From assembly GCA_000091205.1 (NCBI GenBank), contig AP006493.2: a stretch of DNA of 64,000 nucleotides; one strand, given 5' to 3'. The notes beneath the pieces are model-generated. The model was not told the DNA's origin. It was given only the letters and a program-made list of their open reading frames with translations, and did not search any database. Below, in pieces: positions 1 through 64,000 of the stretch. The position numbers were made by a program, and so were the translations under genes. Each line of letters starts with the position of its first letter. The stretch's first letter is position 1. Source of the DNA: Cyanidioschyzon merolae. Its lineage: Eukaryota.

Positions 1-1745
1 AGAAACACGAGCTTTTAACGTTTCAACGGCAGAATATGAACATAAGCAGCGTGAATGTGAGTGTTAGGCAGTACAAGTCTGTGTGCTCGCAGAGACAGCC
101 TCAGCTGAAACAGCGCCTTTGAATAAGCAGGTAAGTTGCATCTCATCAACGCGTCGTATCTGCGAAGTCTCATCCGGCGATGTACACCTGGTTCATCGTA
201 TCCTTCGGCAGCGTTCTTGTTATCGCCAGTGCATAATCCATCTAAACAGATATTTTAGTCAATGGGTTCCCCACCTGGGCACATGCAGTAGTCATTGTAT
301 ATGTCATTCTCATGCGTTTTTTACTTCCATCTGCGACATGTATCGTCTTTCAACTTAGTTTCGCGTCAACCCCCGCTGCAGTATACAGCAGGAGATCGGT
401 ATCGGGATGCAATGTATCTTAGCGGTCCAATATGCGTCGTCTATCGCATATATCCTTTACGGAACAGTACCGGAATGACTGCATTCCTTATTCAGGTCAG
501 TCATACCTCAATATTCTTATGATTGAGGAACACCTATAGAAACAAGTACATGCTTCTCATGTCAAAACCGATATTCTCATAGCTTGCTTGCGGTCTCTGG
601 TATATAAACGACTCGTTGATCACCGTGCGGAAAACAAAAGCGACGATCGTAGCCACTAAAGGCGTCTCTGTTTCTCAACAGTACGTTCGCGTGGTCCTGA
701 AAACACTGGGGTACAGTTGCAAAAAAGGGTTCTAGTTCTTGCACAGCCATCCCTAACCGAAATCGGTACTACTGCAGTATTCTTGGAACGTCACGATCGT
801 TCTGAAGAAGAGAAGATTCGGTTTATTTTTCAGTCGACGAGACCTTCTTCGAACGAGACAGTTGGAGCTTGTATGGGTATTCGCGGAGTAGGAAGCCCGT
901 TCTACGTACAATCGAGCTCGACGAGAACGACGGCATTCTCTGTTCTAGCTGTAGTGAGCTCATTTGGCCGCCTCAGTTTCGCTAGTAGAGAAGGCTCATA
1001 CACCAGCATCAACCCCTTTGTCGCATCATTGAAGACTTTTCCCCGACGCTCGGCGACGTCCTCTCACAGGACACCGTGCATTTGAGAATTCTCGTTGCGT
1101 TCGAGCGTTCACCGATGGTATCGGGGCAGAGCTGCGTATCATGCCCCCGTACATGCCGTGCTTCATTCCTATCAAAGGAGTCTTTTCGATCGTTGCATTT
1201 CATGATAGCTGCACTCTTCGATTCGCTGAAGCGTTCAGCACACAATGCCACACTAGGGCGCATTTCGTGTTTCTTCCGCACGTTCATCTACCTCAGGGAA
1301 CGTCCTCACCTAAGGCCATAACAGAGAACGTTTATTTCCAAATAAAAAAATCCAAGGAACGAGTTAGAGTGTGCACCTCAGAAAGTCGACATGGAGAGAA
1401 GGCCGCCGAACGCTTCGGGGATAGAAAAGCACAGAGAGCTGACACAGTCGCAAATGCCCCAGAGGGCCCGAGTTCGAGGATTCCTTTCATCGGAGCGTTC
1501 CACCAGCTGCAATGAATGCATCAAGTTCGTGAACCGAGACTTGTAGCTGCTTTCAATATCAGACGATATGCGGTGCTGAAGACGAGGCCCGTAGAGCTGA
1601 CGAGATACAAATCTATGGAGCAGCTTCTCATGCTCGAAGCTAACAAGGAGAAGCCCAAACAGATAGCAAACGGCCAGTCCAAAATGACGCGGGGGTGTCT
1701 GTACGTCGGTATTCATTTACTACCCACCATCGTAGGATGATCATT
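1..1745 (+). pseudogene. Degenerate, internally deleted copy of a Fanzor/TnpB-like element (relic E1). It is homologous to 19560-22690 and may continue beyond the 5' window edge.
   Basis: Nucleotide homology (about 70%) to relic E2 across 370-1085 versus 19710-20460. The C-terminal RuvC-III remnant KFVNRDL*..AAFNIRRYAVLKTRP at about 1523-1600 is broken by a stop and a 1-bp frameshift relative to E2's EFLNRDLNAAINIRRCAVMEKRP. The tail HLLPTIV resembles E2's HLLSMVMI. Confidence 0.45.
664..706 (+). other. Conserved 43-nt block GTCTCTGTTTCTCAACAG..GTTCGCGTGGTCCTGAAA.CAC shared by relics E1 and E2. Candidate structured RNA or cis element.
   Basis: About 89% identical to 20005-20047, while the flanking relic sequence is only about 70% identical. 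Confidence 0.35.
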
Positions 1746-1801
1746 CGTTTTATCGATGACGTTCTTCGCCGCCAGAAAACCTCTGCCTCTGTTGCCGTCC
1801 A

Positions 1802-2884
1802 GTGGCGATGACCAGTTCCACTGAAAAGTTACAATCAACAGAGCAACCGGGGCAAGCAAAGCTCCGCGTACAAAAGCGAGAACTGGGTCAGACTGGCTTA
1901 CGAGTTTCTGTTGTAGGCTTCGGAGCATCGCCGCTCGGTGGCGTTTTCCGTGAGGACATCGACGAAACAGACGCCTGCGCTGCCGTGTACCAGGCTCTGC
2001 ACGACTTTGGCATTAACTTTTTCGACACTTCTCCGTACTATGGAAGTACTCGGTCGGAACGTGTCCTCGGAAAAGCGCTCGCACAACTCGGTGAACGAGA
2101 CGACTACGTTCTCGCGACAAAGGTAGGCAGGTACGGCCCGAACAACTTCGACTTTTCCAAGGAACGTGTTCGGCGCAGCGTGGAGGAATCCATGGAACGC
2201 CTTGGTGTTCGGCGCTTGGACCTGGTTCAGTGTCACGATGTAGAGTTCGCACCGTCCAGACGTTTAATCGTGGAGGAAGCGCTCCCGGCCCTGTGCCAGC
2301 TGAAACAAGAGGGGGTTATCGGCGCACTCGGCGTAACGGGTTATCCTTTAGCTATCTATCGCGACATTATCGAGGCCAGTACCGTGGAGCTTGATGTCGT
2401 GCTAAGTTACTGCCATGGATGCCTCTGTGATACGTCGTTACGCGATAGCGGCGTGCTCGCGTACCTCCGAGAGCAGAACATTGGTGTCCTGAATGCATCT
2501 CCGCTTAGTATGGGGTTATTGACGCCGGACGGTCCACCTGCATGGCATCCGGCACCACCTGAACTCAAAGCGTGTTGCCGAACTGCTGCAGCGTGGTTAG
2601 CAAGTCAGCAAGTGAATGCGGGTATATCCACAGACCTGGCAGAGGTTGCGTTGCAGTTCGCGGTCCAGCGATTCGCTCAGGACGACGTGGCGAGCACCCT
2701 CGTGGGCATCGATGGCACGATAACACTGAGGAAGAACATGCAGGCCTTGGCAAAGCCTCTAGACGATATGCTCCTGAAGGGCGTCCAGGAGATCCTCAAA
2801 CCAGTTCGGAACGTTGGGTGGGAGTCTGGACGACCGCGTTCCGAGTGGCTGGAAGCTGCACCAGGGGTCCGAGAGTCTGCCTAG
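1802..2884 (+). CDS. Aldo-keto reductase, L-galactose dehydrogenase / D-arabinose 1-dehydrogenase (ARA2)-like.
   Basis: A 360-aa uninterrupted ORF with an AKR fold and catalytic-tetrad context (DTSPYYG, ATKVG, HDVEF). It shows full-length similarity to plant L-GalDH and fungal ARA2-type AKRs. Confidence 0.8.
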   Translation: MAMTSSTEKLQSTEQPGQAKLRVQKRELGQTGLRVSVVGFGASPLGGVFREDIDETDACAAVYQALHDFGINFFDTSPYYGSTRSERVLGKALAQLGERDDYVLATKVGRYGPNNFDFSKERVRRSVEESMERLGVRRLDLVQCHDVEFAPSRRLIVEEALPALCQLKQEGVIGALGVTGYPLAIYRDIIEASTVELDVVLSYCHGCLCDTSLRDSGVLAYLREQNIGVLNASPLSMGLLTPDGPPAWHPAPPELKACCRTAAAWLASQQVNAGISTDLAEVALQFAVQRFAQDDVASTLVGIDGTITLRKNMQALAKPLDDMLLKGVQEILKPVRNVGWESGRPRSEWLEAAPGVRESA

Positions 2885-3135
2885 CGAGCTCAAAATCCGA
2901 CTCAATGTTTGATGGTGAGGTCGCGTTACGCAGGCCAAGGAGCTCACATGAGAAGGCTCGCTTCGTTCCCATACGAACATTCAAGGGTCTCGTTCGACGC
3001 GAGCGCTTCCAGCAGGCTCCTGGAACCCAAATGCATGTATAACATGCTCGAATAGAGCGAAGGCAATGCGTTTACGGGATCAGAGGGGGTTCAAAAGCGG
3101 CCTCTAAGGTCGGGCTCGCAGTGCGCGTCAGCACA

Positions 3136-5652
3136 CTAGTATTCGTCCCCATCGCTGGTGAGCGACTGCTCCGTAGAACTTTCATCGCTCCCGTTCATTT
3201 CATACTGGGGAGTGGCGGGCATCATGGCGTTTGCATGGTCATGGATACTCATCGAACTACCTCCGTCCAGAGCGGTTGTTGCTGTTGCTGCAGGGTATGG
3301 CGCTTCGAGTCCACCACTCTGGGCATACGGCATCGTGGACGGGTGCCCCGAAGCCGGTACTCCAGCGCCGTTGTAGAGCGTACGCCCCTCGGTACTACCA
3401 GCGGCGAAATACGGAGAGGACGCTGCACCAAGGTGCTCCACGTCCCGTTGCCGTTGCGCGTTTGCTGCAGCTTTCCGGGCGCGCTCCAGTTCGTGATTCA
3501 ACTTGAGCAGCATTCGGTTGATCGACGCGACGCGTGCACCCGCTGCCGTAGGGCTCATCGTTCGCAGCGGATCCAGGTCTCGACCGACAGGGCGCAAGCA
3601 TTCATTACAGAACGCCTGCAACTCACGCAAAGTCTCATTGCTGGCCTGTTGAATATTCATTTCATACTCGCCGGAGCTCGCGCGCGTCAAGAGACCGGGT
3701 CGAGAACCGAATAGCTCGACAAGACGACGCAGCTGCTGGCCATCGAGGCGTCCTATGTCTTCAGCCAACTGCGCCATTTCCTGTTGAGTGACTGGCACTT
3801 TGGCGAGACTCGCAATAGCATCGCGGCTCGGTAAGCCGCCCGCGGAAACCGGAGGAGATGCGGCGACACCGCGTCCGCTTGTCGACGCCGTTGATAGCAA
3901 CGCTTCGGCTTCGCGTTTCTCTTTCTGCAAGGCGGCCAGTCGCTGCTCGAGCTCTCGAACTCGCTCGAATGGATCCATTCGCTTCCTAGATCGACGCACG
4001 GGCGTGCCTTCATGAGGGCCCCGCTCGTTGGCTCCGCTAACGTAGGATCCATATCCTGGGGCCTCGCCAGTGTACGGTCTTTGGGAAGCATTTCGGCCGG
4101 TCGAACGCCGTCTGCGTTCTGTGTTGCGTGCGAGTGCGCTATCAACTCCTCCTCGTCGCGCCTTTGCCGCATGGCTGCCTTGCCGAAAAGCCGCTGCCAA
4201 GCCGCGCTGTCGTTTCCTGGCTGCAGCTTGTGAGACGGCATGGTGACTCGTACTGTGCGTTGACTGTATTTCTCCGGGCGGTGGCAAAAACTGCATTTTG
4301 CGTTCGAATGCTTCGTTCAGCATTTTGGCGATGTTATAATACTCCGAGTCTGGGGGGTTGTAAGTCATAGCATTCGACCAAACGAGACGGACGTCCCGTC
4401 GAAAAGCCTCCGGATCGGTGCCGTACTCGCCGCTCTCTAACTTTTGGCGAACTGTCCCCAAATCCATGGGCTGCTTAATGATCTCGAAATAGTCCGGGAT
4501 GGCATCCGGATTCCAGAGCTTATCAACTGGAAGCAGAAAAGCACGCGCCTCTTTCATTTTCATAATTTCTTTGAGGACCCGAGCACAGAATCGCATTTGA
4601 GGGAACCGTCGCAAAATCGTCGTACCATCGAGCCGCTCGCCTGGTTGTTGCGAAAACCGCTGACTCGGGGTGCGCAATCGTCCCGATGAGGATATTGTCG
4701 GAGAGCCCAGGGTTCCACCAACGACTCCTTGGCCTCCTGTACTGGGACGCGGCCCCTCTGAGGCAGCATCGGTCGAGTGCACTTGAGAATGCGCACCTTC
4801 ATTCTGCTGAACCGCTGTGTCGAATGAGGACGTTTTGCCTTTCGAGCGGTTGGTATCAGAATCAGTAGGCATGTATACTGCGCCGGCTTGGTGCCGAGCC
4901 AGCACAGCTGCCATAATTTGGCGGCTGTGGATATCGATAATCCGCCGTCGCTCCTCTTGGAGCGCTTCCATACGTTGGAGAAGTTCGTCGTGCAGTTTCG
5001 CTCGTTCTTCCCGGTCAGCCGGGACAAAGTCCGCGGATAGCGTGCTCTGCTCCCCTGCGTCCTTCTTAGAGGTCGACACCGGCTTGTTCGGTAACGACGG
5101 TGCTGCAGCGCGCTTGGGACGGGGGCGCAACGAAATCCCGCTGTGCTCCTCGGGTGTGGAGCCGTCCGGAAGCACGGGCGCCACGCTCGGCGTCCTCGTC
5201 TTTGCCGTCCCGATGTTGGGGTCTGCGGCCTGCAACTGGTTGGTTATGTCGCTCTGGTTGCCGTGGTTTTCCGCTGCGTGGCTTTGGCCAGTGGGCTTGC
5301 CATTCACGTCAGTGCGCTCGCTGCCTTGTACTTGCGCAGGGTCTACCAGGCCCTCTTTCAACTCTTTAGAGACAGCTTCTGTTTCGCTCGCTACCGTTTC
5401 GTGAAGCCCTGGCCTCACCGGTGGATTCAGTGCGTTGGGGACGGAAGCTAGCGCAGAAGATTCCGAAAACGATGATGAGGCGTCCTCCGACTCCGTGGAC
5501 GGGGTGCCTTGCGCGCGCACAGCCTGTGCGGTTTGCGGCGCGGCGTTCTGCTGTTCCCCCAACCCAACCATGCTACTCTTCCCCTGTGCCCCGTCTTCCA
5601 TCCTGCGGGAGAGCAAGCGATCTTGACCGCTCTGCGTCCCAGAACTGCGCAC
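3136..5652 (-). CDS. BET-family chromatin reader with a single bromodomain plus a C-terminal ET domain (BDF1-like).
   Basis: Bromodomain signature FLLPVDKLWNPDAIPDYFEIIKQPMDLGTVRQKL...DVRLVWSNAMTYNPPDSEYY. The ET-domain-like segment MAQLAEDIGRLDGQQLRRLVELFGSRPGLL...NETLRELQAFCNECL lies downstream. The rest is low-complexity S/A/P-rich sequence. Confidence 0.8.
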   Translation of the reverse strand: MRSSGTQSGQDRLLSRRMEDGAQGKSSMVGLGEQQNAAPQTAQAVRAQGTPSTESEDASSSFSESSALASVPNALNPPVRPGLHETVASETEAVSKELKEGLVDPAQVQGSERTDVNGKPTGQSHAAENHGNQSDITNQLQAADPNIGTAKTRTPSVAPVLPDGSTPEEHSGISLRPRPKRAAAPSLPNKPVSTSKKDAGEQSTLSADFVPADREERAKLHDELLQRMEALQEERRRIIDIHSRQIMAAVLARHQAGAVYMPTDSDTNRSKGKTSSFDTAVQQNEGAHSQVHSTDAASEGPRPSTGGQGVVGGTLGSPTISSSGRLRTPSQRFSQQPGERLDGTTILRRFPQMRFCARVLKEIMKMKEARAFLLPVDKLWNPDAIPDYFEIIKQPMDLGTVRQKLESGEYGTDPEAFRRDVRLVWSNAMTYNPPDSEYYNIAKMLNEAFERKMQFLPPPGEIQSTHSTSHHAVSQAAARKRQRGLAAAFRQGSHAAKARRGGVDSALARNTERRRRSTGRNASQRPYTGEAPGYGSYVSGANERGPHEGTPVRRSRKRMDPFERVRELEQRLAALQKEKREAEALLSTASTSGRGVAASPPVSAGGLPSRDAIASLAKVPVTQQEMAQLAEDIGRLDGQQLRRLVELFGSRPGLLTRASSGEYEMNIQQASNETLRELQAFCNECLRPVGRDLDPLRTMSPTAAGARVASINRMLLKLNHELERARKAAANAQRQRDVEHLGAASSPYFAAGSTEGRTLYNGAGVPASGHPSTMPYAQSGGLEAPYPAATATTALDGGSSMSIHDHANAMMPATPQYEMNGSDESSTEQSLTSDGDEY

Positions 5653-8411
5653 CGCAGTCCGCTACAAAGCGAAAGTTACTGTAAGCGTTAAAGATGCACA
5701 AGCACGGACGCCGCTGAGGGCATGTGCGCGAACCCTGTCTGCTTTATACATAAAATTCAAGGATCAATGCTTGGACTCGGCGCGCGATCCTGCGATCACC
5801 CGGCGATGAGGGCGGGAAGCACACTATTTGTGACAAGATAGAACACATATGTATATACCAACCCTGTGGAGAGTCTCCGCAAAGCATTCAGGTACGGCCA
5901 CGCTCCCCCAGCGACAGCTAAAGTATATGCTTGTTGCACGTATATACCGTTGTGTAGAATCTTGGAGCACCATGACCGACTGCTTATCGCATAAGAAACC
6001 CTTTCCGGAGTAGGTGCGCGACGCTCGAGCTGTTCTAGATTGCTGAACCGTTCTTTACTAGTGTCCTGCTTGAGGCGCGAAGCCTGTGGCGGCTCTGCTC
6101 TAGCAACTCATGTGAATCGCATGTCTGGATCATTTCAGCGCAATGCCTATACTGAGTGCTATGCAATGCGCTCGATTTTCCTCGTCTTGTTGATCGGTTG
6201 AAATTGTGCCTGGTTGCTGGGCACTCTCCGAGGTCTCACAGAGTGCATACATCTTGAGGTTCTACCAGTCTTTATCGTCCATGAGATTTCGTATTTACTC
6301 CACCGCGTGACGCAAGCACCTTGCACGATCTCCACCAAGTATCGTCGTGAGGTAGCTTGAATGTCTCATACTTGCTCTCAGAGACTAGCCGTAGCTCACA
6401 GTGACGGTCGCGCACGACACAAGTGCCTGCGGTATTATAATGGGCCCTATTCGGACATATAGGGACAACGTTCTATTGACGCTTGAGAGGGGTGGAGCGT
6501 TCGGATTCGGGCTGCGCTTTTGCTTGTCTCTGGCATGTATACTTTAGGAACACATAGAAGCGCAAGACGCAAGGCAGACAGGGAGACATTCACTGTGTTT
6601 CGGGCATGCGATGGATACGTTGTCCGTCGGCTCGTGTCCGAGAGCAACTCGATATGTCTGGATGATATAAAGCGAGTCTCGCTCTCATTTGCGGATATCG
6701 TCCGAACTCGTTACCAAATCAATCTCTTCCGCCGACACCTCGTTATTTGTCCCGATCGACAGCCCATGAATGCCTTCCATCCGTCCCAAATTTTCTGCGC
6801 CCGTCCGGATAGGCCACAACGGATGCAACGCCCATAGAATGCGCTCGACGTTGACCCACACATGGTTGAGGTTTCTGAGGTTCATCTGATAGCTTCTGTC
6901 ACCTGTGCAATAGATTTTTGGGGTCGCAAATGTGGTACGGCGACCTGCCGAGGTATGTTGGGAATCTTGCAGGTAACACGCTGGCCCTATAATCAGACGG
7001 CCTCGCGTCTGCTATCCCGCGCATCAGTTGTGTTGTTGTACTAGGCTTGGATCCAAAAATCTCTGAGGAATATGCTCAGCCGGCTGCCCTGCATCTGGTA
7101 CCCGTGTGAACACTTGCTTACGAGATTTTCCAAGACGAGAAGAGCTAGGGGAGCCTTCCTGGCATCATGTGGTTTACGATCCCCAACGACGTCCTGCGTT
7201 TTGCTCTTTGAAACATTCACCCCGTTGACCTGTTTCATTAATGAAGGTCTTCACTGCGGTTCAGACCGATCTTTCCGCTCCGTGTGTCTTCGCTCCCTGT
7301 TCTTCCTAGTTCGCTTTTCGGGGGAATTTTTCTCTTCTTCGACCGATGGTTTCCGTTTCTTCTCCTTTAGCTCGCGGGGTGGCATGAGTGGGTTCGCTTA
7401 ACACCATACCCATTTTGTTTCCCCGACGGATTCATACGCATTGCGTGGAAAGCACAACGGAAGCTCACATTGTCTGTATACGTACACATCAACTATTCGT
7501 TGCGTCCCCTTTGATTATCTTCTCTGTCGCGAGCACGCTCCGGCACCGGGACGCGCTTTTCCGCTCTCTCCCGCACATGCGCAGAGCATCAGCAGAGTAG
7601 TTCAGGGTTGTCGACGACAGAGTACGATTTCCGGAACACCAGTGTCACGCATGTGAACAACTCGTCTAATGATACTTGAGCGAAAATATCGAGATTCACA
7701 GTGCTGAGGACGCCTTCGACGAGGCTGAACTAGGGAGAACAGACCGGCAAGAAGAACAGCTTTCCGCCAGTCTCATCTGCGTCATACTCGACCATTTTCT
7801 ACACAAAAAAGTCAGTGCCGGCTACAATCAGGACTCAAACGTATGGGAAGGGGCTGCCACGAAGTGCTTCCAGGTAGGCTGAGGTGTCAAGCGATCCTAT
7901 TCGTCCAGCACTTCGTGGGCGAGCACACGATCGCATCACAGCTCTGACTCGTGTCGTTGTCCTTCTCGATAGTCTCTTCTTCACCAACAGCGGGTTGTCT
8001 CTCTACGAATACGCATATGCGTCTCTGCCGTGTTTCCCAAACCAAGTTGCACGGGAGCACAACGTCCCTGCTTGGGCTTTCTGTAACAGCTACGCTACAA
8101 GAATCAATTCGGTGGCACTGCATCCCAGGCTTCAACCCGAAATCTTCAAAGAATTGAAGAGTCTTCTACCTGCGACCATGTGTTTCCAGATAATCCTACA
8201 GTTTTCGTTTCCACCTTCGCTGGCACCAGAGCCCGAGTTCTCCGCATGGCACCCACTGAAGACCCTATGAGCATCGAAACCGTTCTTCGCTTGAGAGTGA
8301 GCGCGCGCGAGTACGCCATACAGCGTCCACAGTCTCGTACTGTCTTTTGCAACTGGCTTCCGCTGCGACCTCTGTTGGCTAGGAACGAGCGTCACGAGTT
8401 TTATGTACTGA

Positions 8412-11400
8412 ATGCCCAATGAAACTCCGTTGAGTATCGTGCAGACTCTCTTCCTAGAACGTTTTCGATGTGTGGTCGAAGGCATCAAGCAGCTCTATGA
8501 TGTACGTGGAGGACGTCAAGCAGCGAGCGCTTCGGCCTCCAACGAAAGCAGCGACGGTACGCCACCAGGCTGCTACGGTTGGTTGCTGTGGTTGTCCGGT
8601 ACAGGTATTCCTAAAGTCTTGCCGGCACTGAAGTGGCACGTGGGGCTTCGCCAGTTTGCTATGCAGACTCTCTGCGACGACCACTTGATGCCTTTGGTGC
8701 TCTCCCTCGAGGCAACACAGCCACGAGACTGCGGTTGTCCTACGCACCCCGATGCGAGCAGCGCAATGGATTGCTGCTCCTGCTGCTATTGCTGGATAGG
8801 TGCTGTGGTTAGCATTCTGGACTGCTTTGCAACTGGTCAGGTGGCGCTCTCAGTGCGCCCTGAAAAGAATGAGAAACGTCGCTCGCCGGATATCCGGGGC
8901 CCTCTCATGTGCCCGCATCGAGAGCCTTCAACGCCATGGCCGCTCTCAGAATGCGCGGCCTCGTATGCAACATTCTGGCAGAGCATGATACGACATGTGG
9001 AACGAGCCCTGGTTCAAGTTGAAAGCGTCACTGACAAGGCAACGCTCGCAGGCGAGGAGCACGAGGCTCTCCCCCAGCGTCTGTTTCACCAGACCCAGGA
9101 TGATTCCGTGACGCTGTATGCGTCCCATGGAACAGCTCCCGTGGGTCGTTCCAAAAGAATGAAGTACGCTGGGGCGTCTCATGAAGATGAGGCGGCAGGC
9201 GATCAGACCATTGCACCGGATTCTTCAGATCTCGCAGTGACGGGACGGACATTCACCACGTCCGGACATGATCAACTCGCATGCTCGATTCAGGAGACAA
9301 CCTATCTTGACTGCCTTCCAGACACTGCTCGTCGCCGCACTAGCCCTGGGACGCATCACCGCGATGCGCTCCAACCTGAGCCCGATCAGCAGCGCCACAA
9401 TATATATCTAACCTGGGAGCCTATCTCTCACGAATACGTGGCCGATGATAGACCAGCAGTGCACTCTGGCGGGTCAGTGAGCGAGCCCAGCTGCCCTCGA
9501 GCTGAGCGCTCATGGCTCTCTGGGCGTGCGACTGGAACGGGAACATGTTCCGCGGATGCTTGGTCAGCCATCAGCGCTGCGTCGAGTCCAGGGCGAGCGT
9601 CCAGTACGACTCGAGAAAGGTTGCACCCGATCATTGGGGCACTCATCTGGCGCCTTGTTACGAGTACAGCGACGCCGATGAAGAGCAACAAGTTCCCGGC
9701 AAGGCGTGAGAATGTTGCTCCAGCATTTAGGGCTTCTCGATTCGGTGCAGAGCAGCATCGTGCATGTAGCGCGCGCTCATCTCATAATCGATCCGCAAAA
9801 AGCATTCACGAGGGCGTCTCTTCTCTGCAGGCGATAACGGATCCATCCAAACGACTGGGAAGCGATCCGCTCAAAAGTCGCTCGAGGAAAACAGCACAGT
9901 CGCTGGATCCGACGCTGGTTTCGGATCCATCGATTCAGCAAATGTCGACGCAGAAACTGAGCATCGTTTCCGTAGAGCGATCTATGTATGCGCGTGTTGC
10001 GGCATTGGTTGCGCTTTTAGAGTGTCTGCAGGATAGGGATCACGTGTTGGTCTCAGGTGCAATGCATCCCAAAGTATACCCGCTCATCAACAGCTTCCTG
10101 TGCGAACTCGTAACAAGCTGGGAACGTTCGGGTAACCGGGTGGGATTGACGGCGCTCGTGCCGTACCAGGCAGCGCTGCAACAGAAACCAAGCTGCGATC
10201 CGGCTGGTCCGTTTTCCAGAAAGCTGTTTTTGTCCATTATCGCTGCAATCTTGCGGGGCACTGTACAAGATCTGCGGCAAACCGTACATCAGTTCCTGGA
10301 TTCTTCTGGTGATACGCAAGCCCTCCGTCTGGAACGGGGTAAGCAAGTCATCCAGGATGTCCGATTTCTGCAACAGTCTCTGGAGCATATTCGCTGCAGA
10401 ATGGTTGACCTGGAAGCGACTCCAAAGGCACCAAACGAGACGCTTATGGAACCGCGCTTGTCAGAGAGCACGCCGACTATCGCATCGCTTCTGGAGGCCG
10501 ACATCCACTGCTTGATGACGCTCTGGGAGCAACTTGAGACGCGTCACCAGCAAGTGCTTTGTGCTGACAGCCACTCAGCTCTGGATATCGGTACACGCCT
10601 GACCTCGTTCGGGGAAACAGGTACTCGCAACCAGCACAGTCGTAGCCATGAGGACGATGGCGACTGTGTGGGCATCAGCATCAGCAGCAGCAGCAGCGGT
10701 GAACGTCGGATAGGCTGCGCTCCTTGCGGGAAGCCGGCGCGCTCGCTTCCCGGATCTGTTGCTCAACGTGTCGCCCAGTTGCTGTTTGAGGTTGCACAAC
10801 GTCGGGGCCTAGATGCCTCCATGACGGCGCTGCATCGGTTTGCCTCCAGATCAGGGGCGCCTTGGCTGGAAACGCTCGAGGTTTTACTCCGGGGACCGCA
10901 ACGCATTGCATCAAGCCCAGAGTCATGGACATTGTGGTATAAGATGTGCTTCGAGCTGCCACGCGTCTTCAATTCTGTCGAGCGACTTGCTGGCAAATTG
11001 CTCTTGGACAAGTTCCTCAAGCGTTGCTCAGCTGAACTTGTGATCGACGAGCAGCAGGAGCCGGCTCTCGTGTTGAATTCACTGCGGAGGTATCTCGAGG
11101 CTTTTCGTCGAGCGGAATCGAGCTCATCGGTATCTGGGCAGCGAGACCTGCCCAGTCAAATGGACGGTATGTTGCCGGATCTCGAGCGCTTAACAGCGGT
11201 CGTAGTGCGCGGAAGCTTCGCTGCGGCGCAAGGATGCGCGAGCAAACCACCGGAGATGACTTGGTCCGTGGCAGAGACGCTCTTTGTGAATGTGCTCACG
11301 CCGACGCTGCAGCCTCTACCATGCTGGACCCCGCTAGAGCCCGTGGCAGGCTCAGCGGTGCTGTCCTCGACGCAGCAAACCTCTTGCGAGGCATTTCAGC

Positions 11401-13046
11401 TCTGGTTGACAGCGCTTGAGGAACTGGCACCGTGGATGCCGCTGTATGTTCTCGCCCGGCGGTTTCAGGACGTGTTTCGACAGCGACTTTCGACCGTCAT
11501 GGAGATGCAGTGTGCCATAAGCGTCGCCAAGCGACTCGTTGACTCGCTGCTTGCCATACTGCAGGCGCTGGACCGAGGCCTCGCCGCAGCCCAGTCCTTG
11601 AAAGAGCAACCGGAACAGCAGCAGCACCAGCGACAAGTAGGTTATGCGATGGAGCCTCAGGCTTTATCGCTTTTCCGCGGCACGCTCTTGAATATGCTGC
11701 TCTGCGGATGTGTGCCCATTCCGAGCAAGGATACTCCTGACACTCCAGTTGATTCATATGCACCGCATCGACACGCTTCAGCTGAGCAGCGCAGCGCTCG
11801 TTGCCAAAGCCTGCGTAGTGCCCTCCTCGTTCTGGTGGATGGCTTGCAACCGCTGGAGAGCGCTGGACCCCCGATATTCTTTGGCAGCCACTTTGCTGCC
11901 ACGAACAGACCGCAGTATGCTGCCTTGGGATCGGACGCAGCCGGCCCAGTACCGGACCTGAGCCCTGCCCTGTACCTCGATACGCGTCTTGTTCGGCAGC
12001 GCCTCCTGTGGGTCTATATGCGGGCGCTCTGCATCTGGCCTCGAACAGCATCGAATGAAACGCTGCGGAGCCGCTTGCTCGACACACTTTCCCGTCTCTT
12101 CGCCGAAGCTGGGACCGGTTTGCAGCTTGAACCGACTGCTGTGAACGGGCTGTCGTCATCCCGCGGTTCCATTGTGAACAGTGCGTTGCAGAGTCTGCTG
12201 GAAATTGAGCAGCGACTTGAGCGTCATGCACTGGGATCGGTTGCCGCGGACCCCTGCGCGCTATCCAGGGCCTGTGACGCTGCCTACGTCCTTTGGCTCG
12301 TAGACGAGCGGGAACATGCACCACAGGACGAAGCGGTGCAACGGAGCAACTTGCGAAAGCGTCTCTGGCGCTGGGAGCTGAACGCTTGGCATTGCGAACA
12401 GCGAGCCGCTACAGCGCTGAATGATCTAAGAGACCTCGAGTCGTTGCATTTGTTTTCCCAGTACCTGCGGTGTCTGGTGAGTGGGGATCACCAACGAATA
12501 TCCCTGATCGAGTACCTGGATGGCACTCTTGGTGAGCAGCTACGCGAAGCCCTGGACGAACCAAATACACAGGCGCTACTCCCGATTATATTACCAGCGA
12601 GTCTGGTACCGGATTTTTGCGCTTGTATGTCGCAGGATGCTCATCGTCGAGCGCTGTTGATGCTCTTTTGGCAGCACCTCTACACGGCAACTGTTGCTGG
12701 TGGTGCCTCTATCCACCTGGAGGGGCTTCCTAATCCCGCGTACTGTGAACACGTTCTCCTTACCTACGGGATGATATTGGAGACAATTGAGCCTCAGTCT
12801 GGGCTGTCCTGGCCCGAACATAACGGCTCTCTAGAACTGGCGCTTGGCCAGTGGGTAGCAGACGGCCTACCATCAGGTGTGACCACGAACGCACTCGTGG
12901 CGATACTTTCCGAAGAGCTGCAGCGACTCGTGCGCAGGATTCATCAGCGCTTGGCTCATGGTGACCAGACGCCTTTGGTAGCATCCGCTTGTGCTCGAGA
13001 CACCGTCCATCCGCAGGGACAAGAGCACCAGTCGGGTGGTTCATAA
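8412..13046 (+). CDS. Large hypothetical protein (1544 aa) with no recognised domain.
   Basis: A 4.6 kb uninterrupted ORF in GC-rich DNA. Antisense ORFs inside it (for example 11497-12324) are interpreted as GC artefacts. The start codon is uncertain. Confidence 0.5.
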   Translation: MPNETPLSIVQTLFLERFRCVVEGIKQLYDVRGGRQAASASASNESSDGTPPGCYGWLLWLSGTGIPKVLPALKWHVGLRQFAMQTLCDDHLMPLVLSLEATQPRDCGCPTHPDASSAMDCCSCCYCWIGAVVSILDCFATGQVALSVRPEKNEKRRSPDIRGPLMCPHREPSTPWPLSECAASYATFWQSMIRHVERALVQVESVTDKATLAGEEHEALPQRLFHQTQDDSVTLYASHGTAPVGRSKRMKYAGASHEDEAAGDQTIAPDSSDLAVTGRTFTTSGHDQLACSIQETTYLDCLPDTARRRTSPGTHHRDALQPEPDQQRHNIYLTWEPISHEYVADDRPAVHSGGSVSEPSCPRAERSWLSGRATGTGTCSADAWSAISAASSPGRASSTTRERLHPIIGALIWRLVTSTATPMKSNKFPARRENVAPAFRASRFGAEQHRACSARSSHNRSAKSIHEGVSSLQAITDPSKRLGSDPLKSRSRKTAQSLDPTLVSDPSIQQMSTQKLSIVSVERSMYARVAALVALLECLQDRDHVLVSGAMHPKVYPLINSFLCELVTSWERSGNRVGLTALVPYQAALQQKPSCDPAGPFSRKLFLSIIAAILRGTVQDLRQTVHQFLDSSGDTQALRLERGKQVIQDVRFLQQSLEHIRCRMVDLEATPKAPNETLMEPRLSESTPTIASLLEADIHCLMTLWEQLETRHQQVLCADSHSALDIGTRLTSFGETGTRNQHSRSHEDDGDCVGISISSSSSGERRIGCAPCGKPARSLPGSVAQRVAQLLFEVAQRRGLDASMTALHRFASRSGAPWLETLEVLLRGPQRIASSPESWTLWYKMCFELPRVFNSVERLAGKLLLDKFLKRCSAELVIDEQQEPALVLNSLRRYLEAFRRAESSSSVSGQRDLPSQMDGMLPDLERLTAVVVRGSFAAAQGCASKPPEMTWSVAETLFVNVLTPTLQPLPCWTPLEPVAGSAVLSSTQQTSCEAFQLWLTALEELAPWMPLYVLARRFQDVFRQRLSTVMEMQCAISVAKRLVDSLLAILQALDRGLAAAQSLKEQPEQQQHQRQVGYAMEPQALSLFRGTLLNMLLCGCVPIPSKDTPDTPVDSYAPHRHASAEQRSARCQSLRSALLVLVDGLQPLESAGPPIFFGSHFAATNRPQYAALGSDAAGPVPDLSPALYLDTRLVRQRLLWVYMRALCIWPRTASNETLRSRLLDTLSRLFAEAGTGLQLEPTAVNGLSSSRGSIVNSALQSLLEIEQRLERHALGSVAADPCALSRACDAAYVLWLVDEREHAPQDEAVQRSNLRKRLWRWELNAWHCEQRAATALNDLRDLESLHLFSQYLRCLVSGDHQRISLIEYLDGTLGEQLREALDEPNTQALLPIILPASLVPDFCACMSQDAHRRALLMLFWQHLYTATVAGGASIHLEGLPNPAYCEHVLLTYGMILETIEPQSGLSWPEHNGSLELALGQWVADGLPSGVTTNALVAILSEELQRLVRRIHQRLAHGDQTPLVASACARDTVHPQGQEHQSGGS

Positions 13047-16000
13047 TGGTGCAGCCGGTCCTGGTTCGCGCCAAAGCGTAGCTAGATCTTTTGCATTCAC
13101 AGGACTGGTATGCTTCAGCTCATCGCGAGGTTTGCGCAGTGCTCAAGGACCACAGAGGACCTTGGTGTGCGTTAGTGATGCTTTGCGTGCATCTCGTCTT
13201 TTGGACTGGAGCCTTTTTCTGGGACGGACAGCCTCGCTGCATCAATGTTGCTGTTGAGCGGAGCAATCCGTGGCACACTCTGGTCTTGTATGATCGACGC
13301 TTGTAGGCAGGTCTCCTCTCGTGGTGCCAGCACGATCGCCGAGGGCACTTCAGCAACAAGGTCGTCTATTTCGTGGCGGTATTCTCGAGCACTCGACAGG
13401 ACCCGATAACTTGTTCCTGATACCGACACCCTGCTTTCCTTAAGCACATGCTCGTTTTTGAGAATGCGACATCTGCGTCTCTGGTGCTTTTTCGTGCAAT
13501 GTAGAATCTATGCATCTGTCGATAATTTTGCTCTGGAAATGCGCGCTCCGGCGTGGTGTTGATGCTGGTTAACAGGATCCGGTTTTTTATGTTGCAAAAT
13601 AAATGAGTCTGACCAGAACTCCACGAAGGTGCAATTGCTATTGCTAATCAGGCTAGACAACAGTGTCGCTCGTCAGGCACGCCCACCTTACCCAAACCCA
13701 GACCTGGATTTTCGTCGGGATTAGAGACGAGAACGATACCGTAATTCTTCGGATGCATGGTTACGTCCAGTGCGTGACGCTGTAATAGCAGTTTTATCTG
13801 GGTCCGCCTAGTCTCCTGCAGTCAACATCCGCTCACAGGGACCTGGTGTTCACCATCGCTCGCTCATTGCCCGAGACGCTCCGAGTGTATTGGCGAGCAG
13901 GTTTCCCCAGCATACATGTGCCAACCGCAATGCTCGTGAATCCACCGCCACAAGTAGATCAAGTGCAGCGACCTGGAGATCATCCTGCTCGATGAGCGAT
14001 GCTCCATTTTCAAGCTGATGGATCGCGATGGCTTGCTTTCTCGTTTCTTCAAAAATGTTAGGGATCGCTCGCATCTCGCTTTTGTTCAAACGAATGCCGT
14101 ATGCTCTGCATTATCCCGGATGAGCTAAGACGGGTTCCAAGCAGTCGGGTAGGCGCGTGTGCGTCTCCTGGGGTCCTTGGAAGATGCAAAGGCGCAAAAT
14201 CGCTCCTGCAGCGAAGCACGGTTGGTGACATTCATGTCCTTGCGCACGAAAGAGACGCACAAACCTGCAACGCCCTGGATACAACCCTGCTGCACAATGC
14301 TGAAACGTCCTGCTCTTGAACTCGAGCCGATTTCGTTGTGGCAATTGGCAACCCGGGTCCGCCTGAACGCAAGCAGCATTGTTGTTTCTCGACACTGCGG
14401 GATCAAGCTTCGAGTCGTGCTTGATCGACCATTCGGAAGAGCACAATGAGTGCGAACCAATCTGGCTGCTTGTTATCGAATCTATCGATCTGGGCATTCT
14501 ATCCAGGTCGTGCTTCGATTCGCAACCTGAGCGATTTGCTGAAAGAAAAGCGTCAGTTTCAGCGCACCGAACGAGAAGGGCAACGCATCCCAGATGCTTT
14601 ATACACACGGAATAATATCGAATAACGGAACACCGTTGTCGATCAGGTATTGCCCAGGAAACCCGTTCCAGGAGTGTTGATAAATAGACAACATTCGAGC
14701 CTTTCTGAATTTCCGGACAGTGCCACATCAGCTCCTGCGCTCATTCATGAAGCCAATACCCTCTATCCTGGCCACGAACGTTTCTCTCGCAAAGCTTCAG
14801 ATTTTCAGGGCAATGCCTGTGCTGCGTACGAAACCATTGCATGGAAAGTTCGCTCGACACAAAACTTCTGGACGCTCCGGACGCAAGAGATACTTCCAGA
14901 TATTGATTGAGGCATTCAAGTACAGGTGCAGAAAGTGCTTGTGTGCTTGGTTACTAGATGAATCACTACGTAGCAAGCCTCTCACTATCGTTTTCACCGC
15001 CATTTGACGTTAGCTCACATTACTGGACACCATACCTCGCATCCATCGCTATCTCACGCTTCCCTGTTCTACCAGTTTCAACATGCACCCGTGCTCTTGC
15101 TGCGTGTATGTCGTCTTGAAGCCATTGACGGCACTCGAGCGATGCCGATTCCCGCATTCGTTGTATGCTCTCGTCGATAGCGGAGGAGGTTTTGCTAGCA
15201 CGTTACAAAACGTCCAGTTCCATAGATTACTTTAAAAAAGACATGATTCATACCTCATTTCCATTTCAAAATCATTACAGGAAACGGAGAATAATCGGTT
15301 CTCGCCTCTGTACAACTGTAACTAGTGACGACACAGACACCGTCGTACGCTCTCCTGCCCGAGATCACCTGCATGAGCTATTTGAACACTCAAGTACATC
15401 CGGGATGAAGTACACAACGCACTTATCTCTGCTTGATAAGCTGCCCAGAGTTTCTAAATCGGCCTTGAAGTCGTCATACCGCCAGGCGGTATGCCTCCTG
15501 GCAACCAGAATGACCGACTCCAGATGATACAACGCTTTGGAACAAGAGCGCTGCTTCATCTGCTGTACATTCAGGTTGATGGATCGGTCCTCATGCGTTA
15601 TCGCGTTGGCGACGGTCGTGGTATTCATAGTCCCGGGATCCACGCTCATAACAAGTCGTTCTCTTGATCTGGATTCAACCCTTTTGAAAATGAGTCTTCG
15701 TGCTCAATTCAGACCTAGATTTTACAATGAATATGTAGAACGATATTCCATCCGCCCCTATGGTCCATGTAAACAAGAAAACTAAAACGAAATTCACCCA
15801 CGCGCTTCGCGAACTTGTGCCAATGCTTCGTGCTCGCTCGTCGAAACGAACACCCTCTTCTTTCCCTTTGCTCGGCCGGATGGTATGGATTTGGTCGTCG
15901 TACCTTTTTTTCCGTATGTTTGCCTTGTGATTCAGATGCACGAGACCAACGGTGGCAATGAACCTTGCCTTTTCTACGTATGTTTGTACCTGCAACGATT

Positions 16001-17257
16001 CCAGTGCATTTTCATCAACTTCCGCTACCCGCGCACGCGCACACAGACCGATACGCCCCCTTTCGCATGCTCCCGCACACGAACTGACGAGGAACATACC
16101 AGGATAAGGCTGTCGAAGGCAGAGAAAGCCTTGGCGTAGAACAGTGTCAAAGATGTGAACCGCTCTTTGCCTGCGCGTCGAGCACGAAAATGGCGTAACG
16201 GTAACAGCGGAGACACCTTCGACTGGATGGAGTCACGGGGGAATACACTGGCACGAATAGCACCGCATTGGTACTCTAAGCTGCGCACTCCTCATCCTCT
16301 TACGCGTCACGGAAAGCTACAATATCTAGCAGTAGGATAGGAGGAGACGAGAACGAAAAAGGTCATGAAGCGTGCTTCGATAGAGGATGATGTATTGATC
16401 GATCCTGCCGGTTTGTTCATTTTATTCGTGTCCACAAAATTGAATCGTCGCATCGGCGGACGTTTCTGGAATGCTTGCATGTTCCTTCTTTACGAAGAGC
16501 AGCTCGAGCATGTTTAAACACCTGTACACATCTCTAGCATGTGTGCCAAATTAGATGTCATCAAAAGTGAGAAACACGTGTACCACTTGATAAGAGCAGT
16601 CGTGTTTTCGTTCGAAATCTGGAGTGTGTTATTCAATGCCCAGGGCGCTCCCGCAGAAGTGTGCTTTTTCCGCAATGCGTCCGTGTCTCTTCATCGCCAT
16701 CCATATAAACGGCACGAACTTGCACAACCTGTTTCAATTTCACTAGATTTTTTTCATAGAGAACGTATGTAGTGGAAGGGATGGACCAGGACACAATCGT
16801 ACAATTAGACTTTTACATGTTCTAGTTTCGGTGCACAACGTCCAGGATATGGGCTGCGATAGCCTGGTGTTTCATGCACCCGCTAAGCATAGAATGAACG
16901 ACTTGCACAAGGAAGGCCGCTATTCCGCCAGCTACCAGCTGGCAGCATAACGTCTCCCCACGACAAATCTCTAATTTCCGGGATAAATGTTTACTGCAGA
17001 ATACATGCAAGAAAAACAAGAGAAAACAAAAAGTTCGTGCACATACCTGTATTTCATGATTGAATGCCCTGCGTAGAACGACCAAGTGTCATGCTCCGTA
17101 CGCCACGCGAAACAACCCAATACCCCGGGCGCCAAAGTGAAAACAGCATCATCCAAGCGAAGCAAGACGTTTCCGTGTTCTCTCACCAGACGCTAAATCC
17201 CAGCATCCTGGCAAGAAAGTAGAGCAACACTTTTACACTGATGTTGCTTGCGAAAAA

Positions 17258-19279
17258 CTAGCGCCAAATGCGCCGGCACGCCTGCCCAACACTACGGAGT
17301 ACCTTTCGGGCCTCGGTGATTTCCCACTGGACGCTGTGGCGTGCAATGTCAAGTGTCTCAACCACAAGGCTCCAAAGATGCAACCAAAAACGCAGCACAT
17401 ATGCAATATAATCTACACGTTTGTTCAGCCAGCTAAGAACGAAGCTGATACATCCAACGAGCAGCACCAATAACCCGAGTGCCACGAGACGGACGACGAG
17501 GCCTTGGCAGCGCTCTAGGACCGCACTCCACATGGTTGAACGCTGTGCGTGCTTCTCGCCGCGCCCCGAAGCGCTCGCTGGCAGCGAAAGCCAAAGTTTC
17601 TGCACGGAACGCCTCCGCTGCAGGCCACGGAGCGCCTGACAAGCCGGTACACCCGGTATATGCGTTGACCGATCGATCCAGCTGGGGACCGAATCCAGCG
17701 GATGACGCTGTGTCACCTCTATGTCCGCTTTGCATAGAACCTCTTCTGCGATGCTCGGTAGCTTCCGGGTCGAAATGCGTTCTAGTTGTTTGCGAACAAG
17801 GAATGCCAGCATTTCTTGGCGGTGCTCTCGAAACTTGGGGCTCACTTGGTGTCGTTTCAAAAAGCCATCCCAGTTGGTCTCAATGAGTCCAATGCGTCGA
17901 GCGATTAGGTGCTTGACGCGTGCAGCAAAAGCTGCTGGGGTTTCTTCGGGACGCCGCTGCTGCGGCTCCAGATAATATACATCGCAGACAACTGCCCAGG
18001 ACGTCATGAGCGCGAAGAGATGCGTAAGGAACACCTGCCTGGCGCTGTTCCAGAATACATCAGCGTATGCTTTGTTGTACTTGATCGCAACTGGGTACAC
18101 AAGTGCACCAAGCTCGAAACTACCCTTCTTAAACATGATGCAGTACTCGTTGTTGACACAGGTGCCCTCAGGAAAGACCAGCACTGGTTCATGCTCACCA
18201 TTTTGAACGTGTTCTTGAAGTAAGCGCTGTACAATACGACGATCATGGCCTTCCTCGCGATCGAACCAAATGTGATTCTGTACGAGGCTCATGAGATCTT
18301 GGATGCGACCGGCGAGTCCCCCATGACGTTGTCCGATTGTAGAGAACGGATAATCCTTGATCATGATCGCCAAATCAATCAGAGACGTGTGATTTGCGAC
18401 GTAGATCTGGTTAGGTCGGCGACGAGGACGCTCACCATGGTAACGTACGAGCCCGCTCCATGAGGCGACCAGCGTCGAAGCGAGGAAGCGAATCAGCTGC
18501 TTCTGGAGGTAGACCTTGAACCGCGTCCGCCTTCGCAACAGCAAGTGCACGAGCGTGAATCCAGTTGAAAAAATGGACACGCCAACGATGAGGATGCCCA
18601 GTCGCAGAGGAAATAGGATCCCATAGCGAATGAAGATACTAAACAACCAGATCGGCCAAAGAATGATAGGAACTGGAGTTGAACGTGTACGTGTCATGAG
18701 GTTCCATACTCTGGGTGCACTGGACTCGAAGCACTTTGTCAGCGAGTCACCAGCCATGGCACCGACGGCCTCGGCGAGCGGCGGCACCACGGCAATAAGC
18801 GGCAGAACAGCACGTTGTTGTCGAGCACCGGCAGCGTGGGTGCGTATGCGCGTGTTTGTGTACTCCTCAGTCCGATCGGTGAGGCAGGCCTCGTCGCCGA
18901 TTACATCGAACAGACCTCGGATAGCGTCGTAGGATTCCCACTCGCCTAGTCCGCCGAGCTCGAGCTCGGAGTGCAGCCGCGAGAGTCTCCGCTGGAGGTC
19001 ACCCTGTGGGCCGCTTTCACGGTGCAAAGATACCGAACTTGTGTCTGATTGGCCAGCGTTCTGGTAGTTAGAAGCTGTACCACTCTCAGCGGCAGCAGCA
19101 GCAGGGCCCCTGTCTGAAGCGAATTCGGAGACGCATCGGCTAGGATCAGTTTCTAGCTCCTGCTGATGCTGCTGCCAACGCCAACCGGCTGCACGCTCGC
19201 CATAGATAACCCTTGATGTCAAGTCGAGCCCCCAGATATACAGCTGTCGGATCAACGACCAGTTGCGTACAAAAAGCAT
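17258..19279 (-). CDS. Glycerol-3-phosphate acyltransferase of the ER GPAT3/GPAT4/GPAT9 type (LPLAT family).
   Basis: Acyltransferase motif I NHTSLID and motif IV FPEGTC. Extended similarity to GPAT3/4 through VYPVAIKY...FWNS...MTSWAVVC...WDGFLKR, with predicted TM helices. Confidence 0.85.
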   Translation of the reverse strand: MLFVRNWSLIRQLYIWGLDLTSRVIYGERAAGWRWQQHQQELETDPSRCVSEFASDRGPAAAAAESGTASNYQNAGQSDTSSVSLHRESGPQGDLQRRLSRLHSELELGGLGEWESYDAIRGLFDVIGDEACLTDRTEEYTNTRIRTHAAGARQQRAVLPLIAVVPPLAEAVGAMAGDSLTKCFESSAPRVWNLMTRTRSTPVPIILWPIWLFSIFIRYGILFPLRLGILIVGVSIFSTGFTLVHLLLRRRTRFKVYLQKQLIRFLASTLVASWSGLVRYHGERPRRRPNQIYVANHTSLIDLAIMIKDYPFSTIGQRHGGLAGRIQDLMSLVQNHIWFDREEGHDRRIVQRLLQEHVQNGEHEPVLVFPEGTCVNNEYCIMFKKGSFELGALVYPVAIKYNKAYADVFWNSARQVFLTHLFALMTSWAVVCDVYYLEPQQRRPEETPAAFAARVKHLIARRIGLIETNWDGFLKRHQVSPKFREHRQEMLAFLVRKQLERISTRKLPSIAEEVLCKADIEVTQRHPLDSVPSWIDRSTHIPGVPACQALRGLQRRRSVQKLWLSLPASASGRGEKHAQRSTMWSAVLERCQGLVVRLVALGLLVLLVGCISFVLSWLNKRVDYIAYVLRFWLHLWSLVVETLDIARHSVQWEITEARKVLRSVGQACRRIWR

Positions 19280-19559
19280 CCCAAACTTTTCCAGAAGCGA
19301 GGCGTGTCTCGCTACTCAAGCCTAGACTGACTATGATCTCCAAAACCCCACCAAAGCCGCGTTATCTACGAAGAGCGCAGTGATAAGAAACTAGTAAAAG
19401 ACGGTTTCGGTTGAGCCAACAGACTAGAAAGAAAACGCAACAAAGTCGAGGACGCGGCGTCTCAAAGCAGCAACAACGGGGTCTTCCAGCGCCACCGAGA
19501 AGGCCCTGCCTAAGTGCGCTGTCTTTCCAAAACACCCGCAGTCGCTACCTGAGCACCAA

Positions 19560-22500
19560 AAGAAAACAGTCCCGAAAGAGTTGATGTGGATCTGTGTGTA
19601 GAAGCAGGCGGTATCGTCTAGGGAAAGAAAAACGGAATTCGATGACGCGATTTGTCCAGCGTTGCGCGCGAGTCGCGAAACGTCGTCCTTCAGCTGAATT
19701 CCGTTCCATACCCGCTGCGTTGTATCACAGGAGATCGAAATCCGGATGCAATGTACTCTATAGATCGTGGACGAATTGCCTGAAGGACATATATTCCTTA
19801 CTGTACAGTGCAGGGGCGACTCTATTTCTCCTCCGGGTGAGCCTTAACACAGTATTCAGATGCGTGAGGAACGCGAAAAGAAAGAATCAGATGTGCTCCG
19901 CGTCGAAAACTAACATTCTCAGAGCGTGCTTGCGGTCAATGGTAGAAAACGGACCATTGATCACCGCATGGAGACCAAAAGCGACGAAAGCAGCTACCAT
20001 GGGTGTCTCTGTTTCTCAACAGCTTGTTCGCGTGGTCCTGAAATCACCCGGATAAAGTCGTAAAAATGTCCAATCTCATTCATAGCTATCATCTACCGAA
20101 ATTGCAGCGACAGCGTTCCTCGAACGTCGCTGTCGGTATAGAGCACAGGGACGTCGATTTGTTTATTCAGTCGATGATGGCTCCTTCGGATGACACGGTC
20201 GGAGCGTAGACGGGTATTCGCAGAGAAGGTGCCCGTTGAATGTGCGGTGGAACTCGAACAGAACGACGACATCAACTGTTCTGACTGCAGTGGATTCTTT
20301 TCCCAGCCTGAGTGTCGCTCATAGAAATGGATATGCAAGTCGAGGATCCCAGAGGCCCGGTGTCGCCTGCTGCCGGAAAACGGAAAGCTGTACCTAGCAA
20401 AGGGGAACAGGAGAAGACCAAGATGCAGAAGTAGGATGCGAAGCGTCAAAAGCAATTCGAAAGAAGACTGTATGACTAGACGGTGGTGGGAGCCTTGCTT
20501 CTAGGCGCTATCAAGGACCACTACCAGCGAGACTTGTAGGAGGCCATGAGAAACGTTTTCGTGTCTTACTCCAAGAAATGTATGTAACGCTTGTTTAGAA
20601 ATGAGGCATTTGGTCGAGTTTTACAATGACTCACGGACATCAACACAGTCGCGGTTCCGAAGGGATTTTTCAGCAGGATCTTCATTCGTCACCTGATGCT
20701 TGGAACAGGGAAATCTTCGACGAAAAATGAGGGAGTACATGCTCTCCAGCAAAATTACGCCCAATACCGCTTCAGCGGCATTCGAGACAGGGACGACTCA
20801 GATACTTACACGGATGATGCAATGAGGAACCTCACGCACCCGAGGAACTATATGATCGTGAAACTCGTAAGTTTCATGATACGCTGCATCATTGCGCTGT
20901 ACCCGGGCCTCTCTTGCAGTGGGATCCGGGCCATCATCAACGACATAGTACACGATCTCCGGAATGAACGGAAGATCGAAGTAGTCGACAAGAAAGACAT
21001 CACGCAGGAGAAGGAATGAAGCATCTGTTTCTCGTGCGACTATTCAAAAGTACCGTGCGGTTCTGGGGCTGGCGAATCCAGCAGAAAAGGTATCAGGTAT
21101 GAAAAAGGATGGTATCATCTCATCCTAAGCTACTTCGGATACCTGAACTGAGAACGAGTACGCCAGACAGAGATGGAGCTGAGTTCGGCGAAAAAATGAG
21201 TTGGAGAAACGGAAGGCTGCGCTTCTGGGGAAGCGCTTCAACGTCGTTCCGTTGTGCACCGTCAAGTCACACTCTGTGACTATCGACTCCAGAGTCCTTC
21301 ACGGCATCATGAAGAAAGAACGTTTCGAGCTCGATGTTAGCAACAAGGAATTCACGGGTGGAAACCAGGAGACGTACTGGAAGAGTATTTTCGATTTCAG
21401 ACGTCTCAAAATGAGCAAGAAAGAGGTACTCACTGGAGTAATCGAAATCGATGGAGCAGCCATGTGTGTACACTATCGGTGCTTCAAGGAGGCGGATCGT
21501 CCTGATCTGTCTTCGATATCGCACTTGGTGGAGCTTGAAGAAAACAAAGAGACGGATACTGCGACGCAGAAGGTACAGAAGAACGACTTTGTCATTGGCG
21601 CTGGTCCCGGGAACACGCAAATCGTTACCACGACTGCTCCCAAGTATGAGGAAGATGGCGCTGGTGGCAACTTGCGTCAGAAAGACATGCGACTTTTGAG
21701 GTTCTCAACAGCGAGATATTATCGAGAATCGGAAAAATGAATGTGAGGAAACAATTTGAGACATGGAATGCAGGAGTGAAAGCGCATTTGAGGCGATCAG
21801 CCAGGTGACTAGCCGTGGAGCGAGCTTTGGAGCTTTTCGGGTATTCATGAAAGTTAGCGTTCCTCACTGGAGAGCGCTGTAAAAAGAGTATACAAAGCCC
21901 CAGTGGGCTCGTCTGCGTGTGAATCTGTACTATGGGAAGCAGCGTACATTTGCCAACTTTTTCAATGAGTTGAGCGCCTTTAACAAGCACAAGGGTCAGA
22001 GGCTCGTAGTATCACAGCGAGCATGATGCTGGATGGCCCAAAAAGGGACTACGCCAGCTCCAACGTCAAGAACGTACAAGGAGTGTGCACGGCGTTTTGT
22101 CAGGATACCGATATGTGAGTACCGAACGTCATACGTGCACCATGAGCTGGGGTGTACACTTCAGAGGGTCGAGCGGGAAAAGTGCCAGCGGGCCCTGAGG
22201 ATCTGCTCAAGTACGGAGTGCTGACGGGGCAGGAAATGGCACGGATGGCATGTGTTCGAGGACTACTTGCATTGGTGATTACAACCAATGGCAAGAAACG
22301 TGTGGAGTTCTTGAACAGAGACTTGAACGCTGCTATCAATATAAGGAGATGTGCGGTGATGGAGAAGAGACCTGCAGCTCTAACAAGAGAGAATTTTGTG
22401 GGAGAACCTCTCAAGGTGGAATTATATTTGAAAAAGTTGAAACTAGAAGTAGGCGGCCGGTCCAAAAAGGCTGAAAGGCGTCATCGCATGGACGTCCATT

Positions 22501-22690
22501 TACTCTCCATGGTTATGATACATATTTGCTGCACTATCGGCGACCGGGCAGCTTGTGATAGCTTACGTCTCAGAGAGGCTTGTGAAGGTTGTAATACTGT
22601 TTTAAACTTTTTACTGGAAAGGTTTTCGGGGATCACTTGCGCAGTGCTTCGTTTTACGTGGAGCGATGAGTGCTTCTAGTGATCTCAGCC
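19560..22690 (+). pseudogene. Fanzor/TnpB-like RuvC nuclease gene relic (E2, the most complete copy). It has multiple frameshifts and a mutated RuvC-I aspartate.
   Basis: RuvC-I-like [19 protein letters not shown] at 21582-21626 (canonical GIDPG reads GAGPG; the D codon at 21603-21605 is ggt). This is followed by [14 protein letters not shown]. RuvC-II / Fanzor-type PICEYRTS is at 22108-22131. RuvC-III EFLNRDLNAAINI is at 22305-22343. The motifs lie in three different reading frames (ORFs 21201-21740, 22033-22224, 22152-22679), and no CxxC zinc ribbon is left. Confidence 0.5.
20005..20047 (+). other. Second copy of the conserved 43-nt block (pairs with 664-706).
   Basis: GTCTCTGTTTCTCAACAGCTTGTTCGCGTGGTCCTGAAATCAC. 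It sits in the 5' part of relic E2, and the surrounding homology to E1 begins near 19710. Confidence 0.35.
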
Positions 22691-23146
22691 CCGAGCAGAT
22701 CGCAGAGTAAGTTGAATGGAAACCGCTGCCATAGGTACCGCTCCAGGCCGCACTACACTCTCGTCGCTTGGACTTGAGACTAGATTTACATCGAGGTTGT
22801 TCTTGTCTCCATGCACTTGGCTTCAGGGGCCTTTATCTTGATCGCAGCAAATGAACGACGTGTGGGCCCCAGCCCAGAAGACACCGGGGCCTGCGACTCG
22901 CGGCCGCTTTTACGAGGTAGCTTGGATTCGAGCTGCGTGCTCTCCGCTACGCTCCACTGCACAACTTGGACCCAGAACTGGGTAGAAAGCTAGCGCCCCG
23001 TTGTTGGTGTTCGCTTGGTTGCGCAGCAGGCACCTGAGGCAAGCGGCAGCAGTTCGTTCGGAGCACGACCTGTGTTTGGGATGCAAGCGCGACGGCTAGA
23101 AACAGAGCAATGACTAACCTTCCCATCGATCACGAAACGGCTGTAG

Positions 23147-23570
23147 GTTTGAGGAGGCATTCAAACTTTTTGACAAGGATGGTGACGGCAAAATCACCAC
23201 GAAGGAGTTAGGAACGATCATGCGCTCGTTAGGCCAGAACCCTACGGAAGCCCACTTACGCGAGATGATCGCCGAGGTTGATCAAGACGGATCAGGCACT
23301 ATCGATTTTGATGAATTCCTTGCGCTGATGGCAAGCAAGATGAAAGACATCGATACCGAGCAGGAAGTGCGGGAGGCATTTGCGGTTTTCGATAAGAACA
23401 ATGACGGCAAAATCAGCGCTGATGAGTTACGGGCGGTCATGCTGAAGCTGGGTGAGCGACTCACAGACGAAGAGATCGATGAAATGATTCGCGAAGCGGA
23501 TGCCGATGGAGACGGCTATATTGACTACCAGGAATTTTCGAACTTATTGCAATGGGATCAGCACACCTAA
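23147..23570 (+). CDS. Calmodulin-like EF-hand protein, 3' exon only. One or more 5' exons were not resolved.
   Basis: The ORF is open from 23118 and reads ...[35 protein letters not shown]...[13 protein letters not shown]...[14 protein letters not shown]...[14 protein letters not shown], which is about 70% identical to calmodulin. A CTGTAG acceptor lies immediately upstream at 23141-23146, there is no in-frame ATG, and an in-frame stop lies at 23115. Confidence 0.7.
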
Positions 23571-24735
23571 TCCACCGTCATTGATACAAGAGCCCTCTCG
23601 CCGGTGAAGACCATTGGTGACTGCATTGCGCAACACGCCATTCTCGCGTGACCATGGCATCTGGGCGCCAATCGGATTCCTTGTAGTGGGTGCTTATGCT
23701 TTATGTATGACTAGAATGGTGCTCGAGCGCTCCCGTGGTTACGCTGCGACACTAACCCCACCAGAGAGGGCGCCGAGCGCATACAGAGGTCACGCTGCTT
23801 ACTGTGCGCATTGGAGTCCTTGAACAAGGCCGCCTGCCACGCGATGAACACAGCGAAACGGTGTGTGAATTCTTCGTATCGTAAGACACGGTCAAACTAC
23901 CATGGTGCATCGAACATCGTGCTGAGCATGTTAAACTTCGGTAGAGACGGCGTCGAATGCATGGTTGATTCGAAAGTCGGCTGTTCCCGAATGCATCAAC
24001 GAGCAGTAGCAGCGCCTAAATGCGCCCAAAAGCGCTTGTTAGTCTACTTTGTGGTCTCAGTGTGAAGCATGGTGTCCCTAAACAATGATTGCTTTTATTG
24101 CTCTGACCTTTTTGTACGTTTCAACAACCAGGACCGTGCCCGCTTGCGGTACTGATCAGCAAAATTTCCTAATACAATGACCTGTGCCCAACGTGACAAC
24201 CTATTTGTTGTAGAGAGTCTGTAAATCGAACCCGGATGCTGTGGATGCACGAGTGCCGTCACGAAATGTGGAGGTTATAAACGTTCCCCCGTGCACTCGT
24301 TGACGTGTCTGGAGCTTCACAACGGGCGGCAACATCCCGAGTCTGTGCAGATGCCCGTCCGATTCGAAGAGCAGTTGCGACGCTGTGCGCTGCTCTTTGA
24401 ACATTCAGAATCTTAAAGACACGTAGAAGGAGTTTTTCGAGACTGCATGCCCGGAATGTGAGGAAAAACTCTTCAGCATTGAATTAGCAGGTCGACTAGA
24501 AATCAGAATAAAAGCGCTGCAAGTTCTTCCTGATGTGGAAAATCCCGAGATGCAGACAGGCAGCGACGTGGCCCATACTCCAACAACCAGCAGTGCATCT
24601 CGAAAGATTTCTGGTTTGATTCGTCCGCTCCATTTCATTGAAAGGGAAGGAGAGAGCTGAAGCATCCAAGCATGTGCGTTCTGTGACCGACTGCCGCATG
24701 GGGCCATCCTTCTGTCCTATATCCGTGATCTATTG

Positions 24736-26100
24736 GAAAGGCACATCGGACTGCACGCTTTGTTCATGCCCTGAGCGTTCTCTTCCAAAGTATCATTCGA
24801 TGTATCGTTGTGCTATTCAGAATTTGTAATGAGAGCTTACGGAATTTCGTGTGCAGTTGCAGGATTCTCGGTTGGTTTCCCGGGATGACGACTGCGATCC
24901 TCGGCAGACGGACTTTCTTATGTCGCTGGAATCCAGATGGATCGCGGCGTTTTACAACATGAGCTCCCTCCATAACCCTTATCAATAACATGTCCATACG
25001 AGAGAGTCTTCGCTCGTGTGCCTGCTCTCCGCTTTCCATGCTCAATCCACGCACTGTTCACCGTTTCGATCATGCTGTTTGACGGCAGATCGTCGGTGCT
25101 GCGCAACCGCACCGCTGCATGGTCAAGCGAGAATCCTCAAGGTCGACCTCCAACGATTCCTCCACAAGCTCATACGGGAACCGCTGTGAACTCGTCACGC
25201 CCATTGATCGATTCCGTTCCACATTCGAGTACGCTGCTCGTTGTAGCCAGACATGAGACAACGTTCGAGTGCAACATGATACCTGTCGCAGGATATGTAT
25301 CTAGAGGCTCCCTGTCGCTTCCGTCTGTACGCAGACGGATCTCGGACTCGGACGTCAAGCATCGCAGTGATCGCTTCCAGTGGAGCGTGCGTCACCGCTC
25401 AGTACGACAGGTGCAGTGACGCACCCGAGTTTCCCGGCCAGCGTACATGCCTGCTTTTTGGTTCCGCTGCTTGTCTCATCATGGACAAGAGCGCGGTCCA
25501 TAGATCCTTCACCGACGATGACGTCGAGCGGTTGTCTATGCAGCGGACATCGTCGTCGCTGCGGGAATCGCATATAGGGAGCACATGCTCGTGAGGCAAG
25601 GTACCTGGTGTGGACCCGGAGGCGTGCATTCGCGGAAGCCTTCTGTACCGGTCAACGGTACGCATCGTGCGATGAAGAAGGTGTTACCCTGCTCCAGTAC
25701 AGCGCGATGGAAGCGGAATACTGGCCAATATACTTAGAATGCGTGAATAGCCTCCAATTTCATGACGAAGAAGGTCACACACTGAGACTGTATACGAAGA
25801 AGATGCGAATGGCATGCGAAGCATAGATCGTTACGTTTTCCTGTGCGTGAAACGTTTGTACAGCAGCCAGGAGCAACGCCATGCGGCCTAGGACGCTGCC
25901 ATGAACACCCCTCGACGTCCTGAAACATATCTGGCGGGAGAAAGAAGACCGATCCATTTCAGGCTCGGAGATAAGAGGGAGCGATCGAGAGCAGTCGCAT
26001 GAAAAGCCCACAATGGTCAGTACTGATTACATCAGGAACTGTCCCAAGAATCCTTTTTTTGTTTTCGTCCTGGAGCACCCTTTGCATTTTAGTCTGACAT
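24736..26100 (+). repeat. Copy A of a 1.35 kb dispersed repeat family carrying a decayed DDE (rve-type) integrase core.
   Basis: Near-identical to 43001-44349 (direct) and 35404-36757 (inverted). On the minus strand it reads ...LRTDGSDREPLDTYPATGIMLHSNVVSCLATTSSVLECGTESINGRDEF (hSDnGsEF ... GI.H ... G.E..N with D-35-E spacing). A possible first-D motif LVHDETSSG lies about 52 aa upstream in another frame. Confidence 0.8.
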
Positions 26101-26318
26101 CGATATAGTAAACCAGAGACAGCAGGTTCACATACACAAAATGACATGACACGATACCCCTAGATGACGCATTGGGCTGCGACACTTCGCCAATGTTGCG
26201 CAGACGCTTCGCACGCTGCGCCTGTCGAAACCGACGTTTCGTCGTTGTCTGACGCAACGTCTCCCGAACCTGAGCAGCTCGCGCAGCTTATTCAAACTTG
26301 AGGGTGCGCTGACCGGCG

Positions 26319-27497
26319 ATGCGAGTTCCACGGTCTCAAGCCAGTGTTATCCGGCGCTGCTGGGTCACATTCTGGCCAGAGCGAGTTTTGCCTCACGCGC
26401 GGAGCGGCTGCGACGCGTGCGTCCAGCGCAGTGCTTTGCCCGTCTGGGGCAGACGAAGCATCTGGAACGCGCGACTCGGTCCCGCTGCTGCTTCTGCGTC
26501 TGCGTCACTATCGACGCTGGCGCGACGTCGCGTGCCTTCGCACTTTGGCTTCGTTATTGTGCCCCAGCAGTACGCTTATATTGTTCAGCGGTTCGGCCGC
26601 TTTAGTCGAGTGCTCGATCCAGGTCTACACTTTCTCATCCCGTTTGTGGACAAAATTGCTTACGTGCATTCTCTGAAAGAAGAGGCGGTATCGATCAACT
26701 CGCAGACGGCGATCACTCGAGACAACGTTACCATCGCAATCGATGGCGTCCTCTATGTTCGTGTCGTTGATCCGGCGAAAGCTTCCTACGGGGTCGAGGA
26801 TCCCTATATGGCTTTAACGCTACTAGCGCAAACAACCATGCGCTCCGAGCTCGGTAAGCTCTCCCTCGACAAGACCTTTGAGGAACGCGAAATGCTCAAT
26901 GCACGCATTGTGGACAGTATCAACGAGGCTGCTGCCGCCTGGGGTATGCAGTGTCTGCGGTACGAAATACGGGACATCAATCCGCCAGCGAACGTTCGCA
27001 AAGCTATGGAGTTGCAAGCGGAGGCAGAGCGTCGGAAGCGCGCTCAAATCTTGGACTCTGAGGGGGAAAAGGAATCCGAAATTAATGTCGCAGAGGGCCA
27101 AAAACGATCCAAAATTTTGAATTCAGAGGCGTTGCAACTGGAACAGATCAATCGCGCGCACGGTGAAGCAGAGGCAATACTCGCTAGAGCACGTGCAACC
27201 GCCCAGGCCATACGTATCGTAGCAGCCGAGATGCAACAGAAAGGTGGACGGGATGCAGTAGCACTGCGCATTGCCGAACAATACGTGCAAGCCTGGAGTA
27301 AGCTCGCCAAGGAAGGAAATACATTGATCATTCCAGCGAATATCAGCGATGTTCGTGGCATGATAGCACAAGCTTTTTCAGTCTGGGAAACCATGGGGAC
27401 GCAAACGTCGAATGCACGTGCAGCTCGTGCTGTGGTGTCCCCGGCGGCGGAGGATAAGGCCGCCCTAGTGGCCTCGTCGGAGCAGTCCGATAGCTAG
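26319..27497 (+). CDS. Stomatin-like protein 2 (SLP-2/STOML2-type SPFH/band-7 protein), probably mitochondrial.
   Basis: SPFH core VIVPQQYAYIVQRFGRF...LDPGLHFLIPFVDKIAYVHSLKE...TRDNVTIAIDGVLYVRVVDP...RSELGKLSLDKTFEERE...IRDINPP. The N-terminus is basic and S/R-rich, resembling a presequence. Confidence 0.8.
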   Translation: MRVPRSQASVIRRCWVTFWPERVLPHARSGCDACVQRSALPVWGRRSIWNARLGPAAASASASLSTLARRRVPSHFGFVIVPQQYAYIVQRFGRFSRVLDPGLHFLIPFVDKIAYVHSLKEEAVSINSQTAITRDNVTIAIDGVLYVRVVDPAKASYGVEDPYMALTLLAQTTMRSELGKLSLDKTFEEREMLNARIVDSINEAAAAWGMQCLRYEIRDINPPANVRKAMELQAEAERRKRAQILDSEGEKESEINVAEGQKRSKILNSEALQLEQINRAHGEAEAILARARATAQAIRIVAAEMQQKGGRDAVALRIAEQYVQAWSKLAKEGNTLIIPANISDVRGMIAQAFSVWETMGTQTSNARAARAVVSPAAEDKAALVASSEQSDS

Positions 27498-28908
27498 GAG
27501 GAGGATCTGTCCGAGGTGTGCTCTGCGCTGTCGCCGCGCCGTCTTGGATTCAAGCATGTGCTCGGTGCACTGGCGCCGGTCGATGGCAAATACGGGGAGA
27601 TGGCTGGCGCGAACAAGGACGCACGGACGTCTCTTACCGATTATGTCGTACCGCAGCGAGATATCTGACACGAGCGAATCTCGCTGTAAGGGTACTCCCC
27701 AGAGCGTACAGAACAATTTCTTCCAAAGTAGCTTAAAAAATTCAAAGGATAACGTACAGGACGCAAAGAAAAGGCTTTAGGCCTGTATAGATTGACAAGC
27801 TCATCGCATGGTATTGGATACGCAGGCGATGTTCGGTCTATAGAGCTAGGTCATTAGATAGATGTGTGAACGCGCCTCGAGTTCCACGCTGACGTGCGCA
27901 AGTGGATACGTGCAAGACCGCGCACATGATTCTCATGATATTGTGGGTTTTTATGCGTATTTCCGGGAGCTGGTTATGCTCAGCTCTGTACCTTGTTATA
28001 CTATGAATCACGCTCACGTAGCGCCCACTTTCGCAAAACATGTGGAGCACAGTGGCATTCTCAAGGGGCGACGCAGATCCAGCTGAATGATTTGTCTGCG
28101 AAATGGACATGGATTTCGAGAGTCACATGTCTTTATGACACGAGATTCCGGTATTGACGCTAGACCCATCGTTCTGCCAAGTTCTGAGGACTGCGCTCTA
28201 CGTGGCGTACACTTTCTCGGTGGGCGAAACGCATGTTGCATCGTCGTTGATGATGTCAGTTTCATCCGGCGAGCGATCCGCCACTTGCACAGGCCCTGGA
28301 CCGTACACAACTCACGAAAGGGATTCTCGCGCTCTACCCGTATCCGCCTGAAAACTCTGGTTCTCGACTTGGGGGCCGTTTTTGTCGTCTGCGTACGTGC
28401 GCTGCTCCACACGGGTCCAGTATCTTCGTAAAAGACGAGACCGCCAGGTCTTGTTTCACCGTCGTAGTTGAATGCATCTTGAGTTTTCGTCTAGTTCTCC
28501 TGGGGCATGAACGCTCACTTAATCATCCCGCGGGATTCCCGCCGAACCGCAACCTGTCCATGTTTCGCGGCTACTCAGATGTAATGCCTTCAAGTGCTGC
28601 AGAGAACGCAGAAGCTGGTCCCAGTTGAGCGCCACCGCACGTCATGTTACGAAATCTAATGCTTGGTATCAAAGTCTTTCGACGTCACACTATTCATCGC
28701 TTCGGAGCAGCTGGTGCTGGGGATTCTATACGACGGAGTGCGCTTCAAATGTGTCGACGCTGCTGCATGCAGTTTCCAAGTTACGTGCTGCGTTGCCTGG
28801 GCAGTATCGACCTGGTGCGCAGCGTCGGCGCATCTGGCGTACATTGCCGCGCAGGAACGCACGCACACAAACGCACGCACGCATGCACAGAAGCACGCAT
28901 CCGCCGCA

Positions 28909-28958
28909 TGCGTGCGTGCGTGCGTGCGTGCGTGCTCACACATCCACACACACACACT
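28909..28958. repeat. Compound microsatellite (GCGT)n followed by (CA)n.
   Basis: tgcgtgcgtgcgtgcgtgcgtgcgtgc followed by cacacatccacacacacacac. Confidence 0.8.
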
Positions 28959-29119
28959 CCTAAAGCATTGTTTTTTAGGGCTCTTCTCATTGTTATCCAG
29001 CTTAAACTCGTGTTTCTGCACAGCGGGCCAGGTTGTATCCGTGAACAAGTCCTCCCAGTTGTTCGTATCGTTTTGGGTGTACTAGTTCTGCTGCAAGTCC
29101 CTGGTCACGTGCTCGGACC

Positions 29120-32100
29120 GTGTTGGACGGATCGGGACGATGCGCAGTTTTTGGTATAAAGGGAGTTGCTCGCGAACCGCAGTACTTTATCTATCTCGGA
29201 AAGACTACACAGAGGGGGACTCGTTTTTGTTTCTGGGTTTATTATAGGACGATAGTGCCCCGCAAACCTCTCGTTTCACGGTGTTGCGTGTGCAGGCTGG
29301 GTTCTGCATCACCAGGGATGACTCCGGAAACCTCAACGCAACGCGCACACACAGAGGGCCGTTCCCCTGCGGAGGTCGTTAGTGGAGATGACGGAAACGG
29401 ATGCCCAGGTAATAATAGTTCGGCGTCTGTGTTTGAGGAAGCTATCCGTGTCGAGAAACCGCCTGCGCCTTTCGAAGCGCTCGAAACAGCAGCAGCCTCT
29501 CGCGGTTTAGGCGCGCTGACCACGGGGACCAGCACTGAGACTCCGTCAACGGCACCCGCGGGAGCTGGCCGTCCGGAAGAACACTCGGGCACCGCCTCTC
29601 GAGTAGGGGCGCTCGGGGAACGCCAGAGTTGGCCGGCTCGCGGTCCCGGGGTTCCCAACGCTCGTGGCGTCGTAGGCGCTGGCACGACCACGGCGGCACG
29701 AATGCACACCCTGGGACGCGGCGGTCGTGTTGTTGTCCAGCAGCCATCGTCATCCGCTGAACAGAATGCCAAACCCGATGTTCGCTCGGAGAGCGCTGAC
29801 ACCCCCAAAGCGACCACGGCTGTAGCTGCAGCCGCTATGCTCAAAGCATCTCGGAATGACACTGGTGACCGCACAGCGATCCCTTCCACGGGGCCTGTTG
29901 TTCGCAGCGCTCAACAGGCCGCATGGAGCAGACAACGCTCTGTCCCGGACCCGGCAAGAAATGCTACCGGAAGGATATTCTCGAGAGCTACGCAAGGCGC
30001 GTCGGCGCGATCTGCCACACCGACTAGTGATTTCCCTGCGCTTGTGCGGGAGAACCCTACGCAATCGAAGCCGTCTGCAATGCAACAGCGGAAACCTGAT
30101 GAGAGTGCTGCGCAGCTGCGACCTGTCGCTGCTGCACAGGATTCAGCACGGCGAGGGCAGCATCCGCTGGGTACTGTGTCACGAAATCACACCGAATCGG
30201 GGCACGTTCCAAAGGCGATTCCATCGCCCCTACAGCTCACGGACTGGAGTGAGGATCCAGATGAGGAAATGAACTTTAGTGTCCCATTGGACCAACGTCT
30301 CGCTGTACCTGGAATGAAACCGCTGACGCGTCCGGCACAGAAGGACTCTCTGAGAGAAGCGCAGTCCCCCACGACCGATAGTGCAACCATTTCAACACGT
30401 GCGATCGGTGGATTCGACTGGACTGATTCGGACAATGACGAAGGAAAGGCGGTGCCATCGGACGACAATGAGGCATCGAAAAATGACATTGCATCTGAGG
30501 TTGCGACGGGAACAGCAACAACAGCGAATGTGGAGAACGCGGACGGACGTCAGGGTGCTGCGTTCGTTGAGTCGGACGAGTACCAACAGCAGCACCAGCA
30601 GCAGCAGTCGCAACCGATCGCAGTGGGTACAAGGCGTCCAAATATTCAACCGAGTCTGTCCAAAGAAAAGATGCAAGTCGATTTGGAGGAAATCTCGAGA
30701 GAATTGCACCTCCTTGAAGAGCAGCGCGAGCTTGCGAAACAGAAAGCCGCCGAACGTGCTCGGCAACGTAGAGAAGAAGAAGAGCGTATGGAGAGGGAAC
30801 GCAAGGAAAGGGCAGCACTCAAACTTCGCCAGCTCGAGGAACGAATTGCAGCGAAGAAGGCAGAAAAGGCGACTGTGAAGGAGCGGACCACTCCAGAGCA
30901 TCAAGCTGCTAGAACAGATTCAGTCAAAGCCGCTGACCTTGGCAAAGATCGAAAGCTGCCAGCCGCTCGAATTGACCGAGCAATCGCTTCCGCCCAGAGT
31001 GGAGGGCCTGCCTCCTCCGCATCAGCGTCGGAGAAACCATATCCGCTCGAGCAGGTGCGACGAGATGATGCGTCTGCGGGTGATACGCGAATAACCCGAA
31101 CGGAGCATGCTACCGAAGCGGGATCACGCTCGGCAGCGCGCAATACACAGCAAAGAGTACGACGCGCGCCGCTCACGGAAACCTGGTCCCAAGAAGAGCA
31201 GCACACACGCGGACGTGCCACTGCCTCAGCAGGTGTGAGAGGCACCGCTTCTGCTGTCCCCGCATGTGATCGGTCCTCGCTGGATCGTAGCAGAGCCACG
31301 GCATCTGGCGCATCCAGTACGAATTTGGATCAGAGCAGACGGCAACGCCGCCAGGGCGCACCTCGCGGGCAACTCAGCAAGAGTGATGAACCAAGAGAAC
31401 GCAGTGACTCAGCTTCTGCTTCAGGGTCGACGAGCCGAGACAAGACGGCGACTGAGCCAGAGGGTCCAAAGATCGAATCATCGGTGCGCGGGAGCCGGTC
31501 TCGAACGAGCGCCCCATGGGGGCGTGCAGGCCCTGCCTCGAAGCCTGGCAAGCGGAACGATCGCGAAGGGGCTCCTTCAGAAGCAGCCCTGTCGGAGCAC
31601 GTGCAGCCTCTATCGCTGGAGGACGCTTCGCTGCCTTCGAGCCCGCCACCGACGTGGTTCACCATGCCCGATACCATGGCGGACGAGGAAGAACCGACGG
31701 TGAGATCGCCCTGGGCAGCGTCAAGTCCCGCTCTGACACCAGCGGCAAGTGCGACCGGTGTTGCACCAAAGTCCGCCGACGAACTGGACAAGTGGCAGCT
31801 GCCGAGCTACCCGAAACCGTCGTTCGAGGATATCTCGCGAGCATTTGCTGCTGCAGGGCCGGTGGTTGCAAGCCCTGCTTCGACCGCATACGGCTTGGCG
31901 GAGCTTTACGGATCGAGCGTTTCATCCCAGAGAGTCCCAGTGGAATCGAAAGCGTCGCTGGTGTCAGCACGGCGCCCCGGCGCGCTCCAAGACGAGCGAG
32001 AATTGGAGGCCCCCAAGCGGGATACGAGCCGTTCAAGTCCGGGAACGCAACGCGGAACGCTGAGTGAGCGCACGTTATCTGAACCGGACGCAACCGCGGC

Positions 32101-34189
32101 GGATCCTGCGCAGCACCATCTGAGAGTATCATCTGATGTAGCTGTAGCAACCACTGCGGTTTCACAGCTATCGCTCAGTGCCGATGCCGACAAGACCCTA
32201 ACGAAAGAGATCCCCTTCCATTCCGATTTACGCACGGATGCGCCCGAATTCGTGCCGTTTATATCGTACGGTGGCTTTGGCACATCTGCATTCCCAGTAC
32301 CACAGATGAGCCCGACGTTCTTTTCAGCTCCGTACGGCGAGGCGACGCGGTCGGATCTATATCCTTTACCAGCTTATATGCAGCCTGCTGACTGGGGCAC
32401 AGCGTCTGCCGGCGATACGATCGACATGCACCATCTCAGTTCTGGTGGCGAGGCGGCTGTACCCACAAGGACAGTGAGGCAGCGTGCGCCCCCAGAGGAC
32501 GACGATGAGGATCTCGCAGCGGCGGCGATTTCGTCGGCGCTCGGCGAGCGGCGCCAGCATCGTGGCGGCAAGGGCGTCACCGCAGGGCGACACGCTGGAA
32601 CCAGCAGTGCGCCTGGACGAACGCGGCAGCGCCCGACGATTGCGGCCAGCACGGAAGTATTTCGGGCCAACAGGGGGCGTCACCGGACTGGGATGGGTGT
32701 GGGCGCTTCTGGCACCGATGGAACGCTTGCCAAGCCACAGCGCTTCGTGTCCGAGGATCGCGAAGCGCCCTCGCACTCGGAAGCTTCAGCAGCATCAGCA
32801 TCAGCATCAGCATCACGTCTGGAGCAGGAAGCAACGACTCCGATGGCACGTTCTGGACAGCAACAGCGGACCGCAGATTCAAACACGAGCGCCAGCACGG
32901 AGCTGCAAACGAGGCGGCGGTCTCCTGGGCTGCGAACGAGTAGCAACAGCAGCAATGTGCGCTCTGTGCAGGATGTGCGCTGCGAATCCAGGCGTGGTAC
33001 TGCTGCTCCTACTACTACTACTGCAACGCAATCGTCGCCGGGGGAGAATCTGAAAGCTGCGGACGATGAGAGCGCGCAACGTTCGGAACCTGCGCCAGCT
33101 CTTTCAGAACAGCAGAGCGGGGCTGCTGCATCCGATGCAAGAGCCGGTGTGCAAACGCGAAAGGTAACCACAGGCGTGAATAGACTCAAGGCTGTGAAGC
33201 CATCTCGGCCCGCAACCGCGAACAAGTCGGCAGCAAACGCACTAGAACCAACAGCGGGTACCGGAACGGCCGATCGGAACGGCGAAGACGCCCTGGCACC
33301 AGCGACGACGAAGCGCGGCAAGTATTGCGACCGCAACGCTGGTGCCGATGGGAAACGTCGCGAACGATGGACAAGCCGACCGCGTCCACGAAGCATGCGC
33401 GAAGGGCGTTCGCGGAGTACCGCTTCCGTTACGGGTGCTGCTTCTGCAGCGACAACGGAGCCGAAGACGGCTACAGCCTTGGACACCGCAGTCAAGATGT
33501 TGCCGTTCGAGGTCAGTGGAACACGCACACCATCGCCAGTGCAGCGGGAGCAGCAGAAGCAAGAAGCGGTGCCTGAAGCGCCAACTCGAACGTCTCCAGC
33601 GGCGGAGGGCGCTCCCAAGGCGCTTGTCACGCCAGCTGATCCCGCTGAGGATCCGAAAACGCCTGCCAAAGACCAGCGGACTCGTGAGGCAGGCTCATCT
33701 GACGCGAGGGTATCAACGACGACGCCACCATTATCATCATCAGCGTCAGCATCAGCGTCGTTGTCGTCGAAAGAGCAAGGAGCCGCCAATGCGAAAGCAA
33801 CCGCCGCTACGGGCCAAGAAACGAAACACGAGCATTCGGCTTCTCGTCGACACTCGCAACGAAAGCTGCACCCGCGACAACGTCAACAGAAGCATCGCTT
33901 CCGGAACCGGACCAATGCAGGCAGCGAACAAGTCGAAAGCTCAGCGCGCACCATGCAACCCGAGCCTGCACCAACCGGAAACGATCGTTCTTCCGCGAAC
34001 GACGAGCATCGTGCGAGCTTCAAAAACGTCGATGTTGTCCCAGTTGCTGGCGCTTCCCTTGCACAACCAAAGTTCAAGCTGTCAACCGAGAGCGCAGTCG
34101 CTTATCGCCGAGTCGAGGCGAACGCGTCTCCGAGGCGTGCTCTGCGACAATTTCGCGAAAAGGTCAGCGAGGACGCCAAAGACGCATGA
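29120..34189 (+). CDS. Very large low-complexity (Ala/Ser/Arg/Thr-rich) protein of about 1624-1689 aa with a central charged coiled-coil-like helix.
   Basis: A 5 kb uninterrupted ORF; a likelier start is the ATG at 29318 (MTPETSTQ...). The charged segment is EEQRELAKQKAAERARQRREEEERMERERKERAALKLRQLEERIAAKKAEK. Poly-Q/H and poly-S/A tracts come from CAG/CAT/GCA repeats. Long antisense ORFs are attributed to GC content. Confidence 0.5.
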   Translation: MLDGSGRCAVFGIKGVAREPQYFIYLGKTTQRGTRFCFWVYYRTIVPRKPLVSRCCVCRLGSASPGMTPETSTQRAHTEGRSPAEVVSGDDGNGCPGNNSSASVFEEAIRVEKPPAPFEALETAAASRGLGALTTGTSTETPSTAPAGAGRPEEHSGTASRVGALGERQSWPARGPGVPNARGVVGAGTTTAARMHTLGRGGRVVVQQPSSSAEQNAKPDVRSESADTPKATTAVAAAAMLKASRNDTGDRTAIPSTGPVVRSAQQAAWSRQRSVPDPARNATGRIFSRATQGASARSATPTSDFPALVRENPTQSKPSAMQQRKPDESAAQLRPVAAAQDSARRGQHPLGTVSRNHTESGHVPKAIPSPLQLTDWSEDPDEEMNFSVPLDQRLAVPGMKPLTRPAQKDSLREAQSPTTDSATISTRAIGGFDWTDSDNDEGKAVPSDDNEASKNDIASEVATGTATTANVENADGRQGAAFVESDEYQQQHQQQQSQPIAVGTRRPNIQPSLSKEKMQVDLEEISRELHLLEEQRELAKQKAAERARQRREEEERMERERKERAALKLRQLEERIAAKKAEKATVKERTTPEHQAARTDSVKAADLGKDRKLPAARIDRAIASAQSGGPASSASASEKPYPLEQVRRDDASAGDTRITRTEHATEAGSRSAARNTQQRVRRAPLTETWSQEEQHTRGRATASAGVRGTASAVPACDRSSLDRSRATASGASSTNLDQSRRQRRQGAPRGQLSKSDEPRERSDSASASGSTSRDKTATEPEGPKIESSVRGSRSRTSAPWGRAGPASKPGKRNDREGAPSEAALSEHVQPLSLEDASLPSSPPPTWFTMPDTMADEEEPTVRSPWAASSPALTPAASATGVAPKSADELDKWQLPSYPKPSFEDISRAFAAAGPVVASPASTAYGLAELYGSSVSSQRVPVESKASLVSARRPGALQDERELEAPKRDTSRSSPGTQRGTLSERTLSEPDATAADPAQHHLRVSSDVAVATTAVSQLSLSADADKTLTKEIPFHSDLRTDAPEFVPFISYGGFGTSAFPVPQMSPTFFSAPYGEATRSDLYPLPAYMQPADWGTASAGDTIDMHHLSSGGEAAVPTRTVRQRAPPEDDDEDLAAAAISSALGERRQHRGGKGVTAGRHAGTSSAPGRTRQRPTIAASTEVFRANRGRHRTGMGVGASGTDGTLAKPQRFVSEDREAPSHSEASAASASASASRLEQEATTPMARSGQQQRTADSNTSASTELQTRRRSPGLRTSSNSSNVRSVQDVRCESRRGTAAPTTTTATQSSPGENLKAADDESAQRSEPAPALSEQQSGAAASDARAGVQTRKVTTGVNRLKAVKPSRPATANKSAANALEPTAGTGTADRNGEDALAPATTKRGKYCDRNAGADGKRRERWTSRPRPRSMREGRSRSTASVTGAASAATTEPKTATALDTAVKMLPFEVSGTRTPSPVQREQQKQEAVPEAPTRTSPAAEGAPKALVTPADPAEDPKTPAKDQRTREAGSSDARVSTTTPPLSSSASASASLSSKEQGAANAKATAATGQETKHEHSASRRHSQRKLHPRQRQQKHRFRNRTNAGSEQVESSARTMQPEPAPTGNDRSSANDEHRASFKNVDVVPVAGASLAQPKFKLSTESAVAYRRVEANASPRRALRQFREKVSEDAKDA

Positions 34190-34249
34190 TCGTCGTTTAT
34201 CTCAATTGCAATGCACCTCCAGATGGGTGTCATCAAATGCCTCTTCGCG

Positions 34250-34830
34250 GTTTACAGCAGATGCGTTTGAAATGCGTTCATTTTGAAGAATAAAAAGTCC
34301 CATGGAAAGGTATGCACATGGAGGTCGAAGATCCCGGACGACCACGATCGTCGCCTATCAAACGATACCCAAAAGAAATCCTCTTCTCACGGACCATCGA
34401 GCGAAGGAGAAGAAGAAGAACAGGAAGGAGTAAGCGAGAAGAGGTGTTTGTCCGACGGAATGGCAACGAGACCGCGGTGGTACGGAGGGCACGATTTCGA
34501 TGAATGCTCGCATCGGCAAGATCCACCAGCTGCAGATCATACATGGAGTTCGTGAACCGAGACTTGAACGTCCCCATCAATATCAGGAGATGTGCGGTAC
34601 CGAGGACGTGACCTGCGGTGCTGACGCGATCGAATTCTGTGGAGCAGTGTCTCAGACTCGAGGTGCTCAAGGAGAAAAGCACTGGGAGGCGTCTGCGGGT
34701 GGCTATTCATTTACCCGACACGGTCGTAGAACATTTTGGTGTTTCACGTATCGAGTGCGCAGCAAGCAAGTCACGTTCAAAGCACAGACGTTGCAGTCGA
34801 GCGATGCTTCATTCGGCCGCTGAAGCGAAT
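34250..34830 (+). pseudogene. The 3' fragment of a Fanzor/TnpB-like relic (E3).
   Basis: RuvC-III remnant MEFVNRDLNVPINIRRCAVPRT* at 34543-34584 and onward. It is nucleotide-homologous to E1 1340-1600 and E2 22290-22460 and carries stops and indels. Confidence 0.4.
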
Positions 34831-35403
34831 CAGCCTTCAGCAGCTGCCGAGTCCTCAATCCCATACCCGCACACGAGCGACTGCTGCATATGGTGTTTCG
34901 GTGGCGGCGGACAAGCTTCTCGGGCGGGAGTTTCTGTGCACTAGGGCTGCGTGAGTAGCGCCGCCGGGGCGTAAAACCTTTCCGCAGCACCACGTGATGG
35001 GAATCATTTCAAGAATCTGGCTTTCAGGTAACGCTTGATGGGGGTTTCACGAGACCCGCTGCTTTCTTTGTGGGTGCATTATGCCAGTCTGCAGGATGCG
35101 GCTCTATCGGTGTCCCGATGTGCTGCAGTTTTGACCGGCGGTGCCTGCGTTCGGTACGAATATGGGGCGCTGCGTGCCCGGGAGCGCACGAACCTGGACG
35201 CTGTGGGGCTGCTTCCTCGCACGCCGTTGAACAAGCTCGCCGAACACGCCACTGGATACGAAGACGCTGGTGCTGTTGCTGCTGATTGCGTGCGGGGATT
35301 CACCTGATCTTCGTTAGACGCGATCGGAAGGTTACATGCCGATATTCGTGCGGGTGCGACCTCGTATTCCAGTCGTCGTCGTCGTTACGCATATTCTAGA
35401 AAG

Positions 35404-36757
35404 AAATGCAAAGGGTGCTCCAGGACGAAAACAAAAAAGGATTCTTGGGACAGTTCCTGATGTAATCAGTACTGAGCATTGTGGGCTTTTCATGCGACTG
35501 CTCTCGATCGCTCCCTCTTATCTCCGAGCCTGAAATGGATCGGTCTTCTTTCTCCCGCCAGATATGTTTCAGGACGTCGAGGGGTGTTCATGGCAGCGTC
35601 CTAGGCCGCATGGCGTTGCTCCTGGCTGCTGAACAAACGTTTCACGCGCAGGAAAACGTAACGATCTATGCTTCGCATGCCATTCGCATCTTCTTCGTAT
35701 ACAGTCTCAGTGTGTGACCTTCTTCGTCATGAAATTGGAGGCTATTCACGCATTCTAAGTATTTTGGCCAGTATTCCGCTTCCATCGCGCTGTACTGGAG
35801 CAGGGTAACACCTCCTTCATCGCACGATGCGTACCGTTGACCGGTACAGAAGGCTTCCGCGAATGCACGCCTCCGGGTCCACACCAGGTACCTTGCCTCA
35901 CGAGCATGTGCTCCTTATTTGCGATTCCCGCAGCGACGACGATGTCCGCTGCATAGACAACCGCTCGACGTCATCGTCGGTGAGGGATCTATGGACCGCG
36001 CTCTTGTCCATGATGAGACAAGGAGCGGAACCAAAAAGCAGGCATGTACGCTGGCCGGGAAACTCGGGTGCGTCACTGCACCTGTCGTACTGAGCGGTGA
36101 CGCACGCTCCACTGGAAGCGATCACTGCGATGCTTGACGTCCGCGTCCGAGATCCTTCTGCGTACAGACGGAAGCGACAGGGAGCCTCTAGATGCATATC
36201 CTGCGACAGGTATCATGTTGCACTCGAACGCCGTCTCATGTCTGGCTACAACGAGCAGCGTACTCGAATGTGGAACGGAATCGATCAATGGGCGTGACGA
36301 GTTCACAGCGGTTCCCGTATGAGCTTGTGGAGGAATCGTTGGAGGTCGACCTTGAGGATTCTCGCTTGACCATGCAGCGGTGCGGTTGCGCAGCACCGAC
36401 GATCTGCCGTCAAACAGCATGATCGAAACGGTGAACAGTGCGTGGATTGAGCATGGAAAGCGGAGAGCAGGCACACGAGCGAAGACGCTCTCGTATGGAC
36501 ATGTTATTGATAGGGGCTATGGAGGGAGCTCATGTTGTAAAACGCCGCGATCCATCTGGATTCCAGCGACATAAGAAAGTCCGTCTGCCGAGGATCGCAG
36601 TCGTCATCCCGGGAAACCAACCGAGAATCCTGCAACTGCACACGAAATTCCGTAAGCTCTGATTACAAATTCTGAATAGCACAACGATACATCGAATGAT
36701 ACTTTGGAAGAGAACGCTCAGGGCATGAACAAAGCGTGAAGTCCGATGTGCCTTTCC
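35404..36757 (-). repeat. Copy B of the 1.35 kb repeat, in inverted orientation.
   Basis: It is the reverse complement of copy A. It has the same frameshifted integrase remnant (MTSASEILLRTDGSDREPLDAYPATGIMLHSN...ECGTESINGRDEF on the plus strand here). It shares with A the extra 18 bp GGAAAGGCACATCGGACT at one end, and about 13 bp at the other end are diverged or truncated. Confidence 0.8.
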
Positions 36758-37631
36758 ATCGATGACCAGCGAAACGATAAATGTTTGGCAACCATTGGGT
36801 ATATTAGCATCGACTCGCAGACGCCTCCTAGCCTTTTTGCCGAGGGATATTGTGTGCTATCTTTTTCAGTTTCCCCTTGTGCTCGCATCCAGGCTTAGCG
36901 TCGTTCCCAGAGTGTTTGGTCGTCTCGGTACCTCGGGTCTCGTGCTTTGCGCAGCAAATCGTCTGATATTGATAGCAGCGCTGGAGCCTCGGTTCACGAA
37001 ATTCTTGCATGCATTTTTCTGGTTGTACGCTCTATTGCAAAGATTCCCAGAACTTGTACCCTCCGCACCACTACAGTCTCATCATCGTCCAGTCGAGCAA
37101 GCACCTCCTCTCGTCCACTTCCCCTTCTTCTTCTTCATGACTTGCTCTACGTGCTGGAACGTCGGCGAGAACAGGATTTTTCGTATCCTTTTGCGACAGC
37201 AGGCGGCACCGGCTTTCCAGGATACTCGACTTCCGCGTCCATCCCATTCCCTCATACTTTTATTTCATCAAATAAATGAACCTGGAACGCATCTATTATA
37301 AACCACGAAAAAGCATTTGATGACTCTATGCCAGAGGTGGATACCATAGACGTGAAAGACTGTCATCTTACGGGGGGTGTCGGCCGCTGCGCTCGATGAC
37401 GGTTACGTGCAAAAGGCTTTTTGTCGCTCTTTTGTGGAATACTCGTTCGCTATGATGAAACCAACGTGATTATGTCAGTTCTGCTGCTGATTCAAGTCTA
37501 CAGGAAGAAACGTTCACGTGGACTGAGCAACAAGAGCGAGTATTCCTAGTTCAAGGGTTTACCTGGTCTCCGTCGCAGACTGATCTCGGGGACGATACAC
37601 TTCGCTAACGAGCAAGCTCTGTAGCGATCTG

Positions 37632-39260
37632 ATGCAGCGCACCCGATCTCTGGCTGCTTCCGTCCAAAGTCTCGCCAGATCTCTTCGAAGTAAGCAACTG
37701 CGTCCCTACCAAAAGGTGACGCAGCACGCAAACCGGGTAGAAACGGTGTCACTCGGGTCACTGAGCTACTGTGCAAGCGTCGTCACGCGATACCTCTGTA
37801 GCGCTGCACAGAAAGCCGCTGGGGCCGCGGGCACGCGGCCAACCATTTACGCCCTGGCGACTGCACCAGGAACAGGCGCTATAGCAGTATTCCGGATCAG
37901 CGGCCCCGAGACCCGACAAGTACTGCAGGCGGTGCTCCATGTGCCTGCGCAAAAACTTCCGCAACCACGGCAGCTCGTTCCGCGGACGCTCTATGATCCG
38001 CAGCGCAACTACGCTTTCGACCGCGGTATGGTCGTCTGGTTTCCGGCACCAGCATCATACACCGGAGAGGATATGGCGGAGTTGCAGGTGCACGGAGCAC
38101 CAGCGGTCATTCGTGCAGCGCTTGTTGCACTGGCGGGATACCCAGGCCTCGTCCCTGCTACAGCGGGCGCTTTCACCAAAAGAGCGCTTACGAATGGCAA
38201 AATGGACCGATCTCAGGTGGAGGCGCTAGCTCATATCATCCAGGCGGATTCTCTCGATGGGCTTGCCCTGGCGGTGAATAACTTGCAAGGAGCGCTTCGC
38301 AGCCAGCATCATTCTTGGCGAGCGCACCTGCACGCAGCGATGGCGATCATGGAGGCGGTGCTTGAATTCGGAGAGGAGCACCTCGCACACGAAATAGACG
38401 CACAACTGGAGCAAGCAGCGCAGCGTATACGGGCTGTGCAGGCAGAGATGCGCATGCAGATTCGTCTCGCGAGTCCCGAAGGTCAACGACCGGAACTGAG
38501 CCTGACGCCACGCATCGTGCTGTACGGGCGAGTGAATGCGGGCAAGAGCAGTCTATTTAACTTGATAGGGCAACGGGAGGCCTCTATTGTGCACGAGACT
38601 CCAGGAACAACTCGAGATGTCGTTGAGCAGAGAGCATACATCGACGGGCTTGCCGCAACCATCATGGACACAGCGGGGCTGCGTGAGACGCCGCAAACCG
38701 CCAGTGCGATTGAAGCCGAGGGCATTCGTCGAGCCCGAAAAGTCATTGAACAGACGCCGCTGCGAGTGCTCGTGGTAGACGCAAGCACAGAGGAAGAATG
38801 TTCATTGGAGCATGACCCAACTGCGGCATGGTTGCCCAGTGCTGTGGTGCTCCACAAAGCAGACCTAGTCCCTGATCATCAACAGCGCGAGGCGTTGAGG
38901 AATCGCTTTTCACGCTGTTACCGAGAGTCTGATCTGTTTTTCGTATCCTCCCGAACAGGCGAAGGGGTCGATGCTTTTCTGAACTGGCTTGGCGAGCGGT
39001 TACGCGCAAGATTCGAATGTGCAAAGGATACAGATCAACGTCGCTGTCTCATTCAGACGCAACGTCAGCATGCACTCCTAAGAGTTGTCCATGATCTGCT
39101 TGACGGTGCTTTGCAGCATCTCATCGTGCCAGAGCTTGCGGTAGAGCATCTTCGTTCGAGTCTACAGCACTTGGCGGAGATATCAGGAGAGGGCGATCGG
39201 CGCTTCGATGCCGAGGATACTCTTGAGCATATCTTTTCGCGCTTCTGTATCGGCAAGTGA
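37632..39260 (+). CDS. mnmE: tRNA modification GTPase MnmE/TrmE (mitochondrial MSS1/GTPBP3 type).
   Basis: An N-terminal tetrahydrofolate-binding domain, a G domain (GRVNAGKSSLFN, ...DTAGLRE, HKADL) and the hallmark C-terminal CIGK. About 70 aa of basic N-terminal extension is consistent with a mitochondrial presequence. Confidence 0.85.
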   Translation: MQRTRSLAASVQSLARSLRSKQLRPYQKVTQHANRVETVSLGSLSYCASVVTRYLCSAAQKAAGAAGTRPTIYALATAPGTGAIAVFRISGPETRQVLQAVLHVPAQKLPQPRQLVPRTLYDPQRNYAFDRGMVVWFPAPASYTGEDMAELQVHGAPAVIRAALVALAGYPGLVPATAGAFTKRALTNGKMDRSQVEALAHIIQADSLDGLALAVNNLQGALRSQHHSWRAHLHAAMAIMEAVLEFGEEHLAHEIDAQLEQAAQRIRAVQAEMRMQIRLASPEGQRPELSLTPRIVLYGRVNAGKSSLFNLIGQREASIVHETPGTTRDVVEQRAYIDGLAATIMDTAGLRETPQTASAIEAEGIRRARKVIEQTPLRVLVVDASTEEECSLEHDPTAAWLPSAVVLHKADLVPDHQQREALRNRFSRCYRESDLFFVSSRTGEGVDAFLNWLGERLRARFECAKDTDQRRCLIQTQRQHALLRVVHDLLDGALQHLIVPELAVEHLRSSLQHLAEISGEGDRRFDAEDTLEHIFSRFCIGK

Positions 39261-39431
39261 GCATCAACGATATGGGCTTTCCATCGATTCACCTCGCGCT
39301 TTCTGGACGCCGGGTGCAGTATTCCCGATCCGCTTCGCATCCAGCGTGTTGCCTGATCCGAACAGACACTCCACGCTAGCACTCACACATGAACGGATGG
39401 ATGCATACGAATCCGATTCATGAAGATGATG

Positions 39432-39450
39432 GATAGATAGATAGATAGAT
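39432..39450. repeat. (GATA)4-5 microsatellite. A (GCC)6 also lies at 39731-39748.
   Basis: gatagatagatagatagat, and gccgccgccgccgccgcc in the convergent intergenic region. Confidence 0.8.
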
Positions 39451-40294
39451 GCAATTCAAGTCGCTTTATCAGAATGGCGCCCATGCGATGCACGGGGCGC
39501 GTTTCCCGTCGAATCCGCTGCCGCCGTATTCACAAGGCATCTCTACGAACGACATAGAGGTGCCTTGCCTCCCCGAAGCGGCCTGTGTTCTCTGTTGACG
39601 GTCGACGTGGCTATCGCCCCGTGTGCCGTTGTGGAGTAACTCGTTCGTAAATGAGCCAAAGCAGAGGCGCGTCCCTGTCTGGGACACCCCGATACTTGAA
39701 CGACATCGCAGTGTCACCTGGAGGTCTGTCGCCGCCGCCGCCGCCGCCGATGCTGCATTCGAGTCTTTGACAGCCGTCGATTGCTACCGTCTGGCGTGTA
39801 CTATTCGCAGCAGTCCTGATCCCTGTCCATATGAATTACAACAGTGAATGGTGTCAAGAACAATGCTCTACACCCGCTTGCTGATCAATCTGGTTCGCTC
39901 AACACCCTAGCACTGCACCTGGAACCTCGGTTAACGCAAGCTTTGGCGAGCGCCCGAGGCTATACCATTCATGTCTCGCGGGACACTGATGCTCTGGCAA
40001 TGGCCCGCAGCTACCCTGCTACCATCCTATCGTTCTTGTGCATGTGTGCTTGCACGTCGTTCGGATCACGCTGGTCCCACTTGAATACACAGCATCCTTG
40101 GCGCTTGTCCAAGACGCCGAGGCGACTCACTGCACAGCGTCTGGCACCTGCTAGGTGAGCGTGTGTGCGTGTGTGTCCGTAGCGTACGAAAAGCGCCTCG
40201 TTTTGCGCAGCAGCATCGCAATTGGCGACAAGTCCGGTCTGCGTACAAGTTTACGTCGGGATGAAGCAGCATACAATTGATTTTTGAAAATTCA

Positions 40295-41032
40295 CTAGTG
40301 ACGCCGCTGCGTGTCACGACGTTCCTCGTAACGCCATTGCCATGGCCACTCAAATAACAGCGTCTCGTCATTCGTTTCTTGAGAAGCAGCCCAGACCCCG
40401 TGATGCTCTCTGCGAGCCTCCTCTTCGTCCGGGACGTACATGGTACTAAATTTTCGGAACGCTACAGCCCAACCGTCTCGCACCATCGCACGACCGAGGT
40501 CCAGGGTCTCGCCGCTCGCCTCTTCGACTGAACAGATAGCGACAATGCGCTGGAAAGGATCGCGTCCTCGTGGGACACAGGTGACGGGGCGGGCGCCAAT
40601 GAGCGCACGAAGATGCTCCGTCGCCTGCAGGCCACAGCGGTAGGTATCGAACTTCAGCGGGGCAGCGTCTGGAGCCGTGTTGTGGATAGGCCGTCGGCAG
40701 CGCTGGCGCTGTTCAAAAGCATCCATACCGAAGAGCCGCACTCGCGTTGTACCAAACGCCAGGGTGTCGCCGTCCACTATGCGTGGATAGCCATGAATGA
40801 CTGAAGCCGACGCCGGTCTCTCTCGGTTTTCCAAAGTAACTGCGTTAGCGGGCAAAGCGAACGCTGCAGAGCGCGGCACTGATGCTGGAACGGGAGCCGT
40901 CACACCTATCACACTGATGATTCCGATACCTACCAAACAGAGACCGAACACGTCGTCCTTTCGTAGCCGGTGTCCCTTGGAGCCCCACAAGTCCCACAAG
41001 TCCCATAAAGGCACGAAACACGCAAAGGACAT
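40295..41032 (-). CDS. Membrane-anchored staphylococcal-nuclease (SNase/thermonuclease)-like endonuclease, LCL3-like.
   Basis: TNase-like core YPRIVDGDTLAFG...RVRLFGMDAFE...YRCGLQATEHLRALIG...RDPFQRIVAICSV...LDLGRAMVRDGWAVAF...EEEARREHHGVW. It has an N-terminal hydrophobic segment GLCLVGIGIISVIGV. The exact start is uncertain. Confidence 0.65.
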   Translation of the reverse strand: MSFACFVPLWDLWDLWGSKGHRLRKDDVFGLCLVGIGIISVIGVTAPVPASVPRSAAFALPANAVTLENRERPASASVIHGYPRIVDGDTLAFGTTRVRLFGMDAFEQRQRCRRPIHNTAPDAAPLKFDTYRCGLQATEHLRALIGARPVTCVPRGRDPFQRIVAICSVEEASGETLDLGRAMVRDGWAVAFRKFSTMYVPDEEEARREHHGVWAASQETNDETLLFEWPWQWRYEERRDTQRRH

Positions 41033-41284
41033 TCACAGGCAGACGCAGTGCGCCACCGACTGCTGATAGCGCCTTGCTCCGGTGAGGTCCTTTGAGCTGC
41101 ACGGAGGGTGCGTAGCGCCAGACGCCCGCCAGTATGCGAACGATGCTAGAACAAAGACCGTCAACTACACCGCTTGTAAAGACGCTTCTACGTAGCACTG
41201 CACTCAGCGCAGCGTTCTTCACTGGAATCGCTCAAGTACGCTGCTTCAATACCCTCCTCTGTATCCGTTTATGGTTTAGAAACG

Positions 41285-42963
41285 TTGCGAGCAACCAGTG
41301 CGACCGTCGAGCGCACCCCAGGTATCGGCAAATTCGCGTTCGCCTTGCAGCGCTGCAGCGAGGCGATGCCCGCATTCGCGACTCGACAGCAATCGTCACA
41401 CAACGATTCCCAGTTCACCACAGGAACTCGATGCAAAGCGATGCGGTACCCGGCTGTAATTGTCGACACCGTCCGTGGCATGGTATATGGCAAAGTCGCT
41501 GTTACCCGGTGCTGCATCAACGCTGGCACGATCAAGGTTATGGAGCACGTTCGCAGCAGACTCGAGGCACAGTTCAACGTTCGACGTGACGACTATCGCC
41601 AGGATAAAGTATGTCTCATGGAACGTACAGGTAGTTCTGAAACGTACCGTACGGCACGTATCCTGGAGGAAGCGGATACGTCCGTGAACTTGGAAGTAGG
41701 ACAAGACATGCGGATCGCCACTATCGAGCACGAAATCGGGGATTTTCCTCGTCACGGAATTGCTCTGTTGCGTAAAACAATATCCTTTAACTGGCGTTGT
41801 CCAGCGTACATCCCCAAATCACAACCGTATTCTGCACAAGCACGGGAATTATGTTCCCTGCACGATAATGAATTCGATATTTTCGATGATGCTGATGATG
41901 CCGCTTCGATACCGCTGCATGAGACAGCGCGCGGGCTGAAGCGCTCGGCAGCGGCGGCGGCGGCAATGCGAGGCATTTTTCCAGGCGCTATGCTTGGCGC
42001 TGCAAACTTTGTACCCGTTTCTTCTTCAAACTCGGCACCATGTCGAATACCCTCGCAAACCTCATCCAGCAGCGTGTAGTTGAGAATGCATCTGACCCCT
42101 ATTTTACGCTTCCTTTTTCCATAGATTCAGATGCAGACTTGCTTCCTCGTGAAGGCACGTCACTCGGTATTGGCGGAACTGCGGCGTCACCGAGAGACGT
42201 TACGCCGAGCGCACCACCCTGGGATGCTCTCGCGGAAACGTCTTGGCCGGTGTTTGGTTCCATAAGTTGCTGTACGGATGATAATGATGGGTTACAGTGG
42301 CTTGGGGACGTTTTTCCGAGCCCGCAAAAGCAACCGATACGACGAAAAACACGTTCCCGCGCCCACCTAACTTGGTTTCCGGTGCACGTCGACGGTGCAG
42401 TCGACGCTCCGGACCCACTGACCAAGCGACTTTCCTTCTCGCTGAATGTAGGCCGCCTTCTTCTCCAGAAAGCAAAGGTCCTTTACGCAACCAGCTCCGT
42501 GTCACTGCAAAGCCGCCTTTCCAACCTGGTATGTGTTCATGGCGTTGTCCAGCATTTGCTGAAATGCATTCCGCAAACCGTTGAAGTTTGGTCAGCAGCC
42601 GCACAAGCCCGCTGGCGTCTGCTGCAAGCTCGTGTTCCGCGGTGGCATCAGGTCCGGGAATGTCATCTGGAAGGAAGCCTCACGGGCCTTGTGATCTTCG
42701 TGCGGGAGCCGAGACCCGCCCGAACATCACAACCAAGCATCAGGTACTTGAACGCTTGCGCGCATGATATAGTCGAGCGATGGCGGTCTCTATGGGACGA
42801 CTGGCAAGCTCACTGTTACCAACGACGTGCACTGTATTTTGAACGGTACTGGGAAGCACGTGCTCTTCGATTGGAAGAAGAGAGCGTGCAGGCGCGCCAA
42901 GCGGCCCAGGCCTGGAGACGAGCGCGTGAGCGGCGGCAGCGCTATCGACGTACTGAACGCTAG
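41285..42963 (+). CDS. Hypothetical protein formed by two overlapping ORFs (41285-42079 and 42040-42963). This implies a frameshift or a short intron.
   Basis: Both ORFs are on the + strand with no domain recognised. They overlap by 40 nt in different frames. Confidence 0.3.
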
Positions 42964-43000
42964 CGCTGAGGACAGTGTCAGATGAACATGTGATACTGAG

Positions 43001-44349
43001 CTACACGCTTTGTTCATGCCTTGAGCGTTCTCTTCCAAAGTATCATTCGATGTATCGTTGTGCTATTCAGAATTTGTAATCAGAGCTTACGGAATTTCGT
43101 GTGCAGTTGCAGGATTCTCGGTTGGTTTCCCGGGATGACGACTGCGATCCTCGGCAGACGGACTTTCTTATGTCGCTGGAATCCAGATGGATCGCGGCGT
43201 TTTACAAAATGAGCTCCCTCCATAGCCCCTATCAATAACATGTCCATACGAGAGAGTCTTCGCTCGTGTGCCTGCTCTCCGCTTTCCATGCTCAATCCAC
43301 GCACTGTTCACCGTTTCGATCATGCTGTTTGACGGCAGATCGTCGGTGCTGCGCAACCGCACCGCTGCATGGTCAAGCGAGAATCCTCAAGGTCGACCTC
43401 CAACGATTCCTCCACAAGCTCATACGGGAACCGCTGTGAACTCGTCACGCCCATTGATCGATTCCGTTCCACATTCGAGTACGCTGCTCGTTGTAGCCAG
43501 ACATGAGACAACGTTCGAGTGCAACATGATACCTGTCGCAGGATATGCATCTAGAGGCTCCCTGTCGCTTCCGTCTGTACGCAGACGGATCTCGGACTCG
43601 GACGTCAAGCATCGCAGTGATCGCTTCCAGTGGAGCGTGCGTCACCGCTCAGTACGACAGGTGCAGTGACGCACCCGAGTTTCCCGGCCAGCGTACATGC
43701 CTGCTTTTTGGTTCCGCTGCTTGTCTCATCATGGACAAGAGCGCGGTCCATAGATCCCTCATCGACGATGACGTCGAGCGGTTGTCTATGCAGCGGACAT
43801 CGTCGTCGCTGCGGGAATCGCAAATAAGGAGCACATGCTCGTGAGGCAAGGTACCTGGTGTGGACCCGGAGGCGTGCATTCGCGGAAGCCTTCTGTACCG
43901 GTCTACGGTACGCATCGTGCGATGAAGGAGGTGTTACCCTGCTCCAGTACAGCGCGTTGGAAGCGGAATACTGGCCAATATACTTAGAATGCGTGAATAG
44001 CCTCCAATTTCATGACGAAGAAGGTCACACACTGAGACTGTATACGAAGAAGATGCGAATGGCATGCGAAGCATAGATCGTTACGTTTTCCTGTGCGTGA
44101 AACGTTTGTACAGCAGCCAGGAGCAACGCCATGCGGCCTAGGACGCTGCCATGAACACCCCTCGACGTCCTGAAACATATCTGGCGGGAGAAAGAAGACC
44201 GATCCATTTCAGGGTCGGAGATAAGAGGGAGCGATCGAGAGCAGTCGCATGAAAAGCCCACAATGGTCAGTACTGATTACATCAGGAACTGTCCCAAGAA
44301 TCCTTTTTTGTTTTCGTCCTGGAGCACCCGTTGCATTTTAGTCTGACAT
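43001..44349 (+). repeat. Copy C of the 1.35 kb repeat (direct relative to A).
   Basis: Collinear with copy A over its whole length at roughly 97-99% identity, with the same decayed integrase ORF layout. It starts 38 bp after the stop of ORF 42040-42963. It ends about 120 bp upstream of the probable start codon of the mannosyltransferase gene. Confidence 0.85.
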
Positions 44350-44471
44350 ATGGTTGCATCAACGCCGAGCCATCTCGCCATGAGACAACTGCGGGCAACC
44401 AGCCGCGGCGTTTTGGCAGTTTGGCGCACTGGGTACGCTCCGCGCAGTCTCCTCGGGAGAAAACTACGGAT

Positions 44472-45983
44472 ATGCTCGTTTCGGAAAGAAACAAGCTTCG
44501 CAACCTTGTGACCCTTCTGGTACTTGTTTATATCATCATCCATGAAATATGCTGTCATAAGCACTGGCAACAAACAGCTGGGATCGCGGGTCCACTGTCG
44601 GAGACAGCTGCACCACTGCGTTGGGAGCATCGTGCCTGGAACGCGATCGCTCGTGCCACCAACCTAGCTGTCGCTCGAACTAGGCGCGGAAGCAGTCGAG
44701 ACCGTTGGTTCCACGAGTATGGAAACTGGTGGGCCTCCTCTGTTCGCTTGGGCAATGTTCTAGGTCGGTCGCCGCGCGAGCCTATAGGCCGCTACACCCT
44801 CCGCCAAGAGTGGTCCTGGTTTGTGGAGTTGCTTGAAGAGAGTCTCGAGGTGGATTCTGTTGCACCAACAGGCCAGTTTGAAGGCACAGGTATTGTGATG
44901 GCGATCGGAAGGCCGCAGCGCTATGCGATTCCAGCACTTGTCACCTTGCGGTTGCTGCGACTGCTCGGCTGTCGCCTGCCTGTCGAGTTCTGGTACTCGA
45001 GCGCCCGTGGCGAGTCGCCGTTCGACAGCGGCCTCGAGGCGGCGCTCCGACGCATGAATCGAGTCCCTGATACCAAAGGTACCGCCAATGAGGCACCCAT
45101 ATATTTTCGTGATCTCGACACCGTGGTGCCTCGCCAACGGGACCTCGGTGGTTGGGAGTCGCTCTTCGCTATCAAACCGCTTGCGATCGCGTTCAGCAGA
45201 TTCGCTCATGTGCTGTACCTGGATGCGGATGCCCACCCGCTACGCGACCCTACCTATCTCTTCTCGCTGTTTGCTCCTGAAGCGGTGTCGGAAACGAGGT
45301 CGAGTCGAATACCGACAGCCGTGTTCTGGCCGGACTACTGGATCATGCCCGTCGATCATCCAGCGTTTTCCATTTTCCGAGTAGTGCCGCGAACATGGCG
45401 CGAACGACGAGAACAGGAGAGCAGTGTCCTGCTCGTTGATAAGAGCGATGTTCATGAATCCTGGATACCTTTGATGCTTTCTGTGATGCTCAACGTGCGA
45501 TCCGATTACACCTACCAGTACTTGCACGGTGATAAGGATACATTCCGATTCGCTTGGATGGCACTGGATGCTCCGTTTGATCGTATAGAGGTACCACCCG
45601 CGGCAGCTGGGCACTGGTCCTCCGAGGGCCTCTTCCACGGTACCACCATGGTCCAGCATGACCCCAACGGGAAGCCTCTCGTCCTCCATCATAATCTGGA
45701 GAAGCTCGATGCCTGCAGCTTGGATCGCAGCGCCCGGTGGTGGCCCTCGGGTCGTCTCTGGGACGCTGTACAGTTTGGTGGCCAAGCGAACTGGACCACC
45801 CAGGGACGCTGGATCGGGCCTTCGTCTCGGATTTGTTTCACCGGCACTCGAGTGAAAACAGTGCCGTTCGAAGAGTACATCGGACAGGATTTCGAAACGC
45901 AATTTTTTCGACCAGCGTTGGACGCAGTCCTCACGGACGCTTTCGCGAAGCGCCACCGATGGAGTCGCTGCCGGGCCGCTTGA
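44472..45983 (+). CDS. Golgi type-II alpha-mannosyltransferase, MNN1/MNN2 (GT71 / 'Mannosyltransferase putative') family.
   Basis: A short cytosolic tail plus TM anchor (LVTLLVLVYIII). Catalytic-domain motifs are GIVMAIG...LPVEFWY, the DxD motif YLDADAHP, and HGDKDTFRFAW. The ORF on the track begins at 44331 inside repeat C, and the ATG at 44472 is preferred. Confidence 0.6.
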   Translation: MLVSERNKLRNLVTLLVLVYIIIHEICCHKHWQQTAGIAGPLSETAAPLRWEHRAWNAIARATNLAVARTRRGSSRDRWFHEYGNWWASSVRLGNVLGRSPREPIGRYTLRQEWSWFVELLEESLEVDSVAPTGQFEGTGIVMAIGRPQRYAIPALVTLRLLRLLGCRLPVEFWYSSARGESPFDSGLEAALRRMNRVPDTKGTANEAPIYFRDLDTVVPRQRDLGGWESLFAIKPLAIAFSRFAHVLYLDADAHPLRDPTYLFSLFAPEAVSETRSSRIPTAVFWPDYWIMPVDHPAFSIFRVVPRTWRERREQESSVLLVDKSDVHESWIPLMLSVMLNVRSDYTYQYLHGDKDTFRFAWMALDAPFDRIEVPPAAAGHWSSEGLFHGTTMVQHDPNGKPLVLHHNLEKLDACSLDRSARWWPSGRLWDAVQFGGQANWTTQGRWIGPSSRICFTGTRVKTVPFEEYIGQDFETQFFRPALDAVLTDAFAKRHRWSRCRAA

Positions 45984-47274
45984 CAGCTCAGCGCTCCGGA
46001 TCCTATAAACAACACAATCATGACAGCAGTTCAATCCGGCTGAGCAGTTCTGATGATTTGCACGTCGCGAAAGCCAACTGTTGGACTTTCAGTCTATGCC
46101 TCCTTCGGACCAAGATGAGCAGCAACGGAATATGCATTTTCGGGGGCGTTTCCAGGTTGCATCCGGTGCAACGCAATGCCGTATTGCTTTTGAGTTGCTG
46201 AAACGAGCAGAGCGCCTCTCTCTCTCTCTAAAGCATCGCGACTGCCGTCTTTTGTTTTATGATCGCGGGTACTCAACACTGGGCAGACGTAACCGATGAC
46301 GTCGCTGGCCCATGAACACGCGAGCGTGGCACCAGTGGAGCCGCCCCGAGCGCCAACTCCAGTGGCACGCGCTCCGGTCCAGCGATGCGTCTCTCGCGTG
46401 GTGTACGGACGATAGACCTAAGGAGGATCCAGCGGATTCGCGCTTGCTATGGGCATTCGGCGTAGACAGGCTGTGATATTCGCCGGTGAATGTAACACGG
46501 ATTCTCGTGCCTGTCGATGCACAGCAGCGCACCCTCCACAGCATACAGAGGCACGCGCCTACGACGCTACGCACAGCGGCCTGCGAGCGGAACAGGCACC
46601 GCGTCCCTGGACATATCCGCCGCGTCGAAGAGTTCCTGATGTGTTCATCCTGTTAGCATGCCTATTCTGGTGGAATCGCGTCTCGATAGACCATAGTTCA
46701 ACGAATGTATGGCGTTGCTATAGAGCAGTTTTGCCGATTGCATGCAGAAAGCGTCATGATTCAGAACTGCTGCCAAAGTAACCAGCGCGTGCGGATTTTG
46801 GCTCCCTTGAACAAGAATGTTTTTCCAGATGGAACATACCGAGCAAGGAACCAGGATCTGCATGTTTCCTTTGTCTCGAATGAGCGTCGACTGTCGGATT
46901 CATGTGGCAGCGAGCGTCGGTACTCGATCGTGCGTGGGTGCAGCGCTTTTTTTCCGGACACGCTCTTCATGCAGCGGGTTTGTGTCACCTGTTACATCCG
47001 AAAAACGACTCGAAACTGGGAGCCAGGTCGCTTTGGGGACGCAGCGAGTGTGCGCGGCCGCTTCGCAAAAGCACATGTCGAAAGGAAAGAGCGTTCTCGG
47101 AGACCCGATGCCATCATGCTGATTTGTAGCCGTTCGCAGCACAACCAACAAGTGCGATCGTCCGGTGATTGCTCGCTGGCGTCTATGCGGACCGGGGCTC
47201 GACCGCAGGACTCGTGCTCTCGCCAATGAAACGACGACTGCTGTACGCGCTCTTTCCGTCTTTCCCACTCTCAC

Positions 47275-47290
47275 TGTGTGTGTGTGTGTG
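47275..47290. repeat. (TG)8 microsatellite.
   Basis: tgtgtgtgtgtgtgtg. Confidence 0.8.
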
Positions 47291-47602
47291 TATGAGTGTA
47301 TGTTGAGAGGCGATGCTCCAGGCTCCACAGCGGTAGATGCTGCGCTGTGGGCATGCATCGAATTCAACCGAACAAAATGCCCTGGTGTCCATGAAAACCG
47401 TCCACCATGATCCGTGACTGCGTTTCCAAGCAGCATCCCAAGGCATGGCGGCAGCAGCGAGGCTCCCGTGCCATCCTCCATACCACCCTCAGCGATCAGT
47501 CGCCAGTTCCATGATCACAAGCGGTTCGATACGGGATCATCATCTCGAGCGCAGTCGCCATCATTATCTGGGATGCGAAGCTGCCGGCATAGGCCCGGAC
47601 TT

Positions 47603-49960
47603 TTAGCCGCTGTCGGCTATCCCGATGATTTCATCGTCCACCGCGAATGCAAATCCCTCCACGGCGATACCGCACTCCTGGCCTTTCCGCACCTGGGCAA
47701 CATCTTCGCGATAATGCTTGAGAGAGCTGATACGCGCCTCATGAACACATTGTCCTTGTCGAAGAATCCGCACTGGATGACGCCTGTAGATAACGCCATC
47801 GATCACGCGGCAACCGCCGATAATAAGTGCGTCAGCGACCCGCTTGCCGGCGTTGTATGTGAAGACCTGCTGCACTCGAGCTCTGCCAGTGGCAACCGGA
47901 GCCTGGGGCTCGTCGCTCTGGGCCCGTCGCTGTTGCTGCTGGATGTCGTCGAGGATCTCGTAGATCACCGTGAAGCACTTGACAGGTACATGATGCCTAG
48001 CCGCCAATTCCGCGATTGCCCTCGGTACCTTGGTCTGGAAGGCAATGATTTGCGCCGGACGATCCAGAGAAGACGACGCCAGGAGAATATCGGCCTTGCA
48101 TACCGCTCCAGTTGAAGCAAGCATGATGTGAATGGGGAAATTCGGGGTGCTCATGCGCTGCACCGCTTGCGCTACCGCCTCTACGGTACCTCGATAGGTA
48201 CCACGAATGATCAGCTCGAGACCCGTTGTATGTGCGGTTCCCGAGCGCGTGGCTTCGCTACCGCGTGCAGCGGTGCTCGCTGGGGTCTCCAGCGCCGCAG
48301 TGGATCGCTCAGATCGTACGAAAGCTTTGGCAGCCTCTTCACTATCAACAGTTCGAACAATACTGCCGGGCTCGACGGGGATCTCTGAGTCGTCTTCGTT
48401 GCGACGCACCCCGATGACGGTCACCGGCTGTGTCGGCCATGCCTCTTGGATTTTTCGCCCGTGCTCGTCCAAGAGAAGCCGTACGCGTCCCCAGGCGGCA
48501 GGTGTTGCCAGGATATCTCCGGAACACAATTTCCCGTGTCGGAATAGACAGTCTAGCACGAGACCATAGCCTCGATCCATGCGCGCCTCGAGGCACACGC
48601 CCTCCGCGGCACCTTGTATGCTTGTCGTCCGTTCTGCCTCTAAAACAGCAGCTTGCAGGAGAATCGCCTCCACGAGTCGATCGAGATGTAGTCGCTTCAG
48701 AGCTGAAATCTCTACGCACTGCACATCACCGCCAAGCGCTTCAACACAGAGACCAGCCTGCTCCTCGAGTGCCTTGTAGATCGCCATGCCTCGGCCCTTG
48801 ATCTTGTCGCACTTGTTCAACGCGACGATGATCGGTACTGCAGCTGCACGAGCGTGGTGAATAGCCTCCAGCGTCTGCGGCATCACGCCGTCGTCAGCAG
48901 CAATCACCAGCACGACAATATCCGTCACAGAGGCCCCGCGTGCTCGCATCTCGGTGAACGCCTCATGACCTGGCGTATCCAGAAAGGTTATCCAAGGCAC
49001 CGAGGGTACGTCAGCACTCTGTCCAAGGATGCGCTCCCAGAATACTCGAAATGCGCGAATATTTTGGGTGATTCCACCGGCTTCCTCTCCAGCGAGTTGC
49101 GTCTCGCGTAGCGCATCGAGTAGCGTTGTCTTGCCGTGGTTGACGTGCCCCATAACCGTCACGATGGGTGGACGCAACCATGTATTGGTCGCGGGGGTTT
49201 TCGCAGCATCTACTATGTGTTCCACTGGACCAGCTTTCGTTGCCGATATGCCTAGATGGCGTATGTATCGAGCGCACAGAGCCGTACTGCGGCTGGGTGA
49301 GCGCCACTGGCACTGGGCACGTCTCTGAAGCTGCACTTGCCGCAGGCTCGGTATCCGGGGGCCACGTACCTCTACAGAGCCTTGCGCTCGACTGGATACG
49401 ATTCGCAAACATTTCGAGTCGTCTGTAAAAAGAGACTCCCGCTGGCGACGAGGTTTCTCGTGTGGACGCCCGAGGCGCTGCTGCAACGACCGCAGGGTGC
49501 GGGATGCGCTGCGCTGGAAGGCGCCTCGGCCCACCGCAGTCCCAAAGCTGGTACCGTACCCGTGTTGAAGGATTTTCGCATCAGCGAAGTGACTCGACAC
49601 TCTGGTATGTCGCACTAGGGACGATGCGTAGCTTTCGAATCGTGCAGGCAGTTTGAGTGCTGCTTCAGCTGCGCCTCTAGCTGGAGGAAGCGAGCTGCCA
49701 GCGCTGTTCCCACGCAGAACTTTGTCCAATGCTCCCACGCTTGATCTGCTCCTCCAGCACTGCAGATGTCGCCAACAGACATCACCAAGTCCATTCGCGT
49801 CTATAACTTGCTGTAAAGTGCCTCCCGATTCGCCTCTGCTTAGAGGGCGCTGGTGAAGAACGCGTCCAGTACTGGGCGGCGCCTGCGCTCGCAAAACCTC
49901 TGAAACGTTCTTTAGGTTACCGCACAAAGCGCTGAAACAAGATCGTAGTGGTAAAAACAT
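47603..49960 (-). CDS. infB: Organellar (mitochondrial) translation initiation factor IF-2 (IFM1/infB type).
   Basis: GTPase domain [19 protein letters not shown]...[19 protein letters not shown]...NKCDK. It is followed by IF-2 domain II and C-terminal beta-barrel regions. The N-terminus is basic and S/R-rich. Confidence 0.85.
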
Positions 49961-50741
49961 GTACCATTCTTCGGAGCGACCAGCGTCAGGCTTGGGTCCT
50001 TAAACGAGACCCCGCCGCTGTGCTGCCTCGGGAAAAACCTATTCGCGTTCAAGTCGAACAAGTTGACGCGGTGGCTTGCGCAGTGCAGAGTACCCGGTAA
50101 AGCTTCTCGTTCTATCAATGCACAACCACCACAACCGTTCACTGCACAGGGCAGTTGCGTTGCAGGACGGAATGAGCACGATTCGCTGTGTCACTGTGAA
50201 GCCGCTTCTGCAGGTCGGAGTCCGGTGCGTTGCAGTCGCTGCTGGCGACGGGGTCTCTTTTCGTCTTCGAGGCAGTGCGTCACCGGTGCGGAGGTGCGCC
50301 TACTCCGAGCTCGTGTCGAGTTGATTGCATCGATGCCCGAGGACCGCAGGAATGCTCCATAATGCGTCAAACGGGCAGTGAAATTGGATGAAATATATTT
50401 GAAACGGTGATACTGGAACCACTTTATCGAACGAGCAGCTGCACACATACGCATACCTCAGCCATCTGTCAAGACCGACACTTCGCTTTCGGTGTGATCT
50501 GGCTGTAAACACGCGTTTCTGAGCCTGTGAGATTCGAGGCAACGCTCTACAGCGCATATCGACGCGATGCGGTACCCAAGGTACGAAAGTTGTTGGCGCT
50601 GTTTGCCCTGGAACACTCGTGTGCCGCAGCGGCAACACCGGGATCACGCGTACCACTACCACATCGGCTATGATTTTGATGCTAATGAGCAGCACTCGAA
50701 TGTTCGGCAAGAGAGCTGATGCTGATCATCGCTTCCATCGT

Positions 50742-51899
50742 TCAGGCGGTTCGGAAGATATTGCCGAAACACTGGGTACAGTACCAGGCACCGGCGCTAT
50801 TCTGGGCAAAAGCTACCGAGCAGAGCTCGTAGTCTCCCAACATGTTCGCTCGATGCGGTGGCGAACTGATAAATAAGTTGATACACTCGTGTGCCACATG
50901 CTCCGCTTCCGTGAAAAACGCGACGTTTTCACCGCTGAACACAATACCTGCAGGTACAGGTACGATCGGATGGCTCAGGTCCTGGTCACGGAAGACGCCT
51001 GTGCGAGCCATGTACTGGGACCAGGCCAGCGCCTCGACGTAGAGGCCCTGGTTGTAGCCGAGAGGTCCGAGTCCGTTCTCAGCCCTGAACTGGTTTGTGT
51101 ACTCGAGGGCTCGCAGGCCAAGTGCTTGGATCGACGAGCTCGGTGACGGCTCTGCGCTGGACGGGCTTGATGTCGGGGGCGCTGCGGTCTCGGGCGGCAC
51201 CGCCGAGGACACAGCAGTAGGCGTCGGCGCTGGTGCTGCCGTTGGTGTAACGAACGGCGGCGGCGGTACCGGCGTCTCCACCACAACGATAACAACAGGT
51301 GTCGCAGGAGCAGCGGTTACCACCGGAGCGCTCGACTGTATCGAAACTGCCGTTGGCGTCGGCGAAGGTGTTGGTGTTGCGATTGGCGTCGTCACGCTTG
51401 TTACTGACGGGCTCGCGACTGCCTCCTGGGACACGCGTTTGCAGTCGAGACCGTCGTCGCAGATGCAACCGACTGCACCAGCCACTAGAAAGTCTCCCGT
51501 GCAGCAATAATAAACACCAGGGCCACCGACAATATTCTCTGAGAGATACGTAGCATGGCATTGGGTGCTCGAGTCACCGCACGCTGCCGCGCAGATGGCG
51601 GTTTGATCCACAGCTGTCTGACGCATCGAGAGCGAGGACAGGGGTAGCACGGCTTCGGCTTCACGTTGTGCAGCTTCCGCCAGCTCCACTAGATACGCAG
51701 CCATTTCAGCGAAACGGAGCTCAAGCTGCTGCTCCTTCAGCTGCATCTGGCGACGGATGGAGAATAGCTCCTGTATGTGGAGCACATCTTCGATGGAAAA
51801 TGCCGTTACGAGGCTCAGAAGCATCATCATAGCTAGAACACTGCACACGGCACGCCGAGGCGATAGCAAACGAACAACGCTGCGGGGAAGGCTCTCCAT
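50742..51899 (-). CDS. Secreted CAP-superfamily protein (SCP/PR-1/PRY-like). It has an N-terminal Cys-rich module and a Thr/Pro/Ala-rich linker.
   Basis: Signal-like N-terminus. Cys module CAAACGDSSTQCHATY...YYCCTGDFLVAGAVGCICDDGLDC. The mucin-like linker is PTPSPTPTAVS...APATPVV. The C-terminal CAP domain reads LEYTNQFRAENGLGPL...HPIVP...GENVAF...HVAHECINLFISSPPHRANML...YCTQCFG. Confidence 0.75.
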   Translation of the reverse strand: MESLPRSVVRLLSPRRAVCSVLAMMMLLSLVTAFSIEDVLHIQELFSIRRQMQLKEQQLELRFAEMAAYLVELAEAAQREAEAVLPLSSLSMRQTAVDQTAICAAACGDSSTQCHATYLSENIVGGPGVYYCCTGDFLVAGAVGCICDDGLDCKRVSQEAVASPSVTSVTTPIATPTPSPTPTAVSIQSSAPVVTAAPATPVVIVVVETPVPPPPFVTPTAAPAPTPTAVSSAVPPETAAPPTSSPSSAEPSPSSSIQALGLRALEYTNQFRAENGLGPLGYNQGLYVEALAWSQYMARTGVFRDQDLSHPIVPVPAGIVFSGENVAFFTEAEHVAHECINLFISSPPHRANMLGDYELCSVAFAQNSAGAWYCTQCFGNIFRTA

Positions 51900-52242
51900 A
51901 TCGTAGAGAACAGTCGCAAATGTTCTGCTTGTTCAGACGTTAGTGTATGCACAGAGACACGCGCTCCCGGCAGCAACAATGCCAGGACTTGGGTGAGACG
52001 TTTCGCTGGTAGACCACCTTTCATATGGAGAGATGGAAGGCACGCGCGTTCCTGGCACGAGCAACGGTGGCAGCTTCGAGGATGGCACCGGCCTGCGGGC
52101 CCCGCAGCGCCACGGCGCGCGGCAGCACCGCGCGATCCGCGTAACGGATGTCCGTTTTGCCAGCGGGCAGCGGCAGCGATGGCATCGTGCGTCGCAGGAT
52201 CGCAAACGCGCATCACCAGCGCGTTCCGCGATTTTGCCGTGC

Positions 52243-52368
52243 GCGTTTGTTGATGTCCGTATTATACATGAATGTCGCTGTTGAGAAGGTCGAATCACGA
52301 TCGGTGCGTTTGTTTATGTCCGTACTATACATGAATGTCGCTATTGAGAAGGTCGAATCACGATTGCT
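52243..52368. repeat. Tandem duplication (2 x 63 bp) in the bidirectional intergenic region between the two CAP paralogs. A (CGAAC)5 tract also lies at 52551-52576.
   Basis: Unit gcgtttgtt[g/t]atgtccgta[t/c]tatacatgaatgtcgct[g/a]ttgagaaggtcgaatcacgat. The two units differ at about 5 positions. Confidence 0.7.
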
Positions 52369-52803
52369 GGTATACGGCTCGTAGCTGGGTGCGCGATCCG
52401 GCATCGAGAAGCGCGCTGGAAGCATCTGCGCGGCCACTGGATGAAACGGAAACTGGTGGGATCGGTCCCGAAGGAGAAACGTTACTCGGGTCTGGTGGTG
52501 CGCATCGCCAGTACGTTGCGTTGCGGAGAGGATGCGGCGCGGGTGAGCTGCACCGAACCGAACCGAACCGAACCGAACCGAGCTCAACTGAACGCAGGGC
52601 TCTTTTCTTGGAAACCGTTTCATCGCTGCGCTGTGCGCGCTTGGCATCGCGTTGTCCGAGAGCGGTAACGGTTTGTTTCCGGTGAGCCGTGATATATGGT
52701 GTGCATGGTGGTTTTTTGCGAGTGGAGCTTTGGAAAGCGAACAGGTTTCGCCAAGATTGTAGTCTAAACAGCACTAATCACAGAAGTAGCTTATCAAGGC
52801 AAA

Positions 52804-53859
52804 GTGAGGTTCATGAGTTCTTACATGCTGCAGCGCGAACGAGGCTCACGTGCACCATGTTATTCGATGGCGCGCTGCCGAGTTCCTGCGAGAAACCGCC
52901 TTCACCGCTGGGTGCTCCTATTTTTCAGTGTGTTCGTGCTGTGGTTCGCGGCCCAAAGCATGCTTGTTCTGGGACACGCAGAAGAAGAATTTATACCACA
53001 GAGAGCAGTGAATCAACCAGAGCTGGTGCAAGACTCGAGAGCGCTAGCGGCGACTGCGGCAGCGCCGCTGCAAGCAATGCGGCTTGAAGCTGGAACGCCG
53101 GCTCCAACGACGGGTATTCCTTATTCCGCGCTCTCGCCGAGCGTGCTAAGCACCGCCCAACAAGCAGCACTTTGCGCGGAGCTCTGCCCGAATGCAGTCA
53201 CGACCTGCGCAATCAAGTTCATCTACGGCACCGGAACGACCTGTTGTTGCTCGGGGGCGTTCTTTGTCCGTGGCAGCATTGGACACCTTTGTAGCGACCA
53301 ATCCATTCCCAAACTCGTCCCCGAGTCGCTGCTCAACCAAGTCATCACCGCAGCGAATGCATCGAGTACCGGTGTTGAGGATAAGCCGCCCGGAGCGATT
53401 ACCAAGGCGAATGCCAGTGCGCTGCATCTCGCTGGGCGCAGCGGTCTCGACCGGATAAACCAAGTGCGCGCTGCTCAGCGCAGAGAGCCCATTATTTGGA
53501 GTCAAGCGGTCTACGAGAGTGTTTCTTTCTGGCTCTCTTATCTGGATACAACCCATCTCTTCATTACGCAAAACTTGGGCAAACCAGCAAAGCCCTTTCC
53601 GCCCGGTGCACTGTTCCTTGCAGAGGTGGTGCTCGCTCAGCGCCTTCCTGAGAATGTCACCGCAGAGGAGGCTGGCATAGCTTGCGGAAACGCCCTGCTC
53701 AACGGGAACATTTCGGCGGAGATCACACTGGCAAACTATGAATTCGGCGCTGTGGGTACCATGCCGCGTTCCTCAGGTCCCGAGTGGCTATGCTCTATCA
53801 GTCTCGGAAACATGTTTCGATACGGCGGGACAAGTTTCCCCAATGCAACGGGTTCATAG
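52804..53859 (+). CDS. Divergent paralog of the CAP-superfamily protein, with the same N-terminal Cys-rich module and a degenerate CAP-like C-terminus.
   Basis: Cys module AALCAELCPNAVTTCAIKFIYGTGTTCCCSGAFFVRGSIGHLCSD aligns cysteine-for-cysteine with 50742-51899. The C-terminal region (LHLAGRSGLDRINQVRAAQRREPIIWSQ...) is CAP-like but diverged. It has a signal-like N-terminus, and the start codon is uncertain. Confidence 0.5.
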   Translation: MRFMSSYMLQRERGSRAPCYSMARCRVPARNRLHRWVLLFFSVFVLWFAAQSMLVLGHAEEEFIPQRAVNQPELVQDSRALAATAAAPLQAMRLEAGTPAPTTGIPYSALSPSVLSTAQQAALCAELCPNAVTTCAIKFIYGTGTTCCCSGAFFVRGSIGHLCSDQSIPKLVPESLLNQVITAANASSTGVEDKPPGAITKANASALHLAGRSGLDRINQVRAAQRREPIIWSQAVYESVSFWLSYLDTTHLFITQNLGKPAKPFPPGALFLAEVVLAQRLPENVTAEEAGIACGNALLNGNISAEITLANYEFGAVGTMPRSSGPEWLCSISLGNMFRYGGTSFPNATGS

Positions 53860-55022
53860 CGTGTCGATCCGGGGCGCCCTGACCACGACATAGTCGCCTC
53901 GTGAATACGATCCGGGTCTGGCCAAAGAAGCCAGGCACGCCTTGCGCTCTATCGCAGGGTGCTTCACCTCAGCTAAAGAGCACGTTTCCTCCAGCTTTGG
54001 CTACGGGTAGATGCCGAATCCGTCTGCTTTTTGAAATATTTCGGCTGGTTCCCTGCCCTTCAGTTGGCCCCGTGCGCCGACAACAGCTTTTGCACCATTC
54101 GCGTCGTAGTCATGAATCCGTTGCCAGGTCGTACGTATGTTCTTGGTACTTTACTTAAGGGCTCTAATGCTTCATGCAATGAGCAGTGCCCTGACGACCT
54201 GTACGTTGCTACGCGCCCGGTCAAATCCGAGGCTCATGGCATTCCGTTCGGCAATGTCCAGACTCCAAACAAACGAAAGACCCCGAGTGCTTCCTCAGTA
54301 TCTGAATAGATACGCTCGATTCGCAGCGCTTGGCACTTTTTCTCGACACAAAATCCACCCTGATCATAGAACAGAAGCAAGCGCAACGATGCTGGCACGC
54401 GAAGACGTGCGTCTCGTGGCAGGTACATCTAAACGTATCCATGTAAACGCAGGCGGATAGTCACAAAGTCCATGCAGATTGGCCATGCCTTGCGCTTCAC
54501 AGATGGACTGCAGTTCCATCCCCCGGGCATCTGCATATAACGCTCCGTAGGAAGCAATGTTGGCTGCTGCGAATGTCACTGGTGCTCGAGGCGCTCGGAC
54601 AGTGGCGTGCTCACAGCTGCGATGATGACCGTTTCAGCCTCAAACAAAACTCTCCCAAGCAGGCAATTATTTTGGACGTCACGGAATCACACCCGCTATC
54701 CTCGACCTTGGAAAGCTGAGTAGTCGCATCTTGGGCAGTACCTGCAAACGTGCGCCTGCCTCTGATGTCACTGTCAGCGTTGTGTGCTACTGGTCTCGGG
54801 AAGGCACACGCGGCTGCATTCGCAAGCAGCCTCGTCACATGAGAATCGTAGTGCTTATCATCGAGAGTTTCACACGAAACGATCGCTGGCTTCCTCGAAA
54901 GACGTTCCCTTCTGAACCGACATGCGCGCTAAACTGCAGTGCGAGACTGCCCCGCAGCTAGTGCCCACTCGAGCCCCACCTGGTCGACAAGAATGTCCAT
55001 ATGCATAGCCAGTACTTTCCGC

Positions 55023-56462
55023 TTAAAACCACGGCTGTCTCTTCCAGAAAGCGACCTGTGAGCGGACCTGCTCAGGCGCAGTACCGCCAAAAATATTACG
55101 CGCTTGCACACTGCGCAACGGATCGAAGAGTTCCAGGCAGTCTGCGGTCGCTTCCGGTACGACACGCTGCATCTCCGTCAGCGTAAGCTCATTCAGACGA
55201 CGGCCTGAGCGAGTGCATTCGCCAACGAGCGCACCCACACGATGATGCGCTTCGCGGAATGGCACGCCGTTCCGAACAAGCCACTCAGCCAGGTCGGTGG
55301 CCATCAGCGACGGATCGCTGGCCGCTGCAAACATTCGCTCCTGGTTCGGCTTCAAAGTGAGGATCATCTCACGGAAAATCTGGAGCAAAGCCTTGTACGT
55401 ATCGAGAGAATCAAAAATTCGCTCCTTATCTTCTTGCATGTCGCGGTTGTAACAGAGTGGCAAACCCTTCATCATGGCGAGCAAGGCAAGCAGATTGCCG
55501 TAGACGCGTCCGGTCTTTCCACGGGTCAGTTCGCAAACATCGGGGTTCTTCTTCTGCGGCATCAGCGAGCTGCCCGTGCAGAAAGCATCACCAAGCTCGA
55601 TCCAACCAGCCTCCTGGCTCATCCAGAAAATCAGGTCCTCACTCATTCTCGACAAATGCATCATCGAGATACTGATTGCAGCGAGTAGCTCGAGTGCAAA
55701 GTCCCGGTCCGACACCGCGTCCATGCTGTTACGGCACGGGCCGTGGCGAAATCCCAGTTGCTCTGCCACGAAGAAGCGATCGATGGGGAGTGTCGTCGTT
55801 GCGATCGCACCGCTCCCCAGCGGACAAAAATCGAGGCGATTGAGCGTATCCTCTAGACGACCTGCATCACGATCGAACATTTCGCAGTAGGCGAGGAAGT
55901 AGTGGCCCAGTACGACCGGCTGTGCGTGCTGCAGATGCGTAAAACCCGGCATAATGACTTGCGCATATTCTTCCGCAAGCGTCACAAGAACCCGCTGGAG
56001 TGACCGGACGAGAGAGATTAGCAGTTGGATCTCATCACGTAGATAAAGCCGCAGATCGGTAGCCACCTGATCGTTGCGAGAGCGCGCTGTGTGCAGCTTC
56101 GAACCGGGCTCCCCGACCAGCCTGGTGAGTCTACTCTCTAGGTTCATGTGGATGTCTTCGAGTTTGATATCGAACGCGCCGAAAGTTCCATTTTCAATTT
56201 GCGAACAAAGTTGGTCAAGTCCAGAAGTGCACTGCGCGGCATCCTCGGCTGTAACGAGACCCTGCTTGGCGAGCATGCGCACGTGGGCCTTCGACTGCGC
56301 TATGTCATGCTTGTAAAGACGGTGATCATAAGAGACCGACTCTGAGATCCTGGCGACAAGCTCATTTGTTTCGGTTGCAAAACGGCCGCCCCAAAGCGCT
56401 CTGTTTTGGCCCTGCTTCGAAGCAGCTGTATCTGCAGGCAACGGGGTTGCGGTTTGATCCAT
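55023..56462 (-). CDS. argH: Argininosuccinate lyase (ARG4/ArgH).
   Basis: Full-length fumarate-lyase fold with LWGGRFA...VSYDHRLY...DIAQSKAHVRML and the lyase signature GSSLMPQKKNPDVCEL. Confidence 0.9.
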   Translation of the reverse strand: MDQTATPLPADTAASKQGQNRALWGGRFATETNELVARISESVSYDHRLYKHDIAQSKAHVRMLAKQGLVTAEDAAQCTSGLDQLCSQIENGTFGAFDIKLEDIHMNLESRLTRLVGEPGSKLHTARSRNDQVATDLRLYLRDEIQLLISLVRSLQRVLVTLAEEYAQVIMPGFTHLQHAQPVVLGHYFLAYCEMFDRDAGRLEDTLNRLDFCPLGSGAIATTTLPIDRFFVAEQLGFRHGPCRNSMDAVSDRDFALELLAAISISMMHLSRMSEDLIFWMSQEAGWIELGDAFCTGSSLMPQKKNPDVCELTRGKTGRVYGNLLALLAMMKGLPLCYNRDMQEDKERIFDSLDTYKALLQIFREMILTLKPNQERMFAAASDPSLMATDLAEWLVRNGVPFREAHHRVGALVGECTRSGRRLNELTLTEMQRVVPEATADCLELFDPLRSVQARNIFGGTAPEQVRSQVAFWKRQPWF

Positions 56463-57594
56463 AGTCTAGGGTACCCACGTGATGCGCTCTTCTCAGTGCA
56501 ACTTGTCCGAAAACTTAGGCCAGTGCAGATGTGTTGCGTTCCCCGCACTCGAATGGGAAAGTACGGAGAACCCGCCTCAAAAATGCTCGATCTTGCTCAA
56601 GTCTCGTTGCACGAACGTAAGCTAAAGCAGCGTGCTGTGGGTTGCCATTGGCCTCCCATCCGCATCGCGTAGGTGGCGGCCCTGCTCGGGGGCCAACGGC
56701 TTCCAGGAACATTATGATATAAACTGGACATGGCGCGCCACCCGCCATTGCCTCCCTTTTTATGTATATCGCTGCACAAACTGGACATTGCGCGATCCCA
56801 ACTGGTGTTGCGCTGATGATCGCCTGCTGGCGCCAGAACCGCGGGCGACTGCCGGTTGCGCCGAAGTACGCCACGGCCGATACTGCTTTGCTGCGAGCGA
56901 CGCTCGGTATCGCAACGTATATTTGTCGCACAGGATGATGTACACGAGCCGTGGAATCCCCGCCTGCAAGATTATAACCCGCTTCCAGGTAGATAATCAT
57001 CCTGCCGCATTGGAGATTCAAGTTCCACCAAACATCACAACAACTCAGAATTCCTTCTAGGAATCAAGGATCATGGATGCGATTCTCCGTGTGCCGAGCC
57101 GGCAGCGAGCACCCGCCACGAAACCTATAGGACTGCTCTGAACGCAGCATGGAAGCAGAACGGCTTTTTCATACCCTTGTGGACGTCCGCTCGAAGCCAA
57201 CACGGACAGCATACCGCCTTTCACAGCATCCATAGCACCCGCTCTTTGCTTGCTATCGTCTCCGACACAGAACCATCCCGATAAGCACTCGGCAATGAGC
57301 GCTGCCGCGTCGCTGTCTCTCGCAACTGGCTGCAGGTGTCACCCCAGAAGGAGTACCTTACCTGGGGACGCCTGCCATGCACGCGCGCGCAGTCCGCCCT
57401 CGCCCGACGATCCGCAGCGCGAGCGCCGCACGGCGTCGTGCCGCAATGCGCAATCGACGCGGCGATTTTCGCGCCAAACGCTTCACCGGCAACACGCTGC
57501 CTGCAAGGTGCCATGAACCCTGGGTACGCGCGCTCTCTGCAGTGCCAGGGACGCTGTTTTCGGGAACGTTCTTCTGAATCGTCCAATCTACGCT

Positions 57595-60500
57595 ATGGAC
57601 TGGAAGGCGCTTCTGATTTGCTGTGAATCGAGGTGTTCCACAGCGGGTCCCGTGCTGGAACTTGCTCGACTGGTAGCAACCTGGGACGTTGTTCCACAGG
57701 AGCGCTCCGTGCAGGGTGCAGCTACGCTTTCTTTCATCGCTAGGGGCATTGGAACCGGGTTTTTGGACCATGAGGCTTTACGAATCGATCGGGAGAACGC
57801 TTTGCGAACCCTAAACGATATCCTTGTTGACGACCACCACGTTCGAGTCATGGCTGCAGTGGCTGAGCGCGTTTCCGAGAAGTTTGCGACAAGTTGGACG
57901 CCACACGCTTTCTCTACGGTGCCGTTGCCGCCAAGCGAGGCACATACGCCGCGGACCGAAGCTTGCCAAAGCGTCGGCAACGGCTACGAACAATTGCTGC
58001 GTTCCGTGCTGGAACGATTGAAGGCTCAAAACCCGGCGCTCTTCAGTGCCCCAAGGGTACCTTCTGCAGGCTCGCAGCAGGTGCTACGCGCTCCGCCAGC
58101 GGGTACGCATATGGGCAGCTCTCGAAAGCGTCAGCGTTTAGAACACACCAAAGCAAACAGAAATCTAGATTTGCCGAAAGCACAGTCGGTTTGGTCATCG
58201 ACATGCGAGACGGCGACAGCTACAACCGGGAGCGGATTGAATGCTCTCGAGTCGGCGCCAGCACCATCATCCACGTACAACAAACCGGAGCTCCCAGCTG
58301 GACCGCCACTGTTCGATCCAGACCAACAACGCGTTTTGCATGAAACCAGCACGCTACTGACCTCTGCCTTAGAGGCGTTGGATCACTATGGCGAGTTACC
58401 ACCGAGGGCGGCGAATGCAGCCGTCCACCGCGTCTGTGCTGCACTTGGGATCGCTAGCGCCCTTCCAGCTAATGCAGTTGATGAAGCGCCGGCTCTCCGG
58501 TCGCTTTTGCAACGAGGCCTCGATTGGTGTGCGCACTTGTTGGCCGACAATTCGCCAAGCAGCTGGAGCGCACGCGCAGCTGTTAGCGAATGGGTCTTTT
58601 TGGTCGTGGTTAATTCGTCGAGCTCGCTGCGGGAGGCGCTTCATGAAGAGCACCTTGTTCTGGCGATGCAGACACTCCGCGAAGGCCTACATGCCGTAGC
58701 AAAAACTTTCGGTCAGCTGGTCGATTCCGAAAGTGATGAACACCAAGGAACACAGCGAGACGGGATCGACCAAACGCACCGACAGGCGGGATTGCGTCAG
58801 TGGAACAAGTGCGTGCAGCTTGTTGTTCGACTGACAAATTTTGTGCAGTCTTGCCCCGAGATCGCGGAAAGTCAACGTTTCCAGTCGATATCTCTCTCGC
58901 TGTTTGCACTTCATGTCGCCGACACTCTTCTGGACGAGGTGCTCCGGAGCTCAGAATCCCTCAGCCCGGCAGATACGCGCGAGCTCATCCAACGATCCGG
59001 GAGCCTGTGGTCCTCGACGACTCGCCTATTGTGCCAGACATATGCGGCGTATGCTCAATGCCGTCATCTGGTCCTCGAGGAAGTGCAAACGCTGTTGCGG
59101 CGAAGCCGCTGCGGATACCTCAGTGAAGAGAAAACTCGCAACAGCGTTGTTTCGCCAGTAACAGTCGAGACAAGTGCGGAGCGTTGGCCCCCGCTGGAAC
59201 TCGTCCTGGAATTTATCGATGTTGTAGGCCGCATCGAGTTCGCCCCGTTGCTGGTCGGAGACTCGACATGTTCGGATGCGTCCGTCGATCGAGTGAGCGC
59301 TCGCTGTAGCCCGACCGCGCTCAAGAAGCGCGCCGCCGCCACCACCACCACCAACACCACCAAACCCAGCCCGAGAGACCTCCTCGACACCTCGGCACGG
59401 TTTTTCGACACCGTAAGGACGCTCATCGACGCGCTTCTATCAGGCGGCAAAGCTACAGTTTTTGTTGGAGTCAACGACTGCTTTCCGACCATTCTCAGCT
59501 ATCTGCGCAATAGCATGAGAAAGCTGGAAGCAACAACACCCGCACCGCTGATCTTTCTGCAGTTCCTTATACGTCATACGCAAATGATAGCGAGCACCCA
59601 GCAAGCGCTGCAAGCTGAAGACCATCTGCTTCTCGCAGAGCGTTGCCTTCTCCTTGCAAATTTTCTCGACGACTTTTGTGATACGGAATTGCCGCATGAC
59701 TCAGATGCAGCTCCCCGAGAAAGTTTCTCGCATCTAGTGCAAGCGCTCGCGACTCAGCATCCATTGTGGCTGGCGCTGTGGGGATGCCTGCTGCCAATGC
59801 AAACGGACCATGAAACACTAGTTCATACTACAACTGTCCTAGAATCGCCATCATACCACAATGGAATGTTCCGGATTCAGTACTCTGAGTCAATGCTCTC
59901 GAGTGCTTCCCTTCTCTGCCTCGTCAAGCCTGCATTGAAGCGGATTCACGATTTGCTCGAAAGCGTCGCGTGTTTGCGCCTATCTCAAGTGATGCGCTCA
60001 GGCCGCGCAACGCTTCGCGCTCGCGCTATGCGACTCTTTAGCGAGGTGAGAGGTATATTGCAGCCGGCTGCAAACGAGTGTGCTCCAAGTCACGTACAGA
60101 CGCTGGACTCGGTGCGAGGTAGACAGGAAAATACTCCTGAACTTCAGAGTACAACGATGGTTACAGCGTCAAATCCGTTGTGCATTTTAACTGCACATGC
60201 ATTTCGAACCACCACCAGTGCGTGCACACCCTTTACAGCATCCAATGAAACTGCGTTGGAAACCGCCTCTAGTTCCGTTGACGACATGATCAAGTTTGCG
60301 TCTACCTGTTGTCTGGATGTTTCACCCAAAGTCCGTGAAGCCGCTCTCACATGCTATGTATCGTGGATGCGTCGTGCGCGCAGACCCAGCGCTGTATCCG
60401 AAACGCTTCTCGGACGCTTGCGCGATATCTCGGTCGCTGTTCGCCAGAAAGCTCTGGTTTTGCTGGATGCAATTTTTCAGGATCATGAGCAGCTCGACAA

Positions 60501-63189
60501 CCACGCGTGGTCGCCGATGGCAGCGCATATACTCGCACGGCTGGATGATCCGTCACCGAGCGTCCAGCGTCTCGCTCAGCGCGTTCTGCTCAAACATATT
60601 TTTCAACGCCAGCTTGTGTATCGCGAGCGCGCACCGACTTGCCCCGACACATCCGATGACTGCTTCGACCTGAACCTCTCAGATTCTGACGCAGCATCTG
60701 ACCGAGAGCGGACGGTTGTTGGACAGGCCCTGCGTCGGCGCCGTCTCCGCGTGCGTTACCTGGATGAGCAACACTCCTGGCTGGTGAGCTCTGTGTCGCA
60801 TGCGTCTGCGACGTCGGCTTCTATGGACTTGTCCTTCCAGCGGCTGAAACAAATGCTGAACGCTCTGCCGCAAGCGCTGTCGGTATCCAGTTCGTTACCG
60901 ATACCGGTACTCATGGAGCGTCTCCTGCTAGTTGGTGACAAAATCGTGTGCCTCTTTCGCGCGGAGGCGACGGCCTTGGTAGGCCTCGCGATGCGCGACC
61001 AGGCTTACGGCTTGCTCGCCATCTTGGCGCAGCTTGATGCCAACCTGCTGCGTCCTCATCTGCCGCTGCTCATCGACGAGATTCGCCTTCTCGCTGCCGA
61101 ATGTCCAATCGCTCTGCCCTCAGCTACAGAACAAGTTTTCCTATGGATCCTGCGTGCGCTGATGAACTGTACTCGCGTGCTAGGCCAGGCGCGGGCGCAG
61201 GTGCAGCTCTGGTCGACTCTGGAGAGCGCTGTCGTGCGCCTTATTCTTCAACTGCAGTCAGCGAACGATGGACTCGCTGATGAGGCCAACCGTCTTCTAC
61301 GCTTGTTGCACGATCACAACGAACATCTTGCCACAGGAGCACAACGCAGTGCCGCGTACTGGCAGCGTGTCCGGTGGTTGTGGACGTTCGTCGAGCTCCA
61401 TCAGAACGTTGCGGATGGAGAGTCTGGTGTCGAAACCTCAAGCGCACCTTCAGCGGCAGTGGTAGGTCTTGCTTTGCAGCGACTTGGCAGACTCATTCGT
61501 TACGCGCCGAAGGCACCTCCTGATGTGGCCATTCCCTTGAACAATCTGCACGATCGGTTGCTGACATGCTGCGCAACGCTCCCGGCTGCACTGATGTGCC
61601 CAGCGGCCGAGATGACGACGCCTAGGCTAACGGTACTCAGCGGTGCATTTGAATGTCTGCTGCAGCTTTCGCGCTGCGATGGGCATTTCGCCCTGAAACA
61701 ATTACCTCTATGGCAAAAGCTGTTGCAGTCTGGCTGTATCACAAGCGAGACCACATCAGGTTCACAATGCTTGTCACTGCTCCTCGGCATACAGGAACGG
61801 CTTCTGAGACATCTCGTCGAGTTTGTCGAAAGCGAACGCGCCGTTGGCGCTGCGTCCACAGCAACAGCGACGCTCCCGAGCAGCTCCAGCAACGTCATGC
61901 GACCCATCGTAGGCGGCCGGATACGCGTTCAAGCTGAACCCGACCGCGACAACTCGCAAAATGCGACCACATCATCGTGGGAGAACTGTTCCATCGCCGC
62001 CATAGACGAATCAGAAAAGGAATGCAACGTCATGTTTGGGACGATTCAGTCCATCTTGCCGAGTCTCGCGGAGGTGCTGCAAACGTCGTTGCTTGGCAAA
62101 TCGAATTCGGCACTGGTTTCTGCTGCTCGCCTGTGCCAAGTTGCACTCATCGAAGGCATTCTAACTCCAGAGCGTCTACTCAGTCCGTTGTGCTACATCT
62201 TTTGGACATTGTGGGTTCGGAATGAAGCCATAGCGACCACTCCTAAGCGCTGTTTGATGGGCGCAGATCATCCCAGCGCCGTTGCGAAGGGGGCTTTGCT
62301 GCATCTCCTCAGGGATGCGCCACAGCAGGTAGCAGCGGGCCTCGGCGATGGCCTACTAACGGCCTGGCGATCGTGCTATGACGAGCACTGGACTAGGGAG
62401 AGCGTTGGTGCGAGCGCAGCAGTTGGCACCGTGCACGCAGCCTCCGGAAGTCACGTTCACGTAGCGACTGCGAAGACGCAGGTGTCCCTGACGGACGCGT
62501 TTCTCCGCTTGAACCTGGGATACGAGGGCAACGAGCATGTTTGCGGCTTCCTGTTCTCAGCGCTGAAGGGTACCTGCTTTCGTCGGCGAGTCCTTCAGAG
62601 CATCGTGCAGGCGATCACTGCACCAGCGACCGACGAAAGATATCCGCTAAGCGTGCGCTGTGCGGCTGCCTTGTTTCTCGCAACTATCTCCGCTATTGAC
62701 CATACACTGCAGTCACAAAGAAACCTGCACCACGAACTGCACCTGCTTCTAGAAGCCCTGGAACACAGTCTTGATGAGCTCGAAGTCGCTGTAGAGGCTG
62801 TTCTCGGTTCCGCAACACCAAGTGACACGTCTCCGGGTGACGCGAGCCCGCAGCCAACGGAAACCGCTATTTGCTGTGGGTTTGTCCTGCAGCTTCGCCT
62901 ATACCTTCTGCTGCGAGCCCGGTATCACGCACTACGGTCCGTTGCCGCTCGCGAAGCGCTGGCGGGCCTGGCTGCACCGATCGTGCCGATCGCATGGCCC
63001 GAGCTCCGCGCGATAACGAACGCTGCGCTGGCGCAGTGGAGAGACACCACGACGGATGATGTGGCGCTGGACGAAGCGCCCTGCACTCATCCCGAGTCTG
63101 ATCAGGGGTCAGCGGCCGACGCCTCTACCGACAGTGTACCAGACGATGAAACATGGGATACCGAGGAGTCCTGCGGAGACGTGTCGTAG
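57595..63189 (+). CDS. Very large hypothetical protein (1864 aa), alpha-helical and HEAT/ARM-repeat-like, with no specific family recognised.
   Basis: A 5.6 kb uninterrupted ORF with Leu-rich helical repeats (for example LLDAIFQDHEQLDNHAWSPMAAHILARLDDPSPSVQRLAQRVLLKHIF) and an acidic C-terminus. Confidence 0.5.
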   Translation: MDWKALLICCESRCSTAGPVLELARLVATWDVVPQERSVQGAATLSFIARGIGTGFLDHEALRIDRENALRTLNDILVDDHHVRVMAAVAERVSEKFATSWTPHAFSTVPLPPSEAHTPRTEACQSVGNGYEQLLRSVLERLKAQNPALFSAPRVPSAGSQQVLRAPPAGTHMGSSRKRQRLEHTKANRNLDLPKAQSVWSSTCETATATTGSGLNALESAPAPSSTYNKPELPAGPPLFDPDQQRVLHETSTLLTSALEALDHYGELPPRAANAAVHRVCAALGIASALPANAVDEAPALRSLLQRGLDWCAHLLADNSPSSWSARAAVSEWVFLVVVNSSSSLREALHEEHLVLAMQTLREGLHAVAKTFGQLVDSESDEHQGTQRDGIDQTHRQAGLRQWNKCVQLVVRLTNFVQSCPEIAESQRFQSISLSLFALHVADTLLDEVLRSSESLSPADTRELIQRSGSLWSSTTRLLCQTYAAYAQCRHLVLEEVQTLLRRSRCGYLSEEKTRNSVVSPVTVETSAERWPPLELVLEFIDVVGRIEFAPLLVGDSTCSDASVDRVSARCSPTALKKRAAATTTTNTTKPSPRDLLDTSARFFDTVRTLIDALLSGGKATVFVGVNDCFPTILSYLRNSMRKLEATTPAPLIFLQFLIRHTQMIASTQQALQAEDHLLLAERCLLLANFLDDFCDTELPHDSDAAPRESFSHLVQALATQHPLWLALWGCLLPMQTDHETLVHTTTVLESPSYHNGMFRIQYSESMLSSASLLCLVKPALKRIHDLLESVACLRLSQVMRSGRATLRARAMRLFSEVRGILQPAANECAPSHVQTLDSVRGRQENTPELQSTTMVTASNPLCILTAHAFRTTTSACTPFTASNETALETASSSVDDMIKFASTCCLDVSPKVREAALTCYVSWMRRARRPSAVSETLLGRLRDISVAVRQKALVLLDAIFQDHEQLDNHAWSPMAAHILARLDDPSPSVQRLAQRVLLKHIFQRQLVYRERAPTCPDTSDDCFDLNLSDSDAASDRERTVVGQALRRRRLRVRYLDEQHSWLVSSVSHASATSASMDLSFQRLKQMLNALPQALSVSSSLPIPVLMERLLLVGDKIVCLFRAEATALVGLAMRDQAYGLLAILAQLDANLLRPHLPLLIDEIRLLAAECPIALPSATEQVFLWILRALMNCTRVLGQARAQVQLWSTLESAVVRLILQLQSANDGLADEANRLLRLLHDHNEHLATGAQRSAAYWQRVRWLWTFVELHQNVADGESGVETSSAPSAAVVGLALQRLGRLIRYAPKAPPDVAIPLNNLHDRLLTCCATLPAALMCPAAEMTTPRLTVLSGAFECLLQLSRCDGHFALKQLPLWQKLLQSGCITSETTSGSQCLSLLLGIQERLLRHLVEFVESERAVGAASTATATLPSSSSNVMRPIVGGRIRVQAEPDRDNSQNATTSSWENCSIAAIDESEKECNVMFGTIQSILPSLAEVLQTSLLGKSNSALVSAARLCQVALIEGILTPERLLSPLCYIFWTLWVRNEAIATTPKRCLMGADHPSAVAKGALLHLLRDAPQQVAAGLGDGLLTAWRSCYDEHWTRESVGASAAVGTVHAASGSHVHVATAKTQVSLTDAFLRLNLGYEGNEHVCGFLFSALKGTCFRRRVLQSIVQAITAPATDERYPLSVRCAAALFLATISAIDHTLQSQRNLHHELHLLLEALEHSLDELEVAVEAVLGSATPSDTSPGDASPQPTETAICCGFVLQLRLYLLLRARYHALRSVAAREALAGLAAPIVPIAWPELRAITNAALAQWRDTTTDDVALDEAPCTHPESDQGSAADASTDSVPDDETWDTEESCGDVS

Positions 63190-64000
63190 CCAGCAGAACG
63201 CCTAGCGACGCGCGTCATACGTGTACGCACGGGTCCGTGTAAACCGCAACCTGTGCCCCATGTTTCTTCGTTGCAGCGCTTCCCATGCCGCATTCGCAGG
63301 TACTCCAGTTCCGTGCGCAGTCAGCGGTGACGCGGAAACGCGGTTTCCGCTGGCCAATCGTCCAGACCTCCGACCGTACTGCCGCCTGCTCTCTATATTA
63401 GAAGCACATCCTGAATACGGCGTCTGCTCGGCGCGTTCTAACTGTTTTCTCCGAAAGAACTGCAGTACCGCCGCTGAACATGGGTTAGAGCCAGGGAATC
63501 GGGCCCGCATTGGATTATATCCAACTCGAATGCCGTCGTCTCTAGAGTTCAATAATCGGTCGTTGTACACGCTTTGAAAGCATGAGCGCACAGCGTCTCC
63601 ATTGCCCGTACAACAATTCAAAATAGAAACGCATGCATCTATGCGTACGTGCACGCACGCATACACGCGCTTCCCGCGCATTCGTTGCTGTCGCTGCCGC
63701 CAGTGAACCTCTCCATGTCCGATGCCGGGATCCAGGGCATGCCTGGTCGCATGGATTCCGCATCCCTGGAGCGATGTGTGCACTCAGTTCTGCAAGTGAT
63801 CCATGCAGGGCATTTGTATCCCATGCGTCGCCAATGCATGTGGCATGTGATCTGTCAGACGACCACAGCAAAGGTGTCACAATGCTGTATTGTGCTCGTG
63901 CGGCCACCAAGTCGGCAGTGCAGTTGGCGTCTGAAGCAGACACTCGGCGCACGCTAGAACATACAAAACGACCAGTGCATCTGAAACGAAGGAAAAGTAA

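What the first reader, a model, noticed from the sequence alone, without database searches (positions are those of the whole stretch)
19560..22690. Decayed Fanzor/TnpB-like (OMEGA RuvC nuclease) gene with all three RuvC motifs recognisable
Three adjacent plus-strand ORFs in different frames carry, in the correct order, a RuvC-I-like motif ([17 protein letters not shown], then [14 protein letters not shown]), a Fanzor-type RuvC-II motif (PICEYRTS) and the RuvC-III motif (EFLNRDLNAAINI). The canonical GIDPG aspartate reads G (the ggt codon at 21603-21605). No zinc ribbon survives, and the motifs are split by frameshifts. The locus is therefore a pseudogenised eukaryotic TnpB homologue (Fanzor) and not a functional nuclease. 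Fanzor relics are little catalogued in eukaryotic genomes, so the copy is worth recording, and a full-length intact copy may exist elsewhere in this genome.
Basis: partly seen in the sequence, partly recalled or inferred. Interest (0 to 1): 0.8.

Follow-up and report, generated by a model that had tools for sequence, protein, structure and literature searches.

The report
Dead copy of known Fanzor transposon
This stretch is one broken, non-functional copy of CMe-1A, a repeated mobile element of the red alga Cyanidioschyzon merolae that carries a Fanzor1 RNA-guided nuclease gene and was already described in 2013, so it is real but ordinary.

Summary
All four motif strings are present, in order, on the + strand, and the RuvC-I aspartate codon reads ggt at 21603-21605. 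The window is from Cyanidioschyzon merolae 10D. The locus aligns to the published CMe-1A Fanzor1 consensus (Bao & Jurka 2013) at 79.9% identity over 2184 columns (consensus 906-3081 = window 20327-22482), which is the typical divergence reported for the ~150 genomic copies.

A profile of relatives hits only solved Fanzor1 proteins in the PDB (E 5e-26 to 1e-13). An AlphaFold model of an intact relative (pLDDT 89.7) superposes on Fanzor1 structures along its whole length.

The copy is dead. It has 8 frameshifts, 6 in-frame stops, D431G and a lost terminal stop, and it lacks the family's 3' terminal hairpin tail.

Three corrections. The coding remnant is 20327-22508, not 19560-22690. The missing zinc ribbon is a trait of the whole clade, not decay. 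The family is already catalogued, with intact copies reported.

Minor additions: the copy has a different 5' region from the published consensus, and the window holds five more relics, including deletion derivatives that keep only the element ends. Novelty: already known. Interest: low.

The parts
19683..20325 (+). Truncated alternative 5' region: a non-coding repeat module joined directly to the Fanzor start codon. It is not the TE-N2_CMe-like 5' region of the published CMe-1A consensus.
   Evidence: It is 68-72% identical to window 343-994 and to L048 1951-2562. There is no match to consensus positions 1-905. The full version is about 1 kb (window 379-1359 = L048 1947-2929), so this copy lacks the last ~370 bp. 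No Pfam hit to its ORF.
20327..22508 (+). CMe-1 Fanzor1 pseudogene: the complete 734-codon coding region in decayed form.
   Evidence: Consensus 906-3081 = window 20327-22482 at 79.9% identity over 2184 columns. Frameshift-aware alignment to the published CMe-1 protein gives 67.2% identity (485/722). It finds 8 frameshifts near 20573, 20631, 20993, 21111, 21185, 21729, 21788 and 22192, and 6 in-frame stops at 20432, 20477, 20537, 21149, 21880 and 22024. The result is unchanged under two penalty settings. Sharp shared homology edges at ~20320-20340 and ~22480-22500 are seen against 81 related loci.
20327..20329 (+). Ancestral start codon (ATG).
   Evidence: It aligns with the ATG of the consensus ORF (consensus position 906) and of about 40 metagenome copies.
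20378..20467 (+). Remnant of the basic, NLS-like N-terminus (KRKAVPSKGEQEKTKMQK*DAKRQKQFERR), interrupted by the first in-frame stop at 20432.
   Evidence: It aligns to consensus KKRKTVPSPEEQEKTKKQKREARRQRLQERR. The consensus has 16 K+R in its first 60 residues. N-terminal NLSs are a general Fanzor feature according to Jiang et al.. Nuclear import was not tested here.
21588..21638 (+). RuvC-I motif [17 protein letters not shown]. The catalytic Asp431 is replaced by Gly (ggt, 21603-21605).
   Evidence: It aligns to consensus FVVGADPGNTNIITIAA. This Asp is invariant in 89 diverse relatives (D421 of P0100).
22108..22131 (+). Fanzor-type alternative RuvC-II glutamate motif PICEYRTS. Glu603 is retained (22117-22119).
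   Evidence: It aligns to consensus PVDEFRTS. The Glu is invariant in relatives (E592 of P0100). It lies 33 residues after the canonical RuvC-II position, which is Gly in VVAYGAG, as described for Fanzors.
22305..22343 (+). RuvC-III motif EFLNRDLNAAINI. Asp672 is retained (22320-22322).
   Evidence: It aligns to consensus EFVNRDFNAAINI. R, D, N and N are invariant in relatives. This is the only segment giving even a faint Pfam signal (PF07282 positions 50-60, E 1.5).
22509..22690 (+). The family's ~65-nt post-stop tail with terminal hairpin is absent or unrecognisable.
   Evidence: None of the 81 loci match beyond ~22500. Relatives have GTC TAG followed by a conserved tail where the window has CTCTCCATGG. 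Folding of 22500-22580 is no better than shuffled sequence (z -0.05 to -0.6), whereas about 20 of 22 family tails end in an 8-11 bp hairpin.

Best explanation
The locus is an old, inactivated copy of the CMe-1 (CMe-1A-type) Fanzor1 transposable element of Cyanidioschyzon merolae. By homology to characterised Fanzor1 proteins, intact family members are inferred to encode a ~734-aa RNA-guided DNA endonuclease. Its parts would be an N-terminal basic NLS-like segment, helical REC and WED domains, and a RuvC domain with the triad Asp431 / alternative Glu603 / Asp672. It would be guided by an omega-RNA transcribed from the 3' end of the element. This particular copy cannot make that protein. Its reading frame is broken by 8 frameshifts and 6 stop codons, the RuvC-I aspartate is Gly, the stop codon is lost, and the 3' terminal hairpin tail of the family is missing. 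It sits as neutral repeat DNA in the intergenic space between an acyltransferase gene and a calmodulin gene. What is shown: homology, family identity, the lesions and the boundaries. What is inferred: RNA-guided nuclease activity of intact members, and the omega-RNA role of the 3' tail.
For: Genome identity: the calmodulin ORF at 23220-23567 is an exact match to C. merolae 10D BAM80576.1. Published family: CMe-1A has ~150 copies, each ~80% identical to a 3169-bp consensus, no TIRs, a 734-aa single-exon protein, and some intact copies. Direct test: consensus 906-3081 aligns to window 20327-22482 at 79.9% identity, and the window copy is 67.2% identical to the CMe-1 protein across its full length, with 14 disabling lesions and D431G. 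Fanzor1 identity of the family: 149 relatives at up to E 7e-175; 3055 cluster representatives; a profile of 89 relatives hits only Fanzor1 in the PDB (PpFz1 5.4e-26, SpuFz1 1.7e-18, GtFz1 1e-13). An AF2 model of intact relative P0100 (pLDDT 89.7, pTM 0.88) matches SpuFz/PpFz/GtFz at E 1e-17 to 1e-15 with TM 0.63/0.73 over ~690 columns, while Cas12 variants and Fanzor2 score only >=1e-4. Catalytic D, E and D are invariant in relatives. No terminal inverted repeats were found, as published. Five further relics of the family lie in the same window.
Against: The copy does not carry the published consensus 5' region (1-905) or 3' tail (3082-3169), so it is not a canonical full-length CMe-1A. The family lacks the CCCC zinc finger that the founding paper lists in the Fanzor/TnpB signature. 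No curated Pfam or NCBIfam TnpB model reaches significance. No expression, RNA or activity data exist for this locus or for any CMe-1 protein, so nuclease and omega-RNA function of intact members is by analogy only. Genome identity rests on one exact protein match plus the repeat-family match.
Confidence: 0.95

Rival explanations
1. It is a functional Fanzor gene whose apparent frame changes are introns, programmed frameshifts or sequencing errors.
For: The eukaryotic host could in principle have introns. Two of the three catalytic residues are intact.
Against: Frame changes are 1-2 nt slips inside continuously alignable protein sequence, with no intervening sequence. Six in-frame stops lie inside conserved blocks. 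The RuvC-I Asp is Gly and the stop codon is lost. The published protein is single-exon. DNA identity to the consensus is the ~80% typical of old neutral copies.
Confidence: 0.01
2. The motifs are chance matches in unrelated ORFs, and there is no TnpB/Fanzor homology.
For: Single ORFs and the stitched sequence give no significant Pfam, NCBIfam or PDB sequence hit.
Against: E 7e-175 to intact relatives. E = 0 to the published Fanzor1 element consensus. Profile and fold matches are to solved Fanzor1 only.
Confidence: 0.005
3. It is a relic of a prokaryotic-type TnpB (IS200/IS605/IS607) or of Fanzor2, not Fanzor1.
For: The RuvC-III end weakly resembles the Cas12f1-like/OrfB TNB Pfam model (E 1.5 to 0.0012).
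Against: The best structural and profile matches are Fanzor1 by 12 or more orders of magnitude over Fanzor2 (ApmFz2 3.8e-4) and Cas12f. The protein is ~734 aa with a large REC region and an NLS-like N-terminus. No TnpA-like gene is nearby. The founding paper places CMe-1 in Fanzor1.
Confidence: 0.01
4. The dead copy has been co-opted, for example as a source of a regulatory or non-coding RNA, or as promoter sequence for the flanking acyltransferase or calmodulin genes.
For: It fills most of the 3.9-kb intergenic region between two divergently oriented genes. Nothing here excludes transcription.
Against: There is no sign of constraint: divergence from the consensus is the same as for the family at large. 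No Rfam match. No stable local structure at the 3' end.
Confidence: 0.03

Closest known systems
CMe-1A element / CMe-1 Fanzor1 protein of Cyanidioschyzon merolae (Bao & Jurka 2013, Mobile DNA 4:12; PMC3627910)
   Same: Same genome. The ORF region is 79.9% identical to the consensus along its whole length, and the protein is 67% identical over 734 residues. No TIRs. It is multi-copy in the window. Its divergence equals the published ~80%.
   Different: This copy lacks consensus positions 1-905 (the TE-N2_CMe-like part plus leader) and 3082-3169 (the hairpin tail). Instead it has the first 640 bp of a different ~1-kb 5' region, shared with window 343-1359 and locus L048. It is non-coding, whereas the paper says some copies are intact.
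Spizellomyces punctatus Fanzor1 (SpuFz1; PDB 8GKH, 9CEU-9CEZ), a demonstrated omega-RNA-guided dsDNA endonuclease
   Same: Whole-protein fold match of the intact relative: Foldseek E 1.3e-17, TM 0.63/0.72 over 690 columns. Profile match E 1.7e-18, aligning DPG/DPN, DEFRT/DEYKT, RGLL/HGLL and NRD/NRD.
   Different: Only ~15% sequence identity. SpuFz1 has a CCCC zinc finger in the NUC domain, while the CMe-1 clade has none. The omega-RNA of CMe-1 has not been identified.
Parasitella parasitica Fanzor1 (PDB 9CF0-9CF3) and Guillardia theta Fanzor1 (PDB 9CER-9CET)
   Same: Best profile hit (PpFz1 E 5.4e-26) and third hit (GtFz1 1e-13). Fold matches at E ~1e-16.
   Different: 12-16% identity. Both keep CxxC...CxxxxC (visible in the PpFz1 alignment).
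TnpB of IS200/IS605 (e.g. ISDra2) and Cas12f
   Same: Shared RuvC core and RuvC-III NRD...NAA.NI motif. Weak Pfam PF07282 signal. Fold matches to Cas12f at E ~3e-4 to 3e-3.
   Different: The canonical RuvC-II Glu is replaced by Gly, with an alternative Glu 33 residues downstream. The protein is much larger, eukaryotic and NLS-like at the N-terminus, with no partner TnpA.
Fanzor2 (Acanthamoeba polyphaga mimivirus ApmFz2, PDB 9B0L)
   Same: Same superfamily, and it also uses the rearranged glutamate.
   Different: The fold match is weak (E 3.8e-4, TM 0.23). Fanzor2 is shorter and sits in IS607-type elements with TnpA.

Membership tests
CMe-1A / CMe-1 Fanzor1 element family of C. merolae | Nucleotide similarity of about 80% to the published 3169-bp consensus | tested here: met
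   Consensus 906-3081 = window 20327-22482, 79.9% identity over 2184 columns, E = 0. The consensus was taken from the paper's supplementary file 2.
CMe-1A / CMe-1 Fanzor1 element family of C. merolae | Encodes (or once encoded) the 734-aa single-exon CMe-1 protein | tested here: met
   Full-length collinear alignment to CMe-1p, 485/722 identical, via frameshift-aware alignment. The protein was taken from supplementary file 3.
CMe-1A / CMe-1 Fanzor1 element family of C. merolae | 5' 635 bp shared with TE-N2_CMe (consensus 1-635) plus leader to position 905 | tested here: not met
   No match of consensus 1-905 at this locus. A different repeat module occupies 19683-20325. The copy is therefore a variant or rearranged member, not a canonical CMe-1A.
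CMe-1A / CMe-1 Fanzor1 element family of C. merolae | Consensus 3' terminus (positions 3082-3169, post-stop tail ending in ...TTTTGAAAGGCG) | tested here: not met
   Homology stops at ~22482-22508. The tail is unrecognisable, with no terminal hairpin.
CMe-1A / CMe-1 Fanzor1 element family of C. merolae | No terminal inverted repeats | tested here: met
   Only three short internal 14-nt inverted pairs were found in 19500-22750, none at the termini. The published table lists TIR = N.
Fanzor1 (eukaryotic TnpB homologues) | Sequence homology to established Fanzor1 proteins | tested here: met
   A profile of 89 relatives hits only PpFz1 (5.4e-26), SpuFz1 (1.7e-18) and GtFz1 (1e-13) in the PDB at E<=1. 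The window sequence joins that family at E 7e-175.
Fanzor1 (eukaryotic TnpB homologues) | Fanzor1 fold (WED-REC-RuvC-NUC architecture) over the whole protein | tested here: met
   An AF2 model of intact relative P0100 (pLDDT 89.7) matches seven Fanzor1 chains at E 1e-17 to 1e-15, TM up to 0.64/0.73. The test used a relative, not the broken window copy.
Fanzor1 (eukaryotic TnpB homologues) | RuvC catalytic triad: Asp (RuvC-I), Glu and Asp (RuvC-III) present in the family | tested here: met
   D421, E592 and D658 of P0100 are invariant in 89 sequences. They correspond to D431, E603 and D672 in CMe-1p.
Fanzor1 (eukaryotic TnpB homologues) | Catalytic triad intact in this copy | tested here: not met
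   D431 is Gly (ggt, 21603-21605). E603 and D672 are retained. The copy is a relic, not a functional member.
Fanzor1 (eukaryotic TnpB homologues) | Rearranged RuvC-II: canonical Glu replaced by Pro/Gly, with an alternative conserved Glu downstream (Jiang et al. 2023) | tested here: met
   The canonical position is Gly570 in VVAYGAG, and the alternative Glu603 in PVDEFRTS lies 33 residues downstream. The assignment of the canonical position is by motif alignment, not by a structure measurement.
Fanzor1 (eukaryotic TnpB homologues) | C4 (CCCC) zinc finger between the [TS][TS] motif and RD (Bao & Jurka signature; seen in SpuFz1 and TnpB) | tested here: not met
   The CMe-1 consensus reads TSYTHHELGCTL...VRGLLALVSTT. 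43/45 close and 55/59 distant relatives have no CxxC-type pair. This is a clade-level loss, and the founding paper nevertheless classifies CMe-1 as Fanzor1. Homology and fold outweigh this single feature.
Fanzor1 (eukaryotic TnpB homologues) | Omega-RNA encoded at the 3' end of the element that guides DNA cleavage | not testable with these tools
   Family copies have a conserved ~65-nt post-stop tail with a terminal 8-11 bp hairpin in about 20 of 22 copies. However, RNAalifold support is weak (5 pairs, -3.4 kcal/mol) and there are no RNA data. The window copy lacks the tail.
Fanzor1 (eukaryotic TnpB homologues) | N-terminal nuclear localisation signal | tested here: inconclusive
   There is a basic N-terminus (KKRKTVP, KKQKREARRQR; 16 K/R in the first 60 residues), disordered in the AF2 model (residues 1-27 pLDDT <50). 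No NLS predictor or experiment was available.
TnpB (IS200/IS605 OrfB; Pfam OrfB_IS605 / Cas12f1-like_TNB) | Significant match to curated TnpB Pfam or NCBIfam models | tested here: not met
   The best result is PF07282 at E 1.5 for the window reconstruction and 0.0012 (19.4 bits against a cut-off of 26.3) for a distant relative. NCBIfam gave nothing.

The most novel reading that the evidence does not exclude
The window copy, window copy B (343-1726) and metagenome locus L048 may define an undescribed CMe-1 subfamily. In it the published TE-N2_CMe-type 5' end is replaced by a different ~1-kb 5' region. Deletion derivatives that keep only the two ends have themselves spread: 5' region plus the last ~350 bp, or leader plus ORF start plus the last ~250 bp, the latter seen twice at 34186-34703 and 36812-37366. 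This would mean the 3' ~250-350 bp, the expected omega-RNA-coding part, together with a swappable 5' region, are the cis-requirements for mobility. It would also mean that the CMe-1 clade is a naturally zinc-finger-less Fanzor1 lineage living at about 42 C and pH 2, whose intact members could be unusual, heat-tolerant RNA-guided nucleases.
Probability: 0.3. Interest if true: 0.35.

Novelty: already known. Interest (0 to 1): 0.12.

Why it matters
For this locus, it matters very little. It is one of roughly 150 decayed copies of a repeat family whose consensus and protein were published in 2013, and it has no coding capacity.

The exercise has some practical value for annotation. Curated models (Pfam, NCBIfam) do not recognise this Fanzor1 clade, and Pfam labels part of it only as DUF8286. 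As a result the thousands of metagenomic relatives remain unnamed. A family profile or a structure comparison is needed to see what they are.

The clade-wide absence of the zinc finger, and the thermo-acidophilic host, could interest people looking for Fanzor nucleases with unusual properties. That interest concerns the intact family members, not this relic.

Tried and rejected
1. Pfam, NCBIfam and PDB phmmer on the three ORFs and on a stitched 430-aa reconstruction gave nothing significant. Homology only appears once relatives are used as a profile.

2. The close-family profile A1 against the PDB gave only E 0.045 to SpuFz1. It was superseded by the broader profile A3.

3. The first AF2 run, with a shallow alignment, gave pLDDT 64 and was discarded. 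The second run was used.

4. My first guess that 19683-20325 is the published TE-N2_CMe 5' module, based on its ~640-bp length, was rejected. The consensus 1-905 does not match there.

5. Introns as an explanation for the frame changes were rejected. The shifts are 1-2 nt slips inside continuous alignments, and there are in-frame stops.

6. RNAalifold on the family 3' tail found only 5 pairs (-3.4 kcal/mol). The terminal hairpin occurs in two sequence versions that pair in different registers, so column-wise covariation could not be shown. Single-sequence folds have a modest mean z of -1.6. The omega-RNA role therefore stays an inference.

7. A Rfam search of 19000-23200 at E<=1 gave no hit.

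8. A literature search for PF26935 gave no hit. Its name, DUF8286, came, and it is absent from the local Pfam copy.

9. An exact look-up of the acyltransferase ORF found nothing in the collection. Organism identity rests on the calmodulin match.

Ten members were scanned instead.
Full report
OBSERVATION. [17 protein letters not shown] is at 21588-21638, [14 protein letters not shown] at 21690-21731, PICEYRTS at 22108-22131 and EFLNRDLNAAINI at 22305-22343. They lie in ORFs 21201-21740, 22033-22224 and 22152-22679. The first and third ORFs share the same frame modulo 3 and only the second differs, because three frameshifts between them cancel out. The codon at 21603-21605 is ggt, as stated.

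FIRST SEARCHES. Curated models do not see this sequence. The single ORFs and a stitched 430-aa reconstruction gave no significant Pfam, NCBIfam or PDB sequence match. The only signal was E 1.5 to the last 11 positions of PF07282 (Cas12f1-like TNB, formerly OrfB_Zn_ribbon), falling on NRDLNAAINI. The large protein collection, in contrast, returned 149 relatives with E down to 7e-175 and 65-70% identity. All are unnamed metagenome or JGI proteins, some tagged PF26935, which is 'DUF8286'. Intact relatives read VGADPGNTNI, IPVDEFRTS and FVNRDFNAAINI.

IS THE FAMILY FANZOR? A profile of 23 close relatives reached SpuFz1 (PDB 8GKH) only at E 0.045, though the alignment was collinear and placed all three motifs correctly. 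An exhaustive profile search found 3055 cluster representatives at E<=1e-3 and 429 at E<=1e-30. A profile of 89 of these diverse members hit exactly three PDB sequences at E<=1, all of them Fanzor1: Parasitella parasitica Fz1 (5.4e-26), Spizellomyces punctatus Fz1 (1.7e-18) and Guillardia theta Fz1 (1e-13). An AlphaFold2 model of the intact 699-aa relative P0100, built on that alignment, had mean pLDDT 89.7 and pTM 0.88. Its seven best Foldseek matches in the PDB are all Fanzor1 chains, at E 1.3e-17 to 9e-16 and TM up to 0.64/0.73 over ~690 columns. Cas12 variants, Cas12f and Fanzor2 follow at E >= 1e-4. The Asp, Glu and Asp of the three motifs are invariant across the 89 sequences.

WHICH GENOME, AND IS IT KNOWN? 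The calmodulin ORF at 23220-23567 is an exact match to Cyanidioschyzon merolae 10D BAM80576.1. Bao & Jurka (2013, PMC3627910), the paper that defined Fanzor, list one Fanzor1 family in this alga, CMe-1A. It has ~150 copies, each ~80% identical to a 3169-bp consensus. It has no TIRs and its TSDs are undetermined. The protein is 734 aa in a single exon. The 5' 635 bp is shared with a second repeat, TE-N2_CMe, and some copies still encode an intact protein. I retrieved the consensus DNA and protein from the paper's supplementary files. Consensus positions 906-3081 align to window 20327-22482 at 79.9% identity over 2184 columns. That is exactly the ORF, from its ATG to 27 nt before its stop, at exactly the published typical divergence. 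This is a direct membership test, and it is met.

ANATOMY AND LESIONS. A frameshift-aware alignment of the CMe-1 protein to 20327-22530 covers all 734 residues at 67.2% identity (485/722). It needs 8 frameshifts (near 20573, 20631, 20993, 21111, 21185, 21729, 21788 and 22192) and crosses 6 in-frame stops (20432, 20477, 20537, 21149, 21880 and 22024). The result is the same under two penalty settings. The first two shifts are a compensating pair that could instead be read as two further stops, so either way there are at least 14 disabling lesions. Asp431 (RuvC-I) is Gly. Glu603 (22117-22119) and Asp672 (22320-22322) are retained. Against 81 related loci fetched from metagenomes, homology begins sharply at ~20320-20340 and ends at ~22480-22500. 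There are no terminal inverted repeats and no Rfam match.

ENDS OF THE ELEMENT. The window copy does not carry the consensus 5' region (1-905) or its 3' tail (3082-3169). Upstream of the ATG it has a 643-bp module (19683-20325). This module recurs at window 343-994 and in locus L048 at 68-72% identity. The full version is about 1 kb (window 379-1359 = L048 1947-2929) and in L048 runs straight into the Fanzor ORF. The main copy has therefore lost its last ~370 bp. Among the 81 loci, some have the full TE-N2_CMe-type 5' end, many have only the ~250-bp leader, and one has the alternative region. The family thus has interchangeable 5' regions, as the 2013 paper describes for other Fanzor1 elements. 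At the 3' end, family copies carry a conserved ~65-nt post-stop tail. In about 20 of 22 copies the minimum-energy fold ends with an 8-11 bp hairpin at the very terminus, in two sequence versions (CGTTTTTC-TTTT-GAAAGGCG or CGTCGTTCGA-CTT-TCGAACGGCG). RNAalifold support is weak and the mean z-score is only -1.6, so I record this as a candidate right-end or omega-RNA element, not as a demonstrated one. The window copy has no such tail (z about 0).

MECHANISM. It is established that Fanzor1 proteins are omega-RNA-guided dsDNA endonucleases, with the RNA transcribed from the transposon end (Saito et al. 2023; Jiang et al. 2023). It is also established that Fanzors replace the canonical RuvC-II glutamate with Pro or Gly and use an alternative glutamate downstream. 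In CMe-1p the canonical position is Gly570 (VVAYGAG), and the alternative Glu603 lies 33 residues further on, in PVDEFRTS. By inference, intact CMe-1 proteins act the same way, entering the nucleus through the basic N-terminus (KKRKTVP...KKQKREARRQR). The window copy can do none of this. It is inert repeat DNA occupying most of the intergenic space between an acyltransferase gene (17258-19279, -) and the calmodulin gene.

ZINC RIBBON. That is true, but it is not decay. The published intact consensus reads TSYTHHELGCTL...VRGLLALVSTT. 43 of 45 close relatives and 55 of 59 distant representatives have no CxxC-type pair between the glutamate motif and NRD. SpuFz1 and TnpB, by contrast, have a CCCC finger. 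The AF2 model is confident through this region without it. This is a clade-level departure from the D...[TS][TS]..C4...RD signature of the founding paper.

OTHER COPIES IN THE WINDOW. Copy B (343-1726) is the alternative 5' region joined to the last ~350 bp of the element. Two ~500-bp mini-copies lie at 34186-34703 (+) and 36812-37366 (-). Both correspond to consensus ~787-1020 plus ~2833-3089, with the same deletion junction. They are 64% identical to each other, with homology confined to the element, so they are old independent insertions of a single deletion derivative. A strongly diverged C-terminal relic lies at 14809-15667 (-). It has VMSVDPGTMNT but destroyed Glu and NRD motifs, and it resembles the distant P0100-type proteins more than CMe-1, so it may come from a second Fanzor1 lineage. 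A fragment lies at 6323-6580 (-). TE-N2_CMe-like pieces lie at 41486-41634, 57088-57194 and 63857-64000.

VERDICT. The element family, its Fanzor1 nature, its copy number, its decay and the existence of intact copies have all been in the literature since 2013, so the finding is already known and of low interest. The small new points are the alternative 5' region, the end-retaining deletion derivatives, the terminal hairpin, the clade-wide zinc-finger loss, and the fact that Pfam's DUF8286 proteins are Fanzor1. These are recorded as side observations.

Noticed in passing
window 343-1726 (+): A second CMe-1-derived copy. The complete ~1-kb alternative 5' region (343/379-1359, 69% identical to L048 1947-2929) is joined directly to the last ~350 bp of the element (1361-1726 = consensus 2739-3092). 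It is an internal-deletion derivative that keeps only the two ends.
   Followed up: partly
window 34186-34703 (+) and 36812-37366 (-): Two ~500-bp mini-copies in opposite orientation. Both equal consensus ~787-1020 plus ~2833-3089, with the same deletion junction. They are 64% identical to each other and the homology is confined to the element. This suggests one non-autonomous deletion derivative that was amplified long ago.
   Followed up: partly
window 14809-15667 (-) and 6323-6580 (-): Heavily decayed Fanzor1 relics only ~30% identical in protein to CMe-1. VMSVDPGTMNT is present, but the Glu motif reads VNGFKTTYT and NRD reads HLY. They resemble the distant P0100/P0105-type proteins more than CMe-1, so they may be remains of a second Fanzor1 lineage. 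The 2013 paper lists only one family for this alga.
   Followed up: partly
window 41486-41634 (-), 57088-57194 (+), 63857-64000 (-): Short matches (62-69% identity) to positions ~85-254 of the CMe-1A consensus, the part shared with the TE-N2_CMe repeat. They are probably solo TE-N2_CMe fragments.
   Followed up: no
loci L002-L081, last ~65 nt of each CMe-1A copy (consensus 3105-3169): A conserved post-stop tail with a small GGCG...CGCC hairpin and a terminal 8-11 bp hairpin. The terminal hairpin occurs in two sequence versions that pair in different registers, and it is present in about 20 of 22 copies. It is a candidate right-end or omega-RNA structure. Four loci also share TCGCTGCCGT just beyond the published consensus end.
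   Followed up: partly
family-wide (proteins P0001-P0272; CMe-1p residues 604-668): The whole clade lacks the CCCC zinc finger regarded as conserved in TnpB and Fanzor. Distant members keep a single 'LLWC' cysteine. Pfam tags part of these proteins only as DUF8286 (PF26935), and no curated TnpB model reaches threshold, so thousands of metagenomic Fanzor1 proteins are effectively unannotated.
   Followed up: partly
L001 8001-10259 (protein P0008, residues ~385-475) and relatives P0004, P0010: A variable tandem expansion of a ~23-aa unit (KHEExKEAxPATQxVQDNDLVVDA) lies immediately upstream of the RuvC-I aspartate, with up to four units in P0008. The window copy and the published consensus have one unit. 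It caused 126 extra blastn HSP starts at 21520-21600.
   Followed up: no
loci L002-L081: Of the 81 related loci, only three had a family ORF of 650 aa or more (L003 722 aa, L053 654 aa, L023 747 aa), so most copies in the sampled populations are also decayed. A poly-A tract just after the start codon varies in length and shifts the frame in some copies.
   Followed up: no
window 30001-34000: This stretch has a strikingly high AT skew (+0.23) and the highest GC content in the window (0.59-0.61). It coincides with a 1689-aa ORF (29120-34189) that ends where a mini CMe-1 copy begins. It was not examined.
   Followed up: no

Follow-up and report, generated by a model that had tools for sequence, protein, structure and literature searches.

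The window analyzed here, a 64,000-nucleotide stretch of DNA, is part of chromosome 11 (852,849 bp) of the red alga Cyanidioschyzon merolae 10D, and the ORFs flanking the repeats described below are exact matches to the C. merolae 10D entries BAM80572 and BAM80575 to BAM80582 (CMK locus tags). Using a repeat search and a three-way alignment, we located three near-identical units of about 1.35 kb, which we refer to as copies A (positions 24734-26100, + strand), B (35404-36758, inverted), and C (43001-44352, + strand). Pairwise identity among them was 98.5 to 98.7%. All three are intergenic. Copy A lies between the calmodulin gene (23220-23570) and a stomatin-like gene (26319-27497), copy B between a 1623-aa gene (29318-34189) and trmE (37632-39260), and copy C between CMK225C (41366-42079) and CMK227C (44472-45983). 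A preliminary description made from the letters of the window had reported three such copies, the middle one inverted, and this was borne out, as was its statement that they share their frame disruptions: the same stops and frameshifts occur in A, B, and C. All six reading frames are rich in stops, with no open stretch exceeding 147 codons. We also looked for a larger duplication with continuous flanking homology and found none; the best flank-to-flank local alignments were at chance level, and the flanking DNA of the three copies is unrelated. At the left end, A and B carry about 18 nt of similarity that C appears to lack, and at the right end A and C share 11 nt that B appears to lack.

Several other features of the window were recorded. 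An ATG-initiated ORF of 307 codons (42040-42963, + strand) overlaps the end of CMK225C and stops 38 nt before the near-identical block of copy C. Its exact sequence did not occur in the protein collection, nor did Pfam give a match; the locus tags around it skip from CMK225C to CMK227C. Across the 1623-aa hypothetical gene BAM80578, positions 30001-34000 have an AT skew of +0.23, the coding strand being A-rich relative to T. Two divergent ORFs (50742-51899 on the minus strand and 52804-53859 on the plus strand) are distant paralogs with about 30% amino acid identity over 129 residues, and Pfam assigns a CAP (cysteine-rich secretory protein) domain to the former. Between these two CAP-domain genes lie two adjacent 59-nt units (52243-52301 and 52306-52364) that are 95% identical and whose starts are 63 nt apart.

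To characterize the distribution of the 1.35-kb unit, we searched for relatives with an nhmmer DNA profile built from A, B, and C. The sample consisted of nine unrelated loci of about 20 kb each (168 kb) from hot-spring metagenome strains of Cyanidioschyzon, all of which were reached via paralogs of one ORF in a neighboring repeat family (equated below with CMe-1A). Relatives were present in seven of the nine loci, with E values ranging from 1e-44 to below 1e-170. Five were full length (L038 1569-2918, L039 17394-18751, L041 14628-15918, L042 11287-12642, and L044 18907-20296), one was truncated (L043 9133-9900), and one was internally deleted with both ends kept (L045 13285-13749, minus strand, with model positions ~418 to 1341 missing). 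Deletion derivatives of cut-and-paste transposons usually take this form. The relatives were diverged (52 to 60% identical), and pairwise identity between family lineages was 53 to 60% in a star-like pattern, with indels mostly of 1 to 2 nt, and the 9-mer GTCTGACAT was confined to the right ends of family members. With the window included, the density comes to 10 copies in 232 kb, an estimate that is biased because the loci were all reached via the neighboring repeat family. Since relatives occur in seven of nine other loci, a density of three copies in 64 kb is nothing out of the ordinary for the family; the trio stands out by its near-identity.

Other searches returned little. When metagenome DNA was scanned with a 22-mer, nothing beyond the three orthologous loci was retrieved, and no copies were found in the bacterial and archaeal genomes and viral contigs scanned. 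The 183-aa ORF of the L038 copy had no homologs, and the unit had no match in Rfam, either at the gathering score or at E ≤ 1, or in a tRNA scan. Every family copy examined was dead, and no intact transposase was seen. About 3 kb from the truncated family member, at L043 5767-6141, there is a fragment matching RVT_1 (reverse transcriptase), which presumably belongs to the non-LTR retrotransposon relics that have been reported from this genome.

The family's coding capacity became legible through a consensus built from diverged copies. We derived a majority consensus of eight sequences, one of them being the consensus of A, B, and C, and found that a single frame, which runs along the + strand in A and C, is interrupted by only three stops over approximately 420 codons. 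The protein read from this frame matched Pfam DDE_3 (PF13358) at 32.4 bits (gathering score, 28.6; E = 1e-7). It also matched the NCBIfam profile transpos_IS630 (NF033545) with an E value of 5.6e-14 over profile positions 22-238 of 299, at 52 bits, which is under the equivalog cutoff of 100. Individual copies gave weaker matches: a single L038 frame reached DDE_3 at E = 9e-4, and the frame-corrected + strand of A did so at E = 0.18, in the same register and not significant alone. At the N terminus, there was a weak match to Pfam HTH_33 (E = 0.04 to 0.11), and the IS630 alignment begins at profile position 22, consensus residue 27. The consensus retains motifs for the first catalytic D (IDET) and the second (IMDN). 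The profile matches end just past the second D, where the following YSP... stretch is garbled, and neither the third catalytic residue nor the C-terminal third of the profile could be recovered. We tested the substitutions between family members for codon periodicity and obtained a negative result, which is expected from decay after insertion and is therefore no argument against a coding ancestor.

When the rebuilt protein was aligned to the window by tblastn, residues 16-414 were collinear with each of the three copies. In copy A, the decayed transposase frame spans 24846-26048 (+) in four pieces (24846-25106, 25108-25311, 25313-25990, and 25968-26048), and its three frameshifts and roughly seven in-frame stops all recur in B and C. 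A putative remnant of the N-terminal helix-turn-helix (CRILGW...TFLCRWN) lies at 24858-24932 (+). The region of the first catalytic D (25234-25266, +) reads LLVVARHETTF against a consensus of FVAIDETAF, the D having been replaced by H in all three window copies. The region of the second catalytic D lies at 25472-25507 (+), where CLIMDKSAVHRS corresponds to CFIMDNIAFHKS in the consensus.

The preliminary description had instead proposed that the broken frames spell an rve-type catalytic core, i.e., that of a retroviral or LTR-retrotransposon integrase. The two enzymes are related in kind, as both rve integrases (PF00665) and the transposase described above are RNase-H-fold DDE recombinases, and it is true that the unit holds a frame-disrupted relic of that superfamily. 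The peptides quoted in support of the proposal (LVHDETSSG, LRTDGSDRE, GIMLHSN, and GTESIN) also exist as strings on the minus strand of A, and the distance from the second candidate D to the candidate E approximates a D-36-E spacing. The family, the strand, and the motifs, however, were not those of the actual enzyme. In Pfam, neither the six frames with stops masked nor two frameshift-corrected stitches of the proposed frames had any match at E ≤ 10, and one stitched version had no match among PDB sequences. A concatenate of the six frames had no match at E ≤ 0.01 among 5.8 billion proteins. When the 73-aa frame running from LRTDGSDRE to GTESIN was searched with full HMMER against 1.84 billion representatives, no integrase was recovered; its three matches were artefacts from internally repetitive proteins, in which ten repeats of a CLTSESEIRYTTDGSEPT-like motif inflate the score. 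In the diverged member L038, RTDGSD and GTESIN are replaced by HTKQRV and PVDSMT, so that neither the candidate second D nor the candidate E is conserved. We found no LTR-like direct terminal repeats and no long inverted repeats within or around the copies, nor any sign of a zinc-binding N terminus, and the C. merolae genome was reported to contain no LTR retrotransposons (PMC1955436). The family consensus has its open frame on the opposite strand. LVHDET simply arises from the true second-D codons (25472-25507) when these are read as their reverse complement, and the remaining motifs are antisense to noncatalytic parts of the gene, in reverse order. Because no integrase-core HMM matched after frame correction, the rve reading is refuted, and we consider it scarcely credible. 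Motif spotting on short broken ORFs had thus chosen the wrong strand and the wrong enzyme family, a tempting misreading that the family consensus corrects.

The limits of the near-identical blocks had been taken as the ends of the element, which also proved wrong. Alignment of A to seven members and the consensus repeat placed the full element at 24720-26105 (+), with TA at 24718-24719 and 26106-26107; the nhmmer envelope for A, from a model that includes 60-nt flanks, was 24676-26160. Copy B extends over 35388-36771 (-), with TA at 35386-35387 (its right end) and TT in the left flank, and copy C extends over 42970-44354 (+). The left 30 nt of C (GTGTCAGATGAAC...) are a family-typical terminus and not flank. 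True ends thus lie 5 to 35 nt outside the near-identical block. The remark that two copies share 18 extra terminal base pairs holds for A and B at the left end, but the third copy, C, does not lack an end there; it has a family-type terminus in that place. Since the true ends lie outside the near-identical block, the "extra" terminal bases mark the limits of homogenization rather than presence or absence.

Boundary alignment also revealed terminal inverted repeats. The consensus inverted repeat, CAyCCrTGTCAGAnnAAAAnGGAAC, has 20 matches in 26 positions in a fixed register (20,000 shuffles: mean, 7.3; maximum, 17) and is preceded by T[A/G]. In copy A, the left inverted repeat (24720-24750, +; TATCCGTGATCTATTGGAAAGG) is decayed, and the right one (26075-26105, +) ends in ...CATTTTAGTCTGACATCGATA, with the core TCTGACAT kept in A, C, and L038 and present as TCTGATAT in L039. 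Inverted repeats of single copies were marginal (8/300 for B and 21/300 for L038). TA stood in the expected register at both flanks of A; across the family, it was found on the left in three of nine copies and on the right in four of ten, the old copies being heavily decayed. The anticipated terminal inverted repeats were therefore found at the level of a 26-nt consensus, whereas TA target-site duplication is clear for A only. A solo LTR, a Helitron, and a 3' fragment of a non-LTR element were each raised from the end sequences and were dropped given the inverted repeat and the transposase.

Together, the size, the single gene with a DDE domain and a putative helix-turn-helix, the inverted repeats, and the TA flanks point to assignment of the family to IS630/Tc1-mariner. 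Known elements of this group resemble the window family in their size of about 1.4 kb, in having one transposase gene with a DDE_3 core and, apparently in the window family too, a helix-turn-helix at the N terminus, in inverted repeats of roughly 26 nt beginning with CA, in their TA flanks, and in giving rise to internal-deletion derivatives with both ends kept. The window family differs in that every copy seen is dead, that the reconstruction yielded no third catalytic residue and lacks the C-terminal third of the profile, that a TA duplication is clear at one copy only, and that its score is below the NCBIfam equivalog cutoff (52 versus 100 bits). With the classification resting on an eight-sequence consensus, A, B, and C appear to be decayed IS630/Tc1-mariner-type transposons, a fairly ordinary case. 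The family is ancient and apparently common. As its consensus shows, the ancestral element was about 1.4 kb long and carried one transposase gene of about 420 codons (DDE_3 core and a putative helix-turn-helix) between inverted repeats of about 26 nt, probably with TA target-site duplications.

Why three such relics should be nearly identical is a separate matter, and the termini are informative in this respect. The interior that is about 98.5% identical in all three copies covers 24751-26089 (+) in A, 35404-36741 in B, and 43001-44338 in C. Outside it, the outermost 13 to 35 nt on the left and 5 to 17 nt on the right differ among A, B, and C as much as they do between unrelated family members. 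In the left 30 nt, C is identical to A at 13 of 30 positions, as compared with 15 to 21 of 30 for C against other family members. The last 11 nt of B are unlike those of A and C, and A and B also differ in their outermost 13 nt. The trio consensus is about as distant from the family consensus (70% identity) as single copies are (71 to 76%), and its GC content is slightly higher, at 53.1% versus 48 to 51.5% in single copies.

Strains from hot-spring metagenomes provided a second line of comparison. In strains about 99% identical to 10D, the copies were at the same loci wherever this could be checked, with no empty site observed. Some variants are shared between copies across strains. The right end of C reads TAGTCTGACAT, as in A, in 10D, L018, L019, and L027, and CTTTCTCTTAT, as in B, in L020-L025. 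The variant GTCCTAGAGC is common to B in L001 and C in L020-L025 and is absent from all three copies in 10D, and the same applies to sites 25998 and 26027-28, where B and C of other strains have variants in common that the 10D copies lack. These comparisons rely on metagenome assemblies in which some contigs end inside the repeat and may be chimeric between paralogs; variants adjoining unique flanks are less exposed to such chimerism than those on contigs that end inside the repeat. Across L001-L027, which come from C. merolae-like strains in more than ten hot-spring metagenomes, contigs are interrupted inside the three copies or right at them. Between calmodulin and CMK227C no assembly crosses a copy, so inversions or deletions between copies would go unseen.

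From these sequence comparisons, we consider it probable that A, B, and C are three old IS630/Tc1-mariner copies that were inserted independently and whose interiors were homogenized by nonallelic gene conversion. Under this scheme, the three elements would most likely have inserted long ago, within 20 kb of each other, and their interiors would have been kept or made about 98.5% identical by conversion, while the outermost 5 to 35 nt escaped homogenization and retained family-level divergence. Every lesion common to the three copies would then reflect sequence copied between them rather than a broken unit that transposed. We infer that conversion would have been sustained while other copies of the family diverged by 45%. 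The preliminary description had argued that the unit multiplied after its enzyme was inactivated and had listed gene conversion as one of the means; that option is the best supported, whereas mobilization in trans, which it had also listed, is disfavored by the differences in the outermost nucleotides of the inverted repeats. C. merolae has efficient homologous recombination. Ectopic gene conversion of dispersed repeats, as seen for yeast Ty elements and duplicated genes, offers a parallel: the trio is alike in having a sharply bounded inner block of near-identity, older divergence toward the edges, strain variants shared among paralogs, and one copy in inverted orientation. It differs in that the converted sequences are dead transposons, 7 to 18 kb apart in a compact algal genome.

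It is possible that the near-identity instead reflects recent movement, i.e., that one decayed IS630-like copy was mobilized in trans and inserted three times within 20 kb. Such an account would explain three copies of a discrete unit, about 98.5% identical and with unrelated flanks, and the TA found at either end of A; Tc1-mariner elements typically hop locally. A recently mobilized unit would have identical termini, however, and those of A, B, and C differ at family-level divergence over the left 13 to 35 nt and the right 5 to 17 nt. The left inverted repeat is decayed in A and B, as is the right one in B. The presence of the copies in all sampled strains wherever assessable, with no empty site, and the lack of any intact transposase among the copies seen also speak against it, and we regard recent transposition as unlikely. 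Segmental duplication, in which one old copy was duplicated twice by nontranspositional means, appears less probable still. With three copies only, the staggered limits of homology (A and B on the left, A and C on the right) would fit two independent copy events from A. Yet the near-identical blocks end within 5 to 35 nt of the family termini at both ends, and no flanking DNA was coduplicated. Because C on the left and B on the right bear family-type termini unlike those of A, copies of the family were already present at the B and C sites.

Selection on the homogenized interior as a functional noncoding element (an RNA, for example, or a regulatory module) is a further alternative. Most of the old copies are full length and contain some well-conserved islands, and both transcription and H3K27me3 marking have been reported for repeats of C. 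merolae (PMC1955436, PMC5405695). The unit nevertheless lacks an Rfam match even at E ≤ 1, its copies take no consistent position or orientation relative to neighboring genes, and the divergence of the family is star-like with no constraint beyond that of a decaying consensus. We therefore judge a noncoding function to be highly improbable. Independent insertion followed by gene conversion remains the reading that we favor.

The window also contains a second, abundant repeat of about 3 kb, whose degenerate copies (65 to 77% DNA identity) lie at 343-1802, 14845-15009, 19683-22489, and 34229-34728 (+) and at 36907-37324 (-). One of its ORFs (22152-22679) has at least 50 paralog clusters in Cyanidioschyzon metagenomes. 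Two fragments of this repeat flank B as an inverted pair, and it is also found upstream of A. The second repeat fits Fanzor1 CMe-1A of C. merolae (Bao and Jurka 2013, PMC3627910), which is the same as the "WSV486 repeat" (Nozaki et al. 2007, PMC1955436). CMe-1A resembles the 1.35-kb unit in being old, dispersed, and decayed and in occupying the same intergenic stretches, but the two are separate families. We considered whether the 1.35-kb unit was part of CMe-1A and rejected this, as they have no DNA similarity and no termini in common. In its 5' part, the second repeat contains a DDE_3/IS630-like remnant of its own (L038 8597-9013; E = 2e-5 in Pfam, which does not reach the gathering score, and E = 0.008 for the IS630 profile of NCBIfam), with homologous DNA in the window at 538-1357 and 19751-20300. 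That remnant was rejected as a relative of the 1.4-kb family transposase, since BLASTP showed no similarity to the consensus protein. The remnant hints that CMe-1A, which was reported as unclassified, may perhaps be of IS630/Tc1-mariner type too, judging from these profile matches.

Transposon relics have been described in this genome before. The genome analysis by Nozaki et al. (2007, PMC1955436) reported eight class II transposase-related elements that are closest to bacterial transposases. A later annotation with EDTA listed 1755 class II elements (bioRxiv 10.1101/2022.10.24.513474), and MITE Tracker found no MITEs in C. merolae. Like both of these class II sets, which come from the same genome, the window unit is a relic of a DNA transposon, and its best matches are to bacterial-type IS630. 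The window family is far denser than the eight elements, with the 10 copies coming from a biased sample. Neither the genome paper nor the EDTA study contains a matching description of the 1.4-kb family, and none was found elsewhere in the literature searched. Should the biased sample be representative, there would be about one copy per 20 to 25 kb, which would amount to several hundred copies occupying a few per cent of the genome. It is conceivable, if rather doubtful, that this family is among the most abundant repeats of the "transposon-poor" C. merolae genome, undescribed as such, and that the trio records long-term concerted evolution.

The mechanism, the type of family, and the mode of homogenization are all of known kinds, and knowledge of how such transposons work is unchanged. 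For C. merolae itself, our results suggest that decayed IS630/Tc1-mariner relics are much more common than the "eight class II elements" would indicate and that neighboring relics exchange sequence. This bears on repeat annotation in C. merolae, on the reading of its H3K27me3 or "TE" tracks, and on the risk of inversion or deletion between such repeats. If long-term concerted evolution of the trio is true, these three dead transposons would offer a natural readout of ectopic gene conversion in an alga with efficient homologous recombination.

Follow-up and report, generated by a model that had tools for sequence, protein, structure and literature searches.

The divergent gene pair on chromosome 11

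The window, a stretch of 64 kb from chromosome 11 of Cyanidioschyzon merolae 10D, a red alga of hot springs, carries towards its end two ORFs that correspond to CMK229C (here A, minus strand) and CMK230C (here B, plus strand). The two genes are transcribed away from each other across a spacer of 913 bp (ATG to ATG), in agreement with the divergent arrangement proposed by a sequence-only reading of this DNA, and no further copy of the family was found in the 64-kb window. Their parts are as follows:

50742..51899, minus strand: gene A, CMK229C (BAM80584.1), 385 aa in full; the 294-aa model in the database begins only at M92
51795..51899, minus strand: predicted signal peptide of A, residues 1-35 (MESLPRSVVRLLSPRRAVCSVLAMMMLLSLVTAFS / IEDVL), from hydrophobicity and orthologs, with a putative cleavage site
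51621..51794, minus strand: A-type-specific segment, residues 36-93, predicted from sequence to be helical and coiled-coil-like
51426..51620, minus strand: Cys-rich module of A, residues 94-158, with eight Cys (103, 107, 114, 132, 133, 145, 147, 153)
51135..51425, minus strand: mucin-like Pro/Ser/Thr/Ala/Val-rich linker of A, residues 159-255, by composition
50745..51134, minus strand: CAP domain of A, bacterial type (GENVA, SPPHRANML), residues 256-385, Pfam PF00188
52813..53859, plus strand: gene B, CMK230C (BAM80585.1), 348 aa, identical to the deposited protein at 348/348 positions
52909..52974, plus strand: N-terminal hydrophobic segment of B, residues 33-54, a candidate signal-peptide h-region or signal anchor
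53149..53307, plus strand: Cys-rich module of B, residues 113-165, with seven Cys in C. merolae and six in orthologs
53407..53856, plus strand: degenerate CAP-fold domain of B, residues 199-348, with both motif His replaced and Glu271 kept

The deposited model of CMK229C is truncated and lacks its signal peptide. From residue 92 onwards the ORF is identical to BAM80584.1 (294/294), the 91 residues upstream of the deposited start are conserved in orthologs, which show equivalent N-termini when they are extended to the upstream ATG, and at least 24 metagenome contigs have exactly the 385-aa product called. Metagenome products of 362 and 344 aa, considered as linker-length polymorphism, turned out to be alternative start-codon calls only. 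For B, the 3' end at 53859 stands as first read and the start at 52804 does not, that codon being GTG; the first ATG, at 52813, gives the 348-aa protein, and use of M19 (52867) as start would yield a canonical signal peptide.

Domain architecture

Protein A has only one strongly hydrophobic segment (Kyte-Doolittle maximum over 19 residues of 2.31, at 18-36), and a weaker peak in the linker (1.75 at about 189-211). The predicted signal peptide is followed by the residues 36-93 segment, in which the pattern SIEDVLH.QEL...ELRF..MAA is conserved among A orthologs. B also has a single N-terminal hydrophobic segment (2.25 at 34-52); the N-terminus of its Cyanidium ortholog is MQKWSATAWLALWLLLLWTGAHC.

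In both proteins a Cys-rich module comes next. The pattern first described for it, C-x3-C-x6-C ... CC-x-G-x-F-x-V-x-G-x2-G-x2-C-x-D, is present in A, in B and in all orthologs except at one position of Cyanidium B, and the Y-x proposed to precede the CC does not apply to C. merolae B. That the module corresponds to no known domain was borne out by profile searches: it has no match in Pfam and none in the PDB fold libraries, and a full HMM scan of 1.84 billion representative proteins returned no relative outside the A/B family. The sole non-family match of that scan, a 731-aa tandem-repeat protein (P0020, E=7e-4 over nine stretches), was rejected as compositional. The family was not seen in Galdieria with the Cys-module profile.

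The linker of A is indeed mucin-like: in its 99 aa, P makes up 25%, S 17%, A 16%, T 16% and V 15%. It is poorly conserved between species, and its composition suggests that it may be O-glycosylated. The assignment of a CAP domain to both proteins held in Pfam for A, which matches PF00188 with 47.8-49.9 bits (E=3e-12 to 7e-13; cut-off 21.1), and failed there for B, whose best match is partial and below that cut-off (13.9 bits, E=0.1). Since B alone falls short in Pfam, its membership is based on homology to A and on its fold: the structural model of B (mean pLDDT 53, with 60-80 in the CAP region) has the alpha-beta-alpha sandwich and matches CAP structures, so that B is assigned the CAP fold from this model. 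For the His/Glu pocket residues of the CAP tetrad, alignment to the Bacillus anthracis structure 4IFA and to the paralogs places Asp305 of A at the first motif His, with Glu324 and His349 kept; more distant A-type relatives keep both His. At the same two positions B has Thr and Ser, with Glu271 kept, and its CAP-like domain also contains three N-x-S/T sequons and a conserved C-terminal tail, FRYGGTSFPN.

The CAP domain is, by its sequence scores, of bacterial type. Prokaryotic CAP domains align with the family profile over the full domain length at 29-68 bits, whereas eukaryotic CAP entries of the PDB reach at most 25 bits, with partial alignments, GAPR-1 aligning only in its first helix; this eukaryotic sampling consists of the PDB and of a word-limited search whose 8000 candidates may be swamped by the Pro/Thr linker. 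The best PDB sequence match of a five-sequence profile is 4IFA, a profile that was required because A as a single sequence found no PDB match, and the top three PDB fold matches are bacterial CAP proteins. A shares the motifs F-R-x-x-x-G, GEN[IV]A and S-P-[PG]-H-R-x-N-[ML]-L with the YkwD-like CAP proteins of bacteria (B. anthracis 4IFA, Staphylococcus aureus SAV1118, Borrelia BB0689 and many cyanobacterial and actinobacterial ones), several of which are likewise built of a signal peptide, a Pro/Thr-rich linker and a CAP domain at the C-terminus. It resembles the YkwD family TIGR02909 without being a member (28.5 bits, E=1.2e-6, positions 7-125 of 127; cut-off 171). Unlike these bacterial proteins, A and B are nuclear-encoded in a eukaryote, carry an N-terminal Cys module that none of the bacterial matches has and, in C. 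merolae A, have Asp instead of the first motif His. Among the confirmed prokaryotic CAP loci, 33 of 41 are cyanobacterial, in a scan that was seeded by two peptide patterns. The HGT survey of Rossoni et al. (2019) states in its text that no gene of its HGT set carried the GO term 'extracellular region'.

With respect to eukaryotic CAP proteins (PR-1/P14a, Pry1, GAPR-1, CRISPs and venom antigen 5), the order of domains is reversed, the Cys module being N-terminal and the CAP domain C-terminal in both A and B. The architecture is thus not that of CRISPs: there is no Pfam Crisp match, and the CRISP hinge and ion-channel-regulator domain is unrelated to the Cys module (no Pfam and no fold match). 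The pair represents a new architecture within a known superfamily.

Conservation of the pair

A and B are paralogs, as had been proposed, with BLASTP similarity in both the CAP region (E=2e-14, 28% over 144 aa) and the Cys module (E=4e-8, 33% over 66 aa). The head-to-head, syntenic pair is found in Cyanidioschyzon, Cyanidiococcus, Cyanidium and one more distant relative; four lineages share the gene order ASL / B <-> A / mtIF2 / GT71, and in a fifth lineage the head-to-head A/B pair is seen alone. CMK229C/CMK230C is an old, syntenic and divergent paralog pair of the Cyanidioschyzon, Cyanidiococcus and Cyanidium group.

One copy is conserved and the other diverged, as had been proposed. In both proteins the folded domains are far more conserved than the N-terminal regions and linkers. 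The CAP domain of A is 95-96% identical to Cyanidiococcus-type orthologs; the CAP-like domain of B shows 84-86% and 58% identity across genera and its Cys module 53-79%, against 15-29% for its N-terminal region. C. merolae haplotypes differ at four synonymous and no non-synonymous sites in A, and at eight synonymous and three non-synonymous sites in B. Four lineages have an uninterrupted ORF for B, and on contig L011, where the contig end cuts the gene, the frame stays open through the 144 N-terminal residues present.

Expression and secretion

Transcript levels and SignalP predictions for the pair are contained in Data Sets S8 and S9 of Hirooka et al. (2026; PMC13353863), where the diploid is described as walled and the haploid as wall-less. 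CMK229C reaches 361-386 TPM in 2n cells, 41-46 in haploid MS1 Ha3 and 52-60 in haploid 10D (log2FC 3.39 and 2.97); for CMK230C the values are 476-509, 5.7-9.2 and 36-39 TPM (log2FC 6.28 and 3.94). Both genes are thus 8- to 77-fold higher in the walled diploid of C. merolae than in wall-less haploids, and B is not an unexpressed pseudogene. The flanking genes show no joint diploid induction with the pair (log2FC -0.31/-0.52 for CMK228C, -0.53/-0.37 for CMK232C and +0.87/+1.17 for CMK227C). The Cyanidium orthologs are also induced in diploids (log2FC 3.56 and 1.75, weaker for B; PMC13353863), so the joint diploid bias of the pair is seen in both genera. Since 36-60 TPM persist in wall-less 10D, neither gene is strictly wall-specific.

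In the same data (Data Set S9), both Cyanidium orthologs are predicted by SignalP to be Sec/SPI substrates, and both deposited C. merolae models are SignalP-negative. The truncation of the model accounts for this in CMK229C; in CMK230C a long n-region may be the cause, or B could instead be a type II membrane protein. The failure of both deposited models in SignalP left the pair out of the published secretory set of C. merolae. The text of PMC13353863 does not mention the CAP pair, the literature text searched does not mention CMK229C, CMK230C or CAP/SCP proteins in Cyanidioschyzon, and the supplements of Cho et al. (2023) and Stephens et al. (2024) have no entry for either gene. The H3K27me3 target lists of Mikulski (2017) are based on GO terms, so that unannotated genes such as these have no place in them. 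PMC13353863 reports that the wall is 50-55% protein and that 35-50% of the genes for secretory proteins are phase-biased. The pair shares its expression class (2n >> n) and its predicted secretory nature with the diploid-predominant FAS1-domain, lysyl oxidase and trefoil-like proteins of Cyanidiophyceae (Hirooka et al. 2026), families that are unrelated to it; a suspected foreign origin has been proposed there for LOX.

Probable role

The explanation that we favour, at somewhat better than even confidence, is that A and B form a co-regulated pair of diploid-phase extracellular glycoproteins, probably of the wall or matrix. Each protein would enter the secretory pathway, as is typical although not universal in the CAP superfamily, and would combine a family-restricted, disulfide-rich module with a linker and, at the C-terminus, a bacterial-type CAP domain. 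The shared spacer would turn both genes on in the walled diploid and leave them low in wall-less haploids such as 10D, and outside the cell the two glycoproteins would belong to, or act on, a largely proteinaceous diploid wall or matrix. Most CAP motif residues are present in A (Glu324 in GENVA, His349 in HRANML), so that the ancestral pocket for a ligand or metal has probably been retained, placed behind the mucin-like stalk; CAP domains are not known to have any single activity, and 'ligand binding' is therefore meant generically. B, which has lost both His, is rich in N-glycosylation sites and evolves faster but under constraint, is probably a non-catalytic binding or scaffold partner.

A bolder version of this proposal, in which we place rather little confidence, is that the Cys module is a new small disulfide fold that builds a bacterial, possibly cyanobacterial, CAP domain into the protein-rich, proton-tight diploid wall. 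A (active pocket and glycosylated stalk) and B (dead pocket) would then be an obligate hetero-pair, whose head-to-head order has been kept through the history of Cyanidioschyzon and Cyanidium for stoichiometric co-expression, perhaps via AACGG-type (MYB-like) sites or phase-specific H3K27me3.

C. merolae is a main model of minimal photosynthetic eukaryotes, and a first description of its walled diploid phase came only in 2026. The pair provides two candidates, amenable to genetics, for components of the protein-rich, acid-proof wall or of the matrix. Further gains are a corrected CMK229C model and an example of a CAP domain of bacterial type that was combined with an orphan Cys module. Current ideas are not overturned by these results, which are a useful advance at the level of annotation.

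Several other explanations were weighed. A and B could be secreted defence or detoxification proteins of the PR-1/Pry kind, binding sterols or lipids or acting as antimicrobials in hot-spring mats, with a diploid bias only because the diploid is the natural form. This is unlikely: the sequences are nearer to bacterial CAP proteins than to PR-1 or Pry1 in the scores given above, a GHYTQ-type motif is missing, B lacks both His, and the RNA-seq data come from clonal laboratory strains whose two phases were cultured under identical conditions, with no mention of a microbial challenge in the sections of PMC13353863 consulted. The term 'effectors', applied to the pair in the sequence-only reading, finds no support in a free-living alga in which expression follows the life-cycle phase and not infection. 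The proteins could instead be kept inside the cell as ER, Golgi or vacuole residents, or in the case of B as a type II membrane protein, for example in the processing of wall precursors in diploids. The long hydrophobic segment of B (about 22 residues), which follows a charged N-terminus of 32 residues in the deposited model, and the negative SignalP result for that model (PMC13353863) speak for such a location, which we nevertheless consider improbable, given that the B proteins of Cyanidium and of a further relative have short, canonical signal peptides and that neither protein has a second hydrophobic segment or a KDEL/HDEL-type C-terminus. Mucin-like stalks and several disulfide bonds are, moreover, characteristic of proteins outside the cell. 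Finally, the missing Pfam match of B, the loss of both CAP His and its faster evolution than A would fit a decaying, functionless duplicate, an idea that is effectively refuted by an ORF intact in four lineages, by a CAP-like domain far better conserved than the N-terminus (84-86% and 58% versus 15-29%), by the 8:3 ratio of synonymous to non-synonymous polymorphisms and by the diploid transcript level of 476-509 TPM.

The shared spacer

The remaining alternative concerns the control of the pair and the following features of the spacer, in which Rfam found no match:

51900..52812, no strand: divergent spacer of 913 bp, a putative bidirectional promoter (joint induction, flanks not following)
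52143..52166, no strand: inverted AACGG word pair (TAACGGATGTCCGTTTTGCC), put forward post hoc as a possible conserved cis-element
52243..52368, no strand: imperfect 2 x 63-bp tandem duplication, 58/63 identical
52552..52581, no strand: (ACCGA)6 / (CGAAC)5 microsatellite, with a copy number of 5 or 6 among C. merolae contigs

The 63-bp units, the (CGAAC)n tract, or both, had been put forward as candidate cis-regulatory elements common to the two genes, which would govern their joint expression. They sit in the middle of the common spacer, which holds two of the only four tandem repeats of the 64 kb, the 63-bp word occurs twice in the 64 kb against an expected count of 0, and each of the seven C. 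merolae haplotypes examined has both copies. The duplication had been read as perfect and is in fact imperfect (58/63 identical; 94% over 1.9 copies by TRF), so the copies differ at five of 63 positions, and further SNPs within them distinguish haplotypes. The pentanucleotide tract is real, as (ACCGA)6, and its copy number varies. The 63-bp unit is absent from the rest of the window and from the spacers of Cyanidiococcus, of the Cyanidiococcus-like L008/L009 lineage and of Cyanidium, and none of the other species compared has the tract; between the C. merolae spacer and these three there are only chance-level matches and no alignable DNA. Cyanidium nevertheless co-induces the pair in diploids. 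Repeats that are absent from species that still co-regulate the pair are not the conserved basis of co-regulation, and a functional role for them is very unlikely; the duplication and the tract are recent, C. merolae-specific products of slippage or duplication.

For the co-regulated pair of diploid-phase proteins favoured here, AACGG words are a tentative candidate for a conserved cis-element, tentative because the motif was picked after seeing the data. The conserved divergent pair is well suited for the dissection of phase-specific promoters. Besides the inverted pair, AACGG/CCGTT words start at 52063, 52445, 52615 and 52667. None of the words shared between species falls inside the 63-bp units. 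The four spacers have 14 7-mers in common (null mean 3.2, maximum 9), six of them with the AACGG core, and AACGG words reach 6.6-10 per kb within these spacers, compared with 1.6-3 per kb in the DNA around them.

Gene Models and Domain Architecture

On chromosome 11 of Cyanidioschyzon merolae 10D, the paralogs CMK229C (gene A) and CMK230C (gene B) are divergently oriented ORFs and, as the sequence-only reading described, lie head to head across a spacer (913 bp, ATG to ATG), in a window of about 55% G+C that is eukaryotic and almost intron-free in look. They are flanked by CMK228C (mitochondrial IF-2) and CMK232C (argininosuccinate lyase). The features of the pair are:

50742-51899, minus strand: gene A ORF, 385 aa
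51275-51340, minus strand: hydrophobic stretch ATPVVIVVVETPVPPPP in the A linker (A residues about 187-208)
51624-51899, minus strand: N-terminus of A up to Met92, where the GenBank model of CMK229C begins
52813 (first ATG) to 53859, plus strand: gene B ORF, 348 aa
52813-52974, plus strand: B N-terminus, with a 32-residue charged stretch ahead of the hydrophobic segment in the CMK230C model

The long plus-strand ORF ending at 53859 stands, although the start previously placed at 52804 is a GTG. B is identical to CMK230C (BAM80585.1, 348/348), and A is identical from residue 92 to its end (294/294) to CMK229C (BAM80584.1, 294 aa, labelled "SCP domain-containing" by UniProt); the deposited CMK229C therefore begins at an internal Met and lacks 91 residues. 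The missing residues, which the Cyanidiococcus and Cyanidium orthologs conserve, cover a putative signal peptide and a predicted helical segment, also conserved; the exact A product is present on at least 24 metagenome contigs. Begun at Met19 (52867), which may be an alternative start of CMK230C, B would have a canonical signal peptide, as do the Cyanidium ortholog and the B-type copy of L011, a contig of a more distant relative (Logan SRR31152685, 70% G+C). One model of the Cyanidium B ortholog (P0018; EukProt EP00166 Cyanidium caldarium P004386) is frameshifted, its C-terminal half being out of frame with respect to KAK4535289.1 (P0017).

The paralogy holds for both shared parts, the CAP region (E=2e-14) and the Cys module (E=4e-8), in which the cysteine pattern noticed earlier is preserved in nearly all aligned family members. 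The module, not recognised earlier as a known domain, has no Pfam match even at E=10. A profile built from seven sequences was run on the full set of 1.84 billion representative proteins; apart from the A-type and B-type members of this family, it matched a single repeat protein (E=7e-4) whose similarity is compositional. The AF2 model of the module (pLDDT 75) has one helix packed against a four-stranded sheet. As far as a model of medium confidence allows, the module is therefore supported as orphan and family-restricted. The module contains eight cysteines in A and six to seven in B, and C145 and C153, present in A only, may form an additional disulfide. A P/S/T/A/V linker of 99 residues, read previously as mucin-like, is confirmed in A; the short stretch ATPVVIVVVETPVPPPP stands out in this otherwise variable linker by its conservation from C. 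merolae to the Cyanidiococcus-type orthologs. The order Cys module, then CAP, is reversed.

CAP Domains

The CAP domain of A is a clear Pfam match, whereas B matches neither Pfam nor NCBIfam. The C-terminal domain of B is nevertheless a cryptic CAP fold in its AF2 model (pLDDT 53 overall, 60-80 in the CAP domain), the fold matches being 4IFA of B. anthracis (12.9), BB0689 of Borrelia (10.6), SAV1118 of S. aureus (10.2), the plant PR-1 P14a (10.2) and yeast Pry1 (9.8). Both motif histidines are replaced in B (FITQNL and NISAEITL; FRDQDL and PPHRANML in A), and the GENxA Glu is retained in both proteins.

By sequence, the A-type CAP domain looks bacterial: outside the algae, the database proteins that match it are "YkwD" or CAP proteins from bacteria or metagenomes, 4IFA is the top PDB sequence for its profile, and TIGR02909 aligns with it end to end, with a score far under the TIGR02909 cut-off, whereas human GAPR-1 is aligned over the first helix only. 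Its profile gave full-length domain scores of 29-68 bits on 41 confirmed prokaryotic loci (L012-L052, from a scan seeded by two peptide patterns), 33 of them cyanobacterial (Leptolyngbya, Lyngbya, Crinalium and others), which hints at a cyanobacterial source, although other bacteria match equally well (the database protein P0009, 66 bits). A bacterial or endosymbiotic origin is thus a lead drawn from scores rather than phylogeny.

Conservation of the Pair

Cyanidium caldarium, Cyanidiococcus yangmingshanensis and a second lineage resembling Cyanidiococcus share with C. merolae the gene order ASL / B <-> A / mtIF2 / GT71 / MnmE / SNase, so that four lineages keep it. L011 again carries B and A head to head, together with a third paralog whose linker is rich in Gly, Asn and Ser; this paralog also has a signal peptide, the Cys module and a CAP domain with both histidines:

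L011:1-432 (minus), L011:1082-2293 (plus) and L011:3113-4087 (plus): head-to-head B/A pair and third paralog

Table. Identity of C. merolae proteins to their orthologs (CAP or CAP-like domain; Cys module; linker; N-terminal region)
A: 59-96%; 40-88%; 34-59%; 25-45%
B: 58-86%; 53-79%; 36-58%; 15-29%

Seven C. merolae haplotypes differ by four synonymous and no non-synonymous changes in A, and by eight synonymous and three non-synonymous changes in B. Since its domains are conserved and synonymous differences outnumber non-synonymous ones, B is not a pseudogene, and the idea that it is a dead gene is effectively excluded.

Expression and Probable Role

None of the papers searched mentions A or B in its text. 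Both are listed in tables of the supplement to Hirooka et al. 2026 (PMC13353863), the source of the values below.

Table. TPM in 2n MS1; n MS1 Ha3; n 10D; log2FC 2n/Ha3; log2FC 2n/10D (2n, walled diploid; n, wall-less haploid; PMC13353863)
CMK229C (A): 361-386; 41-46; 52-60; 3.39; 2.97
CMK230C (B): 476-509; 5.7-9.2; 36-39; 6.28; 3.94
CMK228C (flank): 35-41; 48-63; 61-67; -0.31; -0.52
CMK232C (flank): 54-63; 95-110; 82-99; -0.53; -0.37
CMK227C (GT71): 85-94; 57-62; 44-50; +0.87; +1.17

In these tables the plus-strand gene is expressed, and both members of the pair, whose correlation had been proposed as a check, are higher in the diploid than in either haploid; the Cyanidium caldarium orthologs are also induced (log2FC 3.56 and 1.75). 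Both Cyanidium orthologs are listed as SignalP-positive and both C. merolae models as SignalP-negative, so that the pair is not counted among the C. merolae secretory proteins there. The negative calls fit the problems at the N-termini of these models, and the truncation of CMK229C probably accounts for its missing flag. According to the same source, a third to a half of the secretory-protein genes are phase-biased, and the wall is 50-55% protein and presumed proton-tight.

Given the observed expression, architecture and conservation, the best-supported interpretation is that A and B are co-regulated diploid-phase extracellular glycoproteins, built into the wall or matrix or acting on it. In this view the CAP pocket of A would be mostly intact and borne on a mucin-like stalk, and its partner B would be N-glycosylated, with a dead pocket; secretion in C. 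merolae, glycosylation, the wall role and any A-B interaction are what we infer. Less likely rivals are PR-1-like defence or lipid binding, and intracellular or membrane-anchored action. The genes were already deposited, one auto-labelled SCP; the searched literature describes neither the family nor its orphan module, nor the cryptic CAP fold of B, the reversed domain order, the conservation of the head-to-head pair, its joint induction in diploids or the error in the gene model. Architecturally, the pair represents a new variant in the CAP superfamily, useful if unsurprising to a specialist, in a model organism where direct tests are feasible.

CMK227C, a GT71 mannosyltransferase (44331-45983, plus strand), keeps its synteny with the pair across the four lineages and is mildly diploid-biased (also 0.92 in Cyanidium); CMX085C, a small neighbouring gene presumably just to its left, is diploid-specific (8-11 TPM versus 0).

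The Shared Spacer

The spacer is locally unusual in holding two of only four tandem repeats in the 64 kb: the 63-bp duplication, which exists but is not perfect as first described (58/63 identical, 94% by TRF), and the pentanucleotide tract, confirmed as (ACCGA)6 at 52552-52581. Each of the seven C. merolae haplotypes carries the two 63-bp copies, which contain SNPs, and the microsatellite varies from five to six copies. A regulatory 63-bp repeat is another, less likely rival; the earlier reading put forward both elements as candidate shared cis-regulatory sites. The spacers of the three other lineages compared (564-1672 bp) contain neither element, nor any DNA that can be aligned, and because Cyanidium co-induces the pair regardless, the repeats are not the conserved basis of co-regulation, although they may have a species-specific modulating effect.

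The four spacers share 14 7-mers (null mean 3.2, maximum 9), six of which include an AACGG/AAACG core that resembles a MYB site. All four have 6.6-10 AACGG/CCGTT words per kb, compared with 1.6-3 per kb in the sequence around them (Markov-1 P values between about 0.04 and less than 0.0005). The motif was picked post hoc, and the A coding region is likewise rich in it. These words are only a candidate cis-element:

52063, 52143-52166 (inverted pair), 52445, 52615 and 52667: AACGG/CCGTT words in the spacer

The region matched no Rfam family. Phase-specific H3K27me3, reported on most diploid-predominant genes of Cyanidiococcus (PMC13353863), would be an alternative path to joint control, independent of spacer sequence. 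Just left of the 63-bp repeat, at 52095-52212, a cluster of substitutions and small indels sets 10D apart from all six metagenome haplotypes; over the remainder of the spacer they are nearly identical.
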